Shown here: piece after piece, positions 1-64,000 of the stretch
Numbering within the stretch: the stretch's first letter is position 1
Layout: every line of letters begins with the position of its first letter
Source: a virus
DNA length: 64,000 bases
IMG/VR virus record: IMGVR_UViG_3300044620_001243
Direction: 5' to 3' (one strand)
Notes under the pieces: generated by a model
The model's database searches: none
The model's input: the letters and a program-made list of their open reading frames with translations, nothing else
Told to the model about the DNA's origin: nothing
Made by a program: the position numbers and the translations under genes

Positions 1-142
1 TCTTATCAATGATTTCATTGATTTGTTTGTCCATTACTGTTATTTCTTGAGGAGAACTATTTGTAGTTCCTTCTGTTAATTGTACAGTGATTGTTTGATT
101 GTTAACTGCTTGATTGTTTTTTTTACATCCGCATCCGGCCAT
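1..142 (-). CDS. hypothetical protein, 5' part only (gene continues past left edge)
   Basis: Minus-strand ATG at 142-140 opens MAGCGCKKNNQAVNNQ... with no stop down to position 1; truncated, so absent from ORF track. Confidence 0.3.
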   Translation of the reverse strand, partial: MAGCGCKKNNQAVNNQTITVQLTEGTTNSSPQEITVMDKQINEIIDK

Positions 143-231
143 AATTAGTGTTTTTTTATAAATATTTGGTTTATTGAAAATAATTTACTATATTTTTGAT
201 GAAAAAATATTAAAATACAAACAAAAAGTAA

Positions 232-885
232 ATGGAAAAAGATTTTAAAATCGTAAAAAGTGTCCAACATTCAAACTATGAGGCGATAAAAAACATCATG
301 GAACTCTATGGTATAGAGAGATTTGACTTAGATTGCACCTACTCAAAAGGTAATTTTTGGAAAAATTTACCTGAACCATTACATAAAACCGACTTGTATC
401 CACATTATGAACATGTTATTGAGGCGAATTCTGAAAATTTACCATTCGAAGATGGTTCAATGAAAAGTATTATGTACGACCCACCTTTTGTTATTGCGGG
501 AAAAACATTTAAAGAAAACAGACCCGGAAGTTCGATTATAGCAAAAAGATTTGAAGGTTATACCACATATAAGGAATTACAAGAAAATTACCACAATACA
601 TTAAAAGAATTATATAGAATTTGTCAAAAAGATGGATTTGTGGTTATGAAATGTCAAGATACCGTGTCAGGGGGTAAACAACACTTTAGTCACGTAATGA
701 TAATGAATATGGCGTTTAAGCTTGGATTTTATCCATTAGATATGTTTGTTTTAATAAATAATGTGAGACTTAATAGTTTTGGTACAAAATGGACAAAACA
801 AGAACATTGTCGAAAATACCACAGTTATTTTTGGGTATTCAAAAAAATTAAACCAAAAGTTAATTATGATTTTATTGGGTTTTGA
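232..885 (+). CDS. DNA methyltransferase (N6-adenine/N4-cytosine class)
   Basis: 217 aa ORF with catalytic motif IV DPPF (SIMYDPPFVIAG); size typical of small phage methyltransferases. Confidence 0.55.
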   Translation: MEKDFKIVKSVQHSNYEAIKNIMELYGIERFDLDCTYSKGNFWKNLPEPLHKTDLYPHYEHVIEANSENLPFEDGSMKSIMYDPPFVIAGKTFKENRPGSSIIAKRFEGYTTYKELQENYHNTLKELYRICQKDGFVVMKCQDTVSGGKQHFSHVMIMNMAFKLGFYPLDMFVLINNVRLNSFGTKWTKQEHCRKYHSYFWVFKKIKPKVNYDFIGF

Positions 886-1235
886 GGTGAACCCAAATAC
901 ATATTAACCTTGTCTCCAACTTTCATACCTGAACACGTTCCCGATGGAAATTCAATTACATGGTCACCAATACCCGAATATCTTTTTGGGTTCATTTCGT
1001 TTCGACCAGCGGGTTCACAATTTAGGTGAATTTTACTGATTCGACCATTTAATATAAAAACAATATCCAAATTAATAAGACAATTTTTCATCCAAAATGA
1101 ATGATGACCAATTTTACCCATATTAAAAACCATACACCCGTCTAAATGGTCTCTACCCATCATACCTCTTTGGATTTCTTCTGGAGTCGATAGATATTCC
1201 GCAGAATACTTTTGGTTATTAATTATTACTGACAT
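864..1235 (-). CDS. DUF192-like protein
   Basis: 123 aa; pattern RGMMGR...GMVF...FWMKN..I.LDIVF recalled from the DUF192/COG1430 family; one of three minus-strand genes called. Confidence 0.45.
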   Translation of the reverse strand: MSVIINNQKYSAEYLSTPEEIQRGMMGRDHLDGCMVFNMGKIGHHSFWMKNCLINLDIVFILNGRISKIHLNCEPAGRNEMNPKRYSGIGDHVIEFPSGTCSGMKVGDKVNMYLGSPQNPIKS

Positions 1236-1284
1236 TTTTTTATAAATATTTGTTTATCTCATTATTTTTTTTTATATTTTAGAT

Positions 1285-1530
1285 ATGAGACCCATTTTTG
1301 ACGGAAACTTTAATTTTGAAAACCACATTGAGTTGGAATATGTTTTGGATAATTTAAATCCAAAAATAGCAATTAACATACTAGAATTAGGAATAGAACA
1401 GGGACTAAGGGAAGGTATATATGATTTGACCGAAGTTCATTGTTTATATAAATCACTTAGATTTTTAAAAAATTATGAAGATAAGAATAATAATTTATTC
1501 AATGATAATAATGATGGGGATAATAACTAA
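1285..1530 (+). CDS. hypothetical protein
   Basis: 81 aa ORF after divergent intergenic region; no motif recognised. Confidence 0.35.
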   Translation: MRPIFDGNFNFENHIELEYVLDNLNPKIAINILELGIEQGLREGIYDLTEVHCLYKSLRFLKNYEDKNNNLFNDNNDGDNN

Positions 1531-1634
1531 ATTATTTGTTGATACAACATACATATTTAATCATTATTTTTTGAATGGAATGATTTTCATGTCTTTAGTG
1601 AATATTTTATTAGAATATTTAATTAATAGAAAAA

Positions 1635-1859
1635 ATGGGTAAAATAGAAACTAAAAAATATTTATACGATTTTTTTATTCTTAAAAAGAAACATTTTTGG
1701 TTTTTAATACCAACCCCAATTTTTTATTATAATAAAGAAACGTTTTTTGAAACCGGTGTATATACACCATCATTTGGGTTTACATTTAGGTTTTTAAATA
1801 TTATGATTGGAATACAAATTCAAAAAAACTTATATATTAAAAATGAAAACAAAAATTGA
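1635..1859 (+). CDS. hypothetical small hydrophobic protein (doubtful)
   Basis: 74 aa ORF overlapping the glutamine synthetase start; low-complexity, F/I-rich. Confidence 0.2.
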   Translation: MGKIETKKYLYDFFILKKKHFWFLIPTPIFYYNKETFFETGVYTPSFGFTFRFLNIMIGIQIQKNLYIKNENKN

Positions 1860-2958
1860 ATACGTATGGTTAGATGGATATATATCTGAACCTAATTTAA
1901 GAAGTAAAATAAAAATAATCGATTACGCCAATCCATCAAGAATAACATTGGGGGATATACCTAATTGGGGGTTTGACGGTAGTTCAACAAAACAAGCCGA
2001 AGGTAATTTTTCTGACTGTTATCTTAAACCAATCAAATTATATCGTTCGGATAATAATGAATCAGATACGATTTACGTATTATGTGAAGTTTTGGATGGA
2101 GACAATAATACACATGACTCAAATACTCGAGCATTAATTGGTGATGAAGATATTGATTTTTGGGTGGGTTTCGAACAGGAGTACTTTATCAGAAAAGGTC
2201 ATAATCAAAACATTTTAGGATTTAACGGTACAATCATTGACCCACAAGGAAAATACTATTGTGGTGTTGGTGGACAAATGCATGGAAGACATCTAAGTGA
2301 TGAACATTTGGATATGTGTCTAAAGTATGGAATCAATATTGAAGGAACAAACGCAGAGGTTGCTATTGGTCAATGGGAATACCAAATATTTGGTAAGGGT
2401 AAAATATCAACATCAGATGACTTATGGATGTCTCGATATTTTCTTTATAAATTGGCCGAAAAATATGGATACCAAATTGATTTACATCCAAAACCTATTC
2501 AAATTGGTGAGTGGAATGGTTCAGGTTTACATACAAATTTTTCAAATAAAAAAATGAGAGAAGTTGGAGGAGAAGAATATTTTAACTCAATTTTTAAATC
2601 TTTTTCAAGTAGAACAAAAGAACACATTGATGCATATGGTTCCGATAACCATTTAAGATTAACCGGAAAGTATGAAACACAATCGATTGACAGGTTTAGT
2701 TGGGGATTTTCTGATAGGGGAGCGTCTATTAGGGTACCTAAAATGGTATCTGAAAATTGGACAGGGTATTTGGAAGACAGGAGACCGGCTTCACATGCTG
2801 ACCCATATAGAATTGTTAAAGTTATTTCAGATACGTTAAAATTTGCGGATGAATTATATAAAACGTTATATATGATGTATTACGAATCGGATGTTATTAA
2901 AAATGATTATGGTACATTAACAAAAGATGAACTTCTTAATGATTTCAAACAAGACTAA
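1843..2958 (+). CDS. glnII: glutamine synthetase, type II (eukaryote-like GSII)
   Basis: IEYVWLDG, WGFDGSSTKQAEG, GFEQEYF, NAEVAIGQWEYQI, HPKPI..GEWNGSGLHTNFS, RLTGKYETQSI..FSWG..DRGASIRVP match GSII signature blocks; start taken at second in-frame ATG (1843). Confidence 0.85.
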   Translation: MKTKIEYVWLDGYISEPNLRSKIKIIDYANPSRITLGDIPNWGFDGSSTKQAEGNFSDCYLKPIKLYRSDNNESDTIYVLCEVLDGDNNTHDSNTRALIGDEDIDFWVGFEQEYFIRKGHNQNILGFNGTIIDPQGKYYCGVGGQMHGRHLSDEHLDMCLKYGINIEGTNAEVAIGQWEYQIFGKGKISTSDDLWMSRYFLYKLAEKYGYQIDLHPKPIQIGEWNGSGLHTNFSNKKMREVGGEEYFNSIFKSFSSRTKEHIDAYGSDNHLRLTGKYETQSIDRFSWGFSDRGASIRVPKMVSENWTGYLEDRRPASHADPYRIVKVISDTLKFADELYKTLYMMYYESDVIKNDYGTLTKDELLNDFKQD

Positions 2959-3200
2959 TGTTTATACATATAACACCCGACGAACTCGAGGATGAATTTA
3001 AAAATTCTTGGAAAAGTGGATTGTTAACAAACGCTCACATTGATTACGCCACCAATGCGATTCATTGTTTATTTATGAATAGACAAGAAGTTATTGTTTT
3101 TAAATTCGATAAATATGGATTTATAAACGATAATCGATGTAACAAATATTCACTCTCTTCAGGTTCCGCTGGAATAACCATTAAAATAGAAAAAACATGA
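2958..3200 (+). CDS. hypothetical protein
   Basis: 80 aa ORF, ATG overlaps upstream stop (TAATG). Confidence 0.4.
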   Translation: MFIHITPDELEDEFKNSWKSGLLTNAHIDYATNAIHCLFMNRQEVIVFKFDKYGFINDNRCNKYSLSSGSAGITIKIEKT

Positions 3201-3367
3201 TACATCAAGAAATTTTAGACACATTTGTATTTGAAACAATAAATGGTCAGTTCGGTGTTTGCGACCCAACAGAATTCGACCAAATTATTGGTTATTACAG
3301 TACAAAAATTGAAGCTGAAAACGCTTTAAAAGAATATGTAACTCGAGAACAGATTGTTTTTGAATAA
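3197..3367 (+). CDS. hypothetical small protein
   Basis: 56-codon ORF (MIHQEILDTFVFETINGQ...) found by eye; fills the gap between neighbours; below ORF-track cutoff. Confidence 0.3.
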   Translation: MIHQEILDTFVFETINGQFGVCDPTEFDQIIGYYSTKIEAENALKEYVTREQIVFE

Positions 3368-3368
3368 T

Positions 3369-3734
3369 ATGAGTAGAATATTCTTAATCGATATTGATGG
3401 TACCATTTGTGATGATATCAGTAATGAAAATAGTCACCTTTATCCAAATGCAAAACCTATGGTTGGTGCTCAAAACATCATCAATAAATGGTACGATGAA
3501 GGAAATATCATTACTTTCTTTACCGCTCGTGAATCCAAAGACAGGACAATCACCGAAAATTGGTTAGATACACACGGATTCAAATATCATGGTTTGATTA
3601 TGGATAAACCGCGTATTCAAGATGGTCAAGAATACGTGTGGATTGATAATAGAAAAGTTAGAGCCATAACTTATCTTGGTACTTGGTCTGAGTTAACAGA
3701 AGTAGACGCTAAAATTCAAATGTTTAAAAAATGA
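3369..3734 (+). CDS. HAD-family phosphatase, resembles T4 Pnkp 3'-phosphatase domain
   Basis: DxDGT motif (FLIDIDGTICDD), TARESKDRT..W and IDNR blocks parallel the T4 Pnkp C-terminal domain as recalled; start moved to ATG 3369. Confidence 0.5.
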   Translation: MSRIFLIDIDGTICDDISNENSHLYPNAKPMVGAQNIINKWYDEGNIITFFTARESKDRTITENWLDTHGFKYHGLIMDKPRIQDGQEYVWIDNRKVRAITYLGTWSELTEVDAKIQMFKK

Positions 3735-3913
3735 ATATACGTTTAATAACAAAAATGAAAGAGATACAGACTTTTTATAGAGAAATAGGAAGTTTTTGTT
3801 ACGAATTGTATACGTTGATGTACGCATTCGCATTAAAAGAAAATATACCTTACGGCTTAGATATTCATCTGAAACTCATGGATGTAGTAGAAGAAGAATA
3901 TGCGGGAATTTGA
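3731..3913 (+). CDS. hypothetical protein
   Basis: 60 aa ORF, ATGA overlap with upstream gene. Confidence 0.35.
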   Translation: MNIRLITKMKEIQTFYREIGSFCYELYTLMYAFALKENIPYGLDIHLKLMDVVEEEYAGI

Positions 3914-3939
3914 TTTTTTTTGAATTTTTGTTATATTTG
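3909..3939 (+). promoter_or_regulatory. Bacteroidota-type promoter
   Basis: TTTG (3909-3912), 19 nt, TATATTTG (3932-3939). Confidence 0.5.
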
Positions 3940-3967
3940 TATTAAACCGAAAATTATTAAAAAAGTT

Positions 3968-4567
3968 ATGAACAACGAGATGAATAACAAAGGAGGAAAA
4001 ACAATTATTATTGATGATGCTAAAGCATTTTTCGAACATCTATCATTTTGGCATAACAAATCAGATGATGAGTGTATTGAATTAGCAACAAATGAATATG
4101 GTTTAGACGCCGAACAAGCATTGAGGAACATGTTCGAAAGAGATTTTGTTACTGGTATGAATAATAATTTAATTGAAGAACTTAAAAATTTAAGAGACAA
4201 TGAGGATGAAGAAAGATACAATCGGATTATTGATGATGCTTATAAGAATTTCAAGAATAATTTCCCGATGAAAAAATCTAACCCACCGAAAGACTATATT
4301 AATAGTAAAGGACAATTACTAACAAAAGAAGAATTCATCAACAAATGTAAAACCGATACAGAATTCTCCCAAAGGTGGGGATTGAAGATTGAACAACGAG
4401 AGTTGAGTTTGGAAGAAAGAGCAAAATGGTTACAAGATAATAAAGGATACGACTTATTGGTTGGTAATTTAGACCACGACCATATAAGAGAAGTTGTTGA
4501 AGAAGAAGCACCAACCAAACTAATCACAATAACATATAACGATAAAACAATAGAAAGCTATGAGTAA
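3968..4567 (+). CDS. hypothetical protein, paralog of 4865-5311 (shares a ThyA-insert-like segment)
   Basis: Start moved to ATG 3968 downstream of promoter 3909-3939; contains EEFINKCKTDTEFSQRWG..RELSLEER and C-terminal ITITYNDKTIESYE shared with 4865-5311. Confidence 0.6.
   Translation: MNNEMNNKGGKTIIIDDAKAFFEHLSFWHNKSDDECIELATNEYGLDAEQALRNMFERDFVTGMNNNLIEELKNLRDNEDEERYNRIIDDAYKNFKNNFPMKKSNPPKDYINSKGQLLTKEEFINKCKTDTEFSQRWGLKIEQRELSLEERAKWLQDNKGYDLLVGNLDHDHIREVVEEEAPTKLITITYNDKTIESYE
4544..4563 (+). repeat. gene-junction motif AAAACAATAGAAAGYTATGA, copy 1
   Basis: Contains the ATG of the downstream gene. Confidence 0.6.
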
Positions 4568-4868
4568 AGAAATTAGCCCTGTTATTATAGTAGCAGTAGA
4601 TTTAATGAAACGTGTTAATGAGGGTTTGGAAGTGGAATTCATAGGTGAAATGAAAAGAACAGAACCATCGGAATACTATCCAATTGGTCAGTTGGGGATT
4701 TCCACTAAAATGACCTTGTTAGGTCTTGAAGAAAATGTTTTTTTAGGAGCACAACAATGTGAAGACATGATAAACCCTCTCGGACATCTCTTAGCTGAGG
4801 ATTTAGTGATGACAGTTTTTAGAGACAAGCTAAAAGTATTATTTGAGCAGATAAGCCAAAATAATTGA
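4560..4868 (+). CDS. hypothetical protein
   Basis: 102 aa ORF, start embedded in the conserved junction motif. Confidence 0.5.
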   Translation: MSKEISPVIIVAVDLMKRVNEGLEVEFIGEMKRTEPSEYYPIGQLGISTKMTLLGLEENVFLGAQQCEDMINPLGHLLAEDLVMTVFRDKLKVLFEQISQNN

Positions 4869-5311
4869 AAATTATGAATAAAGAACAACAAGAATTATTG
4901 GATGATGTTTATGAGACATACACAAATTATCCATTAGCAACAATACAAGACCATCATACAAACATACTTTATCAAAATTTATACAAAGGTTGGTGTATTC
5001 TCATTGGTCTTTCTATCGTATCCCCGCACCCAACTAGACATCTAACAAAAGAAGAATTCATCAACAAATGTAAAACCGATACAGAATTCTCTGAAAGGTG
5101 GGGATTAAAAATTGAAGAACGAGAGTTGAGTTTGGAAGAGAGGAGTATTATAGCAAAATCAAACCACTATGAAGTATCTCAGAACATAAAGAGGTCTGTT
5201 CGTGTTGATGAAGACCGCACATTACATAAAAATTTGGATGAAATTAACATCCCAACAAAACTAATCACAATAACATACAACGATAAAACAATAGAAAGTT
5301 ATGAAAGTTAA
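4865..5311 (+). CDS. hypothetical protein, paralog of 3968-4567
   Basis: Shares about 100 nt (5042-5143) and the 3' end with 3968-4567. Confidence 0.6.
   Translation: MKIMNKEQQELLDDVYETYTNYPLATIQDHHTNILYQNLYKGWCILIGLSIVSPHPTRHLTKEEFINKCKTDTEFSERWGLKIEERELSLEERSIIAKSNHYEVSQNIKRSVRVDEDRTLHKNLDEINIPTKLITITYNDKTIESYES
5285..5304 (+). repeat. gene-junction motif, copy 2
   Basis: AAAACAATAGAAAGTTATGA. Confidence 0.6.
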
Positions 5312-5591
5312 AATTAATGAAAAATGGTTTGAGGGTAGATATGATGATGAAAGAAAATTTATTATACCTCTATCTGAAGAACAAGATGTGATTTTTTTTT
5401 ATAAATGGCAAAAAAAATGTAATCTTGGATTGAATGGACAAATACCTAAATCAGATTATGTGAAAGATGTTGAATATAAAAGAATTTGCGAGTCTGGTAT
5501 TTTAAATAATTGTTACCCAACACTAAACCTAAATGAAGATGCGGTATGGTTAAAATTTGATAGTTATAAAACAATAGAAAGTTATGAATAA
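5301..5591 (+). CDS. hypothetical protein
   Basis: 96 aa ORF ending ...KTIESYE in the junction motif. Confidence 0.5.
   Translation: MKVKINEKWFEGRYDDERKFIIPLSEEQDVIFFYKWQKKCNLGLNGQIPKSDYVKDVEYKRICESGILNNCYPTLNLNEDAVWLKFDSYKTIESYE
5568..5587 (+). repeat. gene-junction motif, copy 3
   Basis: AAAACAATAGAAAGTTATGA. Confidence 0.6.
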
Positions 5592-5862
5592 AGAAATCAA
5601 AAAAGGAAATCTGAATTACGACGGGTCAGGTAGAGCATACCCTGATAATCCACAAATAAAAGAAAATTGGGATTGTATTTGGGAAAATAATGGTAAACAT
5701 TATATGCTAGTTGGTAGTGATGAACACAAGAAGTGGGAAATTTACTTGGGTGAAATGATTAATGTTTGGATTGAACGTCGTGGGTATCTTGATTTTGATA
5801 CTGATGAACAGGAGATTATTGATTTTTACAATAAGACACAACAAAACAATAGAAAGTTATGA
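5584..5862 (+). CDS. hypothetical protein
   Basis: 92 aa ORF; reads the junction motif in a different frame. Confidence 0.5.
   Translation: MNKEIKKGNLNYDGSGRAYPDNPQIKENWDCIWENNGKHYMLVGSDEHKKWEIYLGEMINVWIERRGYLDFDTDEQEIIDFYNKTQQNNRKL
5843..5862 (+). repeat. gene-junction motif, copy 4 (read in a different frame by the upstream ORF)
   Basis: AAAACAATAGAAAGTTATGA. Confidence 0.6.
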
Positions 5863-6434
5863 AAGGAATATTAACAAGGAATGAAGATGGTATTTGGATG
5901 GTAAAATGGTCTGATTTACATTCATTCGGTCACGGAACGCATTGGTCTTATACAGAACTATCTAATGATAGTAATTCAATCAAGTACATTAAAGATGGTG
6001 AAATTAAATATAACGTACTTAAAGAAGGTTTGGAAGTTGATTTCGAAATTATAACATCAGGATACGATAGGGTAAACTTTACACCAAATAATTCAGCTAA
6101 ACTTATATTCCCAGAAGTTGATATTTTTGAAAAAGAAGGTTATATTAAAGAGTATGTTAAAGAAGGTGGTGACCTATGGTCAATATACAATATATCAACT
6201 ATTAGGGATGGTGGTACAATTATGTTAATAAGACCACCACAAAGTAAATTAAACCCAATTTATATTCATAAAGATTATTGGACATTACATGATGGTTATC
6301 CAACAACGGATGAAAATCTAATAACTAATACAAATGAACAATATTACATAATAGATAGGTTACAAAAATATAAAAGAGATTGTGAATTTAATTTACGACA
6401 AATTAAAGATATTATAGAAAAAATAAAGCTATGA
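5859..6434 (+). CDS. hypothetical protein
   Basis: 191 aa ORF in co-directional gene train. Confidence 0.55.
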   Translation: MKGILTRNEDGIWMVKWSDLHSFGHGTHWSYTELSNDSNSIKYIKDGEIKYNVLKEGLEVDFEIITSGYDRVNFTPNNSAKLIFPEVDIFEKEGYIKEYVKEGGDLWSIYNISTIRDGGTIMLIRPPQSKLNPIYIHKDYWTLHDGYPTTDENLITNTNEQYYIIDRLQKYKRDCEFNLRQIKDIIEKIKL

Positions 6435-6868
6435 ATAAAGAAATAATAAAAAATAAATTTGGTGATGAATCCGTGTGGAATCAACCAGAATTAAATGAAG
6501 GATTTGATAAATTTATTAAGGAAAAAACATCTCCCATAGGTGAGGGAAATGACCCGTGGAACTACAATATTCCATTAAATGAATTAAACATTAATATAAC
6601 AAAAGTAGAAGGACCTACATTTGAATACAATGGACGAGCATTCATTTGTCAAATTAGAAAAGCACCTCTGTTAAGAATCCATAATTTAGATGAAAACTTT
6701 TCAAATCTTACAGATAACTCTAGAATAAAAAAAGAGTTGGAGGATTTTATAAATGATAACTTCACCCATATCTACCAAGTTTTTGAGGAGAGATTATTGT
6801 CCTTTGTTGGTGATAATAGAGTGATGAACGAAATCAAATATGTCGTTAGAGGAACTAAAATAATTTAA
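6431..6868 (+). CDS. hypothetical protein
   Basis: 145 aa ORF, ATGA overlap. Confidence 0.5.
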   Translation: MNKEIIKNKFGDESVWNQPELNEGFDKFIKEKTSPIGEGNDPWNYNIPLNELNINITKVEGPTFEYNGRAFICQIRKAPLLRIHNLDENFSNLTDNSRIKKELEDFINDNFTHIYQVFEERLLSFVGDNRVMNEIKYVVRGTKII

Positions 6869-6870
6869 TT

Positions 6871-8016
6871 ATGAACAATTTAGATAAAAAATACATAGCA
6901 CTCCTACAAGACATACTTGATAATGGAGTAGAAAAGAAAGACAGGACAGGTACGGGGACTCTATCAGTATTCGGTAGACAAATCCGTCATTCTATGAAAG
7001 ATGGTTTCCCACTATTAACTACAAAGAAGATGTATTTCAAAGGAATTGTAACTGAATTGTTATGGTTCTTGCGTGGCGACACAAACATCAAATTCCTTGT
7101 TGATAATGATTGTCATATTTGGGATGGGGACGCATACAAAAACTATACCAAAAAAATGACATACCACCCAGAAGAAAATTGGTTAGATGATGGAATAGGT
7201 GGGAAAACTTATCGTCAACTCACACAAGAAGAATTCATTAACAAAATCAAGACAGATGATGAGTTTGCTAAGAAGTGGGGGTCGCTCGGGCCCGTGTATG
7301 GTAAGCAATGGAGAAGTTGGAGTAAATTAGAACTTACTGAGGTTGGTAAAGAATTATCTGAAATTTGGGATGGTAGAACACATACTAAACTTGATTTTCC
7401 GATAGACCAAATCGCAAACCTAATCAACGACCTTAAAACAAACCCAGACTCAAGACGATTGATGGTTAGTGCTTGGAATGTTGGAGAATTAGACCAAATG
7501 GTTCTTCCTCCTTGTCACTACAGCTTTCAAGTTTATACAAGAGAGTTGAGTTTACTAGAAAGATATGAACTGATGAAAAAATTAGATAATTGGGTGTCGG
7601 TTCACTACAAAGAGCCTAAGACAATGGAGTATATGGATAAACATAATATCCCAACCAGAGCAATCTCATTAATGTATAACGCCAGAAGCCAGGACGTACC
7701 ATTAGGAACGCCCTTCAACATAGCCTCCTATGCACTACTCTTGGAAATAATTGCAAAGATGGTTAATATGGTTCCTGATGAATTGATTACTAATATGGGG
7801 GATTGTCATATCTACCTCAATCAAATTGAAGGTATTAAAGAACAATTGACAAGAGAACCTTACACACTGCCAAAATTATTGGGAAAGGATGAATATTATT
7901 ACTTAATGGATTTGGATATTCCTTTCTCTGAAAAAATTGATGCATTCAAACCCGATTTTTGGAAATTGGAAAACTACCAATCTCACCCAGCAATTAAATT
8001 ACCATTATCAAATTAA
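6871..8016 (+). CDS. thyA: thymidylate synthase (ThyA), long form with extra insertions
   Basis: DRTGTGT, GFPLLTTKK, LGPVYGKQWRSW, DSRRLMVSAWN, catalytic LPPCH, PFNIASYALL, GDCHIY; 381 aa versus about 264 aa for E. coli ThyA. Confidence 0.9.
   Translation: MNNLDKKYIALLQDILDNGVEKKDRTGTGTLSVFGRQIRHSMKDGFPLLTTKKMYFKGIVTELLWFLRGDTNIKFLVDNDCHIWDGDAYKNYTKKMTYHPEENWLDDGIGGKTYRQLTQEEFINKIKTDDEFAKKWGSLGPVYGKQWRSWSKLELTEVGKELSEIWDGRTHTKLDFPIDQIANLINDLKTNPDSRRLMVSAWNVGELDQMVLPPCHYSFQVYTRELSLLERYELMKKLDNWVSVHYKEPKTMEYMDKHNIPTRAISLMYNARSQDVPLGTPFNIASYALLLEIIAKMVNMVPDELITNMGDCHIYLNQIEGIKEQLTREPYTLPKLLGKDEYYYLMDLDIPFSEKIDAFKPDFWKLENYQSHPAIKLPLSN
7991..8016 (+). repeat. thyA 3'-end repeat, copy 1
   Basis: CAATTAAATTACCATTATCAAATTAA. 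Confidence 0.6.
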
Positions 8017-8032
8017 CACACAAATAAACACT

Positions 8033-8206
8033 ATGAAAAATCTACAAATTGAAATAACCATCACCGATGGCGAAAAAGAGGCAAAGGCATCAATCAATGT
8101 TGGAGAATATCAAATGATGAAAGAACTACACAATGTTAGTTTAATAGATATGCAAGTTGATGTTTTACTCAATGAAATCAAAAAATCAATCACACCCATC
8201 AATTAA
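8033..8206 (+). CDS. hypothetical small protein (cassette flanked by a thyA 3'-end duplication)
   Basis: 57 aa from ATG 8033 (track ORF 7937 overlaps thyA); flanked by 26-nt repeats. Confidence 0.4.
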   Translation: MKNLQIEITITDGEKEAKASINVGEYQMMKELHNVSLIDMQVDVLLNEIKKSITPIN

Positions 8207-8225
8207 ATTACCGCTTTCAAATTAA
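8200..8225 (+). repeat. thyA 3'-end repeat, copy 2
   Basis: CAATTAAATTACCGCTTTCAAATTAA (3 mismatches); flanks ORF 8033-8206. Confidence 0.6.
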
Positions 8226-8228
8226 AAA

Positions 8229-8498
8229 ATGGAAAAATATTACATCAATGTTAAAATTTCTGGCGGAAAATCAGAAATTAGTGAAATTCTAAATCTTTTT
8301 GCTAAGATACAATATCTTGGAAATGTCGGTGCCACCCGCACAATTCCGGTCGTTGTTGATGGGGATGGGTCAGGTCAGTTACGATTTGAAACTATTGAAA
8401 CGGACAACAATATAATTGACAACTTTGAATTAGAAAATTTCAAAAGTCAAGTTGACTCAGGCATAGATAAACTAGATGACCATTGGATAGGGGAGTAA
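8229..8498 (+). CDS. hypothetical protein
   Basis: 89 aa ORF. Confidence 0.45.
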   Translation: MEKYYINVKISGGKSEISEILNLFAKIQYLGNVGATRTIPVVVDGDGSGQLRFETIETDNNIIDNFELENFKSQVDSGIDKLDDHWIGE

Positions 8499-8526
8499 TA
8501 CATTTAAAAATTAAAATTAAAAAATT

Positions 8527-9099
8527 ATGAGTTTAACAAATTACGCAAAAAAAGAATTACAGACCGCCGGTTTCTTTGATGAAGATTCCGATTACGGGGG
8601 TTTAATTGGAGAGGCTGTAATGGAACTTATTGAAGTGTTCGATAAACAAGGACACTCGGGTATGTCTGCTCCTTATGTTGCTTCAATCTTTAACAAACTT
8701 GCCAACTTTGAACCTTTACTACCTATTACAGGTAAAGATGAAGAATGGGGAGATGTTAAGGATTTGGAAAGTGGAAAACCTTGGTATCAAAACAGGAGAT
8801 GTTCTGCTTTATTTAAAGATGGGAAGGATGGAAAACCCTACTTCATACACGCAATTATTAAAAGAGACCAAAATGGGAGTTGTTGGAGTGGAATGGCGTG
8901 GTTAAATGAAGAAGATTACAAATCAGGCGATAGAAGTAAAATGGTTGGAAAGAAGGGGTATGTTAAATCATTTCCTTTTGTTCCTAAAACATTTTACATT
9001 GATGTTAAGGATGTTGAGGTAGGAAAAGATGATTGGGAATCATTTGTTGTCGACCCATCACAATTGGAAGAGGTGTGGGAGTATTATGATAAGGATTAA
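8527..9099 (+). CDS. hypothetical protein
   Basis: 190 aa ORF; no motif recognised. Confidence 0.55.
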   Translation: MSLTNYAKKELQTAGFFDEDSDYGGLIGEAVMELIEVFDKQGHSGMSAPYVASIFNKLANFEPLLPITGKDEEWGDVKDLESGKPWYQNRRCSALFKDGKDGKPYFIHAIIKRDQNGSCWSGMAWLNEEDYKSGDRSKMVGKKGYVKSFPFVPKTFYIDVKDVEVGKDDWESFVVDPSQLEEVWEYYDKD

Positions 9100-9104
9100 T
9101 AGAT

Positions 9105-9341
9105 ATGGTTACTAAGATACACGTCAATCAACACCACATTCGTTCCAACAAAACCAAAGGAACTGATTTACCTGTTATCACCGTTAAACAGGGTAGAAAA
9201 AACACCTATTGTAATGAAGTGGAGATATTGGGACCAAGTAAAATAACTTACTGTGGAGCTGGGGATGATGTAAAACCTTTAATTTCTTGTGGAGCAAGAG
9301 TGGTTATTGAGACTGAATCTGATGTACGGATTTTGAATTGA
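9105..9341 (+). CDS. hypothetical protein
   Basis: 78 aa ORF. Confidence 0.45.
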   Translation: MVTKIHVNQHHIRSNKTKGTDLPVITVKQGRKNTYCNEVEILGPSKITYCGAGDDVKPLISCGARVVIETESDVRILN

Positions 9342-9356
9342 TTTATATTTATTGAT

Positions 9357-9788
9357 ATGATAAAACTTATAAATGTATTGAAAGAAATCGATGAACCACA
9401 AGAAATTGACCAAAAAGATTTGTTTAGATTTTTTGAAAAAGTATTTTATGAAATAAAAGATAAAAGACATGGTTTACCAACGTCAGACCAATTGGCCCAA
9501 TTAACACCTGAAGCAAAATCTTATTTGCTGACTGTGTTAGATACAGTTAAGATGTATGACAGCAAATATCAAAGACTAGGAAAATTCCTACACCCAGACA
9601 ACAACAAAGAACTTACATCAGAAGACGAGTTAATATCGTATCTTTCTTCTATGTACTTTGCTGGTTTTGATAGACCTTCAATATTGGGTAAACCAAATAA
9701 ACCTATTCAAGGGTTGAAATTACCCCAACCACCATCTCAAGAAGTGGTGAACAGTATAATCAATTTCGCTAAGGCTAGAAAAACTTAA
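9357..9788 (+). CDS. hypothetical protein
   Basis: 143 aa ORF. Confidence 0.5.
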   Translation: MIKLINVLKEIDEPQEIDQKDLFRFFEKVFYEIKDKRHGLPTSDQLAQLTPEAKSYLLTVLDTVKMYDSKYQRLGKFLHPDNNKELTSEDELISYLSSMYFAGFDRPSILGKPNKPIQGLKLPQPPSQEVVNSIINFAKARKT

Positions 9789-9800
9789 ATAAATTTGGAT

Positions 9801-9944
9801 ATGATACTTTTTTTTATTATATTATCAATGACAATACCTCTTTCCATTCTTTGGGTGCGAGGTATTGATTACATGAAAGAAAATCATCCTGACTATTGGG
9901 GTGAGAATTTATTTGATGAAGAAGATAAAATACACATAAGTTAA
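9801..9944 (+). CDS. hypothetical small membrane protein
   Basis: 47-codon ORF found by eye (MILFFIILSMTIPLSILW...), one predicted TM helix. Confidence 0.3.
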   Translation: MILFFIILSMTIPLSILWVRGIDYMKENHPDYWGENLFDEEDKIHIS

Positions 9945-9949
9945 TTTTT

Positions 9950-10138
9950 ATGAAAGAAACTAATTATAAATTCAAAGTAGGCGATAAGGCTTACAAACCA
10001 AAAGGATATAAATTTCCTTGTACAATTGTATCCGTTTTTGAAACAACTTCCTCTCAAGTAAGGGTGGTAGCGGAAATGGATGAATACGGATTGTTACATA
10101 TTTTTAACGAAGAACAGTTAGAACATTACACTCAATAA
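9950..10138 (+). CDS. hypothetical protein
   Basis: 62 aa ORF. Confidence 0.4.
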   Translation: MKETNYKFKVGDKAYKPKGYKFPCTIVSVFETTSSQVRVVAEMDEYGLLHIFNEEQLEHYTQ

Positions 10139-10139
10139 A

Positions 10140-10787
10140 ATGGCATATTTAAATCACAATTTACCTTTAACATCCTGTCTAATTAGAAATGAATTTTTAT
10201 ACAACCACGAAAAGGGACATGGAGAATATACCGTCGCAAATATGCATTCTGTGGCATCAGTGGAGGGTATGGTACCATTATTCGAAGCCTTTTTAGAAAA
10301 TGGTGTAAATTGGACTCGAAGACCGATTCATGCTTTTTGTTGGAAAAAAGATGCAGAAGTATTACCACTAACCGAACATGTATATTGGGATTCTTTTAGT
10401 CCGTACATTGATGTTCAAGTTAGGGCAAGGTTGTATCCACTCAGTGCTGAGTTAATTTCAATCACGGGAGTGAAAAGAAGAGGTGTTTATATGTTCACAC
10501 TTGACTGGTCTCATGAAAATAAAACCATGTTAGATACAAATTTTTCAGAAACAACTGAACACAAATGTGGACATATGTTCAAGATGGATAATGGCAATTA
10601 TTTTATTTACCCAAATAATCGAATTTTGTGGATAGATAAGGCATTTACATTTAAAAGAATAGACAAAAATCCTGGATTTAAAATAGATAGGACAATATAC
10701 ACGGTTGATTCCAATTCAGATTATTTCACGGATGAGAATTATATCACAAATTTTGAAAAAAATCCAAACACCAATGATAAAAGTTAA
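10140..10787 (+). CDS. hypothetical protein
   Basis: 215 aa ORF. Confidence 0.55.
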   Translation: MAYLNHNLPLTSCLIRNEFLYNHEKGHGEYTVANMHSVASVEGMVPLFEAFLENGVNWTRRPIHAFCWKKDAEVLPLTEHVYWDSFSPYIDVQVRARLYPLSAELISITGVKRRGVYMFTLDWSHENKTMLDTNFSETTEHKCGHMFKMDNGNYFIYPNNRILWIDKAFTFKRIDKNPGFKIDRTIYTVDSNSDYFTDENYITNFEKNPNTNDKS

Positions 10788-11139
10788 AACTATAATTAAA
10801 CTATCACCAGGTAAAGGAGTTGGATTATTTGCTTTAGAAAATATTATGAAAGGTCAATTAATTTACGATGAGGGAAGTTATGAAAAAATATTTCATAAAG
10901 ATAATCTGTCAAATTTAAACCAACATGAAATAGATTATTATGAAAATTATTCTTGGCGTGTTGGTGATTATATTTACCTTTCTACTGACAATACTATGTA
11001 CATAAATCATTCAAATGAACCAAATATAGATGGTATGAGTGGACGAGCGTTGAAAAATATTAAAATTGGAGAAGAATTAACTGAAGATTATTCAACATTT
11101 GATGCGGATTTTAATGATTACATCGAAACTTACATTTAA
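10774..11139 (+). CDS. SET-domain protein (putative lysine methyltransferase)
   Basis: GKGVGLFA, YINHSNEPN (NHSxxPN motif) and ELTEDY; start moved to ATG 10774. Confidence 0.6.
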   Translation: MIKVKTIIKLSPGKGVGLFALENIMKGQLIYDEGSYEKIFHKDNLSNLNQHEIDYYENYSWRVGDYIYLSTDNTMYINHSNEPNIDGMSGRALKNIKIGEELTEDYSTFDADFNDYIETYI

Positions 11140-11158
11140 AAAAAACAATTAAAAAAAA

Positions 11159-11407
11159 ATGAAAACACTTGGATTAATAAATTACGAAGGTGATAACCTA
11201 AGTCTAAAAAAAGTCGCACCCAATAAATTTATTGTGGTCGACCAATTTGATGTCAAGGTAAGTGAGTTAACTTTGGAAGAATTGTGTGATTGGATTGAAG
11301 GTAGAACCTCAATTAAAGATTCTCAAGGTATGGATTGGTATTACACATATCAACCTCAAGATGCGAGAGTCTCATTGTTTAAAATTATAAATTACATAAT
11401 GCGATGA
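11159..11407 (+). CDS. hypothetical protein
   Basis: 82 aa ORF. Confidence 0.45.
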   Translation: MKTLGLINYEGDNLSLKKVAPNKFIVVDQFDVKVSELTLEELCDWIEGRTSIKDSQGMDWYYTYQPQDARVSLFKIINYIMR

Positions 11408-12246
11408 TAAAATGGGTCACCTCCATTATAGAAAAATATAAAAAATCATTATTATTAATTTATTTTTACATTTTTATCTCCCAAATTATTTTTTTACTTG
11501 AACCATATGTTTTGGGTAAATCAATAGACGGATTGATAAATAAAGACTATTCGTGGATAATCGTTTTTTTACTTATAGATTTACTTGGATGTTTTTTTAT
11601 ATATAAAAGAATGGTATTTGATACAAAAATTTATACATCAATATACAACGATATTGTTTTTAATTATTTAGACAACACGAAAGATGGTGATGTTTCTACC
11701 AAATTGGGTAGAACAGACTTAGCACACAATATCATTGATTTTCTCGAACACCATATTCACTATTACATTGTTTCAATATTAACGGTTGTTGGTACACTTA
11801 TTTTTATAATGTATTCACATTTATTGACGGGATTAATTGCATTATCTACAACACCTTTTATTTGTTTTATTGTTTGGAAGTTTTATAGGAAAATTGCTCA
11901 ATCAACACAAGTAAGCCATAATCATCATGAAAAAAAAATGAACATTTTCAACACCAATAATGATGGATTTATAAAATCATTTTTTGAGAGAAGAAAAAAA
12001 TTGTGGATTTTTGGTTCAACAATTCAGGGAAAAAATTGGACAGCATTAAACACTACAAAAACATTTTTTTTGGTTTTATGTTTGGTGATATTTACAAATA
12101 AAAATATTAATTTATCACAAGGGGAGGCGATAGCAATGTATTCTTACATTAATCAATTTTTAAATTCTTTATTGTCTATACCTGTTGGTATGGAAATGTT
12201 TACAAGAATGAAAGATGTTATTCAAAGATTAAACACAACAATATGA
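11404..12246 (+). CDS. polytopic membrane protein (ABC-exporter TM-domain-like, no ATPase)
   Basis: 280 aa with about 5-6 hydrophobic helices; N-terminus resembles ABC exporter membrane domains (weak recall). Confidence 0.4.
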   Translation: MIKWVTSIIEKYKKSLLLIYFYIFISQIIFLLEPYVLGKSIDGLINKDYSWIIVFLLIDLLGCFFIYKRMVFDTKIYTSIYNDIVFNYLDNTKDGDVSTKLGRTDLAHNIIDFLEHHIHYYIVSILTVVGTLIFIMYSHLLTGLIALSTTPFICFIVWKFYRKIAQSTQVSHNHHEKKMNIFNTNNDGFIKSFFERRKKLWIFGSTIQGKNWTALNTTKTFFLVLCLVIFTNKNINLSQGEAIAMYSYINQFLNSLLSIPVGMEMFTRMKDVIQRLNTTI

Positions 12247-12467
12247 TAAAAAAAATAATAGTTTCAATTAGAAAATTATTCTCACCTGAAATAAAAAAAG
12301 AATTGTCATGGACGGTTAACGATTTTAATATTGCAAAAAAATGGGCAAGTTGTCGTTTTCATCCAAATCATGAAAATAAAACAATATGGGAAATTGTTTA
12401 TTCACCAAGACAAGATTCTGTTGATGTAATATACGAAATAAATAAACTAACAAAAAAAATAAAATGA
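12243..12467 (+). CDS. hypothetical protein
   Basis: 74 aa ORF, ATGA overlaps on both sides. Confidence 0.45.
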   Translation: MIKKIIVSIRKLFSPEIKKELSWTVNDFNIAKKWASCRFHPNHENKTIWEIVYSPRQDSVDVIYEINKLTKKIK

Positions 12468-13846
12468 AAGCAATAAAAGTACTAATAATAATTTTCGGTG
12501 TAATTTTTACAATTTACTCCTGTACAAAAGAAGAAACAATAACACCTGTTGATTTCCCTAAAGATTTGGGGATTGATAATTTTAAATTTCCTGAAGATTC
12601 TCTTGAGATAATGAAATGGGTCGAAAATCAAGATACACATAAAATAGTTTCACATGCTTGGGGTATTTGGGCGGGGTTAACCGAACCAACAAATCAAAAA
12701 TACAACGGTCAGACCTTATTGGTTTTTGAAACATGGATGGGAGTTCAAGAACTTGCGGCAATGTCCGCAAATGGACAAATCGCAAACAATAATATGGTTC
12801 GAAAAAATAGAACAAATTTAAATGTACCAAAACAATTTGTTCACGGTTTTTTATTAACTGGCGAAAAACACATCGTTGACACCAATTTTTCGGTGTTGGA
12901 AACGGTTTCTTATGACCCATCCGCATCAAAATTTGTAACAGAAAACTCACTTTTTAACCAATCAAAATTAAATTCATATAAAAAAGATGGACAAATAAGT
13001 AGTATTCCTGAGTTTCCAAATACATCAATCACAATAAAACCAACGTATTACGCTGGTGTTCCAAATAAAGATGGTTATATAAGAGTCCCTGTTTGGACAG
13101 AACCATACGGACCGGGTGCTTACAAATATACTGAATGGAAAGAATGGGTCTTTGTCGATATAAAAAATAGACAAGAAGAAGGTAAAGTTATATATCCAAC
13201 AACAGACCCATCTCCATCAAATAATGATATGTATTGGTCAACATGCAACTTAAAGGACTTTATTCATTATAAAATTGATAGAGTTGGTGCTGATTATTTA
13301 AATAATCATCAAGATGTTGGAACATCACCGAGTAGACAATTTATTGATGGTGATTACGTATTGTTAGTGGCAATGCACGTTACAACTAAGGAATTTAAAA
13401 ATTGGACTTGGCAAACATTTTTTTGGGTTCCTAATATTGAAAGTCCACCATATCCAAGTTCGTGGTTTGAATCAAATTTAATGCCCGTTGAATTAAAAGG
13501 AGCTGCTTCACATTATGCCGTTAGTGTGGCATATGCCATGGTTTGGCCAAATCAACCTGTTACTGGTGGTACGGATAAAGACGCCAGACCTATAATTGCC
13601 TTTAACCCATATTTGGAAGGTGGATTTGGACCAAAAGTTTTCAAATTACCAAATAAATTTAGAACTGATTTTGTTTACGGCATGCAAACCAATTGCATGT
13701 CCTGTCACGCGTTATCAACAATGTCTGGTAAAAATGGATATACAACAAACCAATACATTGATATGATGGATACTACACTTTTTAAAAACGACGTAAAATT
13801 AGATTTTACGTGGTCTATTCAAGGAAATATTAATTTGGATAAATAA
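12464..13846 (+). CDS. lipoprotein with C-terminal CXXCH motif
   Basis: Signal peptide plus lipobox (VIFTIYSC); single CMSCH (CXXCH haem-c type) motif near the C-terminus. Confidence 0.55.
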   Translation: MKAIKVLIIIFGVIFTIYSCTKEETITPVDFPKDLGIDNFKFPEDSLEIMKWVENQDTHKIVSHAWGIWAGLTEPTNQKYNGQTLLVFETWMGVQELAAMSANGQIANNNMVRKNRTNLNVPKQFVHGFLLTGEKHIVDTNFSVLETVSYDPSASKFVTENSLFNQSKLNSYKKDGQISSIPEFPNTSITIKPTYYAGVPNKDGYIRVPVWTEPYGPGAYKYTEWKEWVFVDIKNRQEEGKVIYPTTDPSPSNNDMYWSTCNLKDFIHYKIDRVGADYLNNHQDVGTSPSRQFIDGDYVLLVAMHVTTKEFKNWTWQTFFWVPNIESPPYPSSWFESNLMPVELKGAASHYAVSVAYAMVWPNQPVTGGTDKDARPIIAFNPYLEGGFGPKVFKLPNKFRTDFVYGMQTNCMSCHALSTMSGKNGYTTNQYIDMMDTTLFKNDVKLDFTWSIQGNINLDK

Positions 13847-13893
13847 AATAATTTTATTAATTTTGTGATATTTATAAATAAAAAAATATCACT

Positions 13894-15225
13894 ATGAAAA
13901 TGAACTTTTTCAACAGATTTCTAAGTTTTGTAAATAAAAAAAACCATAACAAAGAAAGGGCAAAAAAAATAGAAGAACTAAGTAAAAAAATTACATTACT
14001 TGAGCCCGTAGTTGCGGTGGTACCTGTCGTGGAAGAAACACCTGTTGTAGAAGAAATACCGGTAATTGAAGAAACACCTGTCGTGGAGGAACCCGTTGTA
14101 GAAGAGGTACCAGTAATTGAAGAGACACCTGTAGTTGAAGAAACACCTGTTGTAGAAGAACCTGTCGTGGAGGAAACACCTGTTGTAGAAGAAACACCTG
14201 TTGTAGAAGAGGTACCAGTAGTTGAAGAAGTACCTGTTGTAGAAGAGGTACCAGTAATTGAAGAAACACCTGTCGTGGAGGAACCTGTTGTAGAAGAGGT
14301 ACCGGTAATTGAAGAAACACCTGTTGTAGAAGAACCTGTCGTGGAGGAAACACCTGTTGTAGAAGAACCTGTCGTGGAGGAAACACCTGTTGTAGAAGAA
14401 ACACCTGTTGTAGAAGAGGTACCAGTAGTTGAAGAAGTACCTGTTGTAGAAGAGGTACCAGTAATTGAAGAAACACCTGTTGTAGAAGAACCTGTCGTGG
14501 AGGAAACACCTGTTGTAGAAGAACCTGTCGTGGAGGAAACACCTGTTGTAGAAGAAACACCTGTTGTAGAAGAGGTACCAGTAGTTGAAGAAGTACCTGT
14601 TGTAGAAGAGGTACCAGTAATTGAAGAGACACCTGTAGTTGAAGAAACACCTGTTGTAGAAGAACCTGTCGTGGAGGAAACACCTGTTGTAGAAGAAACA
14701 CCTGTTGTAGAAGAGGTACCAGTAGTTGAAGAAGTACCTGTTGTAGAAGAGGTACCAGTAATTGAAGAAACACCTGTCGTGGAGGAACCTGTTGTAGAAG
14801 AGGTACCGGTAATTGAAGAAACACCTGTTGTAGAAGAACCTGTCGTGGAGGAAACACCTGTTGTAGAAGAACCTGTCGTGGAGGAAACACCTGTTGTAGA
14901 AGAAACACCTGTTGTAGAAGAGGTACCAGTAGTTGAAGAAGTACCTGTTGTAGAAGAGGTACCAGTAATTGAAGAAACACCTGTTGTAGAAGAACCTGTC
15001 GTGGAGGAAACACCTGTTGTAGAAGAACCTGTCGTGGAGGAAACACCTGTTGTAGAAGAAACACCTGTTGTAGAAGAGGTACCAGTAGTTGAAGAAGTAC
15101 CTGTTGTAGAAGAGGTACCAGTAATTGAAGAGACACCTGTAGTTGAAGAAACACCTGTTGTAGAAGAACCTGTCGTGGAGGAAACACCTGTTGTAGAAGA
15201 ACCTGTGGTAGAGGAGACACCATAA
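13894..15225 (+). CDS. acidic PVVEE-repeat protein
   Basis: 443 aa; 35-aa basic N-terminus, then uninterrupted E(T/V)PV(V/I)EE and EPVVEE units to the stop codon. Confidence 0.6.
   Translation: MKMNFFNRFLSFVNKKNHNKERAKKIEELSKKITLLEPVVAVVPVVEETPVVEEIPVIEETPVVEEPVVEEVPVIEETPVVEETPVVEEPVVEETPVVEETPVVEEVPVVEEVPVVEEVPVIEETPVVEEPVVEEVPVIEETPVVEEPVVEETPVVEEPVVEETPVVEETPVVEEVPVVEEVPVVEEVPVIEETPVVEEPVVEETPVVEEPVVEETPVVEETPVVEEVPVVEEVPVVEEVPVIEETPVVEETPVVEEPVVEETPVVEETPVVEEVPVVEEVPVVEEVPVIEETPVVEEPVVEEVPVIEETPVVEEPVVEETPVVEEPVVEETPVVEETPVVEEVPVVEEVPVVEEVPVIEETPVVEEPVVEETPVVEEPVVEETPVVEETPVVEEVPVVEEVPVVEEVPVIEETPVVEETPVVEEPVVEETPVVEEPVVEETP
14040..15225 (+). repeat. 504-bp higher-order tandem repeat (about 2.3 copies) built from 15/18-nt PVVEE units
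   Basis: Landmark strings recur at +504 (14107/14611, 14247/14751, 14454/14958); the blocks compared by eye were identical. Confidence 0.8.
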
Positions 15226-15255
15226 AGATTTTTTTATTTTACAGTAAAAACTTTT

Positions 15256-15286
15256 TTTGTTGATTTAAGTTTTTTCCGTATCTTTA
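15256..15286 (+). promoter_or_regulatory. Bacteroidota-type promoter
   Basis: TTTG, 19 nt, TATCTTTA; 14 nt upstream of ATG 15301. Confidence 0.5.
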
Positions 15287-15300
15287 CAAAAAAAACGGAT

Positions 15301-17031
15301 ATGGAGATTTTAAACCAAAGATTTCAGTATTTCACAATAGACTTGTGCCAAAATTATTCAAACATAAATGGCTCGGATTGTTCCGATTCATATGATTTTG
15401 AAAAGTACAGGTACATGTCATTGACCCCAAAAGAAAAAAATCCAAAAAGAACAAAATACTATTACACAAATGACGCGCGTGGTGAAAGAATAATATTAAA
15501 ATCTTGTTTCCCAAAACCAATTGAGACACAAAAAGAAAAACAATTAAAAAGACATTATGGTAATCCTTTTGCTCAAGTAGAGACACATTTTAAACAAAGG
15601 AGTGTTAAAATTATTGATAATAAAATTTCTTTTAGAATTTTTAGTCATTCAAAATATAGGGGTATCAATGATAAATTTTTTATAAAAACCTCAAATGTCA
15701 AAATCATAAAAATGGATTTAAATACTGGAGATTTTACCTTATGCGATATTAATTCTAAATTGAAAAGGAAACAATTTAGAAAAAATAATTTTGAAACTTT
15801 AAAAAATTTTATAACTGAACATGATTTTTTTACAAAAAAATATCATTTATCTAATGAATCTTTAATGAAAGAACAAAACATATCATTAAATGATGATATG
15901 TTTATTGATGTTTTATTGAAAAAAATTTCTTCAAATTTGGAAAGTAAAGAGGTTTCCAATATGGATATTTACAATGCATTTATTGATTTTTTCGTTATGA
16001 AGAAAAAAATCAAAACACCAAACAACTACCACTCTCTTATTTCAAATTTATACCCAACAGAAAAATTTCTCAAGAAAAACGATAGAAAATTAATACTATC
16101 CGTTTTAGATAGTTTTGGGATGAAATCAAAATTTTTCATAAAATATTTTCATGAAAATTCAGACAAATCAATAGTGGTGCACTCATTTTTTGTTAAGTTT
16201 TTTGGTGACGATTATCCAAAATACATGACAGCATTGTCTCCGATGTACTATCACCAATCAAAAATTGAGAATTCCAAAGTTTCAGTTCCTACCGTTAAAG
16301 ATAGAAAAATAAAATTTATTACTTTTTTAGAAAAGAAAGAAAAAGAGAATCTTGTTAAAATAATTAATTCATTTATTAATTGTCAAGATTTTTTAAAACA
16401 TGAATCGACACCACTTAGAACTCTTTGTTTACTTATAGATGACCATATTGAAATGTACAAAAAAATAAAAGATTATGAAATCGATGTCAAAATTAATGCA
16501 ACTAATAAGGAATCATTTATGTTAGAACACCAAGAATTTACTAGACTATCTTCTTTGATAAAAAAAGGTTGGACGATAGAATATCAATATGACAATAGAA
16601 TGGTTAGATACGTGGAATCACCAATTACAGTAAATTATGTGAATAAAGAATATACGTTTTTCCCAATCATACTAAAAAGAGAAGAAGAATATGAAACCGA
16701 AGGTGATTTTATGCACCACTGTGTTGCGTCTTATTCATCAAAAGAAAATTCGTTAATTGTTTCACTGAGGACAAATAATGGGATGGATAGGGTGACCTGT
16801 GAGTTCAATAAAAAAACAGGTGAATGTGTGCAATCGAGACATTTTTGTAATGCCAATCCCCCAAAACATTTTGAAAGGGCACTAGATATTTTAGATTCAA
16901 GAGTTAAAAGATTCAAAAACCAAAGATTACTTAACCATGTGGATGTTAAAAAAGTTAGGGTATGTATAAATGGAATAGAAATAAAAAATAATACGGTTAA
17001 CAATGAAGTGTTACATCATTTACCATTTTAA
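15301..17031 (+). CDS. PcfJ-like protein
   Basis: 576 aa; C-terminal EGDFMHHCVASY...SLR...Q.R block recalled from the PcfJ family; promoter 15256-15286 upstream. Confidence 0.45.
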   Translation: MEILNQRFQYFTIDLCQNYSNINGSDCSDSYDFEKYRYMSLTPKEKNPKRTKYYYTNDARGERIILKSCFPKPIETQKEKQLKRHYGNPFAQVETHFKQRSVKIIDNKISFRIFSHSKYRGINDKFFIKTSNVKIIKMDLNTGDFTLCDINSKLKRKQFRKNNFETLKNFITEHDFFTKKYHLSNESLMKEQNISLNDDMFIDVLLKKISSNLESKEVSNMDIYNAFIDFFVMKKKIKTPNNYHSLISNLYPTEKFLKKNDRKLILSVLDSFGMKSKFFIKYFHENSDKSIVVHSFFVKFFGDDYPKYMTALSPMYYHQSKIENSKVSVPTVKDRKIKFITFLEKKEKENLVKIINSFINCQDFLKHESTPLRTLCLLIDDHIEMYKKIKDYEIDVKINATNKESFMLEHQEFTRLSSLIKKGWTIEYQYDNRMVRYVESPITVNYVNKEYTFFPIILKREEEYETEGDFMHHCVASYSSKENSLIVSLRTNNGMDRVTCEFNKKTGECVQSRHFCNANPPKHFERALDILDSRVKRFKNQRLLNHVDVKKVRVCINGIEIKNNTVNNEVLHHLPF

Positions 17032-17050
17032 TTAACTTAAAATCACAATT

Positions 17051-17368
17051 ATGACAAAAATAAACCCGCACAACCCAAATGAAAAAGATGTAACATTTGA
17101 ATATGGTTACATCAATATAAAAACATCAACAATCGTAAAATTAAATGAAACATTTATTGTTGATACCGAAGACGGACCTGTTTATTTAAATGTTGAAATT
17201 TCCTCAGATTTCAAATTAATAGATGAGAAATATCATGAATTGTTTCTTAATATCTTATCATCAAAATATCTCAATAGAGTTTCATTTGGTAAAAATCCAT
17301 TTTCAGAATGTAAACCAATGAAAAAAAGAAAATGGTATGAATTTTGGAAATCAGAATACTTCACTTAA
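17051..17368 (+). CDS. hypothetical protein
   Basis: 105 aa ORF. Confidence 0.45.
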   Translation: MTKINPHNPNEKDVTFEYGYINIKTSTIVKLNETFIVDTEDGPVYLNVEISSDFKLIDEKYHELFLNILSSKYLNRVSFGKNPFSECKPMKKRKWYEFWKSEYFT

Positions 17369-17822
17369 ACCAATACGGTATCTCTCTGTTTTTCCATTTC
17401 GCAAATTTTGATTTATCACCAATATAGTACTTTCTATACGATTCGACTACCGAATCTGTTTTATATTGGTCAGGCATTGCCATTGGTGGTATAGTAAAAC
17501 CTTTGTCACAAATATTGATTTTATTTGTGACACACCATTCAATTATGTATTTAGATTTGTGTTGGTTATTGTATCTATGATTATACTCTTTACATAATTC
17601 TAAACCTAATTCACATAGGTATAGATAATTTGACAAAGACTCTCTAACCCATTTAGAACATGGGTGATTTTTGTGTACCATTTTGTATGGGGCCTCTGAA
17701 CCTGAAACCCAATGGGAGGTGCATAATAATTGAGCACTTTCTAATATCATTTTAACAACATGTTTGTCACAATGATATTGGGCACATTTTCTGACATCTT
17801 CGTCTAAAAAGAATATATTCAT
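17361..17822 (-). CDS. conserved hypothetical protein (family recalled from phages and giant viruses)
   Basis: 153 aa minus-strand ORF; N-terminus FFLDED..KCAQYHCDKHVVKMILESAQLL recalled as a conserved family of unknown function. Confidence 0.5.
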   Translation of the reverse strand: MNIFFLDEDVRKCAQYHCDKHVVKMILESAQLLCTSHWVSGSEAPYKMVHKNHPCSKWVRESLSNYLYLCELGLELCKEYNHRYNNQHKSKYIIEWCVTNKINICDKGFTIPPMAMPDQYKTDSVVESYRKYYIGDKSKFAKWKNREIPYWFK

Positions 17823-17872
17823 GGTGTAAATATACTTATTATACCTTATATTTAAAAAAAAATTAAAAAAAG

Positions 17873-18541
17873 ATGAAAATTAATCATCCATTATTAAAGT
17901 GTGAAGTGGTTGAAATTAAACCGAGAATTTTTGTTGTGACCGTTAAAAATGATTATGATAGGTCAATGTTGTTTTGTAGATACCAAGAATACTACGAGTC
18001 ACCACATTCAATGTTTTATCGTAAATTTTTTACATTAGAAGAATTTATGAAAATCTATTCCAAAAAAAGAAAAACATCATTTTTTTCATATCCTCTTGAT
18101 TGGATTGGATTTAATATTCCATCAGAAGTTTTAATCGAATCCCACAATTTATTTAAAAACTCTGGCAGTTTTTATGATGATATCATGGGTCAGATTATTT
18201 CTTTCTGTAAAAAAGAAATAAATGATGATAGTAAAAATTGGTATTTAATTGGTACGGATAAATTAAATTCTAAAATTTTAAAACATGAAATTTCACATGG
18301 TTTTTATTATACAAATGTAGACTATAAGAAAAATATGGATAAAATTATTAAAAAAATAGATAATGAAGACTTTCTTTTAATGAAAAAAAAATTGATTTTG
18401 ATGGGGTATCGAAATGAAAAGAAAATAATTTATGATGAAATACAAGCATACATGTCAAGTTATAAACTACCATCATGGAGTGATAATATTTATATGAAAT
18501 ATAGGTATGAATTTATTGAAGTTTTTGATATTTATAAATAA
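17873..18541 (+). CDS. hypothetical protein with HExxH motif
   Basis: 222 aa; HEISH motif (possible zinc metallopeptidase). Confidence 0.4.
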   Translation: MKINHPLLKCEVVEIKPRIFVVTVKNDYDRSMLFCRYQEYYESPHSMFYRKFFTLEEFMKIYSKKRKTSFFSYPLDWIGFNIPSEVLIESHNLFKNSGSFYDDIMGQIISFCKKEINDDSKNWYLIGTDKLNSKILKHEISHGFYYTNVDYKKNMDKIIKKIDNEDFLLMKKKLILMGYRNEKKIIYDEIQAYMSSYKLPSWSDNIYMKYRYEFIEVFDIYK

Positions 18542-18551
18542 ATATATTATT

Positions 18552-18722
18552 ATGAAACCTACAAAAGAACAAATTTTTGGAATGATAAGACACGGATTAA
18601 CATTTATTGGTGGTGTTTTAGTTATGAACGGATTAATAAATGAAGGAATGTCTCAAGAACTAATTGGCGGTTTAATGACATTTATTGGAACCGTTTGGTC
18701 GGTTTTTGATAAAAAAAAGTAA
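18552..18722 (+). CDS. small membrane protein, holin-like by position
   Basis: 56 aa from ATG 18552, two hydrophobic segments, basic C-terminus, directly upstream of the M23 peptidase. Confidence 0.4.
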   Translation: MKPTKEQIFGMIRHGLTFIGGVLVMNGLINEGMSQELIGGLMTFIGTVWSVFDKKK

Positions 18723-18731
18723 TTTTATTTA

Positions 18732-20066
18732 ATGAAAAAACTCACGATTGAAGAGGAAATCAAAAGATTTCATGAGATAACTTTTGGAAAAACATTTCTA
18801 CCAGAAGAAGATAGGGGTTTTTTAAGTAGACTTTTTGGGAAGAAAAAAATTGATGACCCCAAGAAAGCAGATTTCGTAACTGATGATGTTACTCAATTTT
18901 TTAAAACCATAGAAGATGCTTCGAATTCAGGGGGACTGAAACAGAGTGAAAAGGGTAGTATGAATTTTCAAAAAGAAGTTGAGTCAATGCAAATTGGTTT
19001 AAAATTATTAGACCCAACAGTTTTACCAAAATATGGGGTTGACGGTTTATATGGACCCGAAACGGCGGCGGCGGTTAAGAGTTTTGTTGAGAAAAATTTA
19101 AGTCAACAAAAAACAGTTAATGAAGTTGCACTATCTTCTCCGATTGGTGACACTGTTATTACATCACCATATGGACCAAGAAATGGAAAGACTCACCATG
19201 GTATCGATTTAAAAGCTGATTCAGGTACACCAATTAAGGCCCCATTGGATGGTCAAATCATTGACGCAGAAATAAGGGCAGATGCATGTGGAGGAACGAT
19301 TAGAATACAACACGCTGATGGATTAACAAGTAGATATTGTCATTGTAAACAAATTAATGTGAAAAATGGTCAATCAGTAAAAAAAGGAGAGATAATTGGT
19401 TTAACAGGTGGAGGTCAAGGTGATTCGGGAAAAGGTCGTTCTACTGGTCCACATTTACATTTTGAACTTTATAAAAATGGACAGATTGTAAACCCCGTAC
19501 AGTATTTAGGTTCAGAAGTTGGGGAGTTTACAGGGGTAAATAGTGGTGGTTTTATGTATAATGCGTCTCCTGAAATGTTGAGAAAACTATTGGAGATGTT
19601 GAAAGAAAGAGGAGTTAAATCTGAAGAATTAAAATCGTTTATTGATGTTGGTGTTACATTTGTTGGTGAAGTTACCGATAAAGCAGTTTATGAAAAAATA
19701 TTACAAGAATTGGGGGCACCAATTACAGATGAAAATATGAAATTTATGTTTGCTTGGAGACAAGCGGAAGGAAAAGGAGGAAAAAATAACCCATTTAATA
19801 CCACTCAAAATATGGCAGGTGCAACCAATTTTAATAGTGTTGGTGTTAAAAATTATTTAACAATATCGGACGGAGTTAATGCAACATTAAAAACCTTAAA
19901 AAATGGTCGATATAATTGTATCATAAATGGTTTACAACAAAATATTGGAGCAAGTGAAATTGCGAAATGTCAATCATTAAAAACTTGGGGAACGGGTGAT
20001 TTGGTTGCAACAGTATTGAACGGATATGATAGTGGGGCTAAACCAAAAATCTCAAGTCTTGCATAA
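18732..20066 (+). CDS. peptidoglycan-binding M23 metallopeptidase (lysin)
   Basis: PG_binding_1-like GVDGLYGPETAAAVKSF; M23 motifs HHGIDL and GPHLHFEL. Confidence 0.85.
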   Translation: MKKLTIEEEIKRFHEITFGKTFLPEEDRGFLSRLFGKKKIDDPKKADFVTDDVTQFFKTIEDASNSGGLKQSEKGSMNFQKEVESMQIGLKLLDPTVLPKYGVDGLYGPETAAAVKSFVEKNLSQQKTVNEVALSSPIGDTVITSPYGPRNGKTHHGIDLKADSGTPIKAPLDGQIIDAEIRADACGGTIRIQHADGLTSRYCHCKQINVKNGQSVKKGEIIGLTGGGQGDSGKGRSTGPHLHFELYKNGQIVNPVQYLGSEVGEFTGVNSGGFMYNASPEMLRKLLEMLKERGVKSEELKSFIDVGVTFVGEVTDKAVYEKILQELGAPITDENMKFMFAWRQAEGKGGKNNPFNTTQNMAGATNFNSVGVKNYLTISDGVNATLKTLKNGRYNCIINGLQQNIGASEIAKCQSLKTWGTGDLVATVLNGYDSGAKPKISSLA

Positions 20067-20116
20067 CATTTACTTTTTATAGTTATTATTTTATAATATA
20101 ATTAAAAAGTAAAAAT

Positions 20117-20335
20117 ATGAAAGATAAATGTGTTATATGTGGAAAAGAATCACCTTATGATATTACAACCAATGTAGATTATAGAATCGGTTACATTGAT
20201 GGAGGTGGTCAGGGTTGTTTTCAATCCGAAATTTGTAAAAAAACAATTTCAATTAATGAAGAATTAATTAAAGATACCCCAAATGATTTTGAATTGGGTG
20301 GTAAAGTTAGAGAATTATTTAATAAAATTAAATAA
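20117..20335 (+). CDS. small zinc-ribbon-like protein
   Basis: 72 aa with CVIC...C...C cysteine pairs. Confidence 0.4.
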   Translation: MKDKCVICGKESPYDITTNVDYRIGYIDGGGQGCFQSEICKKTISINEELIKDTPNDFELGGKVRELFNKIK

Positions 20336-20373
20336 TATCTAATTTTTAGATATTTATAATAAAAAAATATTTT

Positions 20374-21570
20374 ATGGATAAATTAACTGAAAGTTATCTC
20401 AAAAAAATCATAATAGAATCACTATCTAGAGAAGTTGAAGAATTAGCTTATGTTCGTAAAGACAAACAAAGTACCTCACTAAAATCTGGCGAAAAAAGAT
20501 TAAGACAATATGTCCCAATGAATGACGATGGTTCGCCTTTTCCAGAAGAAGATAGAAAAAAAAGTATACCCGATTATGTTATTGCAAATCCAAATTTAAT
20601 AGATGGTGGGGAAATTATTGTCGTTCCATTAGGATGTAATGAACTTGAAATGTTTAAAGACCAAAACAAAGAATGGTTAGAAAGTCTTGGAGTTAAACAT
20701 GGTAATCTTGAAGTACAATTAATACAATGTGGTAGAACTAAATATCCACATAAGTCTCTTGAAAAATTTTATCCCAAAGAAAAAACGGGAGAAAAAATGG
20801 GAGAACAAGAAAAAATTAAGAGAAAATTTTTTAGAATTGTATACAATGAATTAGATAATTCTGAGTTTCAAGGAATATTGAATAAGGCTAGCATTCCCGC
20901 TTTAAATATGAAAGATAATTCGGAATTTGGTAAAGCTCAAACAAAGAAAACAAATATAAGTCAATATGATATGTACGGTAACGATAAAATTGAATTTAAT
21001 TTACACAGTTACAATGGATATGATAGTTTAAAAAATTTCTTAGATTCAGTAATTGGTCGAATAAAAGGTACAGAAAATATCCCTAATACGTTTTTTATGT
21101 CAAGACAATATAACACAGGAGGATATGGTAATTACGATGCTGCTAGAAAAATGGAAAAAAAATATAAAGGTAAAACACCAGTACAGAAAAAAGATTCAAG
21201 AGATTACTACGAACAAAATTTAGATGCGACAGTTAGACTTGAAATTAATATTACAGGTGAGTTAATGGATAATAGTTATTTGTGGAATTTTGGATTAAAA
21301 ACACTTATCGGAAGAAAACTTGAAGATGAAAGTGGATTGAAAGGTGGTTATTTGGACAATAATTTAATACAGTCTTCAGAGACCGTACAATTGGAACCTA
21401 ATATCGAATTCAATGAAGAAAATACAGTTATGGATAATAAAGACATTGTTAATGGATTGATAAATGTATTAGATGATGTGAAATCACAAATTGAACAAAT
21501 TAGTCCTAAAACCATGTTAAAATGGGCAACAGTGAGAAGGAACGAAGTAGTAAGAAACGAATTAGCATAA
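20374..21570 (+). CDS. hypothetical protein
   Basis: 398 aa ORF; no motif recognised. Confidence 0.55.
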   Translation: MDKLTESYLKKIIIESLSREVEELAYVRKDKQSTSLKSGEKRLRQYVPMNDDGSPFPEEDRKKSIPDYVIANPNLIDGGEIIVVPLGCNELEMFKDQNKEWLESLGVKHGNLEVQLIQCGRTKYPHKSLEKFYPKEKTGEKMGEQEKIKRKFFRIVYNELDNSEFQGILNKASIPALNMKDNSEFGKAQTKKTNISQYDMYGNDKIEFNLHSYNGYDSLKNFLDSVIGRIKGTENIPNTFFMSRQYNTGGYGNYDAARKMEKKYKGKTPVQKKDSRDYYEQNLDATVRLEINITGELMDNSYLWNFGLKTLIGRKLEDESGLKGGYLDNNLIQSSETVQLEPNIEFNEENTVMDNKDIVNGLINVLDDVKSQIEQISPKTMLKWATVRRNEVVRNELA

Positions 21571-21589
21571 ATTTAAAAAAATAAGAAAA

Positions 21590-21784
21590 ATGAAAAAAAA
21601 TATTGTAAAGTTGTCACTTAAGGACATTGAAAACATCGTAGAGAGAACAATTAATGAATCAATGAATGAAGACGATTCTTTAGAGGGTGTTTCTTCGGAC
21701 AGAAATATAATGATTGGTAAAGACGAGGATGGTAAAATATATGTTATGGATGTTGAGACGGGTGATATTTTAGGTACAAAATAA
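21590..21784 (+). CDS. hypothetical protein
   Basis: 64 aa ORF. Confidence 0.4.
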   Translation: MKKNIVKLSLKDIENIVERTINESMNEDDSLEGVSSDRNIMIGKDEDGKIYVMDVETGDILGTK

Positions 21785-22264
21785 TTAATTACTTTTTTTA
21801 CAATTTGTTTTTAATTTTTGCACCATCCGTATAAGTTTCTCATCTTTTTCTAATTGAATTTCTGTTTCCATCATTTTACCATTCACTACTCCACCATATA
21901 TGGTGTCACCATGGTAGATTTCACTAACCCTGTAAGTCGTTGATTTTTTAGGTTTTTTAACATAGTTTTCAATCTCATTAACAATTAATAAAATTTCATT
22001 TTCTCTTTCTATAATACGATTGGTACATTCTATCTGATTTTTTATAACTTTTTGATTTAAATCATTTACATTTTCATTTAATTCAGTTATTAATTTTTTT
22101 TGTAATTCAATCTTTGTTTCCAATTCTTCGTTGTTATATGTTGTTAATTCAACAATTTTTGGACCAATTGAGATAGATACAATTGAAAATAAAATAATAA
22201 TAAGTGCAACTACCCTTTGTGTTTGAGTGAATTTTGATAAAATCTCAGATATATATTTAAACAT
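21785..22264 (-). CDS. membrane-anchored coiled-coil protein
   Basis: 159 aa minus-strand ORF; N-terminal TM helix, then heptad-like E/K/L/N-rich region. Confidence 0.5.
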   Translation of the reverse strand: MFKYISEILSKFTQTQRVVALIIILFSIVSISIGPKIVELTTYNNEELETKIELQKKLITELNENVNDLNQKVIKNQIECTNRIIERENEILLIVNEIENYVKKPKKSTTYRVSEIYHGDTIYGGVVNGKMMETEIQLEKDEKLIRMVQKLKTNCKKSN

Positions 22265-22290
22265 AATAATAAATATTATACATTAAAAAA

Positions 22291-22647
22291 ATGGCAAAAA
22301 AAGATATTGAAGCAAAACTAGTGAATGTTTTCAATCCTGAAAACGGTGATGAATTTGAAGTTTTTGTTACTTATGAATTCATAAACGATAATTTGTTGGA
22401 AGAAGATGAAGAAATCTACATGTACAATTATGGTTTCGACATAAAAAGTTATGTTTCATCCAACAATGAAGACGTACCCGAGTGGATGACCGAAGAAATG
22501 GTGTACCACTCATTAAGTGAGATTATTAATGATTCAATGATTGAAGATATGTTTTATGATGATGGAGACATTGACGATGCCGATGAAATTGAAGATTATG
22601 ATGACGATTTAAATTTCTCCGAATCTGATGATGAGGATGATTGGTAA
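22291..22647 (+). CDS. highly acidic protein
   Basis: 118 aa, D/E-rich throughout (C-terminus DDGDIDDADEIEDYDDDLNFSESDDEDDW). Confidence 0.5.
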   Translation: MAKKDIEAKLVNVFNPENGDEFEVFVTYEFINDNLLEEDEEIYMYNYGFDIKSYVSSNNEDVPEWMTEEMVYHSLSEIINDSMIEDMFYDDGDIDDADEIEDYDDDLNFSESDDEDDW

Positions 22648-22662
22648 AAATTTGTTATCCAT

Positions 22663-22693
22663 TTTGATTTTTAATGTTTTTTTTATATATTTG
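22663..22693 (+). promoter_or_regulatory. Bacteroidota-type promoter
   Basis: TTTG, 19 nt, TATATTTG. Confidence 0.5.
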
Positions 22694-22710
22694 TTTTATA
22701 ATCGACAAAT

Positions 22711-23811
22711 ATGAAAATAAACATATCTAATGCAACCTTTTCTTCTATTGTGGGTATTGGGCAGAAAGTAAAAAGAGCAGCTAAAGAAACTGGACACGAG
22801 TATTTGGAGTTAAATAGGGGGGTCAATGCTGTTGTTGAAATCGATTTAGAAAATATTATTAAAACTATTGATTTTAATTCAAAAGAATTTCAAGTATATG
22901 CGCCAAATTTAGGTATAGAATCTTTTAGAAAATCGATTCTTAAAGAATATTTTCCATCAATAGATGTTAACGAAGAATCATTAAATTATGTGTCGGTAAC
23001 ACCGGGGGGAATGCCCGCACTTGATTTAGTAATTCAAATATTGAACGTTGAAAATGTTTTATTTCCCAAATTTTATTGGGGGTCTTATTCTAAAATGGCA
23101 ACAATAAGAAAACGTTCATTCTCCTTTTATGAATCAATAGAATCTTTAGATGTTGATAAACTCAACGAATCCTCTTGTGTTTTCATATGTGACCCAAATA
23201 ACCCAACGGGAATAAAAATTAACGATGGGAAGTTATTAAACAAAATAGAGGAATTAACAAAAAAAGGAGTAATTGTCGTATTTGATTCACCATACAGAAA
23301 ACTTTTTTTTGACAATGATGATTTTTTTAATACGATATCCAAATTCGATAATTTAATTATTACAGAGTCGTTTTCTAAATGGATTGGACTATCTGGACTT
23401 AGAATGGGATTTATCTTCTGTAAAAATAAGGATTTCAATTCCGAATTAAATATACGTTTATTATACGAATTTAATGCTGTATCCTCACCATCACAAATGA
23501 TTGTCGAAAGAGTAATATCAACACCAGAAGGTAAAGAGGCTCACACAAAATTTAGAAATATTACGGTAGATAACATTCGTAAAAATATTGAACTATTAAA
23601 AAATTTAGAACTCTTACCTTATGAAATATATGGTGATAAATCACCAATAGGTATTTTTTCTGTAATAAAAAAATCTGAAGATTTTCTATTTCAAAACAGA
23701 ATAGGTGCGGTAGGAATGGATAAATTTGTTTATCACGATAAAGATTACTGGTCATCATATTCCAGAATATGTGTGTCAGTTAAACATGAATTATTTTATA
23801 AATTTTTTTAA
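22711..23811 (+). CDS. PLP-dependent aminotransferase (class I/II fold)
   Basis: 366 aa; FICDPNNPTG, SFSKWIGLSGLRMGF (PLP-lysine motif); promoter 22663-22693 upstream. Confidence 0.65.
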   Translation: MKINISNATFSSIVGIGQKVKRAAKETGHEYLELNRGVNAVVEIDLENIIKTIDFNSKEFQVYAPNLGIESFRKSILKEYFPSIDVNEESLNYVSVTPGGMPALDLVIQILNVENVLFPKFYWGSYSKMATIRKRSFSFYESIESLDVDKLNESSCVFICDPNNPTGIKINDGKLLNKIEELTKKGVIVVFDSPYRKLFFDNDDFFNTISKFDNLIITESFSKWIGLSGLRMGFIFCKNKDFNSELNIRLLYEFNAVSSPSQMIVERVISTPEGKEAHTKFRNITVDNIRKNIELLKNLELLPYEIYGDKSPIGIFSVIKKSEDFLFQNRIGAVGMDKFVYHDKDYWSSYSRICVSVKHELFYKFF

Positions 23812-23822
23812 AAAAAACAAAA

Positions 23823-24041
23823 ATGCAAACACTATTATTTAACACAACAAATAAAGAAGTAAAATTATTTAGTTCTTCTTTACATGAATCAAAACTATTA
23901 TTGATGTTTACCGATATTCCAACTGTTAGAATGTCCTCCGATGGGTATTATGAAGTTATGAAAAGAGATGAACTAAACGATAGGAACATTCCGGTTCTTA
24001 GAGTTCCTATTGCAAATACAAACATGTTAATTGAGCGATAA
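23823..24041 (+). CDS. hypothetical protein
   Basis: 72 aa ORF. Confidence 0.4.
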   Translation: MQTLLFNTTNKEVKLFSSSLHESKLLLMFTDIPTVRMSSDGYYEVMKRDELNDRNIPVLRVPIANTNMLIER

Positions 24042-24056
24042 TTCTTTAAAAGAAAT

Positions 24057-25970
24057 ATGACAAATTTTGTTCCAAGTAAGTATCAAAAAGAAATTTTTAA
24101 CTTTATTTCAAAAGACACCAAAAATGCGGTAGTATCTGCCGTTGCTGGTAGTGGTAAGACCACAACTTTGATAAATGCGTTGGATAAAGTACCTGACACA
24201 AAAAGTGTTTTATTTTTGGCATTTAATGTTAGTATTGTTGAGGAACTACAAAAAAGATTGGTTGGTAAAAACAACATTCGAATTAGTACTGTTCACAAAT
24301 TCGGATTCGATATTTTAAGGAACAATTTTTCTTGTGAAAAAAATAATCAAAAATATCGAGACATCTTTAAACAAATATTGTGCGAATATTTTGATGTAAA
24401 AAAATACATCACAAATATTACATTTGATGAAATTCATTATCCATATGTTGAAAAAATATATCAATTTCTTTCGGCTGATGGATTAGATAGGACAAAATTT
24501 ATTTCCAATTGTATTTCTTTATGTGATTTGGCTCGTTCAAATTATGTTGATTTTGAAATAAAAGCAATTGGAATTGGTGAAATAAATAGTTTGGCCGAAA
24601 ATCATGGTATTAGTAATGAAGATGGGGAATCAACAGTTACATGGTATTTGGGTAAATTAGGTTCTATGTTTACTAATGTGATTGATTTTACCGATATGAT
24701 TTTTTTACCAAATATCTTAAATGTAAAATCTGAAGAATTTGACTTTGTGTTTATTGATGAGTGTCAAGATTTAAATAGTTGTCAGAGATTAATAATGCAA
24801 AAAGCGGTTAAACTAGAAACAGGTAGATTTATTGCCGTTGGAGACCCAAAACAAGCAATATATGGTTTTGCCGGTGCCGATTATCAATCGTACAATAAAT
24901 TAAAATCTTTACCAAATACTGTTGAACTACCGTTATCATTCACATATCGAGTGGCCCCTGAAATTTTAAATTTGGTTAAACACATAAACCCTTCAATATC
25001 TGCACACAGTAAAAATAAAAAGGGAAGAATAGATAACAATTCATCATACAAAGACATTATGGATGGTGACATGGTCTTATGTAGAAATACTTTTCCCTTG
25101 GTTGTTTTATGTATCAGGTTATTACAAGAAAATAAAAAATCATATATTATTGGTTCAGATATTGGCGCATCCTTAAAATTTTTAATTTCAAACCATATAA
25201 ATCACAATGAACCACATACAATGGAAAACGTGATTATTAGTTTAATAAAAGAAAAGGAGAGAATGATTGAGAAAATTATGTCAACACACAATGTTGATAG
25301 GTCAGTTGCATGTGAAGAAAATTCAGTAATATTATTTAGTGAAAATATAAAAGTTATTGAAGCGTTATCTGAAAATATTGAGAATCCCGATAAGGTAATT
25401 GAAAAAATAGATAGTATTTTTTCAAAAGATACTAAAATAGGTATTTGTTTGAGTACAATACATAAAGCAAAAGGATTGGAATCCGATAGAGTATTCATTT
25501 TACACCCTGAACTAATACCTTCAAAATATGCTAAATTAAGTTGGCAATTAGAACAAGAAAAAAACTTAGAATATGTGGCCTATACTAGAGCAAAAACGTT
25601 TTTAGGTTTCATAACCGATTTCGATGCGTTTAAAGAACATAAATCAAAAAATTATGATTCAAATAAACTTAAAGTAAGTAAACATATTGGTAAACCAAAT
25701 GATAAACTTTGGTTAAGTTTAACAGTTACAAATATTAGACAAGTTGATTCTAAATTTGGTGGGGGAAAAACGCTAGTGTATGATATGGTTGATGATGAAG
25801 GAAATGTTTTTTGTAAATTTGATAAAATTGATAATTCTTTTTTAGATGATGACAATGATACCGATAGAATTGAAATAAATTCCAAAGTATCTTTTTATGC
25901 AAAAGTAAAAAACCACGGAGAATTTAAAGGTATAAGATATACCAATTTATCCACAATTTCACATTATTAA
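24057..25970 (+). CDS. UvrD/Rep-family (SF1) DNA helicase
   Basis: Walker A AVAGSGKTT, FIDECQD, GDPKQAIYGFAGA, STIHKAKGLE; extra C-terminal domain of about 100 aa. Confidence 0.85.
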   Translation: MTNFVPSKYQKEIFNFISKDTKNAVVSAVAGSGKTTTLINALDKVPDTKSVLFLAFNVSIVEELQKRLVGKNNIRISTVHKFGFDILRNNFSCEKNNQKYRDIFKQILCEYFDVKKYITNITFDEIHYPYVEKIYQFLSADGLDRTKFISNCISLCDLARSNYVDFEIKAIGIGEINSLAENHGISNEDGESTVTWYLGKLGSMFTNVIDFTDMIFLPNILNVKSEEFDFVFIDECQDLNSCQRLIMQKAVKLETGRFIAVGDPKQAIYGFAGADYQSYNKLKSLPNTVELPLSFTYRVAPEILNLVKHINPSISAHSKNKKGRIDNNSSYKDIMDGDMVLCRNTFPLVVLCIRLLQENKKSYIIGSDIGASLKFLISNHINHNEPHTMENVIISLIKEKERMIEKIMSTHNVDRSVACEENSVILFSENIKVIEALSENIENPDKVIEKIDSIFSKDTKIGICLSTIHKAKGLESDRVFILHPELIPSKYAKLSWQLEQEKNLEYVAYTRAKTFLGFITDFDAFKEHKSKNYDSNKLKVSKHIGKPNDKLWLSLTVTNIRQVDSKFGGGKTLVYDMVDDEGNVFCKFDKIDNSFLDDDNDTDRIEINSKVSFYAKVKNHGEFKGIRYTNLSTISHY

Positions 25971-25972
25971 TT

Positions 25973-26185
25973 ATGAAATTCTTAGAATTACTTGCGATTT
26001 TAATATCTACAATTTTGGGATTTGTACCAATGTATTTAATTATTTTTTTTCTAACAAAAAACCCATATCTGTTGGAATGGGATTTGTGGGAAAAAATTCT
26101 TTTTCTTTTCATTTCATACGGATTATCCGGTATCTTATACGATAAGATAAAAAAAAATGTAGATGAAGATGATGAAGTTGTTTGA
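25973..26185 (+). CDS. small membrane protein
   Basis: 70 aa with two TM helices and an acidic tail. Confidence 0.45.
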   Translation: MKFLELLAILISTILGFVPMYLIIFFLTKNPYLLEWDLWEKILFLFISYGLSGILYDKIKKNVDEDDEVV

Positions 26186-26226
26186 TTTTTGAACTTTTTT
26201 TCTTATATTTTTTATAAAAAAACATT

Positions 26227-27081
26227 ATGATAATAAAAACTTTTACACCCGAATGGAAACTGTGGATATGGTCGAATATTGTAAACGGATTTAATAAAGA
26301 ATCTGTTTTTAATATTTTGTTAAATAACGGATTTGATTATTCACTAATAAGAAATGAGCTTGGAATTGAACCAACAAACTCTTTAATATGGAGAAGACAA
26401 TACAACCAAGAAAGTTTAAATACACCATATGAAGTTGAACTATATCCATATAATAAATTCATATGTGATAATCCGAGAGCGTATCGTATAGAAAATAATC
26501 AAATGGAAATATATCATTTTCCTGAATTGTTAACATATGAAGAGTGTGATGAATTACTTTCAATAACAAATAAAAAATTAAATAAGAAAAATCAAGTAGC
26601 ACATAAATTGGACATGTCGTTAGATATATCCAAAACAATTAATAAGAGACTATGTGATGTTATTGGTCTTTCAGAAGATTTTGGTGAGGACATCTTTATT
26701 CAAAAATATTCATCAAATGTTGAATATGGTGAAAATGTTGATTATATGTTACCAGAATTAACAGACAATTTGTTTCAGACAAAAGGTCAACGAGTTTGGA
26801 GTGTGCACATTTGGTTAAATAATGTTAATGAAGGTGGACATTTAACTCTAAAATCGATAGATAAAAGTATTAAACCAGTTAAAGGGGAGGCGACCATATG
26901 GAAAAACATTCATCACGATGGTAGTATTAACGAAAACACTAGTTATGTTCACAACTCATTTACCGATGGCGATAAATACGTTTTAGTAAAATATTTTAGG
27001 GAAAGAGGCGATGTTAGTGTTGAGGTTTTAGAAAGTAAGGGTCCTACTGAAATTGAGTTCGAAATTACAGAAATTAAATAA
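26227..27081 (+). CDS. 2OG-Fe(II) oxygenase (prolyl 4-hydroxylase-like)
   Basis: C-terminal half resembles P4Hc: WSVHIWLNNVNEGGHLTL...GEATIWKN. Confidence 0.55.
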   Translation: MIIKTFTPEWKLWIWSNIVNGFNKESVFNILLNNGFDYSLIRNELGIEPTNSLIWRRQYNQESLNTPYEVELYPYNKFICDNPRAYRIENNQMEIYHFPELLTYEECDELLSITNKKLNKKNQVAHKLDMSLDISKTINKRLCDVIGLSEDFGEDIFIQKYSSNVEYGENVDYMLPELTDNLFQTKGQRVWSVHIWLNNVNEGGHLTLKSIDKSIKPVKGEATIWKNIHHDGSINENTSYVHNSFTDGDKYVLVKYFRERGDVSVEVLESKGPTEIEFEITEIK

Positions 27082-27082
27082 A

Positions 27083-27634
27083 ATGGGAAATTACAATTTC
27101 TCTGAAGATTTAAAATTTGGTAATATTGGTGAGGAAATTGTTGCAAAATATCTAACCAAAAATTATGGCGCGAAATTAATCGGTAAAAGTGATGTAAAAG
27201 AAAAAAACCATAAACATTTTGATTTATCTTTTGAATTTCCACATTCCAAAAATGTAACTTACGAAGTTAAGTCTGAAGACATTTATATTGTACCAAAAAA
27301 AGTTTTACCTAATGGTGCAATTTTTCCAGGAAAAGATACGGGTAATCTTTTTATCGAATATATGTGTTATCAAAAAGATAGTGGTATTATGGTGACGATG
27401 GCAGATTGGTGGGCACATGTTTTGGTACACATTGGTGAAATATGGTTTATTAAATGTGAAGAACTAAAATCGTTATTAGACAAAAACAATTTTCCAAAAA
27501 CTATTGGTGGGGATTCTAAAGATAGAAGTGGTAATATAATAAAAGAAGAAGATAGGTCACATGGTTATTTGATTCCAAGAAAAGAAGTTGAAGAACATTT
27601 TATCATAAAAAAATTTAACATCAAAAACTTGTAA
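27083..27634 (+). CDS. PD-(D/E)XK-like nuclease (putative)
   Basis: GNIGEEIVAKYL...FDLSF...YEVKSE arrangement (D...E.K); start moved to ATG 27083. Confidence 0.4.
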   Translation: MGNYNFSEDLKFGNIGEEIVAKYLTKNYGAKLIGKSDVKEKNHKHFDLSFEFPHSKNVTYEVKSEDIYIVPKKVLPNGAIFPGKDTGNLFIEYMCYQKDSGIMVTMADWWAHVLVHIGEIWFIKCEELKSLLDKNNFPKTIGGDSKDRSGNIIKEEDRSHGYLIPRKEVEEHFIIKKFNIKNL

Positions 27635-27684
27635 TTTATTTAACAAAAAGATAAATATTTATCTTAATAAAGAATTTAATACCT

Positions 27685-27876
27685 ATGACATCAGAAGAAA
27701 TGTATGAATATTACGGTTGGATGGCGTATCGCCATGGTTTTTTTAATGAATGGAGAAATGAAGTAACCAAAGAAATTAAACAAAACATAAAAGAACATGA
27801 ATTTTCCACAAAAAAAGCGGAAATTTCTGAAATCGTTTTTAGTAAAATATTATCAATTAAAAACATAAACGAATGA
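27685..27876 (+). CDS. hypothetical protein
   Basis: 63 aa ORF. Confidence 0.4.
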   Translation: MTSEEMYEYYGWMAYRHGFFNEWRNEVTKEIKQNIKEHEFSTKKAEISEIVFSKILSIKNINE

Positions 27877-28574
27877 AAGTAGAATCGTTGTTTTTATCTG
27901 ACATTCATTTGGGTTCAAAAGGTTCCAATTCAGATTTAGTTCTTAAAATATTAAAAAAATATGAACCCGAATATCTTTTTTTAGTTGGGGATATTATAGA
28001 CGGTTGGTTATTGAAAAGAAGATTTAGGTGGAAACAATCTGATACAAATGTTATAAGAAAAATTCTTTCATATTCAAAAAATGGAACAAAGGTAATTTAC
28101 ATAACTGGTAATCATGATGATTTTTTAAGAGAATATGGTGATTTAAATTTTGGTAATATTGAAATTTGTTTAGAATATAAATATAAAAATATTTTTATAA
28201 CCCATGGTGATTTATATGATGGAGTTATAAAATTAAAATGGTTGGGCGTGTTAGGTTCTTTTGGATACGATTTAGCAATTTCAATCGATAGATTTTTAAA
28301 AAAAATTGGATATAAACGTTCATTGTCTAAATTCTTAAAAGATAAAGTAAAAGAGGCGGTAAAATTTATAACCAGTTTTGAAAATGAATTAGTTAGACAA
28401 GCGAAAAAAAGAGAGTGTGATGTGGTGATTTGTGGACACATTCACAACCCCGAAGATAAAACAATTAATAATGTTCGTTATTTAAATTGTGGGGATTGGA
28501 TTGAAAACAACACATACATTACTTTTGATAAAAATATATTCAAAATTAATTATATTAAAAATGAAATACCTTAA
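27873..28574 (+). CDS. LpxH-like metallophosphoesterase (UDP-2,3-diacylglucosamine hydrolase family)
   Basis: FLSDIHLG, GDIIDGW, TGNHD, THGD, CGHIH motif series. Confidence 0.65.
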   Translation: MKVESLFLSDIHLGSKGSNSDLVLKILKKYEPEYLFLVGDIIDGWLLKRRFRWKQSDTNVIRKILSYSKNGTKVIYITGNHDDFLREYGDLNFGNIEICLEYKYKNIFITHGDLYDGVIKLKWLGVLGSFGYDLAISIDRFLKKIGYKRSLSKFLKDKVKEAVKFITSFENELVRQAKKRECDVVICGHIHNPEDKTINNVRYLNCGDWIENNTYITFDKNIFKINYIKNEIP

Positions 28575-29289
28575 TATAAAAGAAAAATTGACCATTGTCA
28601 TTCCTTGTTATAATGAAGAAAATTATTTGAAAAAAACTGTTGAATCTATATATAAACAAATTTATATAGAAGGAACTAGAGTAATTATATCAGATAATCA
28701 TTCGACAGACAGAACAAGACAGATTATTCATAATTTATCTAAAATGTATGCCGATAAGTTGAGAATTGAGTTAATTGATGGTGGGCCCGTTGCTGTATCG
28801 AGAAACTTGGGTAGTGATTTAGTGGATACCGAATATGTTTTATTTATGGATGCGGATACTCATTTATTTACGATTACAACAATATATGAAACATTGAATA
28901 ACATGATTGATTATGAATTAGATTTATTAACTTGTAAAATAAAATCTATTTCAAATGACATAAAAAGCAAAATAATATTTTCATTGTTTAATATTTTAAA
29001 TAACTTCATAAGTCTTACAAGTCCATTTGCTGTTGGTACTTATTTTTTAACACGAATTGATATTTTTAGAAAACTCGGTAAATTTGATGAAACATATAGA
29101 CATAGTGAAGATTATGGGTTAAGTAGAAAATACAACCCAACTAATTTCATGATATCTAAAAATTTTGTTGGTCAAGACAATCGTAGATTCAAAAAGTTTG
29201 GTTATATTAATATGTTAAAGTTGGTAATAAACTCATATAAAAATAGAAACAACCCTAATTTTTTTAAAAAAGATGTTGGGTATTGGTAA
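28561..29289 (+). CDS. family 2 glycosyltransferase
   Basis: IVIPCYNEE, SDNHSTD, MDADT (DxD); start moved to ATG 28561. Confidence 0.75.
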   Translation: MKYLNIKEKLTIVIPCYNEENYLKKTVESIYKQIYIEGTRVIISDNHSTDRTRQIIHNLSKMYADKLRIELIDGGPVAVSRNLGSDLVDTEYVLFMDADTHLFTITTIYETLNNMIDYELDLLTCKIKSISNDIKSKIIFSLFNILNNFISLTSPFAVGTYFLTRIDIFRKLGKFDETYRHSEDYGLSRKYNPTNFMISKNFVGQDNRRFKKFGYINMLKLVINSYKNRNNPNFFKKDVGYW

Positions 29290-29299
29290 AAAATAAGAT

Positions 29300-29737
29300 A
29301 TGACAAAAAAAATTTATATCGCATCGGACCACGCGGGTCTTGAATTAAAAAAAATTTTAATAAATAGAATAGTAAAATCGAACATAGATTTTGAAGATAT
29401 GGGTCCATTCACATATGAACCTGTTGATTATCCAGAATTTGCCCATAAGGTGTCCGATTGTGTATCGAAAAATGGGGGCACAATGGGAGTGTTAATTTGT
29501 GGTAGTGGTAATGGTGTTGCAATGACCTCAAATAAATGGGAAAATATAAGAGCATCTCTTTGTTGGAGTAGAGAAATTGCGAGTTTAGCTAGGTCACATA
29601 ACGATTCGAATGTCTTATGTATACCTGGAAGATTTTTATCAGTTGAAGACGCTATCGATATTTTGGATTATTTTATACACACACCCTTTGAAGGTGGAAG
29701 ACACGAAAATAGAGTCAAAAAAATAAACAAAACATGA
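29300..29737 (+). CDS. rpiB: ribose-5-phosphate isomerase B / sugar-phosphate isomerase (RpiB/LacAB)
   Basis: IASDHAGLELK, ICGSGNGVAMTSNK, SREIASLARSHNDSNVLCIPGRF. Confidence 0.8.
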   Translation: MTKKIYIASDHAGLELKKILINRIVKSNIDFEDMGPFTYEPVDYPEFAHKVSDCVSKNGGTMGVLICGSGNGVAMTSNKWENIRASLCWSREIASLARSHNDSNVLCIPGRFLSVEDAIDILDYFIHTPFEGGRHENRVKKINKT

Positions 29738-30498
29738 ACGTAACAATTCTTCAAACCGACATCAAGTGGAATGATGTTATTTATAATAGAAATAGAATAG
29801 AAAATAATTTAATTGATTTAAAAGACAGTGATTTAGTTATTCTTCCTGAAATGTTCACAACGGGGTTTAACATGAACCCATCTGAATCATTCGAAACAAT
29901 GGAAGGGGATACAGTTAACTGGATGAAAAAAATATCAAACGATAACGGTTTTGCGATTTGTGGGTCGATTATAATTAAAGAAAACAATAAATTTTACAAT
30001 AGATTTTTGTGGGTTGAACCAAATGGCACAGTTAAGTCTTATGATAAAAGACATTTATTTTCTTATTTGGGTGAAAATGTTAATTATGTTAAAGGTAACA
30101 AAAAAGTTATTATAGAATATAAAGGTTTTAAATTTTTACCTTTAATTTGTTATGATTTGAGATTTCCTGTTTTTTCAAGAAACAGTGAAAATTATGATGT
30201 TTTAATTTATATTGCAAATTGGCCATCAAAAAGAATAGATTCATGGGGAAACTTATTAACCGCTAGGGCGATTGAAAACCAATCTTACGTATTTGGGGTA
30301 AACAGGGTGGGTGAAGATGAGAATGGATTAACATACAGTGGTATGTCTCAAATCATTGACCCAAATGGAAACAAAATAATAATTATGTTACACATTGAGG
30401 GTAAATACACCTATACAATTGAAAAAGACCACATATCACAGATAAGGTCTGAATTTCCCTTTTTAAAAGACAAAGATTATTATCAACTATATATGTGA
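29734..30498 (+). CDS. carbon-nitrogen hydrolase (nitrilase superfamily, omega-amidase-like)
   Basis: LPEMFTTGF (Glu), KRHLF (Lys), ICYDLRFP (Cys) catalytic triad context. Confidence 0.8.
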   Translation: MNVTILQTDIKWNDVIYNRNRIENNLIDLKDSDLVILPEMFTTGFNMNPSESFETMEGDTVNWMKKISNDNGFAICGSIIIKENNKFYNRFLWVEPNGTVKSYDKRHLFSYLGENVNYVKGNKKVIIEYKGFKFLPLICYDLRFPVFSRNSENYDVLIYIANWPSKRIDSWGNLLTARAIENQSYVFGVNRVGEDENGLTYSGMSQIIDPNGNKIIIMLHIEGKYTYTIEKDHISQIRSEFPFLKDKDYYQLYM

Positions 30499-30544
30499 TT
30501 CAATTGAACATGGTTGCATAATATAAATTTTATTTTTAATTCAT

Positions 30545-30567
30545 CGGTAAAATTTTACCGATTTTTT
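30545..30567 (+). terminator. rho-independent terminator (AT-rich stem)
   Basis: Palindrome CGGTAAAATTTTACCG followed by ATTTTTT, after the nitrilase gene. Confidence 0.45.
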
Positions 30568-30596
30568 GGTTTTTACGAAAAAAACCACTATATTTG
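30565..30596 (+). promoter_or_regulatory. Bacteroidota-type promoter
   Basis: TTTG, 20 nt, TATATTTG. Confidence 0.5.
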
Positions 30597-30623
30597 ACTG
30601 TAATTTGAAAATTAAAAAACGTT

Positions 30624-31046
30624 ATGAAGATAACTCAATCAATGAAGTTAAATGATTGGACCTACAATCAAAAAAGAAATGTCGTTTCAAGGGCAATTAA
30701 ATGGTGTAAAGAAAATATTAAATCAAATAAGAAAAGTAAAATTCCATTAACATATGTTGTAAAAAAATACGAAAAAGATAAAATAACCTACGGAGGTTAT
30801 AGTCATGATTATAATAGAATATTTATTTACTTTAAAAATATAAATAATTTAAAATTATTATTGTGTACAGTAATTCATGAATACCAACATTCAACTCAAC
30901 CAATGATAGTAAAATATAATTTGTATTCAAAAAAATATGGTTATTGGAAAAATCCATTAGAAATTGAAGCGAGAGACGCAGAAAAGAAGTATTTTCGCGA
31001 ATTGTATAAACACATTAAAAAAACACAAAATGAAAACCAAAATTGA
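30624..31046 (+). CDS. hypothetical protein with HExxH motif
   Basis: 140 aa; VIHEYQH; promoter 30565-30596 upstream. Confidence 0.4.
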   Translation: MKITQSMKLNDWTYNQKRNVVSRAIKWCKENIKSNKKSKIPLTYVVKKYEKDKITYGGYSHDYNRIFIYFKNINNLKLLLCTVIHEYQHSTQPMIVKYNLYSKKYGYWKNPLEIEARDAEKKYFRELYKHIKKTQNENQN

Positions 31047-31149
31047 GTTTATTATAAATCTAATCATTAGTTCAACTTCGATTATTGCTTTTTCAATTCT
31101 TGTTTATGGGGTATACACCTTAATAAATGATATGTTTAATAGAGGATGA
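31030..31149 (+). CDS. small membrane protein
   Basis: 39 aa from internal ATG of track ORF 30964; single TM helix. Confidence 0.3.
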   Translation: MKTKIEFIINLIISSTSIIAFSILVYGVYTLINDMFNRG

Positions 31150-31817
31150 TTTTAATATCTAAATTAAAAAAAACCATGAAAAGTAAATTCGAATTCAAAG
31201 ACAATCGTTCTTTTAGTGTAAAGATGAAAGATTTTGCTCAATCTCTACTTTTTTGGAAAGGTAGAAAAAAAGGAATGATTTACACTCGTGATATTGTGTG
31301 GGGTGATATTCGTGAAATATTCTTTCCTAAAAACTTTGAGGAAAAATATGGTTATTTAGGTTCGGTTCCTTATGACCCGAGGACAAATACTTTTAAGGCA
31401 CTTTTACCCTTAGTTCTTGCTATGGATTACGAAGCAAAACCTAAATGGTGTCCTCGTTGGGTATTGAGATTTCTTTATGTATTTGGTGATGATAAATCTA
31501 TGGTAAGGGTTCGTAATAGGTTTTTATCTAATTTATCTAAAAAACTAACCAAAGGAATTACATTATACGATTACAAGACTAAATGGTCGTACTATGATTT
31601 AAGGATTAGTATTGGTGCTCCCCAATATCTACAAGATTTGGCCGATGACATTGAGCATGGTTATTACCAAAGAGGTAGGAGAGAAGAACTATTGAGTAAT
31701 ATCAAAAAGTATGAACCAGATTTTAATAAATGGATGACCATAAAAGAATTAGGTGAATATTTGGATGGTTTATCAGAAAAAAAAATAGTTAGAAAAAATG
31801 ATGAGGAGGGCGATTAA
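31146..31817 (+). CDS. hypothetical protein
   Basis: 223 aa ORF; same frame as 31818-32075 with only one TAA between them. Confidence 0.5.
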   Translation: MILISKLKKTMKSKFEFKDNRSFSVKMKDFAQSLLFWKGRKKGMIYTRDIVWGDIREIFFPKNFEEKYGYLGSVPYDPRTNTFKALLPLVLAMDYEAKPKWCPRWVLRFLYVFGDDKSMVRVRNRFLSNLSKKLTKGITLYDYKTKWSYYDLRISIGAPQYLQDLADDIEHGYYQRGRREELLSNIKKYEPDFNKWMTIKELGEYLDGLSEKKIVRKNDEEGD

Positions 31818-31877
31818 ATTAGAGATGAAGCAGATAAAATACTGAGCGAAGGTAGAAACAAACTCCTACAAGAAGAT

Positions 31878-32075
31878 TTGGGTAAAAATGGAAGTTATAG
31901 TATTTATAACCCCAATGAAGTAGATGAAAGTTGTAGGGTTGCTTTTGACTTGATACAGGTTATTAGACATGAATTTTGGAAAAACGAACCAAACAGAAGT
32001 AGCATAACTGTCGATTCATCAGTACATTTGAGAACAAAGGAATCAGGTAAAATTAAATGTAAAATAGATGTCTAA
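31878..32075 (+). CDS. hypothetical protein (TTG start, or read-through extension of 31146-31817)
   Basis: Frame is open from 31818; no ATG start available. Confidence 0.3.
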   Translation: MGKNGSYSIYNPNEVDESCRVAFDLIQVIRHEFWKNEPNRSSITVDSSVHLRTKESGKIKCKIDV

Positions 32076-33363
32076 ATACAAACCCATAGGGATTACACCC
32101 AAAGAAAAAGCAGACCAGTTGTTAGAATCTGTTATGTTTAGTCTAAATAAACAATTTGACCCAAACACAGGTGAATATCAACCAATCCCAACCAACCCGC
32201 ATTATAAAGAATGCGCATTAGCAATTGTAAACGAAATCTTTGAGTTTATTAAAAAAGATGATTTAGATTCCGAAACGGCGTATTGGGCAAATCATCCTAT
32301 TTCTAATTTTTGGGTTGAAGTTGAACGTGAAATTAAAAAACAAATGAATTTGATTCAAATTTTAGAGAATTATTTTCAAAAAGGTTGGTTGATTAAACAA
32401 ACTCACCCAACTTTACCTCTGACAATTTGGAATTATTCCCAAACAACCCAATACGAGGGTAGGTGGGATGAAATAACCCTCATGTGTAGAGGTTTGGTTA
32501 CAGATGATGATGGAAATATTGTTGCCAGACCTTTCAAGAAGTTTTTCAATTTAGAAGAGGGAAAACACACACCAACCTCAGAATTCGAAGTATATGAAAA
32601 GATGGATGGTTCTTTGGGTATTTTCTTTTATTATCAGGAGCAACCCGTTTTTGCATCCAGAGGTTCTTTCACTTCCGACCAAGCCATCAAAGGAAGAACT
32701 CTTTTAGATAAGTATAATTGGCAAGGTGGAACTTACCCTGGCTACACTTACCTATTTGAGATTCTTTACCCGGAAAATCGGATAGTAGTAAATTACGGTG
32801 ATTTAGAAGAACTGGTTGTTTTGGGTGTGCTCAATACCCAAACTGGAGAAGAGTGTGATTTTTCAGAAATGAAAAACGAAGGATTCGTTCTAGTTAAAAA
32901 ATACGATGGAGTTAAAGACTATACCAAATTAAAGAGTATGATTTTTAACAATCAAGAAGGGTTTGTTGTAAAGTTTTCAAACGGAAATAGGGTAAAAATC
33001 AAAGGAGAAGAATACTTGCGTCTTCATAAGATTATGACTGAAGTTTCGACTAAATCTGTTTGGGAGATTTTATCCAATGGTGATAATATGGAAGAGATAC
33101 TCAGAGATGTTCCTGATGAATTTTTTGATAAGGTCAAGGAATATGAAACAGAACTTGTTTCTAAATTTGATGATATAAAGAATGAATACACTTGGATTTA
33201 TAAAGTTTTAGAAAGAAACGAGGAAATTTCAGAAAATAGAGCTATCTTTGCCCAATACGCTAAAAGATACAAACACCCATCCATTTTATTTGGTCTATTG
33301 GACGGTAAAAATATAGACCCTATGATTTGGAAAATAATACAACCCGAATATAAAAAACTATGA
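32068..33363 (+). CDS. rnlA: RNA ligase, T4 RnlA (Rnl1) family, with about 92-aa N-terminal extension
   Basis: CRGLV...IVARPFKKFFN, adenylylation motif I YEKMDGSL (T4: KEDGSL), SRGSFTSDQA, FEILYPENRIVVNY, EGFVVKF..G.RVKIKGEEYLRLH all parallel T4 Rnl1 as recalled. Confidence 0.85.
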   Translation: MSKYKPIGITPKEKADQLLESVMFSLNKQFDPNTGEYQPIPTNPHYKECALAIVNEIFEFIKKDDLDSETAYWANHPISNFWVEVEREIKKQMNLIQILENYFQKGWLIKQTHPTLPLTIWNYSQTTQYEGRWDEITLMCRGLVTDDDGNIVARPFKKFFNLEEGKHTPTSEFEVYEKMDGSLGIFFYYQEQPVFASRGSFTSDQAIKGRTLLDKYNWQGGTYPGYTYLFEILYPENRIVVNYGDLEELVVLGVLNTQTGEECDFSEMKNEGFVLVKKYDGVKDYTKLKSMIFNNQEGFVVKFSNGNRVKIKGEEYLRLHKIMTEVSTKSVWEILSNGDNMEEILRDVPDEFFDKVKEYETELVSKFDDIKNEYTWIYKVLERNEEISENRAIFAQYAKRYKHPSILFGLLDGKNIDPMIWKIIQPEYKKL

Positions 33364-33773
33364 AATACTCAATTTACTTAGATGATGTGAGGACACCCAT
33401 TCCGGGTAATATAGACTGGATTGTTGTCAGAAGCTACGACGAGTTTGTGAGTAAAGTCACCCAAATCGGTCTTGACAACATAGACCTTATTTCCCTCGAC
33501 CATGACCTTGGCGACTCTGCTATGAAGGAGTGGCACACAAATGTCTATCACAACTACACGCTGGATTACAACAACATTACAGAAAAAACAGGTATGGACT
33601 GTGCAAAATGGTTGGTTAATCAGTGGCTGGACGGTGCTCCCGTGGTGAAAGTTATGGTTCATTCTGCAAACGCTATCGGCTCGGCTAATATGATGGGTTA
33701 CATCAACAATTACAAGCATGTGCATAGAATGATACAAGATTGCCAAAGGTGGGTAGTTCCACACACGGTTTGA
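33360..33773 (+). CDS. receiver-like domain protein of the type found next to RNA-repair genes
   Basis: IYLDDVR...W..VRSYDEF...ISLDHDLG pattern, recalled as a 'cyclic-phosphate processing receiver'-like domain (low certainty). Confidence 0.4.
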   Translation: MKYSIYLDDVRTPIPGNIDWIVVRSYDEFVSKVTQIGLDNIDLISLDHDLGDSAMKEWHTNVYHNYTLDYNNITEKTGMDCAKWLVNQWLDGAPVVKVMVHSANAIGSANMMGYINNYKHVHRMIQDCQRWVVPHTV

Positions 33774-33811
33774 TTTTTTGGGAATTTTTTTGTATGTTTG
33801 TGTAAAATGAA

Positions 33812-34021
33812 ATGATGAAAAAATTGTTGTTCCTGATATGTTTTTTCACAATCTCCTGCAATAATGAACGTCCGTGGCGAGTCATTGAGGTGAGACAAAA
33901 AAGTGAAATGTGTGAGTACGTTCTGAGCCGCAGTAACGGACTAGGTCCACAGTTAAAAGAAGTAATCGACACTTGTGGAAAATACCAATGGAATCAAGTA
34001 ATTCAAAACAAAGACCTATGA
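33812..34021 (+). CDS. small lipoprotein
   Basis: MMKKLLFLICFFTISC signal peptide plus lipobox. Confidence 0.5.
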   Translation: MMKKLLFLICFFTISCNNERPWRVIEVRQKSEMCEYVLSRSNGLGPQLKEVIDTCGKYQWNQVIQNKDL

Positions 34022-34446
34022 AACAATACTTAGAGTGGCTTGAAAAACAAATTGACTTTTATTTAGAGGATAAAACGATGCAAAGAGAACATTGGGCTTT
34101 TTGTAAGGCATACGAGAAGTTCAAAAGCCTTGAAACGACCGCTGAATCAGAAGAACTCACACCCTACATTGAATACTACTCCAACGGAAATGTATCTATT
34201 AAAGGACAATTGAACTCCAAAGGACAAGAAGAAGGTCTTTGGGAGTGGTTCTATCCAAACGGAAACATCGAATGGAGAACCCCATACAAGGAGGGTAAGA
34301 TGGATGGAATTGAGGAGCGGTTTGATAAACAAGGAAACATCAAATGGAGAATCCCATACAAAGAGGGAAGGAGGATGGGATTGAGGAGGAATTTGATGAA
34401 CGAGGAAACATCACCGAAACCCATATTTGGAAAGATGGAGAACTAA
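34018..34446 (+). CDS. MORN/YwqK-type repeat protein, frameshifted at its last repeat
   Basis: Repeats YYSNGN..G.W.WFYPNGNIEWRTPYKEGKMDGIEE; after about 34368 the conserved repeat continues in another frame (ending 34454). Confidence 0.55.
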   Translation: MKQYLEWLEKQIDFYLEDKTMQREHWAFCKAYEKFKSLETTAESEELTPYIEYYSNGNVSIKGQLNSKGQEEGLWEWFYPNGNIEWRTPYKEGKMDGIEERFDKQGNIKWRIPYKEGRRMGLRRNLMNEETSPKPIFGKMEN

Positions 34447-34470
34447 TTGAATAAACTAAACACTAAACCT

Positions 34471-34719
34471 ATGAAAGACGGACAAACAATCGGCCAATGG
34501 CTGAACTGGGACTTTGAGGACAATGGTAACCTTAATGTTAAAGACAAGAATGGCAATCTCATCTACCAAGAATCTCCAAGTGGCTTTTGGGATAGGCGCG
34601 AATTTAATTCGAATGGCTTTGTCATCTACTATGAAAATTCAGATGGTGTCATTACTGACAACCGCACTCCCGAAATCATCGAACACAACGGACGCAAATA
34701 CCAATTAATTCCTAACTAA
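34471..34719 (+). CDS. hypothetical protein
   Basis: 82 aa from ATG 34471 (track ORF starts at TTG 34447). Confidence 0.45.
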   Translation: MKDGQTIGQWLNWDFEDNGNLNVKDKNGNLIYQESPSGFWDRREFNSNGFVIYYENSDGVITDNRTPEIIEHNGRKYQLIPN

Positions 34720-34725
34720 AACAAA

Positions 34726-35382
34726 ATGAAACTAATTTTAGAAAAAGACCAAAGATTATTTTTTACTAGTGATACCCACTACAATCACTCTAATATTTGT
34801 AGGGCAACTACAAAATGGGAGGACAGTTATGATGCCACTCGTGATTTTAAATCTTTAAGTCACATGAACGACAGTATTGTTCAGAATATTAATGATTTGG
34901 TAAAAGAAAATGATGTTTTAATCCACATGGGAGATTGGTCATGGGGTGGATTTGAATATATTGAAGAATTTCGAAAAAGGATTGTTTGTAAAAACGTTCA
35001 CTTAGTTTTTGGAAACCATGATGAACATATTAAAAAAAATACAGAAAACATTCAAGATATATTCACATCAACTCATGATTATTTACATTTGGATGTTAGA
35101 CAACCTTCCTCAACCAACAAAGGGTCAGTAAATAAGTTTGAATTTATTTGTATGCACTATCCTATTGCTAGTTGGGATGGTTTGTACCACGGTACAATTC
35201 ATTTACATGGTCACACACATCTAACTCCTAACTCTAGAATTTCACAAGGAAAAGCAATGGATGTTGGTGTAGATGGTAACGAGTATAAACCTTTACTTAT
35301 GCAAGAGATTATTGTTATCATGGGAAATAGAGAAATAAATCACCTTTGTTTACCAAAAGACCGTAACGAAAAAAGAATTTGA
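34726..35382 (+). CDS. calcineurin-like metallophosphoesterase
   Basis: SDTHYNH, MGDWSWG, FGNHDEH, MHYP, LHGHTH motif series. Confidence 0.75.
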   Translation: MKLILEKDQRLFFTSDTHYNHSNICRATTKWEDSYDATRDFKSLSHMNDSIVQNINDLVKENDVLIHMGDWSWGGFEYIEEFRKRIVCKNVHLVFGNHDEHIKKNTENIQDIFTSTHDYLHLDVRQPSSTNKGSVNKFEFICMHYPIASWDGLYHGTIHLHGHTHLTPNSRISQGKAMDVGVDGNEYKPLLMQEIIVIMGNREINHLCLPKDRNEKRI

Positions 35383-35783
35383 AAATTATGAAAAATCTAA
35401 TATTATTAAGGGGTTTACCTGGTTCGGGAAAATCGACAGTCGCAAAAATGTTGGTCAACAAAGACTACTGTCATAAAGAAGCAGATATGTTTTTCGTCGA
35501 CAGAGAAGGCAACTATAAGTTCGAGCCGTCGAAAATCAAAGACGCACACGCTTGGTGCCAAGAAGAAGTTGAGTTCTTGTTGAGACTCGAACACACGCCG
35601 GTGGTTGTTTCCAACACATTCACACAAGAATGGGAGATGGAAGCTTATTATAAGTTGGCCAAAGATTACGGTTACACAGTTTTCTCATTGATTGTTGAAA
35701 ACCGACACGGCGGAAGGAATATTCACGGTGTTCCTGATGATAAGTTAGAAATTATGAAAAACAGATTTGAAATAAAATTATGA
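35379..35783 (+). CDS. P-loop polynucleotide-kinase-like kinase (PNK/N4BP2 clade)
   Basis: LLRGLPGSGKSTVAK Walker A, EADMFF, VVSNTFTQEWE; about 134 aa stand-alone kinase. Confidence 0.6.
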   Translation: MKIMKNLILLRGLPGSGKSTVAKMLVNKDYCHKEADMFFVDREGNYKFEPSKIKDAHAWCQEEVEFLLRLEHTPVVVSNTFTQEWEMEAYYKLAKDYGYTVFSLIVENRHGGRNIHGVPDDKLEIMKNRFEIKL

Positions 35784-36130
35784 AAGAAAAACAAATTGAT
35801 AAGTTATACCTAGACAGATTCATCGATTCGATGGAGAATGATTATGAAAATTGGAAAATGGACCATTACGCCGGACCAGGGATGTCATGGGCAGAATTTC
35901 ATAGTCCAACTTATGAAAAAGAAAATGGAGGAAGGTTATCTTTTGGTTGGAGTTCAAATCATATTGGTGCCTGGGTGAACGGTCATTTTTCTTGGAAAAT
36001 ACCGTTTGCTGTTTTGAATCCATTCAATCCTATTTTTTGGAAATTCAGAAGGGCCGAAAAAAGAATGAAAAATTATTTGAGAAGTAAAGAAAAAGAGTTA
36101 TATTTGGATAATTTAAAAAACGTATTGTAA
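35780..36130 (+). CDS. hypothetical protein
   Basis: 116 aa ORF, ATGA overlap. Confidence 0.5.
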   Translation: MKEKQIDKLYLDRFIDSMENDYENWKMDHYAGPGMSWAEFHSPTYEKENGGRLSFGWSSNHIGAWVNGHFSWKIPFAVLNPFNPIFWKFRRAEKRMKNYLRSKEKELYLDNLKNVL

Positions 36131-36669
36131 TGATTAAACTATATTATATAATACTCAAAGATAAAATCCGGTCTTGGAAAAACTTTATCAAAAATATTTG
36201 GTTATTTAGAAAGGAGCTTACTGATTTTCATTGGTGGGATTATAGTGGTCTAATTCAATTTATGAACACAGGCATTAATGAAATGGTTAATGGGATTGAG
36301 AATAAAGGTAGTGAGATTAAGTCCACTAAAATGAAAAAAGTGGACAAAATGAGGCGTGCTTGTGAGATTTTACAAAACCATATAGATGATAACTACACCA
36401 CAATGGCTGAAAACATTTTGGGTAAACTTTACGATTCTGAAATTAAATTTGTTCCTTTGGAAGATAGACCTGATTTATTTAGATATGAAGATGGTTTAAC
36501 TGAAGAACAAAGTGAACACAACTTAAAAGTTTTTTTAAAATCTCGTGAACTTGAAGTTAAGGAATGGGAAGAATTTTGTGAAATAATTAAAGGACAGGGA
36601 GATTTTTTCGAACAAGATAGTTGGGAGGAAGAGTTTGATGGTTCGGGACTTAAAAATTGGTGGAATTAA
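36130..36669 (+). CDS. hypothetical protein
   Basis: 179 aa ORF. Confidence 0.5.
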   Translation: MIKLYYIILKDKIRSWKNFIKNIWLFRKELTDFHWWDYSGLIQFMNTGINEMVNGIENKGSEIKSTKMKKVDKMRRACEILQNHIDDNYTTMAENILGKLYDSEIKFVPLEDRPDLFRYEDGLTEEQSEHNLKVFLKSRELEVKEWEEFCEIIKGQGDFFEQDSWEEEFDGSGLKNWWN

Positions 36670-36691
36670 AATTTTCAAAGCATAAAAAATT

Positions 36692-36982
36692 ATGAAAATA
36701 GAAATAAACAAAACATATTTAACAAAGCACGGTCGATTTGTGAAAATGGTATGTGAGCCTTGGTCCGGAGTATTTAACGGTGAATATGAAGAAGATGGAA
36801 GAGGGGGGGATATGGTTCCCAGATATAAAGAAGATGGAAAAGCGTGGAATGTTTTTTTTACCATGGGGGGTGTTTATTTTCCCGAACACGACATCATAAT
36901 GGAAGATAGTGCTGAAGCAAGAAAACTTGCTCAAGAAATGAAGTTAGAAAGAAAGAGGAAAGCATACGAAGAAACTAATTAA
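36692..36982 (+). CDS. hypothetical protein
   Basis: 96 aa ORF. Confidence 0.45.
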   Translation: MKIEINKTYLTKHGRFVKMVCEPWSGVFNGEYEEDGRGGDMVPRYKEDGKAWNVFFTMGGVYFPEHDIIMEDSAEARKLAQEMKLERKRKAYEETN

Positions 36983-37006
36983 GTATTAATTTTTAATCGA
37001 AAAAAT

Positions 37007-38032
37007 ATGAAAAAACTAGAATTAACAAAAGACGAATTGGAAAAACTTTATTATCTCCCCCCAAAGGATGTTGAGAAAGAAACAGAATTCCAAATAACCT
37101 ATCGAATGGGTAGAAACTCATTAGTGTTGGAGTTGATAAAAAAGATAGATGAGGAACTCACACCCTACATTGAATACCACGACAACGGAAATGTGTGGAT
37201 TAAAGGACAAGAGAACTCCGTAGGACAACGAGAAGGCATTTGGGAGTATTTCTGGGTGAACGGAAACATCGAAAGGAGAATCCCTTTTAAAGAGGGTAAG
37301 GTGGACGGTATTCAGGAGGTTTTCTATCCAAACGGGAACATCGATTTTAGAACCCCATTCAAAGATGGTAATATGGATGGAATTCAGGAGTGGTTTGATG
37401 AACAAGGAAACATCACCAAAACCACTCTATGGAAAAATGGTGAAGTAATTGAAGAAACTGAACCCGAACTCACACCATACGTTGAATACCACGACAACGG
37501 AAATGTAGCGGTAAAAGGACAAAAGAACTCCGTAGGACAGGAAGAAGGTATTTGGGAGTTCTTCTATTCAAACGGAAATATCCAATATTCAAACGGAAAT
37601 ATCCAATGTAGAACCCCATACAAAGAGGGTAAGGCGGATGGTATTCAGGAGGTTTTCTATGAAAGCGGAAACATCCATTGGAGAACCCCATACAAAGAGG
37701 GTAAGAGGGATGGAATTGAGGAGTGGTTCTATGAAAACGGAAACATCGAATGGAGAACCCCATACAAGGAGGGTAAGATGGATGGAATTGAGGAGCGGTT
37801 TGATAAACAAGGAAACATCAAATGGAGAATCCCATACAAAGAGGGAAAACTGATTGAAGAAACTAAACCCAAACCACAACCTGACCCACAACTAATTGAT
37901 TTTATGGCAATGAGATACAGACATGACTTTGGGTTTTTGGATGAAAAACACAAAGAATCCATCAGAATAACAATGAAACAACTTTGGGAAGAAGTTGTTG
38001 GTCTTGGATTTTATAAACCAAAATCAAAATAA
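37007..38032 (+). CDS. MORN/YwqK-type repeat protein
   Basis: 341 aa; about 9 tandem roughly 23-aa repeats (G.W..F..NGNI..R.P.K.GK.DGI.E.F). Confidence 0.7.
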   Translation: MKKLELTKDELEKLYYLPPKDVEKETEFQITYRMGRNSLVLELIKKIDEELTPYIEYHDNGNVWIKGQENSVGQREGIWEYFWVNGNIERRIPFKEGKVDGIQEVFYPNGNIDFRTPFKDGNMDGIQEWFDEQGNITKTTLWKNGEVIEETEPELTPYVEYHDNGNVAVKGQKNSVGQEEGIWEFFYSNGNIQYSNGNIQCRTPYKEGKADGIQEVFYESGNIHWRTPYKEGKRDGIEEWFYENGNIEWRTPYKEGKMDGIEERFDKQGNIKWRIPYKEGKLIEETKPKPQPDPQLIDFMAMRYRHDFGFLDEKHKESIRITMKQLWEEVVGLGFYKPKSK

Positions 38033-38038
38033 TGAAAT

Positions 38039-38338
38039 ATGAATAAAATTAAATTTTACAGGGATTCTCATAGCATTTCCCGAGATATGTATGAACATAT
38101 TAATGACCCATCTTTGGTAGATGAATTAGATAAATGGGAATCGGTTCGATATAGAATGAGTGATGAAGGAATTGAATATTGTTTTAAACATTATTCTACT
38201 TTTAGTGAAATTGAAGATGAACAATTCCATTCAAAACGTGAAAAACTAATTGAACTGATGGTAGACATAGAAGAATATGTCCAAAATAAAATCACAGAAA
38301 TAAAAGACGAAATAACCAAACTAACAGAAGATGAATAA
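38039..38338 (+). CDS. hypothetical protein
   Basis: 99 aa ORF. Confidence 0.45.
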   Translation: MNKIKFYRDSHSISRDMYEHINDPSLVDELDKWESVRYRMSDEGIEYCFKHYSTFSEIEDEQFHSKREKLIELMVDIEEYVQNKITEIKDEITKLTEDE

Positions 38339-38380
38339 AATCGAAAAAGCAATTTACGACACAAAACTCCATATTGAAAA

Positions 38381-38412
38381 GTTGGAAAATCAAAATTTAC
38401 TTCGTATATTTA
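38381..38412 (+). promoter_or_regulatory. Bacteroidota-type promoter
   Basis: GTTG, 20 nt, TATATTTA. Confidence 0.45.
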
Positions 38413-38430
38413 CACCATAATTAAATCTCT

Positions 38431-38658
38431 ATGAAATACATTCTCCACAAAACACTCATACTTGTCATGTTTGCATTATTTTGCTCCGAAGTATTGAAAA
38501 TATGCTTCGGATTAATGAACCAACCATCCACACTTCAATTCCTAACGGGCGTTGCAGTACTGATGACAGGAATTTATGGTTCTTTTTACTTTGTAAAATG
38601 GCTTATCAATTACCCAACTTCAAAAACCAAAAATAACTCTCAAAATCAAAACAATTAA
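38431..38658 (+). CDS. small membrane protein (possible partner of the SPFH protein)
   Basis: 75 aa, two TM helices; promoter 38381-38412 upstream; directly precedes the SPFH gene. Confidence 0.45.
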   Translation: MKYILHKTLILVMFALFCSEVLKICFGLMNQPSTLQFLTGVAVLMTGIYGSFYFVKWLINYPTSKTKNNSQNQNN

Positions 38659-38670
38659 AAAACAAAAAAA

Positions 38671-39525
38671 ATGAATCAGAAAAACTTAATTATTCTCGGA
38701 GTTGCCGCCTTTATCTTAGGCCTCTTCTCTATGACCAGCTGTGAAATAATCGACGCTGGTCACGTTGGTGTTAAAGTCAATCTTTACGGCGACGGAAAAG
38801 GTATTGACGATGTGACCGAAGTCAATGGCAGGGTATTCTACAACCCCTTTACCACAAAAATTGTTGAATTTCCAACTTTTATCCAGCACAAAGAATACAA
38901 ACACAACGGAGAAGACAATCCCGATGAATCTTTTGTGGTCAACTCAAAAGATGGGTCAGAGTTTCATGTATCTCCATTATTGAACTATTCAGTCAAGAGG
39001 GAAAGAGTTCCTTATATTTTCGGTAAGTACCGAGTTACTCTGGATGAAATCGAATCTGGTTTCTTAAAAACAGCAGTCTATGATGCCTTTCGTGTTGTCG
39101 CAAATTCATACACCGCAGATGAATTGATTTCAAATCGTGAACAGTTCGAAGTAAAGGTTCGTAAGGTTTTGGTAACCCATCTCTTACCCGAAGGATTCAT
39201 ACTAGCACAATTTACATCTAATCTTGTCTATCCCGAAACATTCAAGAAAGCCATTGAAGCTAAGAACAATGCGGTTCAATCAGCACTCACCGCAGAGAAC
39301 AGAGTAAAACAAGCGGAGGCCGAGGCAAAAATCAAAATTGCACAAGCCGAAGGTAATGCTCAAGCAATGCTGACTTCGGCCAAGGCAGAAGCGGAGTCAA
39401 ACAGGATGAAACAACAAACCATTACACCTATGCTTCTACAACTTGAGTACATCAAGAAATGGAACGGAGTTGAACCCACAACACAATTGTGTTCAGGGTC
39501 AAATATGATGTATAACATAAAATAG
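38671..39525 (+). CDS. SPFH/Band-7 (prohibitin-homology) domain protein
   Basis: N-terminal anchor, SPFH core, and A/E/K-rich coiled region RVKQAEAEAKIKIAQAEGNAQA typical of the family. Confidence 0.7.
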   Translation: MNQKNLIILGVAAFILGLFSMTSCEIIDAGHVGVKVNLYGDGKGIDDVTEVNGRVFYNPFTTKIVEFPTFIQHKEYKHNGEDNPDESFVVNSKDGSEFHVSPLLNYSVKRERVPYIFGKYRVTLDEIESGFLKTAVYDAFRVVANSYTADELISNREQFEVKVRKVLVTHLLPEGFILAQFTSNLVYPETFKKAIEAKNNAVQSALTAENRVKQAEAEAKIKIAQAEGNAQAMLTSAKAEAESNRMKQQTITPMLLQLEYIKKWNGVEPTTQLCSGSNMMYNIK

Positions 39526-39550
39526 AAATTAAAAGAGAAATGTTTAAAGA

Positions 39551-39576
39551 GGGAAGAATTGTCTTCCCTTTTTTTT
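39551..39576 (+). terminator. rho-independent terminator
   Basis: GGGAAGA-ATTG-TCTTCCC followed by TTTTTTTT, 25 nt after the SPFH stop. Confidence 0.65.
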
Positions 39577-39601
39577 GTTTGGTATTTTAAAATTTATTTC
39601 G

Positions 39602-39609
39602 TATATTTA
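39602..39609 (+). promoter_or_regulatory. -7 box TATATTTA
   Basis: Directly after terminator 39551-39576 and 4 nt before ATG 39614. Confidence 0.4.
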
Positions 39610-39613
39610 CACT

Positions 39614-40333
39614 ATGAAAACCGTATTCATCGGCGATATTCACGGACGTTCCATTTGGAAAGAAATTGTAGAACAGGAAAAACCTGATAGGGTTATTTTT
39701 GTCGGAGACTATTTCGACTCACTTGATATTCCAGGTATTGACCAAATTCATAATTTTAAAGAAATCATTCACCACAAAAAAACAAGTGGAATTGAGGTTG
39801 TACTGTTGGTAGGTAATCACGATTATCATTATATGGATATGGGTGAAACTTACAGTGGATTTCAACCTGCTCTAAAATTTGATATTGGGCAGTTACTCAA
39901 AGAAAATATGGAACATTTACAAATGGCACATTCATTTGATAATTTCCTTTGCACCCACGCTGGTGTATCTTCGGTGTTTATGAATGATAATTTTAGAGAT
40001 AGTTGGGATTGCGATAATTTAGTTGAAAAACTGAATGAAACATTTAAATATTCTCCATTCATTTTTAAGTTCAATGGTTTTAATCCATATGGGGATAATG
40101 AAACACAATCACCTATTTGGATTAGGTTGAATTCATTGAGAAGTTCAAATAACAAACGAGGTAAAGATGGAATTAAAAAGCAATTTATTCAAGTGTTTGG
40201 ACACACCCAAGTTAAAGAAATTGATTTGGTTGGAATGGCGAAATTTTTAGGTGGTAGATATATTATGATTGATGCTTTACCATCCCGTCAATACCTAATT
40301 TACAATGGAGAAATTAAAGTAGGAAAAGTGTAA
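39614..40333 (+). CDS. Ser/Thr phosphatase-type metallophosphoesterase
   Basis: VFIGDIHGR, VGDYFD, VGNHD, THAG, GHT motifs; start moved to ATG 39614 downstream of promoter. Confidence 0.7.
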   Translation: MKTVFIGDIHGRSIWKEIVEQEKPDRVIFVGDYFDSLDIPGIDQIHNFKEIIHHKKTSGIEVVLLVGNHDYHYMDMGETYSGFQPALKFDIGQLLKENMEHLQMAHSFDNFLCTHAGVSSVFMNDNFRDSWDCDNLVEKLNETFKYSPFIFKFNGFNPYGDNETQSPIWIRLNSLRSSNNKRGKDGIKKQFIQVFGHTQVKEIDLVGMAKFLGGRYIMIDALPSRQYLIYNGEIKVGKV

Positions 40334-40337
40334 GAAA

Positions 40338-40538
40338 ATGAAAGATTTGATATACGTTAAAGACCCAAAACTAAGTGCCATACCGATTACAAAATTAATG
40401 AAATTAGTTTACGAGTTTATCCCAATAGAACAAAGAGAAGAATTTTTATCTGAATATAAAAAATTATATATGGAATCGTTACAAGACTTACAAAAATCAT
40501 ATGAATATGGACTTAATGAAAAAATACATAACGAATAA
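40338..40538 (+). CDS. hypothetical protein
   Basis: 66 aa ORF. Confidence 0.4.
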   Translation: MKDLIYVKDPKLSAIPITKLMKLVYEFIPIEQREEFLSEYKKLYMESLQDLQKSYEYGLNEKIHNE

Positions 40539-40636
40539 AAAAATAGTTATTATTGTTTCAGTAATAATTCTTCAAATACTCTTCGGTTTTGACCCCAAAT
40601 TCACATTTATAAATCTCATCTGGTTACTTTTTTAAT

Positions 40637-40969
40637 ATGAACAACAAATTAATATCCACATCAAATTATCTCTATTTGGTAGACGATTCAATAATAAACA
40701 ATGGTGATTATGTTTTTAACATTGAGGCTAAAATTGTGTGTGATTATAATTCTGATTTTAATGTAAACAAATCTTCTCTAAAAAAGATAATCGCCCATTT
40801 ACCATTGAAAGAAGATTCGTTTTATTTAAAAAAATTAAAATTACTTCCAAAATTAGATATGAACCTAATGCCAAATAAATTTATCTGTGAAACAGATTCA
40901 TCAGGTAAACCAGTAATTAAGGTTGACGAAAAAAATAGACCTATTTTGGTTGGAAAATACGAATATTGA
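40637..40969 (+). CDS. hypothetical protein
   Basis: 110 aa ORF. Confidence 0.45.
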   Translation: MNNKLISTSNYLYLVDDSIINNGDYVFNIEAKIVCDYNSDFNVNKSSLKKIIAHLPLKEDSFYLKKLKLLPKLDMNLMPNKFICETDSSGKPVIKVDEKNRPILVGKYEY

Positions 40970-41310
40970 TGAAAAATTTATTATACGGCATTTTCTTAAT
41001 GGTTATTGCACAAATTTTAACTTTTTATCAAATACAAGGTCCACTTAAAATTGCGTTTTTTAAAAACAATTATTGGTTTGCCATTTTGATGGGTATTCCT
41101 TTATCGATTTTATATGTGGAGTCAGTTAAACAAATTGTAACATATTATGATGGTTTAGTGTGGCCAGGTAGATTAATTGGTTTTGGTGTTGGTGTGATTG
41201 TCTTTGGGATTTTTTCCTATTATGTGTTTAATGAAACATTAACCACAAAAACATTATTGTGTCTTTTACTGTCTTTAGGGATTATAGCTATTCAACTTTT
41301 TTGGAAATGA
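40966..41310 (+). CDS. membrane protein
   Basis: 114 aa with about 4 TM helices. Confidence 0.5.
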   Translation: MMKNLLYGIFLMVIAQILTFYQIQGPLKIAFFKNNYWFAILMGIPLSILYVESVKQIVTYYDGLVWPGRLIGFGVGVIVFGIFSYYVFNETLTTKTLLCLLLSLGIIAIQLFWK

Positions 41311-41369
41311 TAGAATATTCAGATGTGATTGTCGATTTACATATGATATATAATTTATTTAATGAAAAA

Positions 41370-41401
41370 TTTGGTTTTTTGAATTTTATTGCGTATATTT
41401 G
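41370..41401 (+). promoter_or_regulatory. Bacteroidota-type promoter
   Basis: TTTG, 20 nt, TATATTTG; drives the lipoprotein ORF and first shell RNA. Confidence 0.5.
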
Positions 41402-41420
41402 AATCATAAAAAAAACACTT

Positions 41421-41579
41421 ATGAAAAACCTATTTATGTTTTTGGTTCTTTGTGGTCTAACAATGACCTCATGTTCCAATGGTGGTGAAAACTCGAGCGA
41501 GACTCCTGTTGAGGTACCACAAGATTCAGTATCCGTCGATACCGTCCCAGCGTATACGGATACTGTTCGTCCACTTTAA
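41421..41579 (+). CDS. small lipoprotein
   Basis: 52-codon ORF found by eye: MKNLFMFLVLCGLTMTSC (lipobox); promoter 41370-41401 upstream; stop lies 7 nt before a tRNA-like element. Confidence 0.45.
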   Translation: MKNLFMFLVLCGLTMTSCSNGGENSSETPVEVPQDSVSVDTVPAYTDTVRPL

Positions 41580-41586
41580 GTGGAAT

Positions 41587-41725
41587 AGTCAGATGGCGAA
41601 ATGTAGCCGCTATTTGGGTAAAACAGTTTAACACGAGACGCGAACCTCACACAAAGCCTGATAATAACCAAATGAAAGTGCGAAGTACAGTAACACTTAT
41701 ACGGGTTCGACTCCCGTTCTGACTG
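41587..41725 (+). ncRNA. tRNA-Leu-like shell RNA 1 (divergent copy)
   Basis: AGTCAGA-TG-GCGAAATGTAGCCGC ... ACGGG-TTCGACT-CCCGT-TCTGACT-G; 90-nt insert with ATTTGG/CCAAAT stem around 51 nt, plus AAGTG/CACTT arm. Confidence 0.55.
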
Positions 41726-41737
41726 CGAGCCAGAGAT

Positions 41738-41911
41738 ATGGTAGTAATCGCACTGGTATATGAAGTAATTCAAATGTTGAATCCTAAGAATCTCAATCTT
41801 ACAACTATGGGTGGCTTAATTGTTGGTTCTACTCCTGAAATTACAGAGGAAATTGTCCTGAGAAAACAAGAGTACTCTGTAATCAGGTTAAATTTAAAAC
41901 AAAAATCATGA
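41738..41911 (+). CDS. hypothetical small protein (doubtful)
   Basis: 57-codon ORF starting 12 nt after tRNA-like element 41587-41725; contains a 13-bp hairpin, so it may instead be non-coding. Confidence 0.25.
   Translation: MVVIALVYEVIQMLNPKNLNLTTMGGLIVGSTPEITEEIVLRKQEYSVIRLNLKQKS
41834..41887 (+). other. long imperfect hairpin
   Basis: CCTGAAATTACAGAG ... CTCTGTAATCAGG (13 bp plus one bulge) around 26 nt. Confidence 0.4.
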
Positions 41912-42018
41912 TACAAATAATTTCAGTTTTATTGATTTACGTTCTTATCTACTTAATAGTTTCCGCTTGGATTAAGTTCTCAAATGAAAACACAATTAAA
42001 AACCTTTACAAAAAATAA
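41908..42018 (+). CDS. hypothetical small membrane protein
   Basis: 36-codon ORF MIQIISVLLIYVLIYLIVSAW..., ATGA overlap. Confidence 0.25.
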   Translation: MIQIISVLLIYVLIYLIVSAWIKFSNENTIKNLYKK

Positions 42019-42022
42019 AAAT

Positions 42023-42184
42023 ATGAAACAAAACAGTCACCTAATTCTTGCAATTAGTTTATTTTTACTTGGAATTTTAATTCAATGTGTATTACCACAG
42101 TTTACCGTTTTAGCGCATTTATCCTGTTTTATTTCGGGATGGTTTTTTGGTAACTATTTTTTCAATAAACAATATTCAGAATAA
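42023..42184 (+). CDS. small membrane protein
   Basis: 53 aa from ATG 42023 within track ORF 41984; two hydrophobic segments. Confidence 0.35.
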   Translation: MKQNSHLILAISLFLLGILIQCVLPQFTVLAHLSCFISGWFFGNYFFNKQYSE

Positions 42185-42194
42185 ATTTAACAAC

Positions 42195-42271
42195 AGGGAT
42201 GTATCCCCTCATGCTTATACCATGTAGAAAGGGTAATTGGTGACATATGAGTTCGAGTCTCATCTTCCCTA
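42195..42271 (+). ncRNA. atypical tRNA-like element lacking a D arm (candidate UAU anticodon loop)
   Basis: Acceptor AGGGATG/CTTCCCT (6 of 7 bp), T arm ATGAG-TTCGAGT-CTCAT, hairpin CATG-CTTATAC-CATG at positions 16-30, no foldable D arm; 77 nt. Confidence 0.4.
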
Positions 42272-42300
42272 CAATTCAAAAATCAAATTAAAAAAAAACC

Positions 42301-42711
42301 ATGAAAAAACTGTTCACATTTTTATTCTTAATGATTATTTCCATTGTTTCATATGGTCAAAAACCAATGGTTGGTTTTACGGAAGACGATATTAAAACAT
42401 ATAATAGAATTCAAAATGAAACGTTTTTTTGGGATAAAATTTATGAATCAAATATATGGTGTCTTTGGACAAAACACCAAACTCTTGATTTAATGAGCTT
42501 TTATGTTTTTGAATATGGTAAAAATAAAAACACCATGTTTGTAAACGCCACAAAAGATGATGAACTTGCTTTAATTATTTTAGATAAAATAAGAGAAGAT
42601 TGTGTTTTTTTAGGTAATGATAGGTACTTTAACAAAGACAATGGTTTGACAGTAAAATGTGAGTACAACCAAAGTGAGAAATCATTCATGTTTAAGTGGT
42701 GTTTTGAATAG
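42301..42711 (+). CDS. secreted protein (signal peptide)
   Basis: MKKLFTFLFLMIISIVSYG N-terminal signal-like sequence. Confidence 0.5.
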   Translation: MKKLFTFLFLMIISIVSYGQKPMVGFTEDDIKTYNRIQNETFFWDKIYESNIWCLWTKHQTLDLMSFYVFEYGKNKNTMFVNATKDDELALIILDKIREDCVFLGNDRYFNKDNGLTVKCEYNQSEKSFMFKWCFE

Positions 42712-42727
42712 TTTAAAAAAACATAAC

Positions 42728-43375
42728 ATGATTAATAATATTGAACTTATTAAACCCCTATTGAATTATGAAGAACACGGGGATTTTTACATGCTCTATG
42801 TTTTTAAAAGAAAAAAAGACCAACCCGAAGGAGAAAAAGATAACCATCAATCTGTTAGGACAATAAAAACATATTGTGTAGAAAGTATTGAATACTTAGA
42901 AAAAAGATTTGATGAGATAAAAGAATTGTGTGAATATTTTAAAGCGAGAGCATACATCCATGTTCAAAAACAAAACCATAAGGATGTCTCATTAGATATG
43001 ATGATTAGTTTGGCGGAAAAAATTAAAAATGGGCAACTGAATCAAAAGAATCTATTTGATTCGGTTGTTGGTCAAATAAAAACACACGAGAAAAGATGGG
43101 TCATTGACATTGATGGGTCTGAAACCCCATCTCCATTAATGATGGCAAATATTGAATATCATTGTAAACCAATAACCACACTTAAATATGATAAATCGGG
43201 GGTGATGAACGGTTATACTTCTGGCCCAAAAATTGAGGCCATTATCCCAACAAAAAACGGTCACCATATCATCACGAAAAAATTTGATGTGATGGAGTTT
43301 AAAAAATATTATCCCGATGTCGATATTCAAAAAAAGAATCCAACATTATTATATTATCCAAAAAGTTTAGGATAA
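42728..43375 (+). CDS. hypothetical protein
   Basis: 215 aa from ATG 42728 (track ORF 42659 overlaps upstream gene). Confidence 0.5.
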   Translation: MINNIELIKPLLNYEEHGDFYMLYVFKRKKDQPEGEKDNHQSVRTIKTYCVESIEYLEKRFDEIKELCEYFKARAYIHVQKQNHKDVSLDMMISLAEKIKNGQLNQKNLFDSVVGQIKTHEKRWVIDIDGSETPSPLMMANIEYHCKPITTLKYDKSGVMNGYTSGPKIEAIIPTKNGHHIITKKFDVMEFKKYYPDVDIQKKNPTLLYYPKSLG

Positions 43376-43399
43376 TTTTTTATTTTCAATTTTTTTTCT

Positions 43400-43407
43400 T
43401 ACATTTG
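43400..43407 (+). promoter_or_regulatory. -7 box TACATTTG
   Basis: 23 nt upstream of ATG 43431. Confidence 0.4.
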
Positions 43408-43430
43408 TACTAACAAAAAAAAATACCAAC

Positions 43431-44411
43431 ATGAAAACAAAAAAAACTCAATTTGTAAATCTTTATGACGTATACAAAATAATTTTTAGTGATGATAAAA
43501 CTAAATATATTGATATGTTGTCAAGAATTTCAACTAAAAGTATTGAAAACGTTGAATTAATCAACTTACGAGAACATTTACTATCGTATGGTATTGGCGT
43601 TGATGTTTTAGATAAAATGTCAAATGTTGATTTATTGTTTCTTCATTCTGTTATGGATGGGATATTTCGTTATCACATGAAACTTGATAAGCAAGAAATT
43701 CAAACCGTAAGGAAGTTTATTGAATACAATGAGAGAGGTTTAATTGCAAATAATGATGTGTCCACATATAAAGATTTTAAAGAATTAGAAGATTCTGTTA
43801 GAATTGCAAATCTCAAAAGTCTTGATAAAGAAATGAGTAAAGAAATAAAAGAAATTTATTCTGACGATGAATGGTTTGTTTTAAGACCACTCACCACTTT
43901 ATCTGGTGAAAAATATGGATACGGTACTAAATGGTGCACAACCATGAATTCTGAATATTTTTTAAGATATTCACGAAATGGTATTTTGATTTACATAATC
44001 AATACAAAGACAGGAAAAAAAGTTGCATGTCATTCCTCTTTGGTAGAAGAAAATTCTACTTCTTTTTGGAATGAAGCAGATAATAGGGTGGACTCGATTG
44101 ACACAAATTTACCCGATTTTATTCTTGAAAAATTAAGAGTTGAACTTAAAAGTGGGGTAGACAATTTCAGTTTTCTTTCTGAAGAAAAACAAAAAATTGA
44201 ATTAGATAAAATTCATATAACCCTTAAAGAAAGTCATGAAATTGTAGAAAATATGGCAATGGATGAAATAATGGGGGAGGATGAGATGATTCCGACTCCA
44301 ATAAATCTGCATGAAAATATACGAAGGATGATAAATGGTGGTGGGGTGACGGGATTAAGAGGAAATGAATACGAACCCACGGAACAGAGGGAAGAAATTA
44401 GTGAAGAATAA
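43431..44411 (+). CDS. hypothetical protein
   Basis: 326 aa; promoter 43400-43407 upstream; no motif recognised (GTKWCTT block noted). Confidence 0.55.
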   Translation: MKTKKTQFVNLYDVYKIIFSDDKTKYIDMLSRISTKSIENVELINLREHLLSYGIGVDVLDKMSNVDLLFLHSVMDGIFRYHMKLDKQEIQTVRKFIEYNERGLIANNDVSTYKDFKELEDSVRIANLKSLDKEMSKEIKEIYSDDEWFVLRPLTTLSGEKYGYGTKWCTTMNSEYFLRYSRNGILIYIINTKTGKKVACHSSLVEENSTSFWNEADNRVDSIDTNLPDFILEKLRVELKSGVDNFSFLSEEKQKIELDKIHITLKESHEIVENMAMDEIMGEDEMIPTPINLHENIRRMINGGGVTGLRGNEYEPTEQREEISEE

Positions 44412-44439
44412 GAAATACCACGGTTTATTGGATAAAATT

Positions 44440-44604
44440 ATGCAACCAAAAGAATCAAAAACAAATACCCATTTTCAATTAAGTTTGATAAAATCTCTTT
44501 TAAGGATATTAGGATGTATTTATCTATTCTTTGGGTGTACAAGTATGTTTGTAATTATTTTCATATTTGCAGAAATTCTTGGAATTTTAGAAGAAATTTT
44601 GTAG
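44440..44604 (+). CDS. small membrane protein
   Basis: 54 aa from ATG 44440; C-terminal TM helices. Confidence 0.35.
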   Translation: MQPKESKTNTHFQLSLIKSLLRILGCIYLFFGCTSMFVIIFIFAEILGILEEIL

Positions 44605-44628
44605 TTTGAATTTTTTTTCGTATATTTG
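44598..44628 (+). promoter_or_regulatory. Bacteroidota-type promoter at the head of the RNA array
   Basis: TTTG, 19 nt, TATATTTG; tRNA-Met starts at 44654. Confidence 0.55.
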
Positions 44629-44653
44629 TATTCTGAATATGAAAATAAACAAT

Positions 44654-44727
44654 AGCGGGGTGGTGGCAGATGGTAGCCCGCCAGGCTCATAACCTGGAGG
44701 TCGTAGGTTCGAGTCCTACCCCCGCAA
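44654..44727 (+). tRNA. tRNA-Met (CAU), initiator-like
   Basis: Hand-folded cloverleaf colinear with E. coli tRNA-fMet (AGCGGGG..CCAGG-CTCATAA-CCTGG-AGGTC-GTAGG-TTCGAGT-CCTAC-CCCCGCA-A); A1/A72 mismatch; one bulged U in the D stem; starts about 25 nt after the -7 box at 44621-44628. Confidence 0.75.
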
Positions 44728-44791
44728 CCGTATAGTTTTTGTTCTTTGACATCTTGGGAATTAAAAGTAAAAGTCGAGAGACTTAAAAATT

Positions 44792-44901
44792 AGTCAGGTG
44801 GCGGAATTGGTAGACGCAAGTGAGAATAGTAATTGCGCTGATGTAGCGGCAGATGCAGTAAGTTATTATTCATACAGGTTCGAGTCCTGTCCTGACTACC
44901 A
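44792..44901 (+). ncRNA. tRNA-Leu-like shell RNA 2
   Basis: Consensus ends (AGTCAGGTGGCGGAATTGGTAGACGC ... ACAGGTTCGAGTCCTGTCCTGACTACCA); 56-nt insert forms a rod GAATAGTAA/TTATTATTC + TTGC/GCAG + GCTG/CGGC; no 5-7-5 anticodon arm. Confidence 0.6.
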
Positions 44902-45008
44902 AAGAAACAAGTAAAACGCAAACGCACAGTCCCTTGATGCATCAGGTGAGGCGCACACTGTATACTGGATGACCTCTGTTTCTTTTTTAATCAGTCAGGT
45001 GGCGGAAT
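44871..45008 (+). repeat. 138-bp exact duplication, copy 1 (T arm + acceptor + spacer + next 5' half)
   Basis: Identical by eye to 45339-45476. Confidence 0.8.
44902..44992 (+). ncRNA. structured 91-nt spacer RNA candidate (copy 1 of 2)
   Basis: AAAGAAACA (from 44901, sharing the terminal A of the preceding CCA)/TGTTTCTTT 9-bp closing stem, internal ACAGT/ACTGT and GAGG/CCTC pairings, palindrome TGATGCATCA; identical copy at 45370-45460. Confidence 0.3.
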
Positions 45009-45101
45009 TGGATAGACGCATTGAGGAATCTAAACTTGGTAGCATTTGTTAGATTTAATAGTAATCCTCCTTCCTTACAGGTTCGACTCCTGTCCTGACT
45101 A
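44993..45101 (+). ncRNA. tRNA-Leu-like shell RNA 3
   Basis: Consensus ends; 57-nt insert with GAGGA/TCCTC and ATCTAA/TTAGAT stems. Confidence 0.6.
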
Positions 45102-45267
45102 CGACAGTTAGCAGATAATACTTGGTAGTTCTTGTAACGTCTGACTATGCGTGAGGTGGTTTTATAACTTTCCACCAGCTGGTCCAAAACTAAAAGTTAA
45201 TACAGGTTTAATAACGGGGTGAAGGAAAGTCTAACTAACAAGTACTTCACTACCTACTGTAAAAATT

Positions 45268-45369
45268 AGTCAGGTGACGAAATTGGTAGACGTGCCACGA
45301 ATAAAACTAAGTGGTGGAGAAACAGCTTTCAGGCACTCCATACAGGTTCGAGTCCTGTCCTGACTACCA
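45268..45369 (+). ncRNA. tRNA-Leu-like shell RNA 4
   Basis: Ends AGTCAGGTGACGAAATTGGTAGACGT ... CCTGACTACCA; 48-nt insert with CCAC/GTGG and GGAG/CTCC hairpins. Confidence 0.6.
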
Positions 45370-45476
45370 AAGAAACAAGTAAAACGCAAACGCACAGTCC
45401 CTTGATGCATCAGGTGAGGCGCACACTGTATACTGGATGACCTCTGTTTCTTTTTTAATCAGTCAGGTGGCGGAAT
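45339..45476 (+). repeat. 138-bp exact duplication, copy 2
   Basis: Identical by eye to 44871-45008; offset 468 bp. Confidence 0.8.
45370..45460 (+). ncRNA. structured 91-nt spacer RNA candidate (copy 2 of 2)
   Basis: Identical to 44902-44992. Confidence 0.3.
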
Positions 45477-45558
45477 GGTAGACGCACTGGACAGGCGATG
45501 CATTTAAAACAGAAATAAGCCCAGTCGGTACTTACAGGTTCGAATCCTGTCCTGACTA
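45461..45558 (+). ncRNA. tRNA-Leu-like shell RNA 5
   Basis: Consensus ends; 48-nt insert with ACTGG/CCAGT + GGC/GCC around a 22-nt loop. Confidence 0.6.
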
Positions 45559-45926
45559 CAAATCTTAGGAGTAATTAACCTAAGACTGAGAGGTTCGAAA
45601 CTCTCGATTGGCTATGGTGTAATGGGCACAGAGAAACGGAGTACGAAAGGGGTTACGGGAATTTTCCCGCAAACATCAGAAACGGGACTCAGGATTATGG
45701 TTCGAATCCATATTAGTCAACAAGCCGTCTTTTTTTCTTGTCCGCCGTGGACGTGGATTGTTGAGACGTAAAAGTAACAATCGATTGATTAGAGAACGGT
45801 AGGATACAGGTTCACTAGACGAAGGTAGAAGTTTTTTTTTGATAGATGGGTTTGAGTTCTTTATAACAACAAACCAACTATAATTCAGTAGGGACAAATG
45901 GGAGCGGCTTACTCCAGTCCCGAAAT

Positions 45927-46085
45927 AGTCAGGTGGCGGAATTGGTAGACGCTATGAAATCATGTTTTAAGATTGAACGGGTAGGCAGACGTAACATATA
46001 GGTAAAAGAGTGTTATCGCCGAATACACTTATAAGGGTCCTATGAAAAAACTTCAATCATACAGGTTCAAGTCCTGTCCTGACTA
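45927..46085 (+). ncRNA. tRNA-Leu-like shell RNA 6 (largest insert)
   Basis: Consensus ends (T loop TTCAAGT); 108-nt insert with GATTGAA/TTCAATC closing stem and nested helices. Confidence 0.55.
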
Positions 46086-46328
46086 CACGTTCCGAAACAG
46101 ACAACGGATAGTTCCACTATGAACGATGAGAAACAGGGTGATGTCCTGTATTAGTTATCGCCTCCCGAATGCGGTCGGGATAGGTTGACCACCTAAACAT
46201 CAGCAATGTGAACGGTCTATTTCTAACTCACCTACGTTTGTAAGACAACATAGAAGTGACGAGACGGGAAACTCGTCGTGAGGACATCCAAGACACCTGT
46301 AAGTTGGATAAATTAGGGTGTTATTTTT

Positions 46329-46451
46329 AGTCAGGTGTGGGTAAAAATGCGCTAACTGGAAACCCACTGAAAGCGAAAGCAAAGTCGAGGTCTAAATGCG
46401 CACTATGGCCGAGGTAATGGCGAGATACAGGTTCAAGTCCTGTCCTGACTA
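46329..46451 (+). ncRNA. tRNA-Leu-like shell RNA 7 (D arm replaced)
   Basis: AGTCAGG-TG, then GTGGGT/ACCCAC hairpin instead of the D arm, GC-GAAA-GC hairpin, consensus T arm and CCTGACT-A. Confidence 0.5.
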
Positions 46452-46596
46452 CAAAGACAATGGTTTTCCCCATTCAACGGATGTCGACAATCCAGAATGG
46501 AATCGGAATTCAGCACCCTCAGCCGAGGCGCCTCGTAAAACTACGATTAAGCTGTTAAGATTGGAGCGAGACGGGTACTCCATCATTGTCTTATTT

Positions 46597-46668
46597 GGTC
46601 GGTTCATCTAGAGGTTAGGATACAAGATTTTCATTCTTGTCACATGGGTTCGATTCCCATACCGACTA
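46597..46668 (+). tRNA. tRNA-Glu (UUC)
   Basis: GGTCGGT/ACCGACT acceptor, D arm ATCT-AGAGGTTA-GGAT, anticodon arm CAAGA-TTTTCAT-TCTTG, T arm ATGGG-TTCGATT-CCCAT, A73. Confidence 0.85.
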
Positions 46669-46843
46669 CCTTGGAGGTATAGGGGTAAACCCTTGAGGCG
46701 AAGTACAAGCCATAGTCACTGAACTTAAACTGACCTCCAACCAAATTAGAAGTGTCGCAATACGCGTTTCAATCTAATTGATAGACGTATCAATGAAGAT
46801 GTTCGAGGGTGAAAATCCCAAGCTTCTAATCCTCCATTCTTAG

Positions 46844-46938
46844 TGTTATGTGGTTAAAACACGTTAACTCTTACATCGCCTGATTAGCGCTAATCCGAAT
46901 GTAAGACGAGTAAGTTGGTTCGAATCCAACAGAATGGA
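46844..46938 (+). ncRNA. tRNA-like RNA of a second lineage with rod-like anticodon arm
   Basis: Acceptor CCATTCT/AGAATGG (7 bp), D arm GTGT-TATGTGGTTAAA-ACAC, T arm GTTGG-TTCGAAT-CCAAC, A73; 50-nt rod TTACAT/ATGTAA + palindrome GATTAGCGCTAATC. Confidence 0.55.
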
Positions 46939-47216
46939 CAATGAGTAAGAGATACTCAGAGTCTTTGGTCTAAGACTTAAACAATAGACTCGCAGAATGT
47001 CTACGGCGTGAGTGGGACATCATGGGAACAAAGAAGAGTCACACACCTTCTCCCAGTAGTGTTGACAGGTTTTTATGTGGTAAGACACTAATGAAAAAGA
47101 CTCGTTCTATGGGGTACTTATCTGGAGTATCAAACAAGTGTGAGTGATATGGTTCTCGAACAGACAGAGAAACCCGTTAAAATCTACCCGTCTGGAATCT
47201 CAGGATGGGGAAACAT

Positions 47217-47319
47217 AGTCAGGTGGCGGAGTGGGCTAACGCTAACTTGGAAGAGTCTGAGGAGTGGTAACCAAGTACCTATACTCTGATGACCGCAGGT
47301 TCGAATCCTGTCCTGACTA
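47217..47319 (+). ncRNA. tRNA-Leu-like shell RNA 8
   Basis: AGTCAGG-TG-GCGGAGTGGGCTAACGC ... GCAGG-TTCGAAT-CCTGT-CCTGACT-A; 52-nt insert with ACTTGG/CCAAGT stem; loop AGAGT complementary to downstream ACTCT. Confidence 0.6.
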
Positions 47320-47337
47320 CAAAAATAAATTAAAATT

Positions 47338-47598
47338 ATGTTTATAGAAAGATTTTTTAACCCCTATGTGTCATCTCACGAAAGGGTATTATATGAGAAT
47401 AAAGAAGCAATTGAACATTGTTTGAAATATCATACATGGATTAGACATTATTCATTTGAAGGTGATGAATATATCAAAAATGTTAATGGTAAATTAGTTT
47501 GGAATGATGGTAGTAAAGTTGATAAAAGAAAATTACCTAAAAAAGGAAAAGGATGGGGCAGATATTCAAGTGAACTTTATAATTTGTGTTCTTTTTAA
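47338..47598 (+). CDS. hypothetical protein (cassette between tRNA-like elements)
   Basis: 86 aa ORF starting 18 nt after element 47217-47319 and ending 7 nt before element 47606. Confidence 0.5.
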   Translation: MFIERFFNPYVSSHERVLYENKEAIEHCLKYHTWIRHYSFEGDEYIKNVNGKLVWNDGSKVDKRKLPKKGKGWGRYSSELYNLCSF

Positions 47599-47605
47599 AT
47601 TAAAT

Positions 47606-47751
47606 AGTCAGGTGGCGGAATTGGTTAGACGCTGTAAAAGTAAGATATGGGAATTGTGCACTCGGTAAACCTACGCACAAGGCTTAGATAGTTGTGCAAC
47701 AGCGGAAAGTCTTACAAAACTATCTTACAGGTTCGAATCCTGTCCTGACTG
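47606..47751 (+). ncRNA. tRNA-Leu-like shell RNA 9
   Basis: Consensus ends (G73); 94-nt insert with AAGATA/TATCTT and TTGTGC/GCACAA stems. Confidence 0.55.
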
Positions 47752-47764
47752 CAAAATTAAAGAT

Positions 47765-47908
47765 ATGTTTAGAACATTAAATTATATTTGGAAATTGTTT
47801 TGGAAAAGACCTAGTAGAAGAGTATTTTTTATATTTTTTAGAATGCTAAAAACGGAAATTAAGTGTTTAATGTTGACTGGATACTCAACAGATGAATTAC
47901 TAAATTAG
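47765..47908 (+). CDS. hypothetical small protein (cassette between tRNA-like elements)
   Basis: 47-codon ORF found by eye; its TAG stop overlaps the first 2 nt of element 47907. Confidence 0.3.
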   Translation: MFRTLNYIWKLFWKRPSRRVFFIFFRMLKTEIKCLMLTGYSTDELLN

Positions 47909-48033
47909 TCAGGTGGCGGAATTGGTAGACGCACGATTTATTGTTTAACGATGTGGCTCAATGTCCTAATGGATGAGAGAAAATAAACAGAGAAATATAC
48001 CACATACAGGTTCGAATCCTGTCCTGACTACCA
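47907..48033 (+). ncRNA. tRNA-Leu-like shell RNA 10
   Basis: Consensus ends with encoded CCA; 73-nt insert with crossing complementarities TTTATT/AATAAA and ATGTGG/CCACAT. Confidence 0.6.
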
Positions 48034-48085
48034 AGTTAACCCACTAAGACTAGAAACGGGTGACACCTCGGAAAGACGAGGACAT

Positions 48086-48170
48086 AGTCAGGTGGCGGAA
48101 TGGATAGACGCGGCCCTATCAGGGGTAGAGGCGAAAGAAACTCATACAGGTTCGAATCCTGTCCTGACTA
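48086..48170 (+). ncRNA. tRNA-Leu-like shell RNA 11 (tRNA-sized, non-canonical anticodon loop)
   Basis: 85 nt; best arm CCCTA-TCAGGGG-TAGAG has a C/A mismatch and C at position 33; looks like a damaged Leu(CAG) loop. Confidence 0.5.
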
Positions 48171-48278
48171 CACAGTGTTGGCTTCAAGGACCTATTAGGG
48201 AAGTACACTTAAATAAAACAAGAACGGGGAAAACACCGAATCTGCAGATAACGGCGAAGTACCAACGAAAGGTGAAAC

Positions 48279-48352
48279 GACCTCATAGCTTAATTGGTAA
48301 AGCACCTGGCTTTTAACCAGGGGAGTCCAGAGTTCGAGTCTCGGTGGGGTCA
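48279..48352 (+). tRNA. tRNA-Lys (UUU)
   Basis: GACCTCA/TGGGGTC acceptor, D arm GCTT-AATTGGTA-AAGC, anticodon arm CCTGG-CTTTTAA-CCAGG, T loop TTCGAGT, A73. Confidence 0.8.
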
Positions 48353-48517
48353 CAAAGGTTGATTGGGGAATGATGGTGACAAAGACTTGAGAGTTTATGC
48401 CGGTCGTTACCATCGGAGTTGGGAGGTATAAACCTAAGCAATGCCAATCGTAAAAGGAGTTGTCCACTCGACCATCTTCTCCTTTCCTTTTTTTTAAAAA
48501 AATTCTTAAAGACACAT

Positions 48518-48549
48518 TTTGGTTTTATCATTTTACTTTTGTATATTTT
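48518..48549 (+). promoter_or_regulatory. Bacteroidota-type promoter
   Basis: TTTG, 20 nt, TATATTTT. Confidence 0.4.
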
Positions 48550-48553
48550 ACAT

Positions 48554-48820
48554 ATGAAAAACATAATAAACATAAGAAAAGTTGTATCTCAACTAACTCA
48601 AGAATATCTCTTTTTTAAAGAGGCATTTGAATCAGACGTGGATTCTGAAACTATGGAAAACACCAAAACGATTATGGATGATTTTGAAGATTTCGTTGAT
48701 GCATATTTGGATGAAAACGATGTTGATGATACGATAACAGACGATGAGATTTTAGATGATTGGATTGAAAAAAATGAGAGGTCAATGTATAAAAAGTTGA
48801 ATCGAAACGATATCAATTAA
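48554..48820 (+). CDS. acidic protein
   Basis: 88 aa from ATG 48554 downstream of promoter 48518-48549; D/E-rich. Confidence 0.45.
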   Translation: MKNIINIRKVVSQLTQEYLFFKEAFESDVDSETMENTKTIMDDFEDFVDAYLDENDVDDTITDDEILDDWIEKNERSMYKKLNRNDIN

Positions 48821-48870
48821 TCAATGGAAAAGAAGTGACCAAGTTTACTTTAATAAAATTTTTGAATTTT

Positions 48871-48902
48871 TTTGGAATTCTCATTTCTTTTAGTTATATT
48901 TG
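48871..48902 (+). promoter_or_regulatory. Bacteroidota-type promoter
   Basis: TTTG, 20 nt, TATATTTG; about 100-nt leader to ATG 49002. Confidence 0.45.
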
Positions 48903-49001
48903 TATCATATTCGTTCTTTGAAATATTAAAAATGTAATTAATACCATTAACACTTATAAATACCCTTTCTATAACGATATAAATAATTTATAGATATTTA
49001 T

Positions 49002-50435
49002 ATGTGTGAATTTTTACCAAAAAGAATGGGTTATAAGTTAGAATTACTTAAAAGTGCGTTAAGTATTGATGGGGTTGAATCAATAGATAATGTGATAAAT
49101 TGGATTTTACTTCAAAATAAATCAACACATATTTCTGTAAATCGTGTTGATTTAATGTCACTTAAAAATTGGTTTTTTTCAAATGACATTCAAAACATAT
49201 ATCATAAAACTGGTAAATTTTTTTCTATTGATGGAATAACAGTTAAAACTAATTGGGGAACTATTAATGAATGGGACCAACCCATTATTAACCAACCTGA
49301 AATAGGGTTTTTAGGGTTTATCACACAAGAAATAAATGGGGTTTTACATTTCTTATTACAAGCTAAGATTGAACCAGGAAACGTAAATTATGTGCAATTA
49401 TCCCCAACTTTACAAGCCACACGTAGTAATTACACTCAAATTCATAGAGGAAATAAACCTTTTTTTCTTGAATATTTTTTAAATGTTAAATCAGAAAACA
49501 TTCTTTTTGACCAGTTACAATCTGAACAAGGTGCTCGTTTTTTGCGAAAACGAAACAGAAACATTATTATTAAAGTTGACGAACCAATAAAGCCACCTTC
49601 TAATTTTATGTGGTTAACTTTAGGTCAACTCAAACTATTAATGAAGATGTCTAATATCGTAAATATGGATACAAGAACAGTAATTTCTGGTATTTTATTT
49701 GACGGTCTTTCTCAATTTAATTATGAACAAATCATGAATGAAAAAGGAATAGTTCCTTCTGATTTGGGTGTTTCATTTTTTAAATCTGCAATTCTTAATG
49801 AAGGGTCTCTTCATAGTATTGAAGAGATAATTACATTTTTAACTAAACACAAAAGTTTTTTTGAAATTTTTATTGAACGAATACCACTTACTCATTTACG
49901 TAAATGGGAAGTCAAATCAGACGAGATTGTACGTCCTGATAATAAATATTTTAAAATTATTGGTGTAAATGTTGAAATTGATAATCGAGAAGTATCTAAT
50001 TGGGACCAACCGATGTTAATGCCATTGCAAGAAGGTATTTGTGCCATGATTGTTAAAAACATAAATGGTGTAATGCATTTTTTAATGTTAGCAAAATTAG
50101 AGTGTGGTAATCATGATATTATTGAATTTGCACCAACTATTCAACACACATCAACTGGCAATGATTTGTCATCTAATTGTCCACCATTTTTAAATTATGT
50201 GCTTGAATCCAATGAAAAACAAATAATTTACGACACTTATCAATCAGAAGAAGGTGGTAGATTTTATCGAGAACAAAATAGGTATCTAATTGTCCTCGCA
50301 GATGAAGATTTTAAAAACGAAGTGCCTGAAAATTATATTTGGATGACATTGTATCAAATTCAAGTTTTTTTAAAATTTAACAATTATATTAATATACAGG
50401 CACGTAGTCTTATCGCGGCTATTTCTTATTTATGA
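49002..50435 (+). CDS. NDP-hexose 2,3-dehydratase
   Basis: 477 aa with two internal repeats of the hexose-dehydratase domain (WDQP...G.L......G...FL.QAK.EPGN; second copy WDQPML...HFLMLAKLECGN; GGRF). Confidence 0.7.
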   Translation: MCEFLPKRMGYKLELLKSALSIDGVESIDNVINWILLQNKSTHISVNRVDLMSLKNWFFSNDIQNIYHKTGKFFSIDGITVKTNWGTINEWDQPIINQPEIGFLGFITQEINGVLHFLLQAKIEPGNVNYVQLSPTLQATRSNYTQIHRGNKPFFLEYFLNVKSENILFDQLQSEQGARFLRKRNRNIIIKVDEPIKPPSNFMWLTLGQLKLLMKMSNIVNMDTRTVISGILFDGLSQFNYEQIMNEKGIVPSDLGVSFFKSAILNEGSLHSIEEIITFLTKHKSFFEIFIERIPLTHLRKWEVKSDEIVRPDNKYFKIIGVNVEIDNREVSNWDQPMLMPLQEGICAMIVKNINGVMHFLMLAKLECGNHDIIEFAPTIQHTSTGNDLSSNCPPFLNYVLESNEKQIIYDTYQSEEGGRFYREQNRYLIVLADEDFKNEVPENYIWMTLYQIQVFLKFNNYINIQARSLIAAISYL

Positions 50436-51418
50436 AAAAACGTTTTGTTGTTGGTATCATGGGTTGTGCAAGTATTGCTGAGAGAATGATGATTCCGGCA
50501 ATACAAAATAGTTTGTATTTTGATTTAAAATTAATAGCGAGTAGGTCTCAATCAAAAGCAAAACAATTTGCTCAAAAGTTTAATATTGAGGCGGTAGTTG
50601 GTTATGAGAATTTATTAAACAATCCAAATATAGAAGTCATATATATGCCTCTCCCAACTGGTCTTCATTTAGAATGGGCAATAAAAACATTAAATGCGGG
50701 AAAACATTTACTTATAGAAAAATCATTAGCAAATAATTACGAAGAAACTAAAACGATAGTATCTTTAGCAAAAAAGAAAGGACTTCTTGTTATGGAAAAT
50801 TTTATGTTTCAGTATCACAGTCAGATGGGTGAATTAAGTAAATTATTAGATTCACATGTAATAGGTGATATTCGTTCTGTACATATTAGTTTTGGATTCC
50901 CACCATTCAAAGATTCCTCTAATATTCGTTACTCTCATGAGCTTGGGGGTGGGTCGTTACTTGATGCGGGGTCATATACATTGAAAATCGCTCAATTATT
51001 ACCTGTAGGTAAATTAAAAATTCAAGGAGCCAGTTTAGTTCAATCAAGAACCCATGGTGTTGATATTTCAGGAGAATGTTTTCTAACTACTAATCAAGGT
51101 ATAGGAATACACACTTCTTTTGGATTTCAACACTATTATCAGTGTAAATTAGAAATATGGGGTAGTCAAGGTAAAATCATCGCTCATCGTATTTTTACCG
51201 CTGGTCCGAATGTGATTCCTAAAATTGAAGTTGAAACAGAAAAAAAAACCATTCAAATATCTACTTCCGCAGATAATCACTTTATAAATCTATTGTCTCA
51301 TTTTGGAAATTGCTTACAACAAATGGATTTTATTGAGTCTGAATATCAATTACTTTTACAACAATCGTATTTATTGGAGGAATTAAGGTTAAAAGCCGAA
51401 ATTTTTTATCAAAATTGA
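50432..51418 (+). CDS. Gfo/Idh/MocA-family oxidoreductase (likely NDP-3-keto-deoxysugar reductase)
   Basis: N-terminal Rossmann fold GIMGCASIAERMMIPA, EKS motif (LIEKSLA); ATGA-coupled to the 2,3-dehydratase. Confidence 0.65.
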   Translation: MKKRFVVGIMGCASIAERMMIPAIQNSLYFDLKLIASRSQSKAKQFAQKFNIEAVVGYENLLNNPNIEVIYMPLPTGLHLEWAIKTLNAGKHLLIEKSLANNYEETKTIVSLAKKKGLLVMENFMFQYHSQMGELSKLLDSHVIGDIRSVHISFGFPPFKDSSNIRYSHELGGGSLLDAGSYTLKIAQLLPVGKLKIQGASLVQSRTHGVDISGECFLTTNQGIGIHTSFGFQHYYQCKLEIWGSQGKIIAHRIFTAGPNVIPKIEVETEKKTIQISTSADNHFINLLSHFGNCLQQMDFIESEYQLLLQQSYLLEELRLKAEIFYQN

Positions 51419-51469
51419 TAAAAAAAACACAAATACAATCTTAAAATTTACGTAAGATATTTATATCAT

Positions 51470-52702
51470 ATGAGAGAATTAATTAGAAAAATTTTATATG
51501 AGACGGTTGGTGTGCCTTCAGGTATCACCACAGTCGGAAAAAACATTTATAATAAATTAATGGAGTATTTGAGACAAAATCCGGATTTTGCTATAAATGG
51601 TCAAGAAATAAGATTTTACAATGAAGATGGACCCAACGGTCGTATATTTGACTTTGCAGATGTTGGACCAGAATATATCAATATATATATAAATTTAAGA
51701 GAAGTAGATAGTGATGAACTTAATAGATACGTTATGATAGGACTTGGTCTAAGAGAACATATCAAGTTTAACGTAGATACATTAAAAGTTGACATACCAC
51801 CAAGAAATTTCATTAGTTTAAATTTTAATATTGCATATCCGTCCAACGACACTCCAAAACCTGAAAGTGTTATTGATTTATTAAAAAAAGATACGGAAAC
51901 AGAAAAATATGATAATGGAATTGATATAATATCCTCAATCGTTCACGAAATTATGCATGATTACGATTCATTTAAAAAGAAAAGAGAGGGGGTAAGAGAA
52001 AGGACAAAATACTCAAACGCGGCGAATAAACGATTTGGTATTAAAGTTATTGATAAATTTATTTATAATACCTATTTTGTCACCAATATTGAATCGACTG
52101 TTAGACCAAGTGAGATTTTTTCTAAATTTGAATTAATGAATGTAACCCAAGAAACTTTTTTGGAAGAATTAAGAAAGACCAAAACATACGAGAAATTAAA
52201 AGAAATCGAAAGCTTTACGTATGATAAATTTATAGAAAGATTAAAAAATGAAGTTGATTTAGATAGCCCACCCAAGACAGATAATATGACCGAGGAAGAA
52301 AAAGTTAAATTATTTTTAAAGAGAGTATATGTTGCATTTCACCAAAGTTTTGTTGATTTGTTGCCAAGATTTTTAGGAATGGAAACTTTCACATCAATTT
52401 TAGATAGTGATGACACCAAAGAGAAGAAAAGAAATATGTACGATAAACTTTCCAATGAAGTTGTTAGAAACGTTGATAACCCAATAGATTATTTTCAAAA
52501 GACAATAAAAAGAAATTCATTTCTTGCTCAAAACGCAATAAAAAGGATTTCAAAAATTTATTCACTATTACCATCATCAAAAAATCAAAATAATTCAATA
52601 AATCCAAATATTGCATTAAAAGAATATGATTATTTTCCAGAAAAAAGGGTAAAGTTGGGTGGAGTAAAAATTAAACGTCTTAATTTTAAAAAAGATAACT
52701 GA
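51470..52702 (+). CDS. hypothetical protein with HExxH motif
   Basis: 410 aa; VHEIMHDYD. Confidence 0.5.
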   Translation: MRELIRKILYETVGVPSGITTVGKNIYNKLMEYLRQNPDFAINGQEIRFYNEDGPNGRIFDFADVGPEYINIYINLREVDSDELNRYVMIGLGLREHIKFNVDTLKVDIPPRNFISLNFNIAYPSNDTPKPESVIDLLKKDTETEKYDNGIDIISSIVHEIMHDYDSFKKKREGVRERTKYSNAANKRFGIKVIDKFIYNTYFVTNIESTVRPSEIFSKFELMNVTQETFLEELRKTKTYEKLKEIESFTYDKFIERLKNEVDLDSPPKTDNMTEEEKVKLFLKRVYVAFHQSFVDLLPRFLGMETFTSILDSDDTKEKKRNMYDKLSNEVVRNVDNPIDYFQKTIKRNSFLAQNAIKRISKIYSLLPSSKNQNNSINPNIALKEYDYFPEKRVKLGGVKIKRLNFKKDN

Positions 52703-52746
52703 AATGGTTTTTTACACATCTTGTTAATTTTATATATTTATTATAT

Positions 52747-53517
52747 ATGAAAATAATAAGATTAGTTGAAGAAATTGTTATTGATAAATATAGGTTAAAA
52801 CTATTGACCGAAAACCTTGAGGTTTTTTTATCAAAAAATGTTGGAAATGAGGGTCAGGTAACACAAGAAGAGTACGATAAAATTGATAAAACATTTAGTA
52901 AATACGGCCAGGGTTACGTTCAATGGATGGTAAGGAGAATAAATGAAAAGAAAATAAAACTTGAAGATTTAATTCAATGGGATATCATTATTGATACTTA
53001 TATTAAACCAATATACAAAAATGAATGGGCTCAAAGTGGGGTTCCAAGGGATATCAATCAAATTAAAACGTTGGATGATATTGTAATGTTATCTAAAGCA
53101 TCCCAAGATGTTAGAAGTAAACATAGAGAATCTATGGGTATTACTTCCGATGTTGATGTTCTTGATACAAATAATTATCTAAGTCCGAAAGACATTCAGA
53201 GATTAAAAAATGTGGGAATTATTTTTCATGGCATTGTTGAGGGATATCAATTATTTCAAGTACCACCTTCCGCTGCAAATTTTAATGAGGACCAATGGAA
53301 AGTTTATAAAGGAATACTCGGCCAATGTGCGAACCGTGAAAGTGAAAAAGTTGCATTATGTACGGTGGCCACATTAGAACATTTTCATCATTACCTTAAT
53401 CTACATCCAGATTCCTCTTATTGGGTTTTGTTTAATTTGGGTGACCCGTTGTCCCCATATCAGTTTCATTATGAAAGTGGTCAATTTATGCATAAAAATA
53501 ATCTTACCATCTTATAA
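52747..53517 (+). CDS. hypothetical protein
   Basis: 256 aa ORF. Confidence 0.5.
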   Translation: MKIIRLVEEIVIDKYRLKLLTENLEVFLSKNVGNEGQVTQEEYDKIDKTFSKYGQGYVQWMVRRINEKKIKLEDLIQWDIIIDTYIKPIYKNEWAQSGVPRDINQIKTLDDIVMLSKASQDVRSKHRESMGITSDVDVLDTNNYLSPKDIQRLKNVGIIFHGIVEGYQLFQVPPSAANFNEDQWKVYKGILGQCANRESEKVALCTVATLEHFHHYLNLHPDSSYWVLFNLGDPLSPYQFHYESGQFMHKNNLTIL

Positions 53518-53524
53518 TTAGAAA

Positions 53525-54256
53525 ATGGATAAAGATAAATTAAAAAATATCATTACCAGAATTGGTCAAATAAATCCAAAATATGAATTGGAAAATATTC
53601 TGCCTCAATCGCCAAAATTAATTAAATTAATGCCTAAATTAATTCAACTCATGGGTGACCCATTAGAAGATGCTCAATTGGCTGCAGTTAAAAAAGATGG
53701 TTTAACAATCGAATATATCGTTAAAGGTGGAATCACCCCATCAGAAGATGTTCAATTGGCTGCAGTTAACGAAAATGGTTATGCAATCCAATATATCATT
53801 AATGGTGGAATCGTCCCATCAGAAGGTGTTCAATTGGCTGCAGTTAACAAAAAGGGTTATGCAATCTCAAATATCATTAAAGGTGGAATCGTCCCATCAG
53901 AAGATGTTCAATTGGCCGCAGTTAACGAAGAGGGTTATGCAATAGGATATATCATTGATGGTGGAATCGTCCCATCAGAAGGTGTTCAATTGGCCGCAGT
54001 TAATAATAATGGTTATGCAATCCAACATATCATTAATGGTGGAATCGTTCCATCAGAAGGTGTTCAATTGGCCGCAGTTAACAAAAAGGGTTTATCAATC
54101 GAATATATCATTGATGCCGGAATCATTCCATCAGAAGATGTTCAATTTGGAGCAGTTAATTATAATGGTTTATCAATCCAATATATCATTGATGCTGGAA
54201 TCACCCCATCAGAACGTGTAAAAGAACTTGCTCGTTCCAAGGGTGTTCAAATATAA
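53525..54256 (+). CDS. DUF4116-like repeat protein, paralog 1 of 3
   Basis: Seven roughly 30-aa repeats GGI.PSEDVQLAAVN.NGYAIQYII; shared N- and C-termini with the next two genes. Confidence 0.6.
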   Translation: MDKDKLKNIITRIGQINPKYELENILPQSPKLIKLMPKLIQLMGDPLEDAQLAAVKKDGLTIEYIVKGGITPSEDVQLAAVNENGYAIQYIINGGIVPSEGVQLAAVNKKGYAISNIIKGGIVPSEDVQLAAVNEEGYAIGYIIDGGIVPSEGVQLAAVNNNGYAIQHIINGGIVPSEGVQLAAVNKKGLSIEYIIDAGIIPSEDVQFGAVNYNGLSIQYIIDAGITPSERVKELARSKGVQI

Positions 54257-54261
54257 ATAAC

Positions 54262-54897
54262 ATGGATAAAGATAAATTAAAAAATATCATTACCAGAATT
54301 GGTCAAATAAATCCAAAATATGAATTGGAAAATATTCTGCCCCAATCACCAAAATTAATTCAATTCATGGATAATCCATCAGAAGATGTTCAATTGGCCG
54401 CAGTTAAAAAAGATGGTTTAACAATCTATTATATCATTGAAGCCGGAATCGTCCCATCTGAAGATGTTCAATTGGCTGCAGTTAATAATAATGGTTCATC
54501 AATCTATCAAATCATATATGATGCTGGAATCACCCCATCAGAAGATGTTCAATTGGTTGCAGTTAAAAAAGTGGGCGACTTAATCTATGATATCATTAAA
54601 GTCGGAATAACCCCATCAGAAGATGTTCAATTGGCTGCGGTTAATAATAATGGTTCATCAATAGGATATATCATTAACGGTGGAATCACCCCATCAGAAG
54701 ATGTTCAATTGGCCGCTGCTAATCAAAATGGTAGGGTAATCCAATATATCATTAAAGCTGGAATCACCCCATCAGAAGATGTTCAATTGGCCGCAGTTAA
54801 TAATAATGGTTATGCAATCCAACATATCATTAACGCCCGAATCACCCCATCAGAACGTGTAAAAGAACTTGCTCGTTCCAAGGGTGTTAATATATAA
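54262..54897 (+). CDS. DUF4116-like repeat protein, paralog 2 of 3
   Basis: Same architecture; N-terminus MDKDKLKNIITRIGQINPKYELENI identical. Confidence 0.6.
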   Translation: MDKDKLKNIITRIGQINPKYELENILPQSPKLIQFMDNPSEDVQLAAVKKDGLTIYYIIEAGIVPSEDVQLAAVNNNGSSIYQIIYDAGITPSEDVQLVAVKKVGDLIYDIIKVGITPSEDVQLAAVNNNGSSIGYIINGGITPSEDVQLAAANQNGRVIQYIIKAGITPSEDVQLAAVNNNGYAIQHIINARITPSERVKELARSKGVNI

Positions 54898-54902
54898 GTT
54901 AT

Positions 54903-55616
54903 ATGGATAAAGATAAATTAAAAAATATCATTACCAGAATTGGTCAAATAAATCCAAAATATGAATTGGAAAATATTGTGCAGCAAGCGCCACAATTAAT
55001 TCAATTCATGGATAATCCATCTGAAGAAATTCAATTGGCCGCGGTTGAAAAAGATGGTAAATATATAAAAAATATTATTGAAAGTGGAATCAAACCATCA
55101 GAAGATGTTCAATGGACAGCTGTTAATCAAGGTGGTCAGTCACTTTATTTTATCCTTGAAGCCGGAATCGTCCCATCTGAAGATGTTCAGTTGGCAGCGG
55201 TTAGAAGTAGAGGTTCGGCAATCCAATTTATCATTGAAGCTGGAATCATTCCATCAGAAGATGTTCAATGGTTTGCGGTTAACGAAAATGGTTATGTAAT
55301 CCAAGATATCATTGATGCCGGAATCACCCCATCAGAACGTGTTCAATTGGCCACAGTTAATTATAATGGTTTGTTAATCAAATATATCATTGATGTCGGA
55401 ATCACCCCATCAGAACGTGTTCAATTGGCTGCTGTTAATCAAAATGGTTTGTCAATCAAAGATATCATTGAAGCCGGAATCGTCCCATCTGAAGATGTTC
55501 AGTTGACTGCAGTTAGAAGTAGAGGTTCGGCAATCCAATTTATCATTTATAATGGTGGAATCAAACCATCAGAACGTGTAAAAGAACTTGCTCGTTCCAA
55601 GGGTATTAATATATAA
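54903..55616 (+). CDS. DUF4116-like repeat protein, paralog 3 of 3
   Basis: Same architecture; C-terminus PSERVKELARSKG.NI shared. Confidence 0.6.
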   Translation: MDKDKLKNIITRIGQINPKYELENIVQQAPQLIQFMDNPSEEIQLAAVEKDGKYIKNIIESGIKPSEDVQWTAVNQGGQSLYFILEAGIVPSEDVQLAAVRSRGSAIQFIIEAGIIPSEDVQWFAVNENGYVIQDIIDAGITPSERVQLATVNYNGLLIKYIIDVGITPSERVQLAAVNQNGLSIKDIIEAGIVPSEDVQLTAVRSRGSAIQFIIYNGGIKPSERVKELARSKGINI

Positions 55617-55621
55617 ATAAC

Positions 55622-56194
55622 ATGGAAAAAAATCTAAATGAAGAGATTTCAAGAATAAAATCAATAATCAATTTTATGAATGAAAATGAATTGCCCAAAA
55701 ATTCTGGAGACTTAATAAGGATGTTACCTGAAAAGTTAAAAGAATTATTTTTCAATCAATGGAAAGCAAAACAAAACCCAAAATGGCACCCCGAAGGTAA
55801 CACATTGAAACATATTCTTGTTGTAATTAAAAGGGCTTATCATTATTATCCTGATGACCCCAATATGATTATGGCGGCGTTGTTTCATGATTTGGGGAAA
55901 ATTGATACATACAACATTAACCCAAAAACGGGGGAACCAACTGCGTATGGTCATGAGAACAAGTCAGTGCAATATGTGGAAGAATTCAAAGATTGGATTC
56001 AGAGTTTTGAGGGAACGAACGTGGAAGAGATTAAATATTTGGTTAAAAACCATATGAAGGTAAAACCATCCACATGGGACTCAATGAGGGATATTAAGAA
56101 AGAACCGATACAATCACACCCCGCATTTGATAAATTAATGGGTTTTACAAGTAAATTGGATGGTGGGGGGATTAATTTGGAAAAAAATATTTAA
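55622..56194 (+). CDS. HD-domain phosphohydrolase (CCA-enzyme HD-domain-like)
   Basis: NPKWHPEGNTLKH and LFHDLGK (H...HD) resemble the HD domain of bacterial CCA-adding enzymes. Confidence 0.6.
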   Translation: MEKNLNEEISRIKSIINFMNENELPKNSGDLIRMLPEKLKELFFNQWKAKQNPKWHPEGNTLKHILVVIKRAYHYYPDDPNMIMAALFHDLGKIDTYNINPKTGEPTAYGHENKSVQYVEEFKDWIQSFEGTNVEEIKYLVKNHMKVKPSTWDSMRDIKKEPIQSHPAFDKLMGFTSKLDGGGINLEKNI

Positions 56195-56211
56195 ACAAAA
56201 AAGTTAATTTT

Positions 56212-56243
56212 TTTGGAAGTATGGTATCTTTTACTTATCTTTG
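56212..56243 (+). promoter_or_regulatory. Bacteroidota-type promoter
   Basis: TTTG, 20 nt, TATCTTTG. Confidence 0.5.
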
Positions 56244-56249
56244 TAGAAG

Positions 56250-56369
56250 ATGAAAACAAATCTATTCATGGAAATATTAATTTATATTGGGTTTATCTTG
56301 TGGTTTTTTGCGGGATATAATATGGGTGTGTGTGACCAAAGAATGAAAAATTTATTTAAAAATAAATAA
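56250..56369 (+). CDS. hypothetical small membrane protein
   Basis: 39-codon ORF found by eye, downstream of promoter 56212-56243. Confidence 0.3.
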   Translation: MKTNLFMEILIYIGFILWFFAGYNMGVCDQRMKNLFKNK

Positions 56370-56376
56370 ATCCAAA

Positions 56377-56631
56377 ATGGGAACCGAAGTAAAATTGTTT
56401 GTCAAATACAATGAAATTGACGGTAGGTCATATTTTGATTTAAGTGTTGGTGATGGTAATAAAGACATATCTTTACGTGATATTCGTGCAATATTAACTG
56501 GTGCCGTTGCTATGACCATTAGATTATCTGAAAATGATGTCGAGGCAATGACAGAGGTTATAAACTTATTGAATGAACAATTTGTGAGTCCTCATGCATT
56601 CGAAGATGGTAAATTAAAAAAAATAATATGA
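56377..56631 (+). CDS. hypothetical protein
   Basis: 84 aa ORF. Confidence 0.45.
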   Translation: MGTEVKLFVKYNEIDGRSYFDLSVGDGNKDISLRDIRAILTGAVAMTIRLSENDVEAMTEVINLLNEQFVSPHAFEDGKLKKII

Positions 56632-56819
56632 TATTACTTAGACAACAAAAAGTATTGGTGACTGGTGATGAATACGCCGGCGATATTCAGAACAAGATTG
56701 ACAAAATCTTGGAAGATGGTTGGTTCATTGTATCTGTAACAGCACAACACATATCAACAGGTAGTAGTAGTTATCTAAGAGGAGGTTATCTCATCGTGTT
56801 TGAAAGAACCATTAGTTAA
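56628..56819 (+). CDS. hypothetical protein
   Basis: 63 aa ORF, ATGA overlap. Confidence 0.4.
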   Translation: MILLRQQKVLVTGDEYAGDIQNKIDKILEDGWFIVSVTAQHISTGSSSYLRGGYLIVFERTIS

Positions 56820-56830
56820 ATCCAAAACCG

Positions 56831-57448
56831 ATGCAAAAAGTTATTTTCTTGGATATTGATGGGGTAATGAACTCACATATTTTCTATGAACAAAGGCATA
56901 GAAAAAGATGGTTGAAATGGAGAACTTATTATTTTTTGATTAGAAGATTTTTGGGGATTAAATCCAAATCCGTGAGTCTTGCTAACCACAAAACACCCAA
57001 ATCCCATTGCACATACCAACACCAATTTAAAAGATTAAAAGAAGAGACTTGTCAGCAAAAATGGAAATGGCTTGCTAATTTCTGCAACGAGACTGGAACT
57101 AAAATTTGTGTATCATCTGTGTGGAGATTTCATTTTGGAAATGAAGAATCGGTTATACCCCTGTGGTGGGAACGAGCACTGATTGATTTGGGTTTCAACG
57201 AAGGAACATTTGTTGGTATCACCGACAGATTGGGAATGAGAGGAGAAGAAATCAAGGATTGGCTTCAAAAAAATCAGGAAGTTCAGGAATATGCAATTTT
57301 AGATGATGACTCTGATATGCTACCTGAACAGATGGATAAATTTTATCATTGTGATGGATATTTTGGTCTTTCTCCCAATCACTTATATCGTATCCAAAGA
57401 GCCTTCTCGGGTAAAAGTAAATATGGACATTTGAATAAAACCGTATAA
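56831..57448 (+). CDS. HAD-like phosphatase (recalls the HAD domains of 'Swiss-army-knife' RNA-repair proteins)
   Basis: VIFLDIDGVMNS motif I; ILDDDSD motif near the C-terminus. Confidence 0.45.
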   Translation: MQKVIFLDIDGVMNSHIFYEQRHRKRWLKWRTYYFLIRRFLGIKSKSVSLANHKTPKSHCTYQHQFKRLKEETCQQKWKWLANFCNETGTKICVSSVWRFHFGNEESVIPLWWERALIDLGFNEGTFVGITDRLGMRGEEIKDWLQKNQEVQEYAILDDDSDMLPEQMDKFYHCDGYFGLSPNHLYRIQRAFSGKSKYGHLNKTV

Positions 57449-57467
57449 ATTTATAATTCAAAATCGA

Positions 57468-58595
57468 ATGAGACACGAAAAATTGATTGAAAAACATTTA
57501 GGTATTAACACACCTGATTGGGTTAAAGAAAAAGTAAATAATGCCATAGATGAAGCACTTGGTTATAATTTGAAAAAATCTGAAGAACTCACACCATACA
57601 TTGAATACTACTCCAACGGAAATGTACTTGTCAAAGGACAAAAGAACTCCAAAGGACAAGAAGAAGGTCTTTGGGAGTGGTTCTATAAAAACGGAAACAT
57701 CCGTATGAGAATCCCATACAAAGAGGGTAAGGAAGATGGAATTGAGGAGGTTTTCTATGAAAACGGAAACATCAGTATGAGAATCCCATACAAGGAGGGT
57801 AAGATGGATGGAATTCGGGAGTGGTTTGATAAACAATGGAACATCAAAGCAAGAATCCCATTCAAAGAGGGTAAGGAGGATGGAATTGCGGAGTGGTTTG
57901 ATGAACAGGGAAACATCACCGAAACCCGTGTATGTAAAAATGGTGAAGTAATTGAAATAACTAAACCCGAACTCACACCCCACATCGAATACTACTCCAA
58001 CGGGAACGTAAGGGTCAAAGGACAAAGGAATTCCAAAGGACAACGAGAAGGTATTTGGGAGTGGTTTTTTGAGAACGGAAACATCCTATGTAGAACCCCG
58101 TACAAAGAGGGTAATATGGATGGTATTGAGGAGTTGTTCTATGAAAACGGAAACACCAAATGGAGAATCCCATACAAAAATGGCGTGGAGGATGGAGTTC
58201 AGGAGTGTTTTGATGAACAGGGAAACATCACCGCGACCAGTCATTGGAAAGATGGTGAAGTAATTGAAGAAACTAAACCCGAACTCACACCCCACATTGA
58301 ATACTACCCCAACGGAAATGTATGGTTCAAAGGTCAAAAGAACTCCAAAGGACAACGAGAGGGGATTTGGGAGATTTTTTGGATGAACGGAAACATCGAA
58401 TGGAGAACTTCTTACAAAGAGGGTAAGGAGGATGGTATTGATGAGGGGTTCTATTCAGACGGAAACATCCGTTGTAGAACCCCATACAAAGAGGGTAAGG
58501 AGGATGGAATTGAGGAGCGGTTTGATGAACAAGGAAACATCACCGAAACCCGTCATTGGAAAGACGGGGAAATAATTGAAGAAACTAAACACTAA
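57468..58595 (+). CDS. MORN/YwqK-type repeat protein
   Basis: 375 aa; about 12 tandem roughly 23-aa repeats in three blocks, each starting ELTP.IEYY.NGN. Confidence 0.7.
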   Translation: MRHEKLIEKHLGINTPDWVKEKVNNAIDEALGYNLKKSEELTPYIEYYSNGNVLVKGQKNSKGQEEGLWEWFYKNGNIRMRIPYKEGKEDGIEEVFYENGNISMRIPYKEGKMDGIREWFDKQWNIKARIPFKEGKEDGIAEWFDEQGNITETRVCKNGEVIEITKPELTPHIEYYSNGNVRVKGQRNSKGQREGIWEWFFENGNILCRTPYKEGNMDGIEELFYENGNTKWRIPYKNGVEDGVQECFDEQGNITATSHWKDGEVIEETKPELTPHIEYYPNGNVWFKGQKNSKGQREGIWEIFWMNGNIEWRTSYKEGKEDGIDEGFYSDGNIRCRTPYKEGKEDGIEERFDEQGNITETRHWKDGEIIEETKH

Positions 58596-58598
58596 ACT

Positions 58599-59222
58599 AT
58601 GACACACAACATCATTAAAACAGACAACTATCTTTTTATTGGTTCTGATGATGACATTAGAAGAGGATTGTTTTATTGTGTAAGAAGGAAAAATATTTTC
58701 CAAGATGAGGGTGAAGATATTCATTGTTGTATGGGAGATATCAGAATTATGGCCCACTTACCACTCAACAACTCACCTGTTCTTGAAGGTATAGACTTAT
58801 TACCCGCTTTAGAGGATGGTGTTGAGAAGTTGGCTGAGGAATTTAAAAGTTCATATAAAAAAGTTGGAGTTACTGATTATGAGGTTTCATCATTTATTGT
58901 AGGCTACAACAAAGCCAAAGAGAAGTACAAGTACACAGAAGAAGATTTGAGAGAAGCTTTATTTGAAGTATTAAATACATCAAAAGAAGAATGTTGTGCA
59001 ACTCATACGAAAGATAGTATTGTTCGTAGAGTAATCAAATCCCTCCAACAACCAAAGATACCTGATGCTTTTGAGTGTGAGATGGTAACTATGAACAAAG
59101 GTTATACTGAAGAATCTGACTATCCGTATCAACAGTGTGATATACCAAAAATCACAACCAACTCACAAGGTCTCACGCAGTGGGTTGGTAGCTATATCTT
59201 TAAAACCAAAAATCAAAACTAA
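58599..59222 (+). CDS. hypothetical protein
   Basis: 207 aa ORF. Confidence 0.5.
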   Translation: MTHNIIKTDNYLFIGSDDDIRRGLFYCVRRKNIFQDEGEDIHCCMGDIRIMAHLPLNNSPVLEGIDLLPALEDGVEKLAEEFKSSYKKVGVTDYEVSSFIVGYNKAKEKYKYTEEDLREALFEVLNTSKEECCATHTKDSIVRRVIKSLQQPKIPDAFECEMVTMNKGYTEESDYPYQQCDIPKITTNSQGLTQWVGSYIFKTKNQN

Positions 59223-59232
59223 ATTAAAAATT

Positions 59233-59427
59233 ATGCAAAATTTAATCTCAACCGAATTATACGAAGTAACCGAAAAACTTTACAGAGATATGAACCCAAA
59301 TGGCAGGATGTCAGAACCACCGAGTAGTGTCTATGTTACTGTTATTGAAAAGTGGTATCCCGAATACCGGCAATCAAATTCCGAATTGAGTTTCTACGAA
59401 TGGTGTAAAAAAAATAAAAGTAATTAA
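59233..59427 (+). CDS. hypothetical protein
   Basis: 64 aa from ATG 59233 (track ORF 59137 overlaps upstream gene). Confidence 0.4.
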   Translation: MQNLISTELYEVTEKLYRDMNPNGRMSEPPSSVYVTVIEKWYPEYRQSNSELSFYEWCKKNKSN

Positions 59428-59429
59428 AT

Positions 59430-59549
59430 ATGATAGGACTTATTATTTTCGGATTGTTGATTTTTTGGATTATTATAACGGAAGGAAATATTTTTCTTCG
59501 CGATAATGACGATGATTGGGACGGAACAAATCAAAGTATAGATTTGTGA
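59430..59549 (+). CDS. hypothetical small membrane protein
   Basis: 39-codon ORF found by eye (MIGLIIFGLLIFWIIIT...). Confidence 0.3.
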   Translation: MIGLIIFGLLIFWIIITEGNIFLRDNDDDWDGTNQSIDL

Positions 59550-59590
59550 TTATTTTCAAAAATAATTTTTTTTTTTGAACTTGTAGTTAG

Positions 59591-59598
59591 TATATTTA
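59591..59598 (+). promoter_or_regulatory. -7 box TATATTTA
   Basis: 22 nt upstream of ATG 59621. Confidence 0.4.
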
Positions 59599-59620
59599 CA
59601 CCATCAAATCAAGATTAAAA

Positions 59621-59875
59621 ATGTACGAAGCAAAATACGTAATCGTTGAAGGGAGTGGAATCATCTTTTCCGCAGCAATCCAACACAAAGACATGGTTGG
59701 TTATAATGAAAAATGCGAAGGTGCTGGGTTCGTAAGGTTTGCCGTTGAAAAAGATAGCTACGGCGATGACATCATCGTTGCCCAATGCTACGGCGAGTCC
59801 ATTTCATTGGGTATCGAATCTCGACCAGAAAAAGATTCAAAAATTCTAACGCGTCAAATCACCAATCCTTTTTGA
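59621..59875 (+). CDS. hypothetical protein
   Basis: 84 aa ORF downstream of the -7 box at 59591-59598. Confidence 0.5.
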   Translation: MYEAKYVIVEGSGIIFSAAIQHKDMVGYNEKCEGAGFVRFAVEKDSYGDDIIVAQCYGESISLGIESRPEKDSKILTRQITNPF

Positions 59876-59901
59876 ATGTAAAACTAAAAAATATTAAAAC
59901 G

Positions 59902-60105
59902 ATGATAACAATTTCAACTCTATTCATTTTGCTGTACTCATACAGTCTGTATAAAATTAGAAAAGACTCTGGGTCTTGGAAAGAATTCGACCCATTTGGG
60001 AGTAGTCTATTTGTCTCGTTGGTATTCATATTCGGTACATCAGCAATCATAGTATGTGTGTTAGGAATTCTAGGTTATGTGGTACAAAATAATTTAATAC
60101 CCTAA
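59902..60105 (+). CDS. small membrane protein
   Basis: 67 aa from ATG 59902; two TM helices. Confidence 0.4.
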   Translation: MITISTLFILLYSYSLYKIRKDSGSWKEFDPFGSSLFVSLVFIFGTSAIIVCVLGILGYVVQNNLIP

Positions 60106-60117
60106 ATAATACAAAAC

Positions 60118-60225
60118 ATGAAAAAAGAAAAAACATATTTTGATGGAATTATAGTAGGGTTTGGTATAACTTTTATACTTTATTCAATCTTGTTAGGTTA
60201 TATCATTTCAATCTTAACACCATAA
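60118..60225 (+). CDS. hypothetical small membrane protein
   Basis: 35-codon ORF found by eye. Confidence 0.25.
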   Translation: MKKEKTYFDGIIVGFGITFILYSILLGYIISILTP

Positions 60226-60239
60226 AACTCTTCAACCAC

Positions 60240-60947
60240 ATGTACGTAGTATACGCAAAGAATGATTTCACTCTTTTAGGAAAAGAGTATTTCGGTACTG
60301 ACGAAAAAAGTATCATCGGCTTTCATGACCCAGTTAGAGCTTCTCACTTTGAATCTGTTGAAGCGGCAGAAGAGTTCTGTAAACTTTTTGACTATCCAGA
60401 TAGAAAGATAGAACCTCTGTCAAAACACATAAAGCTTTTTCAAAAGTGCACTTATGTTTACAGAAAGATTGATAAGCTAGATGACTGTATAAACATCAAG
60501 TATGATGAGAAAAAGCACGATGCTCTCGCAGTTCTTGATTGGAGAATGAAACATGCTAAAGAACCAGAAAGAGCGGTTGCTTATGAGAACTATCGAACTT
60601 GGCCAGATTTGTATTCTGTATTTACATACTTATTCAAACTCACTAGATACTACTCAAGAGATTACAAATCCCTGTTCTATTCGGTTCAGTTAAAGACTCC
60701 AAAGAACGGAAACTACGAGGCTTTTTACAAGGAATTCGCACTCGTTCTTGACTATTGTACTTTTGTAGATGAGGATGGCAGAAAGGTATTTGACATTATA
60801 GACCTCGAACTTTGTGAATATGAAAGAAGAAGATTATGTTTCGGTGGAGAAGATGATTGCACCATTTCAAATGGTAGGCGCGACATCTTCAAGGGAACTC
60901 TGAAAGAGTGTTTTGAGGAAATGAGAAAAGACTTTTGGTATAACTGA
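60240..60947 (+). CDS. hypothetical protein
   Basis: 235 aa ORF, less AT-rich than surroundings. Confidence 0.55.
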   Translation: MYVVYAKNDFTLLGKEYFGTDEKSIIGFHDPVRASHFESVEAAEEFCKLFDYPDRKIEPLSKHIKLFQKCTYVYRKIDKLDDCINIKYDEKKHDALAVLDWRMKHAKEPERAVAYENYRTWPDLYSVFTYLFKLTRYYSRDYKSLFYSVQLKTPKNGNYEAFYKEFALVLDYCTFVDEDGRKVFDIIDLELCEYERRRLCFGGEDDCTISNGRRDIFKGTLKECFEEMRKDFWYN

Positions 60948-60965
60948 TATTCCAAGAAATCTTTA

Positions 60966-60992
60966 CCCAGATTTGAATCCTATCTTGACAAC
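60966..60992 (+). other. decayed 3' half of a shell element
   Basis: CCAGATTTGAATCCTATCTTGACAAC versus consensus ACAGGTTCGAATCCTGTCCTGACTAC; followed by the shared cassette leader. Confidence 0.5.
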
Positions 60993-61015
60993 AAAAAAAA
61001 CAAAAAACAAAACAA

Positions 61016-61222
61016 ATGAAAAACAAAGTTTGGAACAAAACAGTTATTGCAACTGAAGAACAAAACGTAAGCATTTATCCGACAGATGAGTTTGATGGCA
61101 TTATAGTTGAAACAAAAGAGTTGGACGATAAAACATTAAATGGTAAGTTGTATCTTAACAAAGATGAAATGGAACTGTTGATTCAGAAAATGGTGGAAAT
61201 GATGAATTACGTAAAAAGTTAA
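61016..61222 (+). CDS. hypothetical protein (cassette after a decayed tRNA-like 3' half)
   Basis: 68 aa; leader AACAAAACAAATGAAA shared with other cassettes. Confidence 0.45.
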   Translation: MKNKVWNKTVIATEEQNVSIYPTDEFDGIIVETKELDDKTLNGKLYLNKDEMELLIQKMVEMMNYVKS

Positions 61223-61237
61223 TCGAATCCTGACTGC
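61223..61237 (+). other. truncated 3' half of a shell element
   Basis: TCGAATCCTGACTGC equals the consensus T-loop/acceptor with an internal 5-nt deletion; followed by the shared leader. Confidence 0.45.
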
Positions 61238-61264
61238 AAATCAAATCAACTAAAAACAAAACAA

Positions 61265-61405
61265 ATGAAAAATAAGTTAAAAACAATTTGGCATGATTTT
61301 TGGACTGACCCCCTATACTACATTGTAATTATGTCGTATATTGGTTTGCTTTTAATTATGTTAATAGTTAGTGTGGCTTGGTTTATCCAACCTTTAATAA
61401 AATAA
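61265..61405 (+). CDS. hypothetical small membrane protein (cassette)
   Basis: 46-codon ORF found by eye; same leader; stop 6 nt before the tRNA-Leu at 61412. Confidence 0.35.
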   Translation: MKNKLKTIWHDFWTDPLYYIVIMSYIGLLLIMLIVSVAWFIQPLIK

Positions 61406-61411
61406 CAAAAC

Positions 61412-61501
61412 AGTCAGGTGGTGGAATTGGTTAGACCGTCCCCTCCCTTAAGTGGAAGGGGGAGACCGAAAGGTATACAGGTTCGAATCCTGTCCTGACT
61501 A
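61412..61501 (+). tRNA. tRNA-Leu (UAA), type II; the most intact member of the AGTCAGG shell family
   Basis: Family acceptor and T arms; anticodon arm CCTCC-CTTAAGT-GGAAG (one C/A mismatch; U33, UAA, G37); variable arm ACC-GAAA-GGT. Confidence 0.5.
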
Positions 61502-61518
61502 CTAAAAATTAAAGAATT

Positions 61519-61680
61519 ATGAAAATAAAAGTACACTTATTAAGTCAATCTAAACCGATTGAATATGAGGATGTGAAAAACGCATACACAAAAAGCGGTT
61601 TGTATTGTGTCTATCTAAAAAACAATCAAGTACACAAATACCCTTTGTGTAATGTATTTAGAATTGAAGAAGATTATTAA
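61519..61680 (+). CDS. hypothetical small protein (cassette)
   Basis: 53-codon ORF found by eye between elements 61412-61501 and 61686-61768. Confidence 0.35.
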   Translation: MKIKVHLLSQSKPIEYEDVKNAYTKSGLYCVYLKNNQVHKYPLCNVFRIEEDY

Positions 61681-61685
61681 AACAT

Positions 61686-61768
61686 AGTCAGGTGGCGAAA
61701 TTGGATAGACGCTAGGGAAACCTTCCCGAGAATGAAAGTTCATATAGGTTCGAGTCCTGTCCTGACAA
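61686..61768 (+). ncRNA. tRNA-Leu-like shell RNA 13 (tRNA-sized)
   Basis: 83 nt; A1/A72 mismatch (CCTGACA); centre folds as GGGAA-ACC-TTCCC, not a 7-nt anticodon loop. Confidence 0.5.
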
Positions 61769-61784
61769 CTAAAAATTAAAGAAT

Positions 61785-61967
61785 ATGGAATGGGTTGAAA
61801 TTAAAAATGGAAAACCAAAAGATGGTAGTTGGGTACTAATTCAAAGTTCTTTGAAGAACGTACCGAAATATGAGGTTTGCTATTATGAAAATGATGAATG
61901 GTACATACCTTCGTATAATGATGTATGTGAAGAGAAACATATTATTAAATGGTCGTACATTGAATAA
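61785..61967 (+). CDS. hypothetical protein (cassette)
   Basis: 60 aa ORF between elements 61686 and 61974. Confidence 0.45.
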   Translation: MEWVEIKNGKPKDGSWVLIQSSLKNVPKYEVCYYENDEWYIPSYNDVCEEKHIIKWSYIE

Positions 61968-61973
61968 TCAAAC

Positions 61974-62096
61974 AGTCAGGTGGCGGAATTGGTAGACGTA
62001 TAGAGTAGGGAGTAGCACTCCATTTATGGTAAGGCAAGCAAATAAGACCTAACCCTCTAAGGTAGCACCATACAGGTTCGAATCCTGTCCTGACTA
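61974..62096 (+). ncRNA. tRNA-Leu-like shell RNA 14
   Basis: Consensus ends; 72-nt insert with TAGAG/CTCTA closing stem and GGAG-TAGCA-CTCC hairpin. Confidence 0.6.
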
Positions 62097-62115
62097 CAAA
62101 CAAACAAAAAAAAAT

Positions 62116-62322
62116 ATGAGTCAATTTATCAACACAAATCACGCAAACGAAGCGGCAAGAGAAGCCTTTCAGGGTTATAGGAAAGACACAGAAAGAATCA
62201 AACAAATCAGACAGATGTTACAGAATGGTGAATCTGTTAGCAATGAAGATATTCTTTGGTTGTGTCAAAGAGCTCAATCAGGCATACTACAAGAAGAATC
62301 AAGTTGGTATGACCACGGATAA
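62116..62322 (+). CDS. hypothetical protein (cassette)
   Basis: 68 aa ORF between elements 61974 and 62329. Confidence 0.45.
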   Translation: MSQFINTNHANEAAREAFQGYRKDTERIKQIRQMLQNGESVSNEDILWLCQRAQSGILQEESSWYDHG

Positions 62323-62328
62323 AAATAT

Positions 62329-62435
62329 AGTCAGGTGGCGGAATTGGTAGACGCAATAAGGCATGGAAACATGCGCATCATGACGGATTGGTGATATTAG
62401 CCAAAGTTATACAGGTTCGAATCCTGTCCTGACTA
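62329..62435 (+). ncRNA. tRNA-Leu-like shell RNA 15
   Basis: Consensus ends; 56-nt insert with ATAA/TTAT closing stem, GCATG-GAAA-CATGC (GNRA tetraloop) and TTGG/CCAA hairpins. Confidence 0.6.
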
Positions 62436-62454
62436 CAATAAAAAAACAAAACAA

Positions 62455-62943
62455 ATGAAACTAAATCAAAACTCACTCTCGGCAAAACTCTATCGTTGGT
62501 TCTATAAAACCGACACAATGCCAACCAACCTATGTCCTTACTTTTGGAAACTGGTCACTGCGGTGATTCTTTCACCTTTGCTTGCAATTCACACCCTACC
62601 CTATGAAATCATCAACTACAAACGTCAGCGTTGGGATACATACAGTGATATGCTCGGAATATCGCTTGTTTGTTGGTGCCTTATCGCTGTTGTTATTTGC
62701 ATGATTTCATCATTGGGTCTTTTCTTTTACATCCCTGATAAGGGTTCATCACTTTGGACAATGATGTCAATCGGTCTTATTTGTTGGGGTACCCTTATCC
62801 TAGTTGGCATTACTTGGGCTATTACTAAAACAGTAGTATACTTAAAATCAAAGAAGAGTGATAATGAAAAGACAGACAACATCATCGTTGAAATGGTGAA
62901 AGCAAAGTATCACAAATACTGCCCTAAAATTGATTGGAAGTAA
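62455..62943 (+). CDS. membrane protein (cassette)
   Basis: 162 aa with about 4 TM helices, between elements 62329 and 62951. Confidence 0.55.
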   Translation: MKLNQNSLSAKLYRWFYKTDTMPTNLCPYFWKLVTAVILSPLLAIHTLPYEIINYKRQRWDTYSDMLGISLVCWCLIAVVICMISSLGLFFYIPDKGSSLWTMMSIGLICWGTLILVGITWAITKTVVYLKSKKSDNEKTDNIIVEMVKAKYHKYCPKIDWK

Positions 62944-62950
62944 AACAAAT

Positions 62951-63028
62951 AGTCAGGTGGCGGAATGGTAACGCAGCTCGCGGTGTACACAAAGGGGTGA
63001 ATTGCAGGTTCGAATCCTGTCCTGACTA
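62951..63028 (+). ncRNA. tRNA-Leu-like shell RNA 16 (shortest)
   Basis: 78 nt; 29-nt centre tested at every register for a 5-7-5 arm, none found. Confidence 0.5.
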
Positions 63029-63047
63029 CAATAAAAAAACAAAACAA

Positions 63048-63320
63048 ATGAAAAGACTATTTTTATTTCTTCTCAGAAGATACAGCAACACTGAATCACA
63101 ACGAATGGAAATTTACCGTGAGTTGTGGGAAAAAACCAAAGAGGAATATTGGGCACAAACCGCATTTGGAAATGTCTACAATATGAATATTGAGGTTCTA
63201 ATGGCAAATCCATTTTTCGAAAGTAGAGTTAAGTTAGGAGAGGATGAACATTTAAGAATGTTAAAAGCTGGACTATCAGATTCATTTGACGATAGTGTTG
63301 AATATATCCTGAATGGTTGA
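63048..63320 (+). CDS. hypothetical protein (cassette)
   Basis: 90 aa from ATG 63048; the track ORF start at 62934 reads through the tRNA-like element and is rejected. Confidence 0.45.
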   Translation: MKRLFLFLLRRYSNTESQRMEIYRELWEKTKEEYWAQTAFGNVYNMNIEVLMANPFFESRVKLGEDEHLRMLKAGLSDSFDDSVEYILNG

Positions 63321-63374
63321 AAAAATTAATTTACTGTTTCTCTAAATTTAAAAATATGTCAGATTTCAAAGGTA

Positions 63375-63424
63375 GTAAATTTTTCTTTGGAGATTCGGAA
63401 AATCAAAATTTATTACTTATATTT
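63375..63424 (+). repeat. 50-nt promoter-bearing repeat, copy 1
   Basis: GTAAATTTTTCTTTGGAGATTCGGAAAATCAAAATTTATTACTTATATTT. Confidence 0.7.
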
Positions 63425-63425
63425 A
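63418..63425 (+). promoter_or_regulatory. -7 box TATATTTA inside the 50-nt repeat
   Basis: 24 nt upstream of ATG 63450. Confidence 0.45.
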
Positions 63426-63449
63426 GGCCATAATTAAACAAAAAATAAG

Positions 63450-63638
63450 ATGGAAAAACAATTGAATATATCTGATGATAGAAGTAGTAAAATTATATAC
63501 ACAGTTGTACCTTACTTTTCAAATGGATATGAAGTAAATCAAAATGATGTAAAATCTTTCACTGATTTTAAAAAAGCGGAAGAATATACATGGACATTAA
63601 ACTGTCATTTTGATGTGATTGAAAATGAACTTATATAA
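63450..63638 (+). CDS. hypothetical protein
   Basis: 62 aa ORF downstream of repeated promoter module. Confidence 0.45.
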   Translation: MEKQLNISDDRSSKIIYTVVPYFSNGYEVNQNDVKSFTDFKKAEEYTWTLNCHFDVIENELI

Positions 63639-63687
63639 TTTTATTTCATATAACGTCCGCACTTGATTTGAAATTAATTTTAAAACT

Positions 63688-63885
63688 ATGAACGGAAGAA
63701 AATTATACAGAGAGTATGCTCAAAGTAAAGGTAAAGAAGCAAAGGAATTTGTAAAAATAGAAGAAGATTGGTACAACCAAGACACATTAATTACGAAAGA
63801 TAACAAAGGTAATGAAGAACGAACAAGTATTAATTACAAAGACCTTGTGAACTGGATTATACGTACCGTACCCAATGGTGCGTAA
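63688..63885 (+). CDS. hypothetical protein
   Basis: 65 aa ORF. Confidence 0.45.
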   Translation: MNGRKLYREYAQSKGKEAKEFVKIEEDWYNQDTLITKDNKGNEERTSINYKDLVNWIIRTVPNGA

Positions 63886-63903
63886 CGTCCACAAATATGA
63901 GTG

Positions 63904-63953
63904 GTAAATTTTTCTTTGGAGATTCGGAAAATCAAAATTTATTACTTATATTT
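63904..63953 (+). repeat. 50-nt promoter-bearing repeat, copy 2
   Basis: Identical 50-mer; a partial relative (GGAAAATCAAAATTTACTTCGTATATTTA) lies at 38384-38412. Confidence 0.7.
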
Positions 63954-63954
63954 G
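63947..63954 (+). promoter_or_regulatory. -7 box TATATTTG inside the 50-nt repeat
   Basis: Second copy of the promoter module near the window end. Confidence 0.45.
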
Positions 63955-64000
63955 CTGTTAGAAATAGTTAGACATAATTGTTTCTAACGGTTGGGTATAT

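Follow-up and report, generated by a model that had tools for sequence, protein, structure and literature searches.

Why does this phage carry the tRNA genes that it does? The window analyzed here is a stretch of 64,000 nt from the IMG/VR virus record IMGVR_UViG_3300044620_001243, and it derives from a phage with a large, AT-rich genome that infects Bacteroidota, as indicated by its promoter motif, nearest cultured phages, and MAG bins. Genes for tRNA-Met(CAU), tRNA-Glu(UUC), and tRNA-Lys(UUU) lie in a 3.7-kb RNA island (44.6-48.4 kb). A sequence-only reading had stressed that Lys-UUU and Glu-UUC are classic anticodon-nuclease targets, with codon-usage compensation as the alternative. The three tRNAs are in themselves ordinary; the more unusual content is the surrounding repeat family, to which that reading had not linked them.

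The three tRNAs and the codons they read

ARAGORN and Rfam both confirmed the three genes as canonical tRNAs, all on the + strand and with Rfam scores far above chance (Table 1; gathering score of RF00005, 29 bits). The least canonical is tRNA-Met, whose D stem is irregular. Its 5' strand AGCGGGG and 3' strand CCCCGCA leave an A1.A72 mismatch, and the 3' strand with the following A73 and CC is identical to that of E. coli tRNA-fMet. By these sequence features it is an initiator-type tRNA, and its closest DNA matches are jumbo-phage tRNA-Met genes.

Codon usage was assessed in the 92 ORFs of the window. AAA (77.6/1000) and GAA (68.3/1000) rank first and second among all codons, making up 86% of Lys and 80% of Glu codons, respectively, and TTA is the top Leu codon. 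Since the tRNAs match the two commonest codons, codon supply alone accounts for the set, which supports the codon-usage alternative from the phage side. Across 138 loci, the canonical tRNAs adjoining elements of the repeat family are mostly Met-CAU (28) and U34 readers of NNA codons (Leu-UAA 15, Gln-UUG 13, Arg-UCU 13, Glu-UUC 12, Thr-UGU 12, Ser-UGA 11), and this U34-dominated set is the pattern of AT-rich phages. Lys-UUU is comparatively rare, at 5 of the 231 canonical tRNAs in these loci and, in a separate count, in 14 of about 250 related loci. Such rarity despite AAA being the top codon is not predicted by pure codon supply.

A close relative, L009 (89-100% identical), carries Leu-UAA, Gln-UUG, Glu-UUC, Ser-UGA, and Ile-UAU. 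It thus keeps tRNA-Glu(UUC), and after an identical 107-nt spacer it has tRNA-Ser(UGA) and tRNA-Ile(UAU) where the window has tRNA-Lys(UUU). The most economical role for the three tRNAs would be to provide more initiator and more decoders of the two commonest phage codons, whatever restricts their supply during infection. On this view they are accessory cassettes that can be exchanged within a hyperplastic RNA island, with no fixed selected trio.

A tRNA-shaped element repeated through the island

Along with the tRNAs, the island holds 10 of the window's 16 copies of an element built on a fixed acceptor stem, a tRNA-Leu-type D arm (A14, A15, G18G19), and a T arm, with a hypervariable structured core in place of the anticodon arm. 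Each half-frame has 15-16 matches in the window, compared to 0-0.13 expected. Eight copies score at or above the Rfam gathering threshold for tRNA, and in them 6 to 56 nt replace 9 to 18 model positions of the anticodon region. The element is apparently an undescribed tRNA-shaped RNA that punctuates phage genes.

Table 1. Coordinates of tRNAs, tRNA-like elements, and other features in the window
Feature	Coordinates	Strand	Details
RNA ligase, T4 Rnl1 family	32068-33363	+	PF09511 5e-17; phrog_562 4e-71; PDB 2C5U/5TT6 T4 Rnl1 2e-17
cREC cyclic-phosphate-processing domain protein	33360-33773	+	PF20274 1.8e-21
Metallophosphoesterase, end-healing candidate	34726-35382	+	PF00149; phrog_547 6e-40
P-loop kinase, polynucleotide-kinase-like	35379-35783	+	AAA_33 3.8e-13; phrog_505 polynucleotide kinase 2.6e-10
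Variant-frame tRNA-like element	41587-41725	+	acceptor AGUCAGA/UCUGACU, T stem ACGGG/CCCGU, both changes compensatory
Bacteroidota-type promoter-like motif	44598-44628	+	~25 nt upstream of tRNA-Met
tRNA-Met(CAU), initiator-type	44654-44729	+	ARAGORN; RF00005 38.9 bits, E=3.8e-5
E1, tRNA-Leu-like, 107 nt	44792-44898	+	
E2, 109 nt	44993-45101	+	
E3, 99 nt	45268-45366	+	
E4, 98 nt	45461-45558	+	Rfam tRNA 43.9 bits; 30-nt insertion in anticodon loop
E5, 159 nt	45927-46085	+	different single element at same place in L009
E6, 123 nt, divergent D arm	46329-46451	+	
Conserved structured non-coding RNA	46452-46596	+	between E6 and tRNA-Glu
tRNA-Glu(UUC), canonical	46597-46670	+	ARAGORN; RF00005 58.7 bits, E=1.4e-10
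Other expanded tRNA-like RNA	46834-46938	+	acceptor CCAUUCU/AGAAUGG differs; folding z-score -2.8
E7, 103 nt	47217-47319	+	Rfam 39.1 bits; L009 identity 103/103
E8, 146 nt	47606-47751	+	within 432-nt cassette absent from L009
E9, 124 nt	47907-48030	+	Rfam 37.5 bits; within 179-nt cassette absent from L009
E10, 85 nt	48086-48170	+	Rfam 39.1 bits; L009 identity 83/85
tRNA-Lys(UUU), canonical	48279-48353	+	ARAGORN; RF00005 62.1 bits, E=1.6e-11
HAD phosphatase, "Swiss Army Knife" (SAK-HAD) RNA-repair type	56831-57448	+	PF18143 4e-19
E11, 90 nt	61412-61501	+	Rfam 33.5 bits; ARAGORN Leu-TAA
E12, 83 nt	61686-61768	+	ARAGORN "Gly-ACC"
E13, 123 nt	61974-62096	+	
E14, 107 nt	62329-62435	+	Rfam 40.3 bits
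E15, 78 nt	62951-63028	+	Rfam 46.7 bits; core common to L131

A further tRNA, a "probable Leu-UAA" at 61412, had been proposed from the sequence. This is not a canonical tRNA: Rfam gives it no more than 33.5 bits, the D stem is shifted out of register, and what would be the "anticodon arm" forms a helix of 8-9 bp that contains a C.A mismatch and closes on a 6-nt loop. The ARAGORN call of Leu-TAA at 61412-61501 was rejected, as it is one of the 16 repeat copies (E11); the calls "Pro-AGG" at 48086 and "Gly-ACC" at 61686 were also rejected, being copies E10 and E12 misread as tRNAs. The non-coding RNA at 46452-46596 has homologs in six phage contigs, with compensatory changes in 10/22 predicted pairs; it had no Rfam match.

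The element is widespread. An exact match to its 24-mer is present in at least 120 contigs of IMG/VR and in 18 MAG contigs, and the exact AGUCAGG frame is kept across contigs of 26-53% G+C. Sister lineages are present in other phages, one of them the cultured Bacteroides phage BS-TP2, and have among them at least 20 further acceptor stems, each of them base-paired, although these pairing statistics are partly circular because the detector itself demanded paired stems.

Processing signals, placement, and cassette exchange

The ends of the elements resemble those of tRNA precursors. U at -1 is present in 174/216 copies, A73 in 199/209, and C74 in 211/216, and the trailer A73-C-A/U-A-A is also found on bona fide tRNAs of element-bearing phages (A73-CAAA on the tRNA-Lys of the window). 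Internally, U8 (201/209), U48 (179/209), and the T loop UUCGAAU (176/209) are kept. Elements are co-oriented with neighboring genes in 187 of 216 cases. In the window, nine copies follow a stop codon by 5-7 nt, precede an ATG by 12-19 nt, or do both. For example, 7 nt separate the element at 41587-41725 from the preceding stop codon and 12 nt from the following ATG, E7 ends 18 nt before the ORF at 47338-47598, and E8 is spaced by 7 nt from the stop codon in front of it and by 13 nt from the ORF at 47765-47908. Cassette indels between the window and L009 have their breakpoints inside element frames, and the flanks are 100% identical.

The motif TTTG-N-TAtaTTTG, which we take to be a Bacteroidota-type promoter consensus, occurs 13 times on the + strand of the window and four times on the - strand, compared to 1.35 in shuffles. 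The copy just upstream of tRNA-Met likely marks the start of the RNA-island transcript, and there is no second full motif within 44650-48400. We infer that the three tRNAs are co-transcribed with the rest of the island as one unit. The island consists of repeats of a tRNA-Leu-like element whose frame (acceptor, D arm, T arm, and A73) is retained, and a different structured core takes the place of the anticodon and variable region in each copy. Most likely acting as tRNA-precursor mimics, the elements would be sites where RNase P and 3' tRNA-processing enzymes cut the polycistronic transcript, so that each small gene downstream would be freed with a short A-rich leader, and the repeated frame would provide homology for the gain, loss, and exchange of cassettes of elements with genes or tRNAs. 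The element is most likely a portable module for processing by RNase P/Z and for recombination. Overall, we lean toward an explanation in which real phage tRNAs serve codon and initiator supply among such modules. RNase P/Z recognition does leave the exact conservation of the AGUCAGG frame across that G+C range unexplained.

Possible counter-defense and other roles

It is possible, if unlikely, that host anticodon nucleases draw down the pools of tRNA-Lys(UUU), tRNA-Glu(UUC), or the initiator during infection and that phage copies, resistant or extra, sustain translation beside a repair pathway. The Rnl1, polynucleotide-kinase-like kinase, phosphoesterases, cREC, and SAK-HAD proteins encoded in the window make up a T4-type heal-and-seal tRNA repair set, and a Tad3 Thoeris inhibitor and a DNA methylase add to the anti-defense gene load. 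Since the repair module and the Thoeris inhibitor are evidence of investment in counter-defense, a nuclease-related tRNA role deserves consideration. There are precedents: PrrC cuts tRNA-Lys(UUU), and coliphages with tRNA-Lys also carry Rnl1 (PMC10264068), the same combination as in the window; a bacterial Schlafen cleaves tRNA-Lys(UUU) 194-fold and tRNA-Met(CAU) 145-fold (PMC13056530); phage tRNA-Thr rescues cells from P2 OLD (PMC12445682); and tRNAs and RNA repair were proposed to be paired in jumbo phages (PMC7824862). The Lys-UUU cassette also varies among near-identical phages, as a host-specific counter-measure would.

However, the tRNA-Lys anticodon loop is the standard CUUUUAA, the general bacterial consensus, with no visible nuclease-escape substitution. 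From codon usage by itself one would expect the same two elongator tRNAs, and related phages carry the whole U34 set, not known targets in particular. The nuclease reading is not demonstrated, although the encoded repair set and Thoeris inhibitor speak in its favor. Known nuclease targets now include Lys, Met, Thr, Tyr, Arg, and other tRNAs, so almost any tRNA set would contain some classic ones. The literature examined yielded no bacterial nuclease specific for tRNA-Glu(UUC), and zymocin, cited earlier for tRNA-Glu, is a yeast toxin.

We consider it rather improbable that the elements are functional RNAs themselves, with the canonical tRNAs merely co-processed. Thanks to the frame, the core would then be matured by RNase P/Z, acquire a CCA end, and resist nucleases, as reportedly happens with engineered tRNA scaffolds. 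Such a core might serve as an aptamer, sponge, or regulator, and perhaps as a decoy for host tRNA-binding defense or translation factors. In orthologous copies, core hairpins are kept via compensatory substitutions, which hints that the core itself has a function. E11 recurs at 97-100% identity in four phage contexts, some of them more G+C-rich; the copy in L105 (4390-4479) is 100% identical in an unrelated context that is more G+C-rich, judging by flanking sequence. The elements may also be leucylated: the leucine identity set (A73, U8, U48, the Leu-type D arm, and the T loop) is kept in the frame, and what varies is precisely the part that LeuRS does not need. Anticodon-arm deletion costs A. 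aeolicus LeuRS only 2.5-fold in tRNA affinity (PMC2377443). Yet the strict Leu-type D arm is found in only 91/209 copies, and the 216 copies form 186 clusters by core sequence with no motif common to all. Core antisense complementarity to the window is not above shuffled controls, folding z-scores are modest (-0.3 to -2.3), and no partner protein gene family is common to the element loci (best family, 16/138). Moreover, a free-standing RNA gene would not need the tight placement by stop and start codons.

Finally, the elements could be selfish or structural DNA repeats, decayed tRNA-Leu duplicates whose ends promote homologous recombination without RNA-level function, with the three tRNAs as passengers. 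The gain, loss, and swap of cassettes at frame breakpoints, the differing tRNA content of near-identical phages, a truncated frame relic at 61222-61238, and a single tRNA-Ile(UAU) body that bears two different acceptor stems (L009 versus L066) are consistent with such shuffling, which would be akin to that of integron attC sites or of the PeSLs in hyperplastic regions of T4-type phages (PMC2839356, PMC4122927). We nevertheless find this doubtful, because neutral pseudogenes would lose U(-1), A73, C74, the T loop, and the D-loop GG, here kept at 80-95%, would not maintain full pairing of entirely different acceptor stems across lineages, and would not be expected to be co-oriented with genes; these are RNA-level features of tRNA precursors.

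A tRNA-Leu-like repeat family around three tRNAs

All six tRNA-type genes that ARAGORN called in the window lie on the + strand, and Rfam returned, beyond tRNA-Met, tRNA-Glu and tRNA-Lys, seven further tRNA matches at or above the gathering score (33.5-46.7 bits). These seven share a common frame; five have 19-56 nt in place of the anticodon region, and two (48086 and 61412) have a near-normal anticodon span with a long variable region instead. The 5' half of the frame reads AGUCAGG-UG-GCGGAAU(U)GGUAGACGC and the 3' half (A/U)U-ACAGGUUCGAAUCCUGU-CCUGACU-A. A pattern search of the window found the 3' half in 15 copies (0.00 expected) and the 5' half in 16 matches (0.13 expected); the 5'-half match at 50819, which lies inside an ORF and has three mismatches, was rejected as an element. 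Sixteen copies have paired ends: one at 41587, ten at 44792-48170 interleaved with the three tRNAs (E1-E10) and five at 61412-63028 (E11-E15). Each copy is 78-159 nt long and has a core between the D and T arms found in no other window copy, and the D arm is that of bacterial tRNA-Leu. The elements retain an acceptor/T-arm minihelix and an elbow and have no decoding arm, as in tRNA-like processing elements. Rfam holds no specific family for the repeat, with matches only to RF00005, which is also the only known RNA family detected in the region at E values up to 1, and a literature search in which subscription journals were thinly covered found no description of it. The RNA system at these coordinates is of interest and apparently undescribed, with a mechanism that we infer; the three tRNAs and the repair genes are of known kinds, and the repeat family around the tRNAs matters more than the tRNAs themselves.

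The remaining three ARAGORN calls are copies of this element. One of them, E11, had been listed in the sequence-only reading as a probable Leu-UAA at 61412; it is no clean tRNA, with 33.5 bits in Rfam, a D stem out of register and a long mismatched helix. A canonical tRNA-Leu(UAA) would show a class II cloverleaf, a regular D stem, a 5-bp anticodon stem, a CUUAAAA-like loop and a long variable arm. We rejected 61412-61501 as such a gene, as its anticodon helix is 8-9 bp long and contains a C.A mismatch and its loop is UUAAGU/CUUAAGU; in related phages, genuine tRNA-Leu(UAA) genes look different, with ordinary arms and other acceptor stems. In the related loci L001-L138, ARAGORN labels 44 family elements with arbitrary anticodons; Tyr-ATA, Ser-ACT, "Pyl-CTA" and anticodons of two or four bases are among them. 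The family is therefore likely to produce false tRNA and suppressor calls when viral metagenomes are surveyed, and false anticodons such as Pro-AGG, Gly-ACC, Leu-TAA, Tyr-ATA and "Pyl-CTA" would corrupt tRNA and recoding surveys.

The RNA island from tRNA-Met to tRNA-Lys (44654-48353) has 41.9% G+C, against 32.0% for the window, and also holds two small ORFs and further RNAs (see table). The structured RNA upstream of tRNA-Glu has homologs in L009, a near-identical relative of this phage, and in L041, L057, L249, L010 and L069; it has a 9-bp closing stem and the invariant motifs UUGUCGACAA, CACCC and GUUAAGAUUGG, and no Rfam match was found for it. Three spacers (45559-45926, 46939-47085 and 48171-48278, +) are 76-92% conserved in several unrelated contigs (L045, L036, L015, L052 and L128) and are probably further non-coding RNAs, some with T-loop-like GGUUCGAANCC hairpins. 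The motif TTTG...TAnnTTTG, which we take to be the Bacteroidota promoter consensus, has 13 occurrences on the + strand of the window and 4 on the - strand, against 1.35 in shuffles. Since it precedes tRNA-Met and the window-wide scan found none inside the island, the island is likely a single transcription unit. A motif scan found no enrichment of sigma-70 promoters or intrinsic terminators in the island; a hairpin with a T-run near 48450-48500 went unreported by the terminator scan, and its loop appears longer than the 3-8 nt limit of the tool.

Features of the window discussed in the text, in order of position
Feature	Coordinates	Strand	Evidence or remarks
Tad3, type I Thoeris inhibitor	8527-9099	+	Pfam 6.4e-38
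RNA ligase, Rnl1 family	32068-33363	+	PF09511; phrog_562, 4e-71; PDB T4 Rnl1 structures, 2e-17
cREC cyclic-phosphate domain protein	33360-33773	+	Domain match
Metallophosphoesterase	34726-35382	+	Metallophos domain match
Polynucleotide-kinase-like P-loop protein, candidate	35379-35783	+	AAA_33; phrog_505; without PDB relative
Bacteroidota-type promoter motif (presumed), TTTG...TAnnTTTG	44598-44628	+	About 25 nt before tRNA-Met
tRNA-Met(CAT)	44654-44729	+	ARAGORN; RF00005 38.9 bits (gathering score 29)
Exact 94-nt direct repeat after E1 and E3	44899-44992 = 45367-45460	+	Ends pair, AAAGAAACA...UGUUUCUUU; folding z-score only -0.2
Conserved structured non-coding RNA directly upstream of tRNA-Glu	46452-46596	+	Compensatory changes in 10 of 22 pairs, six phages
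tRNA-Glu(TTC)	46597-46670	+	ARAGORN; RF00005 58.7 bits (gathering score 29)
Expanded tRNA-like RNA, 105 nt	46834-46938	+	Acceptor stem CCAUUCU/AGAAUGG, T arm; folding z-score -2.8; conserved in L009
Window-only cassette: leader, ORF 47338-47598 and E8	47320-47751		Absent in L009; ends in repeated frame
Window-only cassette: E9 and 55 nt	47907-48085		Absent in L009; ends in repeated frame
"Pro-AGG" (element E10)	48086-48171	+	ARAGORN call
tRNA-Lys(TTT)	48279-48353	+	ARAGORN; RF00005 62.1 bits (gathering score 29)
HD protein	55622-56194		Domain search; grouped with RNA-repair genes
HAD phosphatase, SAK type	56831-57448	+	HAD_SAK_2 match
"Leu-TAA" (element E11)	61412-61502	+	ARAGORN call; Rfam 33.5 bits
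"Gly-ACC" (element E12)	61686-61769	+	ARAGORN call

At least 120 IMG/VR contigs contain the exact 24-mer CAGGTTCGAATCCTGTCCTGACTA, often in several copies, and so do 18 MAG contigs among 185,579 species genomes, where every occurrence is the same hypervariable element. An origin of the repeat in a host tRNA or attP site was rejected, as the 24-mer is absent from ordinary tRNA genes in those genomes. The AGUCAGG frame was not found in 50,697 GenBank phage records; a sister lineage is present among GenBank phages only in the cultured Bacteroides phage BS-TP2 and one fecal contig. Element loci span 26-53% G+C. The 216 copies comprise 209 distinct sequences and 186 clusters by core, and in orthologous cores the hairpins change through compensatory substitutions. 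A scan for sister lineages with a Leu-type D-arm 20-mer as query returned ordinary 79-85 nt tRNA-Leu genes and about 30 expanded elements of 93-221 nt. The latter share A73 and the family's C-A/U-A-A trailer but use at least 20 other acceptor stems, which are fully paired throughout, as the detector required. Across 23 frames, all seven acceptor pairs and three of the five T-stem pairs vary on both sides with pairing kept, counts that show stem diversity and are no independent test of pairing, because the detector required it.

Within the frame, U8 is kept in 201/209 sequences, A73 in 199/209 (95%), U48 in 179/209 and the T loop UUCGAAU in 176/209. The base after A73 is C in 211 of 216 copies (98%), followed by A/U-A-A, and genuine tRNAs of these phages share this trailer. 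Position -1 is U in 174 of the copies (81%, against a 31% background), and U(-1) is the preference of bacterial RNase P. Substrates of leucyl-tRNA synthetase (LeuRS) are recognized by A73 and the core contacts U8-A14, A15-U48, G18-U55 and G19-C56, and deletion of the anticodon arm costs only 2.5-fold in affinity for A. aeolicus LeuRS (PMC2377443). These identity nucleotides are present in most copies, with a strict Leu-type D arm in only 91/209. By this pattern, the frame seems to keep the leucine identity set and to vary the part dispensable for LeuRS, and the elements may possibly be charged.

Gene borders, cassette exchange and predicted processing

Relative to neighboring ORFs, 187 of the 216 copies are co-oriented and seven opposed. 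An ATG-initiated ORF begins 10-30 nt downstream of 74 copies, and a stop codon lies no more than 30 nt upstream of 95; placement at gene borders in the direction of the genes is that of processing elements. In the second cluster of the window (61265-63320), every element lies 5-7 nt after a stop codon and 16-19 nt before an ATG, with an A-rich leader; across the window, nine elements have a stop codon 5-7 nt upstream and/or an ATG 12-19 nt downstream. The arrangement in BS-TP2 is alike: its element (lineage GGUAUCG; PQ571275.1, 19550-19660), unannotated and missed by ARAGORN, follows the gp31 stop by 26 nt and precedes the gp32 ATG by 16 nt. At 61222-61238 (+) of the window, where ORF 61016-61222 ends and the next small gene is about to begin, there is a truncated 3'-frame relic (ATCGAATCCTGACTGCAAA).

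The window and L009 differ in their cassettes, although the flanks of these changes match at 100%. In L009, E7 (103/103 identical) is followed immediately by a 155-nt segment with ORF 47765-47908 (155/155) and then by E10 (83/85), and two stretches are found only in the window, both ending in the repeated frame (see table). At the position of E5 and E6, L009 has a single element with a different core. The ORF at 47338-47598 (+), between E7 and E8, has 75% DNA identity to a stretch of LR756502.1, an uncultured huge phage of 642 kb. L077 also has this ORF and the close relative L009 lacks it, which makes it a mobile accessory gene. E11 (61412-61501) is 97-100% identical to L105 4390-4479, L066 4813-4902 and L074 6895-6984. 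The L105 copy is 100% identical with no similarity in its flanks, and the contigs bearing E11 have unrelated flanking genes and flanks that are, by eye, visibly more G+C-rich than the window. Such identity suggests either horizontal transfer or extreme constraint. One tRNA-Ile(UAU) body is found in both L066 (4958-5030) and L009 (reverse strand, about 4877-4950), once with the family acceptor AGUCAGG/CUUGACU and once with GCUCUCG/CGGGAGU, so that a decoding tRNA seems to have exchanged its acceptor stem. Altogether, the insertions and deletions relative to L009, E11 in foreign context and the tRNA-Ile acceptor swap indicate that the frame behaves as a recombination junction. L039 carries, at 1217-1287, a Lys(UUU)-type body in the family frame.

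Translation initiation in Bacteroidota proceeds without Shine-Dalgarno pairing. The elements may be mimics of tRNA precursors derived from class II tRNA-Leu, whose two variable arms would tolerate expansion. RNase P would cut the element at +1 and the 3' tRNA pathway after A73, and what is excised would mature as tRNAs do, while the ORF downstream would be freed with a short, unstructured, A-rich leader suited to Bacteroidota initiation. An element joined to a leader and gene, or to a tRNA, could then be expressed wherever the unit is inserted in a transcribed region, and the repeated frame would supply the homology for cassette insertion. We propose, tentatively and as a possibility somewhat short of an even chance, that the three tRNAs are the decoding-competent minority of an undescribed phage RNA class of tRNA-Leu-derived "punctuation cassettes," in which a constant frame (predicted to be processable by RNase P/Z and possibly leucylatable) encloses a hypervariable structured core. 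Such cassettes would make small genes and tRNAs portable, promoter-independent units and drive cassette shuffling in Bacteroidota phages, and excised cores or frames could be decoys for host tRNA-directed defense. If tRNA-processing enzymes do cut the elements, Bacteroidota phages would have mitochondrion-like punctuation that doubles as a recombination device for accessory genes; BS-TP2 on B. salyersiae is a cultured system that makes the idea testable.

Introns were rejected as an explanation, since the inserts are too short for group I and many copies form just a tetraloop-capped stem in which an anticodon loop is impossible. A role as antisense guides to phage transcripts gained no support, the longest complementarity of the cores to the window being equal to that of shuffled controls. 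Nor was there support for a partner protein next to the elements, the commonest neighboring family occurring in just 16 of 138 loci, and the RNA-repair genes lie kilobases from the elements, not adjacent.

The proposed punctuation cassettes resemble several known systems and belong to none. Like mitochondrial tRNA punctuation and plant t-elements, they place a non-decoding tRNA shape at the borders of co-transcribed genes. Plant mitochondrial t-elements are reported to have a part in forming 5' and 3' ends (PMC1920247). Unlike t-elements, the window elements are found in a bacterial phage, repeat one frame many times per genome and across phages, and have expanded, hypervariable cores; their cleavage is predicted, and the link to cassette recombination is new. 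Like attC sites and the PeSL cassettes of T4-type phages, they are short intergenic motifs that flank small accessory genes in hyperplastic regions, and PeSLs likewise mark breakpoints of insertion, deletion and replacement between close relatives (PMC2839356, PMC4122927). However, a PeSL is a promoter with a terminator hairpin and has no tRNA mimicry, and the attC sites of integrons are recombined as folded single-stranded DNA by an integrase, an enzyme not implicated here. The engineered tRNA scaffold similarly exchanges the anticodon arm for a foreign structured RNA and keeps the acceptor, D and T arms (PMC3753655). That scaffold, however, is man-made.

Phage T4 encodes the non-decoding stable RNAs "species 1 and 2" (rnaC, rnaD), which are co-transcribed and processed with the tRNAs of one cluster. 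These are two unrelated RNAs, whereas the window has a family of many copies that share one frame, differ in their cores and are scattered among protein genes. The 5' and 3' ends of YrlA, a bacterial Y RNA, lie in a Ro-binding stem, not in an acceptor stem. The window shows no Ro/TROVE gene, and no Y RNA family was matched in Rfam. YrlA is likewise a mimic of the tRNA elbow, tied to RNA-repair operons (PMC4201824, PMC7824862).

Canonical tRNAs, codon supply and anticodon nucleases

A tRNA was counted as canonical if its cloverleaf passed the Rfam gathering threshold, its anticodon stem had 5 bp and its loop had 7 nt with U33. The Met, Glu and Lys genes have all three, with the loops CUCAUAA, UUUUCAU and CUUUUAA, respectively; ARAGORN and Rfam thus bear out the three tRNAs that the sequence-only reading had folded. 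The lower Rfam score of tRNA-Met is due to its irregular D stem. Its acceptor strands, AGCGGGG (5') and CCCCGCA (3'), leave an A1.A72 mismatch and are followed by A73 and CC; at the bottom of the anticodon stem, two of the three initiator G:C pairs are present and 29:41 is A-U. In bacterial initiator tRNAs, positions 1 and 72 are mismatched, residue 73 is A and the anticodon stem has three G:C pairs at its bottom; CCCCGCA with A73 and CC is the 3' acceptor end of E. coli tRNA-fMet. Judged from A1.A72, A73 and the 3' acceptor strand, tRNA-Met(CAU) is probably of the initiator type.

In 92 non-overlapping + strand ORFs (52 kb), AAA is the top codon (77.6 per 1000; 86% of Lys codons), GAA is second (68.3 per 1000; 80% of Glu codons), and TTA leads among the Leu codons. 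The Lys and Glu anticodons thus read the two commonest codons of the phage, and the elongators carried are exactly those that codon supply predicts. This upholds, on the phage side, the codon-usage compensation that the earlier reading had offered as an alternative. Across 138 related loci, Met-CAU leads among the canonical tRNAs beside the repeat, with 28 occurrences, and is followed by U34 tRNAs that read codons ending in A (Leu-UAA, Gln-UUG, Arg-UCU, Glu-UUC, Thr-UGU and Ser-UGA). Lys-UUU was counted there only five times, scarcer than its codon rank predicts. This is the profile of AT-rich phages, not one centered on Lys and Glu. L009 is 89-100% identical over the island, yet its tRNAs are Leu-UAA, Gln-UUG, Glu-UUC, Ser-UGA and Ile-UAU, and after the same 107-nt spacer it carries tRNA-Ser and tRNA-Ile where the window has tRNA-Lys. 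Thus, the Met/Glu/Lys trio is not conserved; that near-identical phages differ in their tRNA set speaks for rapid turnover of tRNA cassettes in dependence on the host, and against a fixed need.

The sequence-only reading had preferred a different explanation, that the phage tRNAs answer host anticodon nucleases, which we regard as rather unlikely. It is favored by tRNA repair genes, the Tad3 Thoeris inhibitor and a DNA methylase encoded in the same window, and it has precedents: PrrC cuts tRNA-Lys(UUU), and coliphages with that tRNA also carry Rnl1 (PMC10264068); a bacterial Schlafen cuts tRNA-Lys(UUU) and tRNA-Met(CAU) most strongly (PMC13056530); and a phage tRNA-Thr rescues cells from P2 OLD (PMC12445682). 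Nuclease-evading phage tRNAs of the type described by van den Berg et al. (2023) differ from the host isoacceptor at the anticodon-loop or stem positions that govern cleavage, but the Lys anticodon loop here is the common CUUUUAA, with no escape substitution visible. No tRNA nuclease described for Bacteroidota was found in the literature searched. As a discriminating trait, the presence of classic nuclease targets in the set does poorly, because so many isoacceptors are attacked by one nuclease or another. The original observation is correct but ordinary, and its nuclease interpretation unproven. Codon and initiator supply are sufficient for the set, and the two readings are not mutually exclusive. 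By itself, the trio is a further, instructive instance of the old puzzle of phage-borne tRNAs: it matches the top codons, lies near a tRNA repair kit that looks full by its domain matches, and varies between near-identical phages.

RNA repair, anti-defense genes and host

The window contains an Rnl1-family ligase as in T4-type heal-and-seal tRNA repair, and three proteins, encoded separately, correspond to the kinase, esterase and ligase parts of phrog_8238, a single PHROG family in which these are fused. Domain families for a candidate 5'-OH kinase and a cyclic/3'-phosphate esterase are also present, with substrate specificities unreadable from sequence. In jumbo phages, such a heal-and-seal repertoire has been described as a counter to attacks on tRNA (Iyer et al., PMC7824862), and by its domain matches the gene set here is that repertoire. 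The set resembles T4 Pnkp/Rnl1 repair of tRNA-Lys against PrrC in combining the ligase, a PNK-like kinase and phosphoesterases with tRNA-Lys(UUU) and an initiator-type tRNA; these two tRNAs also recall replacement tRNAs (T5 tRNA-Lys against PARIS, phage tRNA-Thr against P2 OLD). The combination of repair genes and tRNAs is discussed in PMC10264068, PMC7824862 and PMC12445682. In place of T4 Pnkp, the window has a kinase and a phosphoesterase that are distinct proteins, as is the ligase, and they are accompanied by cREC and SAK-HAD; no nuclease, trigger or resistant substitution was identified. Tad3 and the DNA methylase, as annotated, add to the anti-defense load.

Three MORN-repeat proteins (33973-34446, 37007-38032 and 57468-58595, +) lie among the RNA-repair genes, and a Band 7/SPFH protein (38671-39525) adjoins a second metallophosphoesterase (39575-40333). 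Three tandem paralogous ORFs at 53525-55616 (+) have DUF4116 and DRTGG matches; a match to the tRNA-splicing endonuclease subunit Sen15 in ORF 54262-54897 (28.7 bits, no stretch passing alone) is probably spurious.

The host is most likely a Bacteroidota species. For the UvrD-type helicase, the best cultured-phage matches are the Bacteroides phages DAC16-23 and SJC03 and a Chryseobacterium phage, with Flavobacterium the commonest host genus among all records that matched; repeat-bearing MAG contigs were binned mostly to Chitinophagia, Sediminibacterium, Flavobacterium, Saprospirales and Bacteroidia. Nearly all window genes are on the + strand. Among them are sugar-modification genes at 49002-51418 and 28489-29289, encoding an NDP-hexose 2,3-dehydratase (8e-145), a GFO/IDH/MocA oxidoreductase and a family 2 glycosyltransferase, which may act in DNA or surface glycan modification.

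Follow-up and report, generated by a model that had tools for sequence, protein, structure and literature searches.

A family of tRNA-Leu-like RNA genes with copy-specific inserts in place of the anticodon arm in a virus genome

The window analyzed here is a 64,000-nt stretch of viral DNA (IMG/VR record IMGVR_UViG_3300044620_001243). It contains 16 + strand elements, which we call shells, with common 5' and 3' ends and differing centres. These elements and the features around them are as follows.

41587–41725, + strand: shell copy 1, divergent (acceptor AGTCAGA/TCTGACT, T stem ACGGG/CCCGT, G73, centre ~88 nt)
44598–44628, + strand: promoter motif of the Bacteroidetes type (TTTG-N-TAnnTTTG), shortly before the RNA array
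44654–44729, + strand: canonical tRNA-Met(CAT), first gene of the array (ARAGORN, Infernal)
44792–44898, + strand: shell copy 2, centre of 56 nt forming a long hairpin, CCA encoded
44871–45008, + strand: 138-nt perfect direct repeat, second copy at 45339–45476
44993–45101, + strand: shell copy 3, centre 58 nt
45268–45366, + strand: shell copy 4, centre 48 nt, D stem ACG/CGT, CCA encoded
45461–45558, + strand: shell copy 5, centre 47 nt, RF00005 score 43.9 bits
45927–46085, + strand: shell copy 6, longest centre (108 nt)
46329–46451, + strand: shell copy 7, acceptor and T arm kept, D arm replaced
46597–46670, + strand: canonical tRNA-Glu(TTC), within the array
47217–47319, + strand: shell copy 8, centre 52 nt, entire element 97% identical in the relative L010
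47606–47751, + strand: shell copy 9, centre 95 nt, G73, two small ORFs on either side
47907–48030, + strand: shell copy 10, centre 73 nt, CCA encoded
48086–48170, + strand: shell copy 11, centre of 34 nt forming two short hairpins, conserved in L010
48279–48353, + strand: canonical tRNA-Lys(TTT), last tRNA of the array
60960–60993, + strand: shell relic, a decayed 3' half immediately past an ORF stop, with the usual A-rich leader after it (sequence reading)
61221–61243, + strand: relic of a shell 3' end, TCGAATCCTGACTGCAA, with 5 nt deleted between the CCTG repeats (sequence reading)
61412–61501, + strand: shell copy 12, tRNA-Leu(UAA), the sole decoding-competent shell, variable arm GAAA-capped
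61686–61768, + strand: shell copy 13, centre of two short hairpins with 3-nt and 4-nt loops
61974–62096, + strand: shell copy 14, centre 72 nt, between small ORFs
62329–62435, + strand: shell copy 15, centre 56 nt, ORF at 62455 starting 19 nt downstream
62951–63028, + strand: shell copy 16, the shortest, centre 27 nt, RF00005 score 46.7 bits with the anticodon arm skipped

The 5' end of a shell reads AGTCAGG-TG-(Leu-type D arm) and the 3' end ACAGG-TTCGAAT-CCTGT-CCTGACT-A. Shells in the window are 77–158 nt long, with centres of about 27–108 nt, and many centres form two hairpins, recalling an anticodon arm plus a long variable arm. Searching with the 24-nt 3' end at ≤3 mismatches gave 15 matches on the + strand, compared to 0 expected from shuffled sequences, and a 17-nt D-arm core gave 7 matches at the same threshold, compared to 0.04 expected. 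The 16th copy, at 41587, is a variant in which the acceptor and T-stem changes are both compensated; hence, all 16 starts listed in the first-pass annotation are real. So are its three encoded CCA ends, which follow position 73 at 44792, 45268 and 47907 and in no other shell. A 7-bp acceptor stem and A73 are typical, with G73 in the shells at 41587 and 47606; at 61686, an A at position 72 breaks the first acceptor pair. Derivation of the shells from tRNA-Leu is supported by the credible Leu(UAA) at 61412 and by the bacterial Leu-type D arm, which we take to be identical to that of E. coli tRNA-Leu. The 61412 copy, 97–100% identical in loci L112, L072 and L080, is likely the founder type.

The next + strand promoter motif after the one at 44598–44628 lies at 48871, suggesting that 44.65–48.5 kb is a single transcription unit. 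The motif search found none within the RNA array and none in the region 56243–64000. No shells lie in the window's first 41 kb (1–41 kb). A tRNA-like element that is not a shell is located at 46834.

Do the shells decode? With default settings, ARAGORN called 61412 as Leu(taa) and made two implausible shell calls in the window, ‘Pro agg’ at 48086 and ‘Gly acc’ at 61686, in line with the earlier view that 61412 alone has a credible anticodon arm. Lack of a 5-bp/7-nt anticodon stem-loop is a property of 15 of the 16 window copies and ∼99% of the wider family. One could suppose that these are ordinary decoding tRNAs with introns or odd anticodon arms missed by the tools. When introns are allowed, ARAGORN does assign anticodons in 10/16 shells, and likewise in the 46834 element, and the RF00005 gathering threshold is cleared by 61412 and seven other shells. 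However, the proposed introns sit at non-canonical positions (e.g. upstream of the assigned anticodon), and what Infernal scores is the acceptor, D and T arms, local ends being used to bypass the anticodon arm. Across the wider family, default ARAGORN called 42 of 181 elements; most of these calls have abnormal loops or an implausible A34 anticodon, and Leu(taa) is the only one seen repeatedly. In a strict test for a canonical anticodon arm, 1 of 179 family elements passed, versus 1.5 expected by chance, and an anticodon-like helix closing the centre was not enriched over shuffles. As the first-pass annotation had argued, the centres (27–108 nt) fall short of the size of group I introns, and they matched no intron or other Rfam family (E ≤ 5 at 41–49 kb; E ≤ 1 at 61.3–63.1 kb). 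These data make hidden decoding tRNAs scarcely credible.

The shells are widespread beyond the window, to which the earlier description had been confined. At least 120 IMG/VR contigs contain the exact 3' 23-mer, yielding 181 distinct elements of 68–269 nt, as do 18 MAG contigs, mostly Bacteroidota; no match was found among 50,697 deposited phage genomes. The carriers are most likely phages of freshwater Bacteroidota. AGTCAGG, exact or with one base changed, is found in nearly all tRNA-like bodies >95 nt, whereas other tRNAs are of canonical length, which indicates that the expansion is specific to the tRNA-Leu shell scaffold.

The arms bear the marks of selection at the RNA level. Deviations from consensus kept pairing in 19 cases and broke it in 10 for the acceptor; the corresponding numbers for the T stem were 41 and 6. 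One-sided changes compatible with G·U pairing are among the stem changes, and D-stem types covary (GCG/CGC, GTGT/ACAC, GCTT/AAGC, GCA/TGC, TCC/GGG). Core tertiary nucleotides (U8, A14, A15, G18G19, U48, T54–A58) are 86–100% conserved. The compensated stems and conserved core bear out the idea that the acceptor/T top half and elbow are maintained. Orientation matches that of neighboring ORFs in 155 of 164 decidable copies (95%). In the 5' leader, A is found at −4 in 69% and at −2 in 66%, and T at −1 in 82%; at the 3' end, A73 is found in 92% and C74 in 97%, position 75 is A/T, and position 76 is A in 70%. The corresponding values for 188 canonical tRNAs of the same contigs are 62, 60, 69, 70 and 98%, A/T, and 70%. 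Based on stem covariation, conserved core nucleotides, co-orientation and tRNA-like flanks, the shells are RNA genes. Four roles had been put forward for them, as transcript-processing punctuation, tRNA-scaffolded small RNAs, Leu-chargeable adaptors or decoys; the flanks support tRNA-type processing, and none of the four is proven.

One simple possibility is that shells act purely as punctuation, like t-elements, cutting polycistronic transcripts and setting mRNA ends. Only the half recognized by RNase P and RNase Z would then matter, and the centre would be functionless filler. Consistent with this, the flank context is identical to that of real tRNAs, an ATG ORF (≥40 aa) begins within 120 nt downstream of 101/187 copies (most often 10–30 nt away), and promoter motifs are absent inside the array and the 61–63 kb operon. 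Moreover, folding of the inserts is only weakly stronger than that of shuffles (mean z of −0.59, with just 6% below −2), and no common motif was found among them.

Filler of 30–130 nt, however, would be expected to be lost or to drift to genomic AT content. The inserts are instead GC-enriched, at 40.9% compared to 35.8% for the locus (P = 7e-13), or 43% versus 32% in the window alone. They are conserved like their flanks, with a homolog in another contig for 37/154 inserts, compared to 32/154 and 26/154 length-matched flanks. In 26 cross-contig homologous pairs, inserts are 88% identical and flanks ∼61% (random baseline 56 ± 5), a comparison biased by the fact that these pairs were picked by insert similarity. 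Base pairs of the inserts in ortholog clusters were invariant in 125 cases and showed one-sided change in 7, compensatory change in 6 and breakage in 1. Based on conservation relative to flanks, GC enrichment and compensatory changes, each centre looks like a gene-specific conserved domain. These data argue against the first-pass suggestion that the anticodon half is free or deliberately diversified. A search for insert targets found none within the window or in deposited phages. Two further points bear on punctuation. For RNase P and RNase Z, an acceptor/T-arm minihelix without D arm and tertiary core is a sufficient substrate, yet shells conserve both. Many intergenic regions are shell-free, and relics are tolerated; those at 60960 and 61221, together with the shell-free 1–41 kb, suggest that punctuation is not generally required. 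We regard shells as punctuation alone as rather unlikely.

Shells are also sites of rearrangement. Relative L010 differs from the window by insertions and deletions of whole modules, with breakpoints inside shells. The 138-nt repeat covers the 3' half of one shell, a 95-nt spacer and the 5' end of the next, placing duplication breakpoints inside shells as well. The elements could therefore be mainly a DNA-level repeat, their arms serving as recombination linkers or being targeted by a site-specific enzyme. This would shuffle small genes and RNA modules, as with mobile regulatory cassettes and boundary sequences in other phages, and the likeness to tRNA would reflect only ancestry. Besides the L010 breakpoints and the perfect repeat across two shell halves, this would account for relic 3' halves at ORF boundaries and for arm sequences that are nearly invariant where structure alone would permit change, although invariance of the 3' part is partly by construction, as family loci were gathered by the exact 23-mer. 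A mere DNA repeat would not explain compensated and G·U-compatible stem changes, a strand that follows the genes in 95%, or tRNA-like leaders and trailers. No integrase or homing endonuclease was found adjoining the shells; GIY-YIG genes lie 400–3500 nt from elements in other loci, and none is in the window. Recombination at repeats is, moreover, an expected by-product of any multi-copy gene. We therefore view a primarily DNA-level role as very unlikely.

Many counter-defence and RNA-repair genes lie in the window, among them a T4 Rnl1-type RNA ligase (32068–33363), metallophosphoesterases and Tad3. Published work describes defences that cleave the anticodon arm or the variable loop, as well as phage tRNAs able to escape such defences (PMC12445682, PMC13096335). 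Given this gene content, shells might be decoys or sponges for host factors that bind the tRNA body, such as tRNA-cleaving or -modifying defence nucleases, toxins, LeuRS, EF-Tu or the CCA-adding enzyme, thereby shielding real tRNAs or rewiring the host. High copy number (16 in one phage) and conservation of the full L-shape core fit such a role. But a decoy acting by dosage needs no different conserved insert in each copy, and nucleases specific for the anticodon loop cannot be decoyed by elements without one. Decoy function is, in our estimation, quite unlikely.

Compared to canonical bacterial tRNA-Leu (class II, RF00005), the shells have the same 7-bp acceptor, A73, Leu-type D arm and TTCGAAT T arm, but their lengths extend to 158 nt in the window and 269 nt in other contigs, and they mostly lack the anticodon stem-loop. 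The claim that no such family had been described largely holds, in that we found no published description of an anticodon-less tRNA-Leu-like family, but stable RNAs in the T4 tRNA cluster offer a partial precedent. Of the known systems, T4 species 1 RNA and plant mitochondrial t-elements come nearest. T4 species 1 and 2 RNAs (rnaC, rnaD), whose function is still unknown (PMC3014915), are likewise small stable RNAs encoded beside real tRNAs. In rnaC, a perfect T arm (CCGGG-UUCGAAU-CCCGG) is followed by an 8-bp acceptor-like helix, and long helices occupy the place of the remaining tRNA; its match to Rfam tRNA models is not significant (E = 0.76). Unlike shells, these RNAs are single copy, not derived from tRNA-Leu, without different-insert paralogs and confined to T4-like coliphages. 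No D-arm match was found in them, and sequence kinship with shells is limited to the generic T loop. Plant mitochondrial t-elements are tRNA-like structures that, like the tRNAs of the mitochondrial punctuation model, lie between genes of polycistronic transcripts; recognition by RNase P and RNase Z sets the ends of neighboring RNAs (PMC1920247). Shells are similarly co-oriented between ORFs or RNAs with tRNA-type leaders and trailers, and would be cleaved in the same way. In contrast to t-elements, they retain a complete D arm and tertiary core, have conserved GC-rich inserts, and belong to a single, expanding family of paralogs descended from one founder tRNA.

tmRNA also encloses a large non-tRNA insert within a tRNA-like acceptor/T-arm domain. 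Shells differ in having U3–A70 rather than G3·U70, a D arm and inserts of 27–108 nt (>200 nt in tmRNA), and in lacking both a tag reading frame and a pseudoknot ring. Infernal found no match to RF00023 in the window. Phages related to the window's phage encode tmRNA. Engineered tRNA scaffolds, polycistronic tRNA-gRNA arrays, MALAT1 mascRNA and the tRNA-miRNA units of gammaherpesvirus 68 all use a tRNA body to process and stabilize an unrelated RNA, which sits either where the anticodon would be or next to the tRNA. These are laboratory constructs or eukaryotic/viral Pol III units. A natural family in bacterial viruses, with many inserts in one tRNA scaffold, appears to be new, as far as we could find.

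On balance, we favor the view that shells encode small RNAs shaped and processed like tRNAs, which do not decode and which carry gene-specific inserts, with excision also cutting the polycistronic transcripts. They would have arisen by duplication of a phage tRNA-Leu(UAA). The retained acceptor, D and T arms, core nucleotides, and tRNA-like leader and trailer make it most likely that an RNase P cut at the 5' end and the 3' tRNA-maturation pathway release shells from long polycistronic transcripts, with CCA completed after excision. The product would be a stable L-shaped RNA with a copy-specific insert in place of the anticodon and variable domain, the insert itself being under purifying selection. 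We infer the processing itself and this stability, along with any leucylation and whatever the inserts may bind. As in tRNA punctuation, excision would also free the RNAs and small-gene mRNAs on either side from one another. In the DNA itself, the almost identical arms act as recombination points at which modules are duplicated, deleted and swapped.

A 24-nt consensus of the 3' end, ACAGGTTCGAATCCTGTCCTGACT, has 15 plus-strand matches in the window at up to three mismatches, and none in 100 shuffles. The Leu-type D-arm core, GCGGAATTGGTAGACGC, has seven matches versus 0.04 expected. Joining each 5' start of the first-pass annotation to the next 3' end delimited 16 tRNA-Leu-derived elements of 77–158 nt (termed shells and named by start position), in which common acceptor, D and T arms surround a copy-specific insert. 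The 16-member family with common ends that had been read from the sequence is thus borne out, its most divergent copy (41587) being a compensated variant (acceptor AGTCAGA/TCTGACT, T stem ACGGG/CCCGT). The 7-bp acceptor is fully paired in 15 of the 16 copies, the exception being 61686, with A1 and A72 unpaired, and every copy has a T arm with a 5-bp stem and a 7-nt TTCRANY loop. The D arm is missing or altered in 46329 and 41587. A73-CCA is encoded in three copies (44792, 45268 and 47907), the number originally reported. Against the Rfam tRNA model (RF00005), eight shells scored above the gathering threshold of 29 bits, at 33.5–46.7 bits, and the others below it. The passing scores come from the three conserved arms alone: in the Infernal alignments, the acceptor, D and T arms were matched and the anticodon arm was bypassed via local ends, in agreement with the first-pass reading. 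Shell centres and spacers matched no Rfam family.

Outside the window, the exact 23-mer CAGGTTCGAATCCTGTCCTGACT occurs in at least 120 IMG/VR contigs. Multiple copies are present at 40 or more of these loci, with eight in L010, the closest relative. Among the matches listed, there are 181 distinct elements of 68–269 nt; because the loci were collected with the exact 23-mer CAGGTTCGAATCCTGTCCTGACT, the invariance of their 3' arm is partly by construction. A search of 185,579 species genomes found CAGGTTCGAATCCTGTCCTGACT in only 18 MAG contigs, so it is phage sequence and no host tRNA gene. These contigs, sampled from lakes, rivers and effluent, are mostly of Bacteroidota (Chitinophagia, Sediminibacterium, Flavobacterium, Saprospirales). 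Large arrays of ordinary tRNA genes are present in related contigs, some of which also have a tmRNA. None of 50,697 deposited phage genomes, T4 included, contains shell-like sequence, and no syntenic relative was found in IMG/VR via the ORF upstream of the array. Literature searches returned no published description of such elements; a large structured-RNA screen of IMG/VR names tRNA-like candidates without describing this family (PMC10690425).

The tRNA body is under selection as an RNA fold. Across the family, deviations from consensus kept pairing in 19 cases and broke it in 10 in the acceptor, and kept it in 41 and broke it in 6 in the T stem. A D stem was identifiable in 159 of the 179 elements, with covarying types GCG/CGC, GTGT/ACAC, GCTT/AAGC, GCA/TGC and TCC/GGG. 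Conservation extends to the core and elbow (U8, 99%; A14, 93%; A15, 93%; U48, 86%; T54–A58, 95–100%), and G18G19 is kept. Orientation is the same as that of neighbouring ORFs in 155 of 164 decidable copies, and shells are intergenic, often lying 10–30 nt upstream of ORFs. Their flanks show A at −4 (69%) and −2 (66%), U at −1 (82%), A73 (92%), C74 (97%), A/U at 75 and A at 76 (70%), compared to 62, 60, 69, 70 and 98%, A/U, and 70% at the same positions in 188 non-shell tRNAs of the same contigs. As this leader and trailer profile equals that of the ordinary tRNAs, the shells share the processing context of real tRNAs. The trailer of the canonical tRNAs themselves is strongly conserved and unusual: among the 188 in the window and its relatives (L001–L120), C74 is encoded in 98% and C75 in only 11%, the sequence reading N73-C-(A/U)-A, which hints at a particular 3' maturation route.

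In E. coli, the LeuRS identity set consists of A73 and the tertiary core, with A15–U48 and the placement of G18G19. The shells are compatible with this set (A73 92%, A15 93%, U48 86%, GG kept), although that of the host may differ.

A strict test for an anticodon arm (a stem of five pairs directly 3' of the D arm, closing a 7-nt loop with U33 and a purine at position 37) was passed by one of 179 elements, versus 1.5 in shuffled centres. In the window, default ARAGORN called 61412 as Leu(taa), 48086 as 'Pro agg' and 61686 as 'Gly acc', the last two being implausible; 61412 is the only copy there with a credible anticodon arm, as the first-pass annotation had it. Across the family, 42 of 181 elements were called. 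Most of these calls have an A34 anticodon or an abnormal loop, and Leu(taa) is the only one seen repeatedly.

One could suppose that the shells are tRNAs with introns, either group I or bulge-helix-bulge. ARAGORN in intron mode does report anticodons for 10 of the 16 shells, and for a non-shell element at 46834, with insertions at non-canonical positions that mark these calls as fits to noise. No anticodon-stem halves flank the inserts, and no intron family matched at E ≤ 5. The centres, at 27–108 nt, are also too small for a group I core, a point made from the outset. We therefore consider the intron explanation very unlikely.

The Leu(UAA) copy at 61412 is 97–100% identical in three otherwise unrelated contigs and looks like the founder. 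Certain relatives retain a CUUAA loop together with an enlarged variable region, which suggests how the anticodon-less forms could have arisen from tRNA-Leu. Such enlargement of the centre is specific to the AGTCAGG scaffold: of the tRNA-like bodies exceeding 95 nt, 86 have AGTCAGG itself and most of the remaining 21 differ from it by one base, and the other tRNAs in the loci are of canonical length. LeuRS is known to disregard the anticodon, and class II tRNAs to accommodate a long variable arm; the choice of a Leu scaffold accords with both. An alternative reason could be mere abundance, tRNA-Leu(UAA) being frequent in these AT-rich phages: besides the shells, the loci contain 14 Leu(taa) genes.

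The inserts are very diverse, with 138 of 179 being singletons in an all-against-all search and no shared motif beyond leftover D-arm words. They are weakly more structured than shuffles (mean z −0.59). A closing anticodon-like helix across the insert showed no enrichment over shuffles, and a two-hairpin layout was somewhat commoner (70 versus 47). Insert G+C content is 40.9%, compared to 35.8% in the surrounding genome (P = 7e-13), and 43% versus 32% in the window. A homolog in another contig was found for 37 of 154 inserts and for 32 and 26 of 154 length-matched flanks. Blocks shared between the window and its relative had suggested that inserts turn over faster than flanks, which was not borne out family-wide with lengths matched. 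In 26 cross-contig pairs, inserts are 88% identical and the 100-nt flanks average 61%, against a random baseline of 56 ± 5, a comparison biased by the selection of pairs with homologous centres. The contrast is nevertheless what a conserved small RNA gene shows when its surroundings have diverged, tRNA genes being an example. Predicted insert pairs in ortholog clusters comprise 125 invariant, 7 one-sided, 6 compensatory and 1 broken, and between two of the loci (L011 and L045) one insert hairpin has three consecutive compensated pairs. The GC enrichment, the frequency of homologs, the identity within pairs and the maintenance of base pairing together argue that the inserts are conserved and not neutral filler. 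Hence the first-pass interpretation stands in part: the shared ends, the encoded CCA and the near-absence of anticodon arms hold, and the view that the centres are 'free or deliberately diversified' does not. Antisense targets, also envisaged there, did not emerge, matches of the 16 inserts within the window being only 9–16 nt long (E ≥ 0.14) and deposited phages giving no match. Nor do the inserts look like captured foreign sequence, as a blastn search of the concatenated inserts against 50,697 phage records found nothing at E ≤ 0.1. Pairing of inserts with the downstream translation start was no stronger for the insert's own start than for permuted ones (−9.7 versus −9.6 kcal/mol, P = 0.84).

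All genes of the window lie on the plus strand, and G+C content is ∼32%, with a 43% stretch at 45–47 kb. Features relevant to the setting of the shells are as follows.

8527–9099: ORF matching Tad3, a Type I Thoeris inhibitor (counter-defence; Pfam PF25185, E = 6e-38)
27873–28574, 34726–35382 and 39575–40333: three metallophosphoesterases, two of them resembling the phosphoesterase part of RNA-ligase fusions (phrog_8238)
32068–33363: T4 Rnl1-type RNA ligase
44598–44628, plus strand: Bacteroidetes-type promoter motif TTTG-N17–21-TAnnTTTG, just 5' of tRNA-Met

Because the following plus-strand promoter motif lies only at 48871, the 3.8-kb block downstream of 44598–44628 looks like one transcription unit. 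It contains tRNA-Met, ten shells, tRNA-Glu, tRNA-Lys, conserved spacers and two small ORFs. Five shells in 61412–63028 alternate with small ORFs, and no such promoter motif occurs in that stretch, or anywhere after 56243 in the window. A further shell starts at 41587. The Rnl1-type ligase and the three metallophosphoesterases resemble an RNA repair set, located upstream of the array, and these genes, with the Tad3-like gene, indicate a large-phage region rich in accessory and counter-defence functions. A weak Sen15-like Pfam hit at 54262–54897, nominally a tRNA-splicing endonuclease, is considered spurious; it sits in a family of repeat-protein paralogs that lacks PDB relatives and matches only PHROGs without an assigned function. 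That family consists of four tandem ORFs of ∼190–243 aa (53525–56194) with DUF4116/DRTGG-like repeats. Elsewhere, the thymidylate synthase ORF at 6871–8016 carries a ∼115-aa insertion, since it encodes 381 aa versus 266 positions in the Pfam profile, and the GC-rich segment 13894–15225 (44% versus ∼30%) encodes an LED-repeat protein, with a 410-aa ORF on the opposite strand covering almost the same span.

Shells also leave traces at the DNA level. Blocks shared by L010 and the array are 89–98% identical, and the differences are insertions, deletions and replacements of whole modules, with breakpoints inside shells. Repeats and relics are seen in the window itself.

44871–45008 and 45339–45476: 138-nt perfect repeat, which starts in a shell's T arm, spans a 95-nt spacer and extends into the following shell
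60960 and 61221: decayed shell 3' halves at ORF boundaries

Together with the L010 breakpoints, these features indicate that the conserved arms serve as recombination points. Recombination at repeats is expected of any multi-copy sequence, and we do not consider it the main role of the shells, because their orientation, compensated changes and tRNA-type flanks point to selection on RNA. No integrase or homing endonuclease was found adjoining shells; GIY-YIG ORFs recur in related loci, non-adjacent to shells, and are absent from the window, so an association with homing endonucleases was discarded.

How do the shells compare with known RNAs? With canonical tRNA (RF00005), they share the acceptor stem, discriminator, T arm, D arm with G18G19, and U8/A14, and nearly all of them lack the anticodon arm. 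In tmRNA and YrlA, too, a tRNA-like module is joined to other RNA, but the defining features of both fail here. tmRNA (RF00023) has G3·U70, a tag-peptide frame and pseudoknots, whereas shells have U3–A70 and inserts that are too short; neither ARAGORN nor RF00023 detected a tmRNA in the window. In YrlA (RF02553), the tRNA-like module is enclosed by a Ro/Rsr-binding stem to which both ends of the RNA contribute, whereas the ends of a shell form the acceptor stem itself. The YrlA model gave a single match, overlapping a T arm, at 18.5 bits versus a gathering threshold of 69 (E = 4.9). The nearest phage precedent is T4 rnaC, in which a perfect T arm and an acceptor-like helix surround long helices; it has only the generic T arm and the location in a tRNA cluster in common with shells, and no further homology. 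Both rnaC and rnaD (species 1 and 2) are stable RNAs of the T4 tRNA cluster whose role is not known (PMC3014915). The nearest functional analogy is to the t-elements of plant mitochondria and tRNA punctuation (PMC1920247), where RNase P and RNase Z cut at the element boundaries and thereby define the ends of neighbouring RNAs. For shells, the leader and trailer profile common to them and the 188 ordinary tRNAs supports such cleavage indirectly. Like these, shells are tRNA-like folds between co-transcribed genes on the transcribed strand, and their position is that of t-elements, since 155 of 164 are co-oriented, they are intergenic, and no promoter motif lies inside the units. The shells, then, are tRNA-derived, tRNA-like non-coding RNAs, and what is unusual about them is the combination of one scaffold with many different conserved inserts.

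Other tRNA-like elements without a regular anticodon arm are found in the window.

46834–46938: 105-nt tRNA-like element, acceptor CCATTCT/AGAATGG, with D arm, T arm and a long rod replacing the anticodon arm
∼42190–42275: T-arm-containing tRNA-like element without anticodon arm, imperfect acceptor AGGGATG/CTTCCCT
∼45608–45724: T-arm-containing tRNA-like element without anticodon arm, imperfect acceptor TGGCTA/TAGTCA

The first of these indicates that the design of a tRNA body plus insert is not limited to the Leu scaffold. It is also present in L010, where the T stem GTTGG/CCAAC is replaced by GCTGG/CCAGC, a compensated change, and two changes in the rod retain pairing as G·U. The element at ∼42190–42275 is 82–85% identical in two other contigs (L102 and L055). 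A second long type, of 155–167 nt, was seen on the minus strands of L012 (7997–8151) and L037 (2259–2425), with acceptor TGTCAGG/CCTGACA or the compensated TGTAAGG/CCTTACA and a large insert well conserved between both.

Spacers 46452–46596, 46671–46833 and 48031–48085 fold clearly better than shuffles (z = −2.45, −3.04 and −3.32), the first two with terminal closing stems and the third as two hairpins with no closing stem. They match no Rfam family, and their homologs in other contigs are 75–96% identical. They are candidates for new structured RNAs that would be released when the flanking shells are processed. The spacer that follows shell 45461 begins, at 45559–45610, with hairpins CTTAGG...CCTAAG and GAGAGG-TTCGAAA-CTCTC; both recur in other contigs with fully compensated stems (e.g. 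TTCAGG...CCTGAA and GGAAGG-TTCGAAA-CTTCC).

Based on these comparisons, we propose that shells are transcribed within long precursors and then recognised as tRNAs. RNase P is predicted to cut on the 5' side; U−1 and an A-rich leader fit the preferences of the bacterial enzyme. The tRNA 3' pathway would cut on the other side, followed by CCA completion, and the product, if stable, would be an L-shaped RNA with the copy-specific insert as its long arm. It may be leucylated. Excision of a shell would also sever the precursor between neighbouring RNAs and small-gene mRNAs. A more far-reaching version, which we consider improbable, is that shells form a naturally occurring 'tRNA scaffold' platform, a tRNA body that needs no anticodon, can be charged by LeuRS and is EF-Tu/CCA-competent, on which Bacteroidota phages might express, stabilise and exchange many different small effector RNA domains (e.g. 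decoys or sponges against tRNA-targeting immunity or other host factors), with the arms as recombination sites and the inserts moving as cassettes between phages.

Odd stable RNAs in phage tRNA clusters are an old observation, and T4 species 1 and 2 are unexplained after decades. The shell family provides a large comparative data set, with one scaffold and ∼180 different conserved inserts in at least 120 contigs. It also matters for annotation, as tRNA finders miss shells or report incorrect anticodons for them (Pro(agg) and Gly(acc) in the window, Tyr(ata) in related contigs). If processed and stable, shells would represent a new class of small phage RNA with a tRNA body as its framework. If true, this would bear on natural design rules for biotechnological tRNA-scaffolded RNAs, on the arms race around tRNA-targeting defences, and on how long transcripts are processed in phages of the SD-less Bacteroidota.
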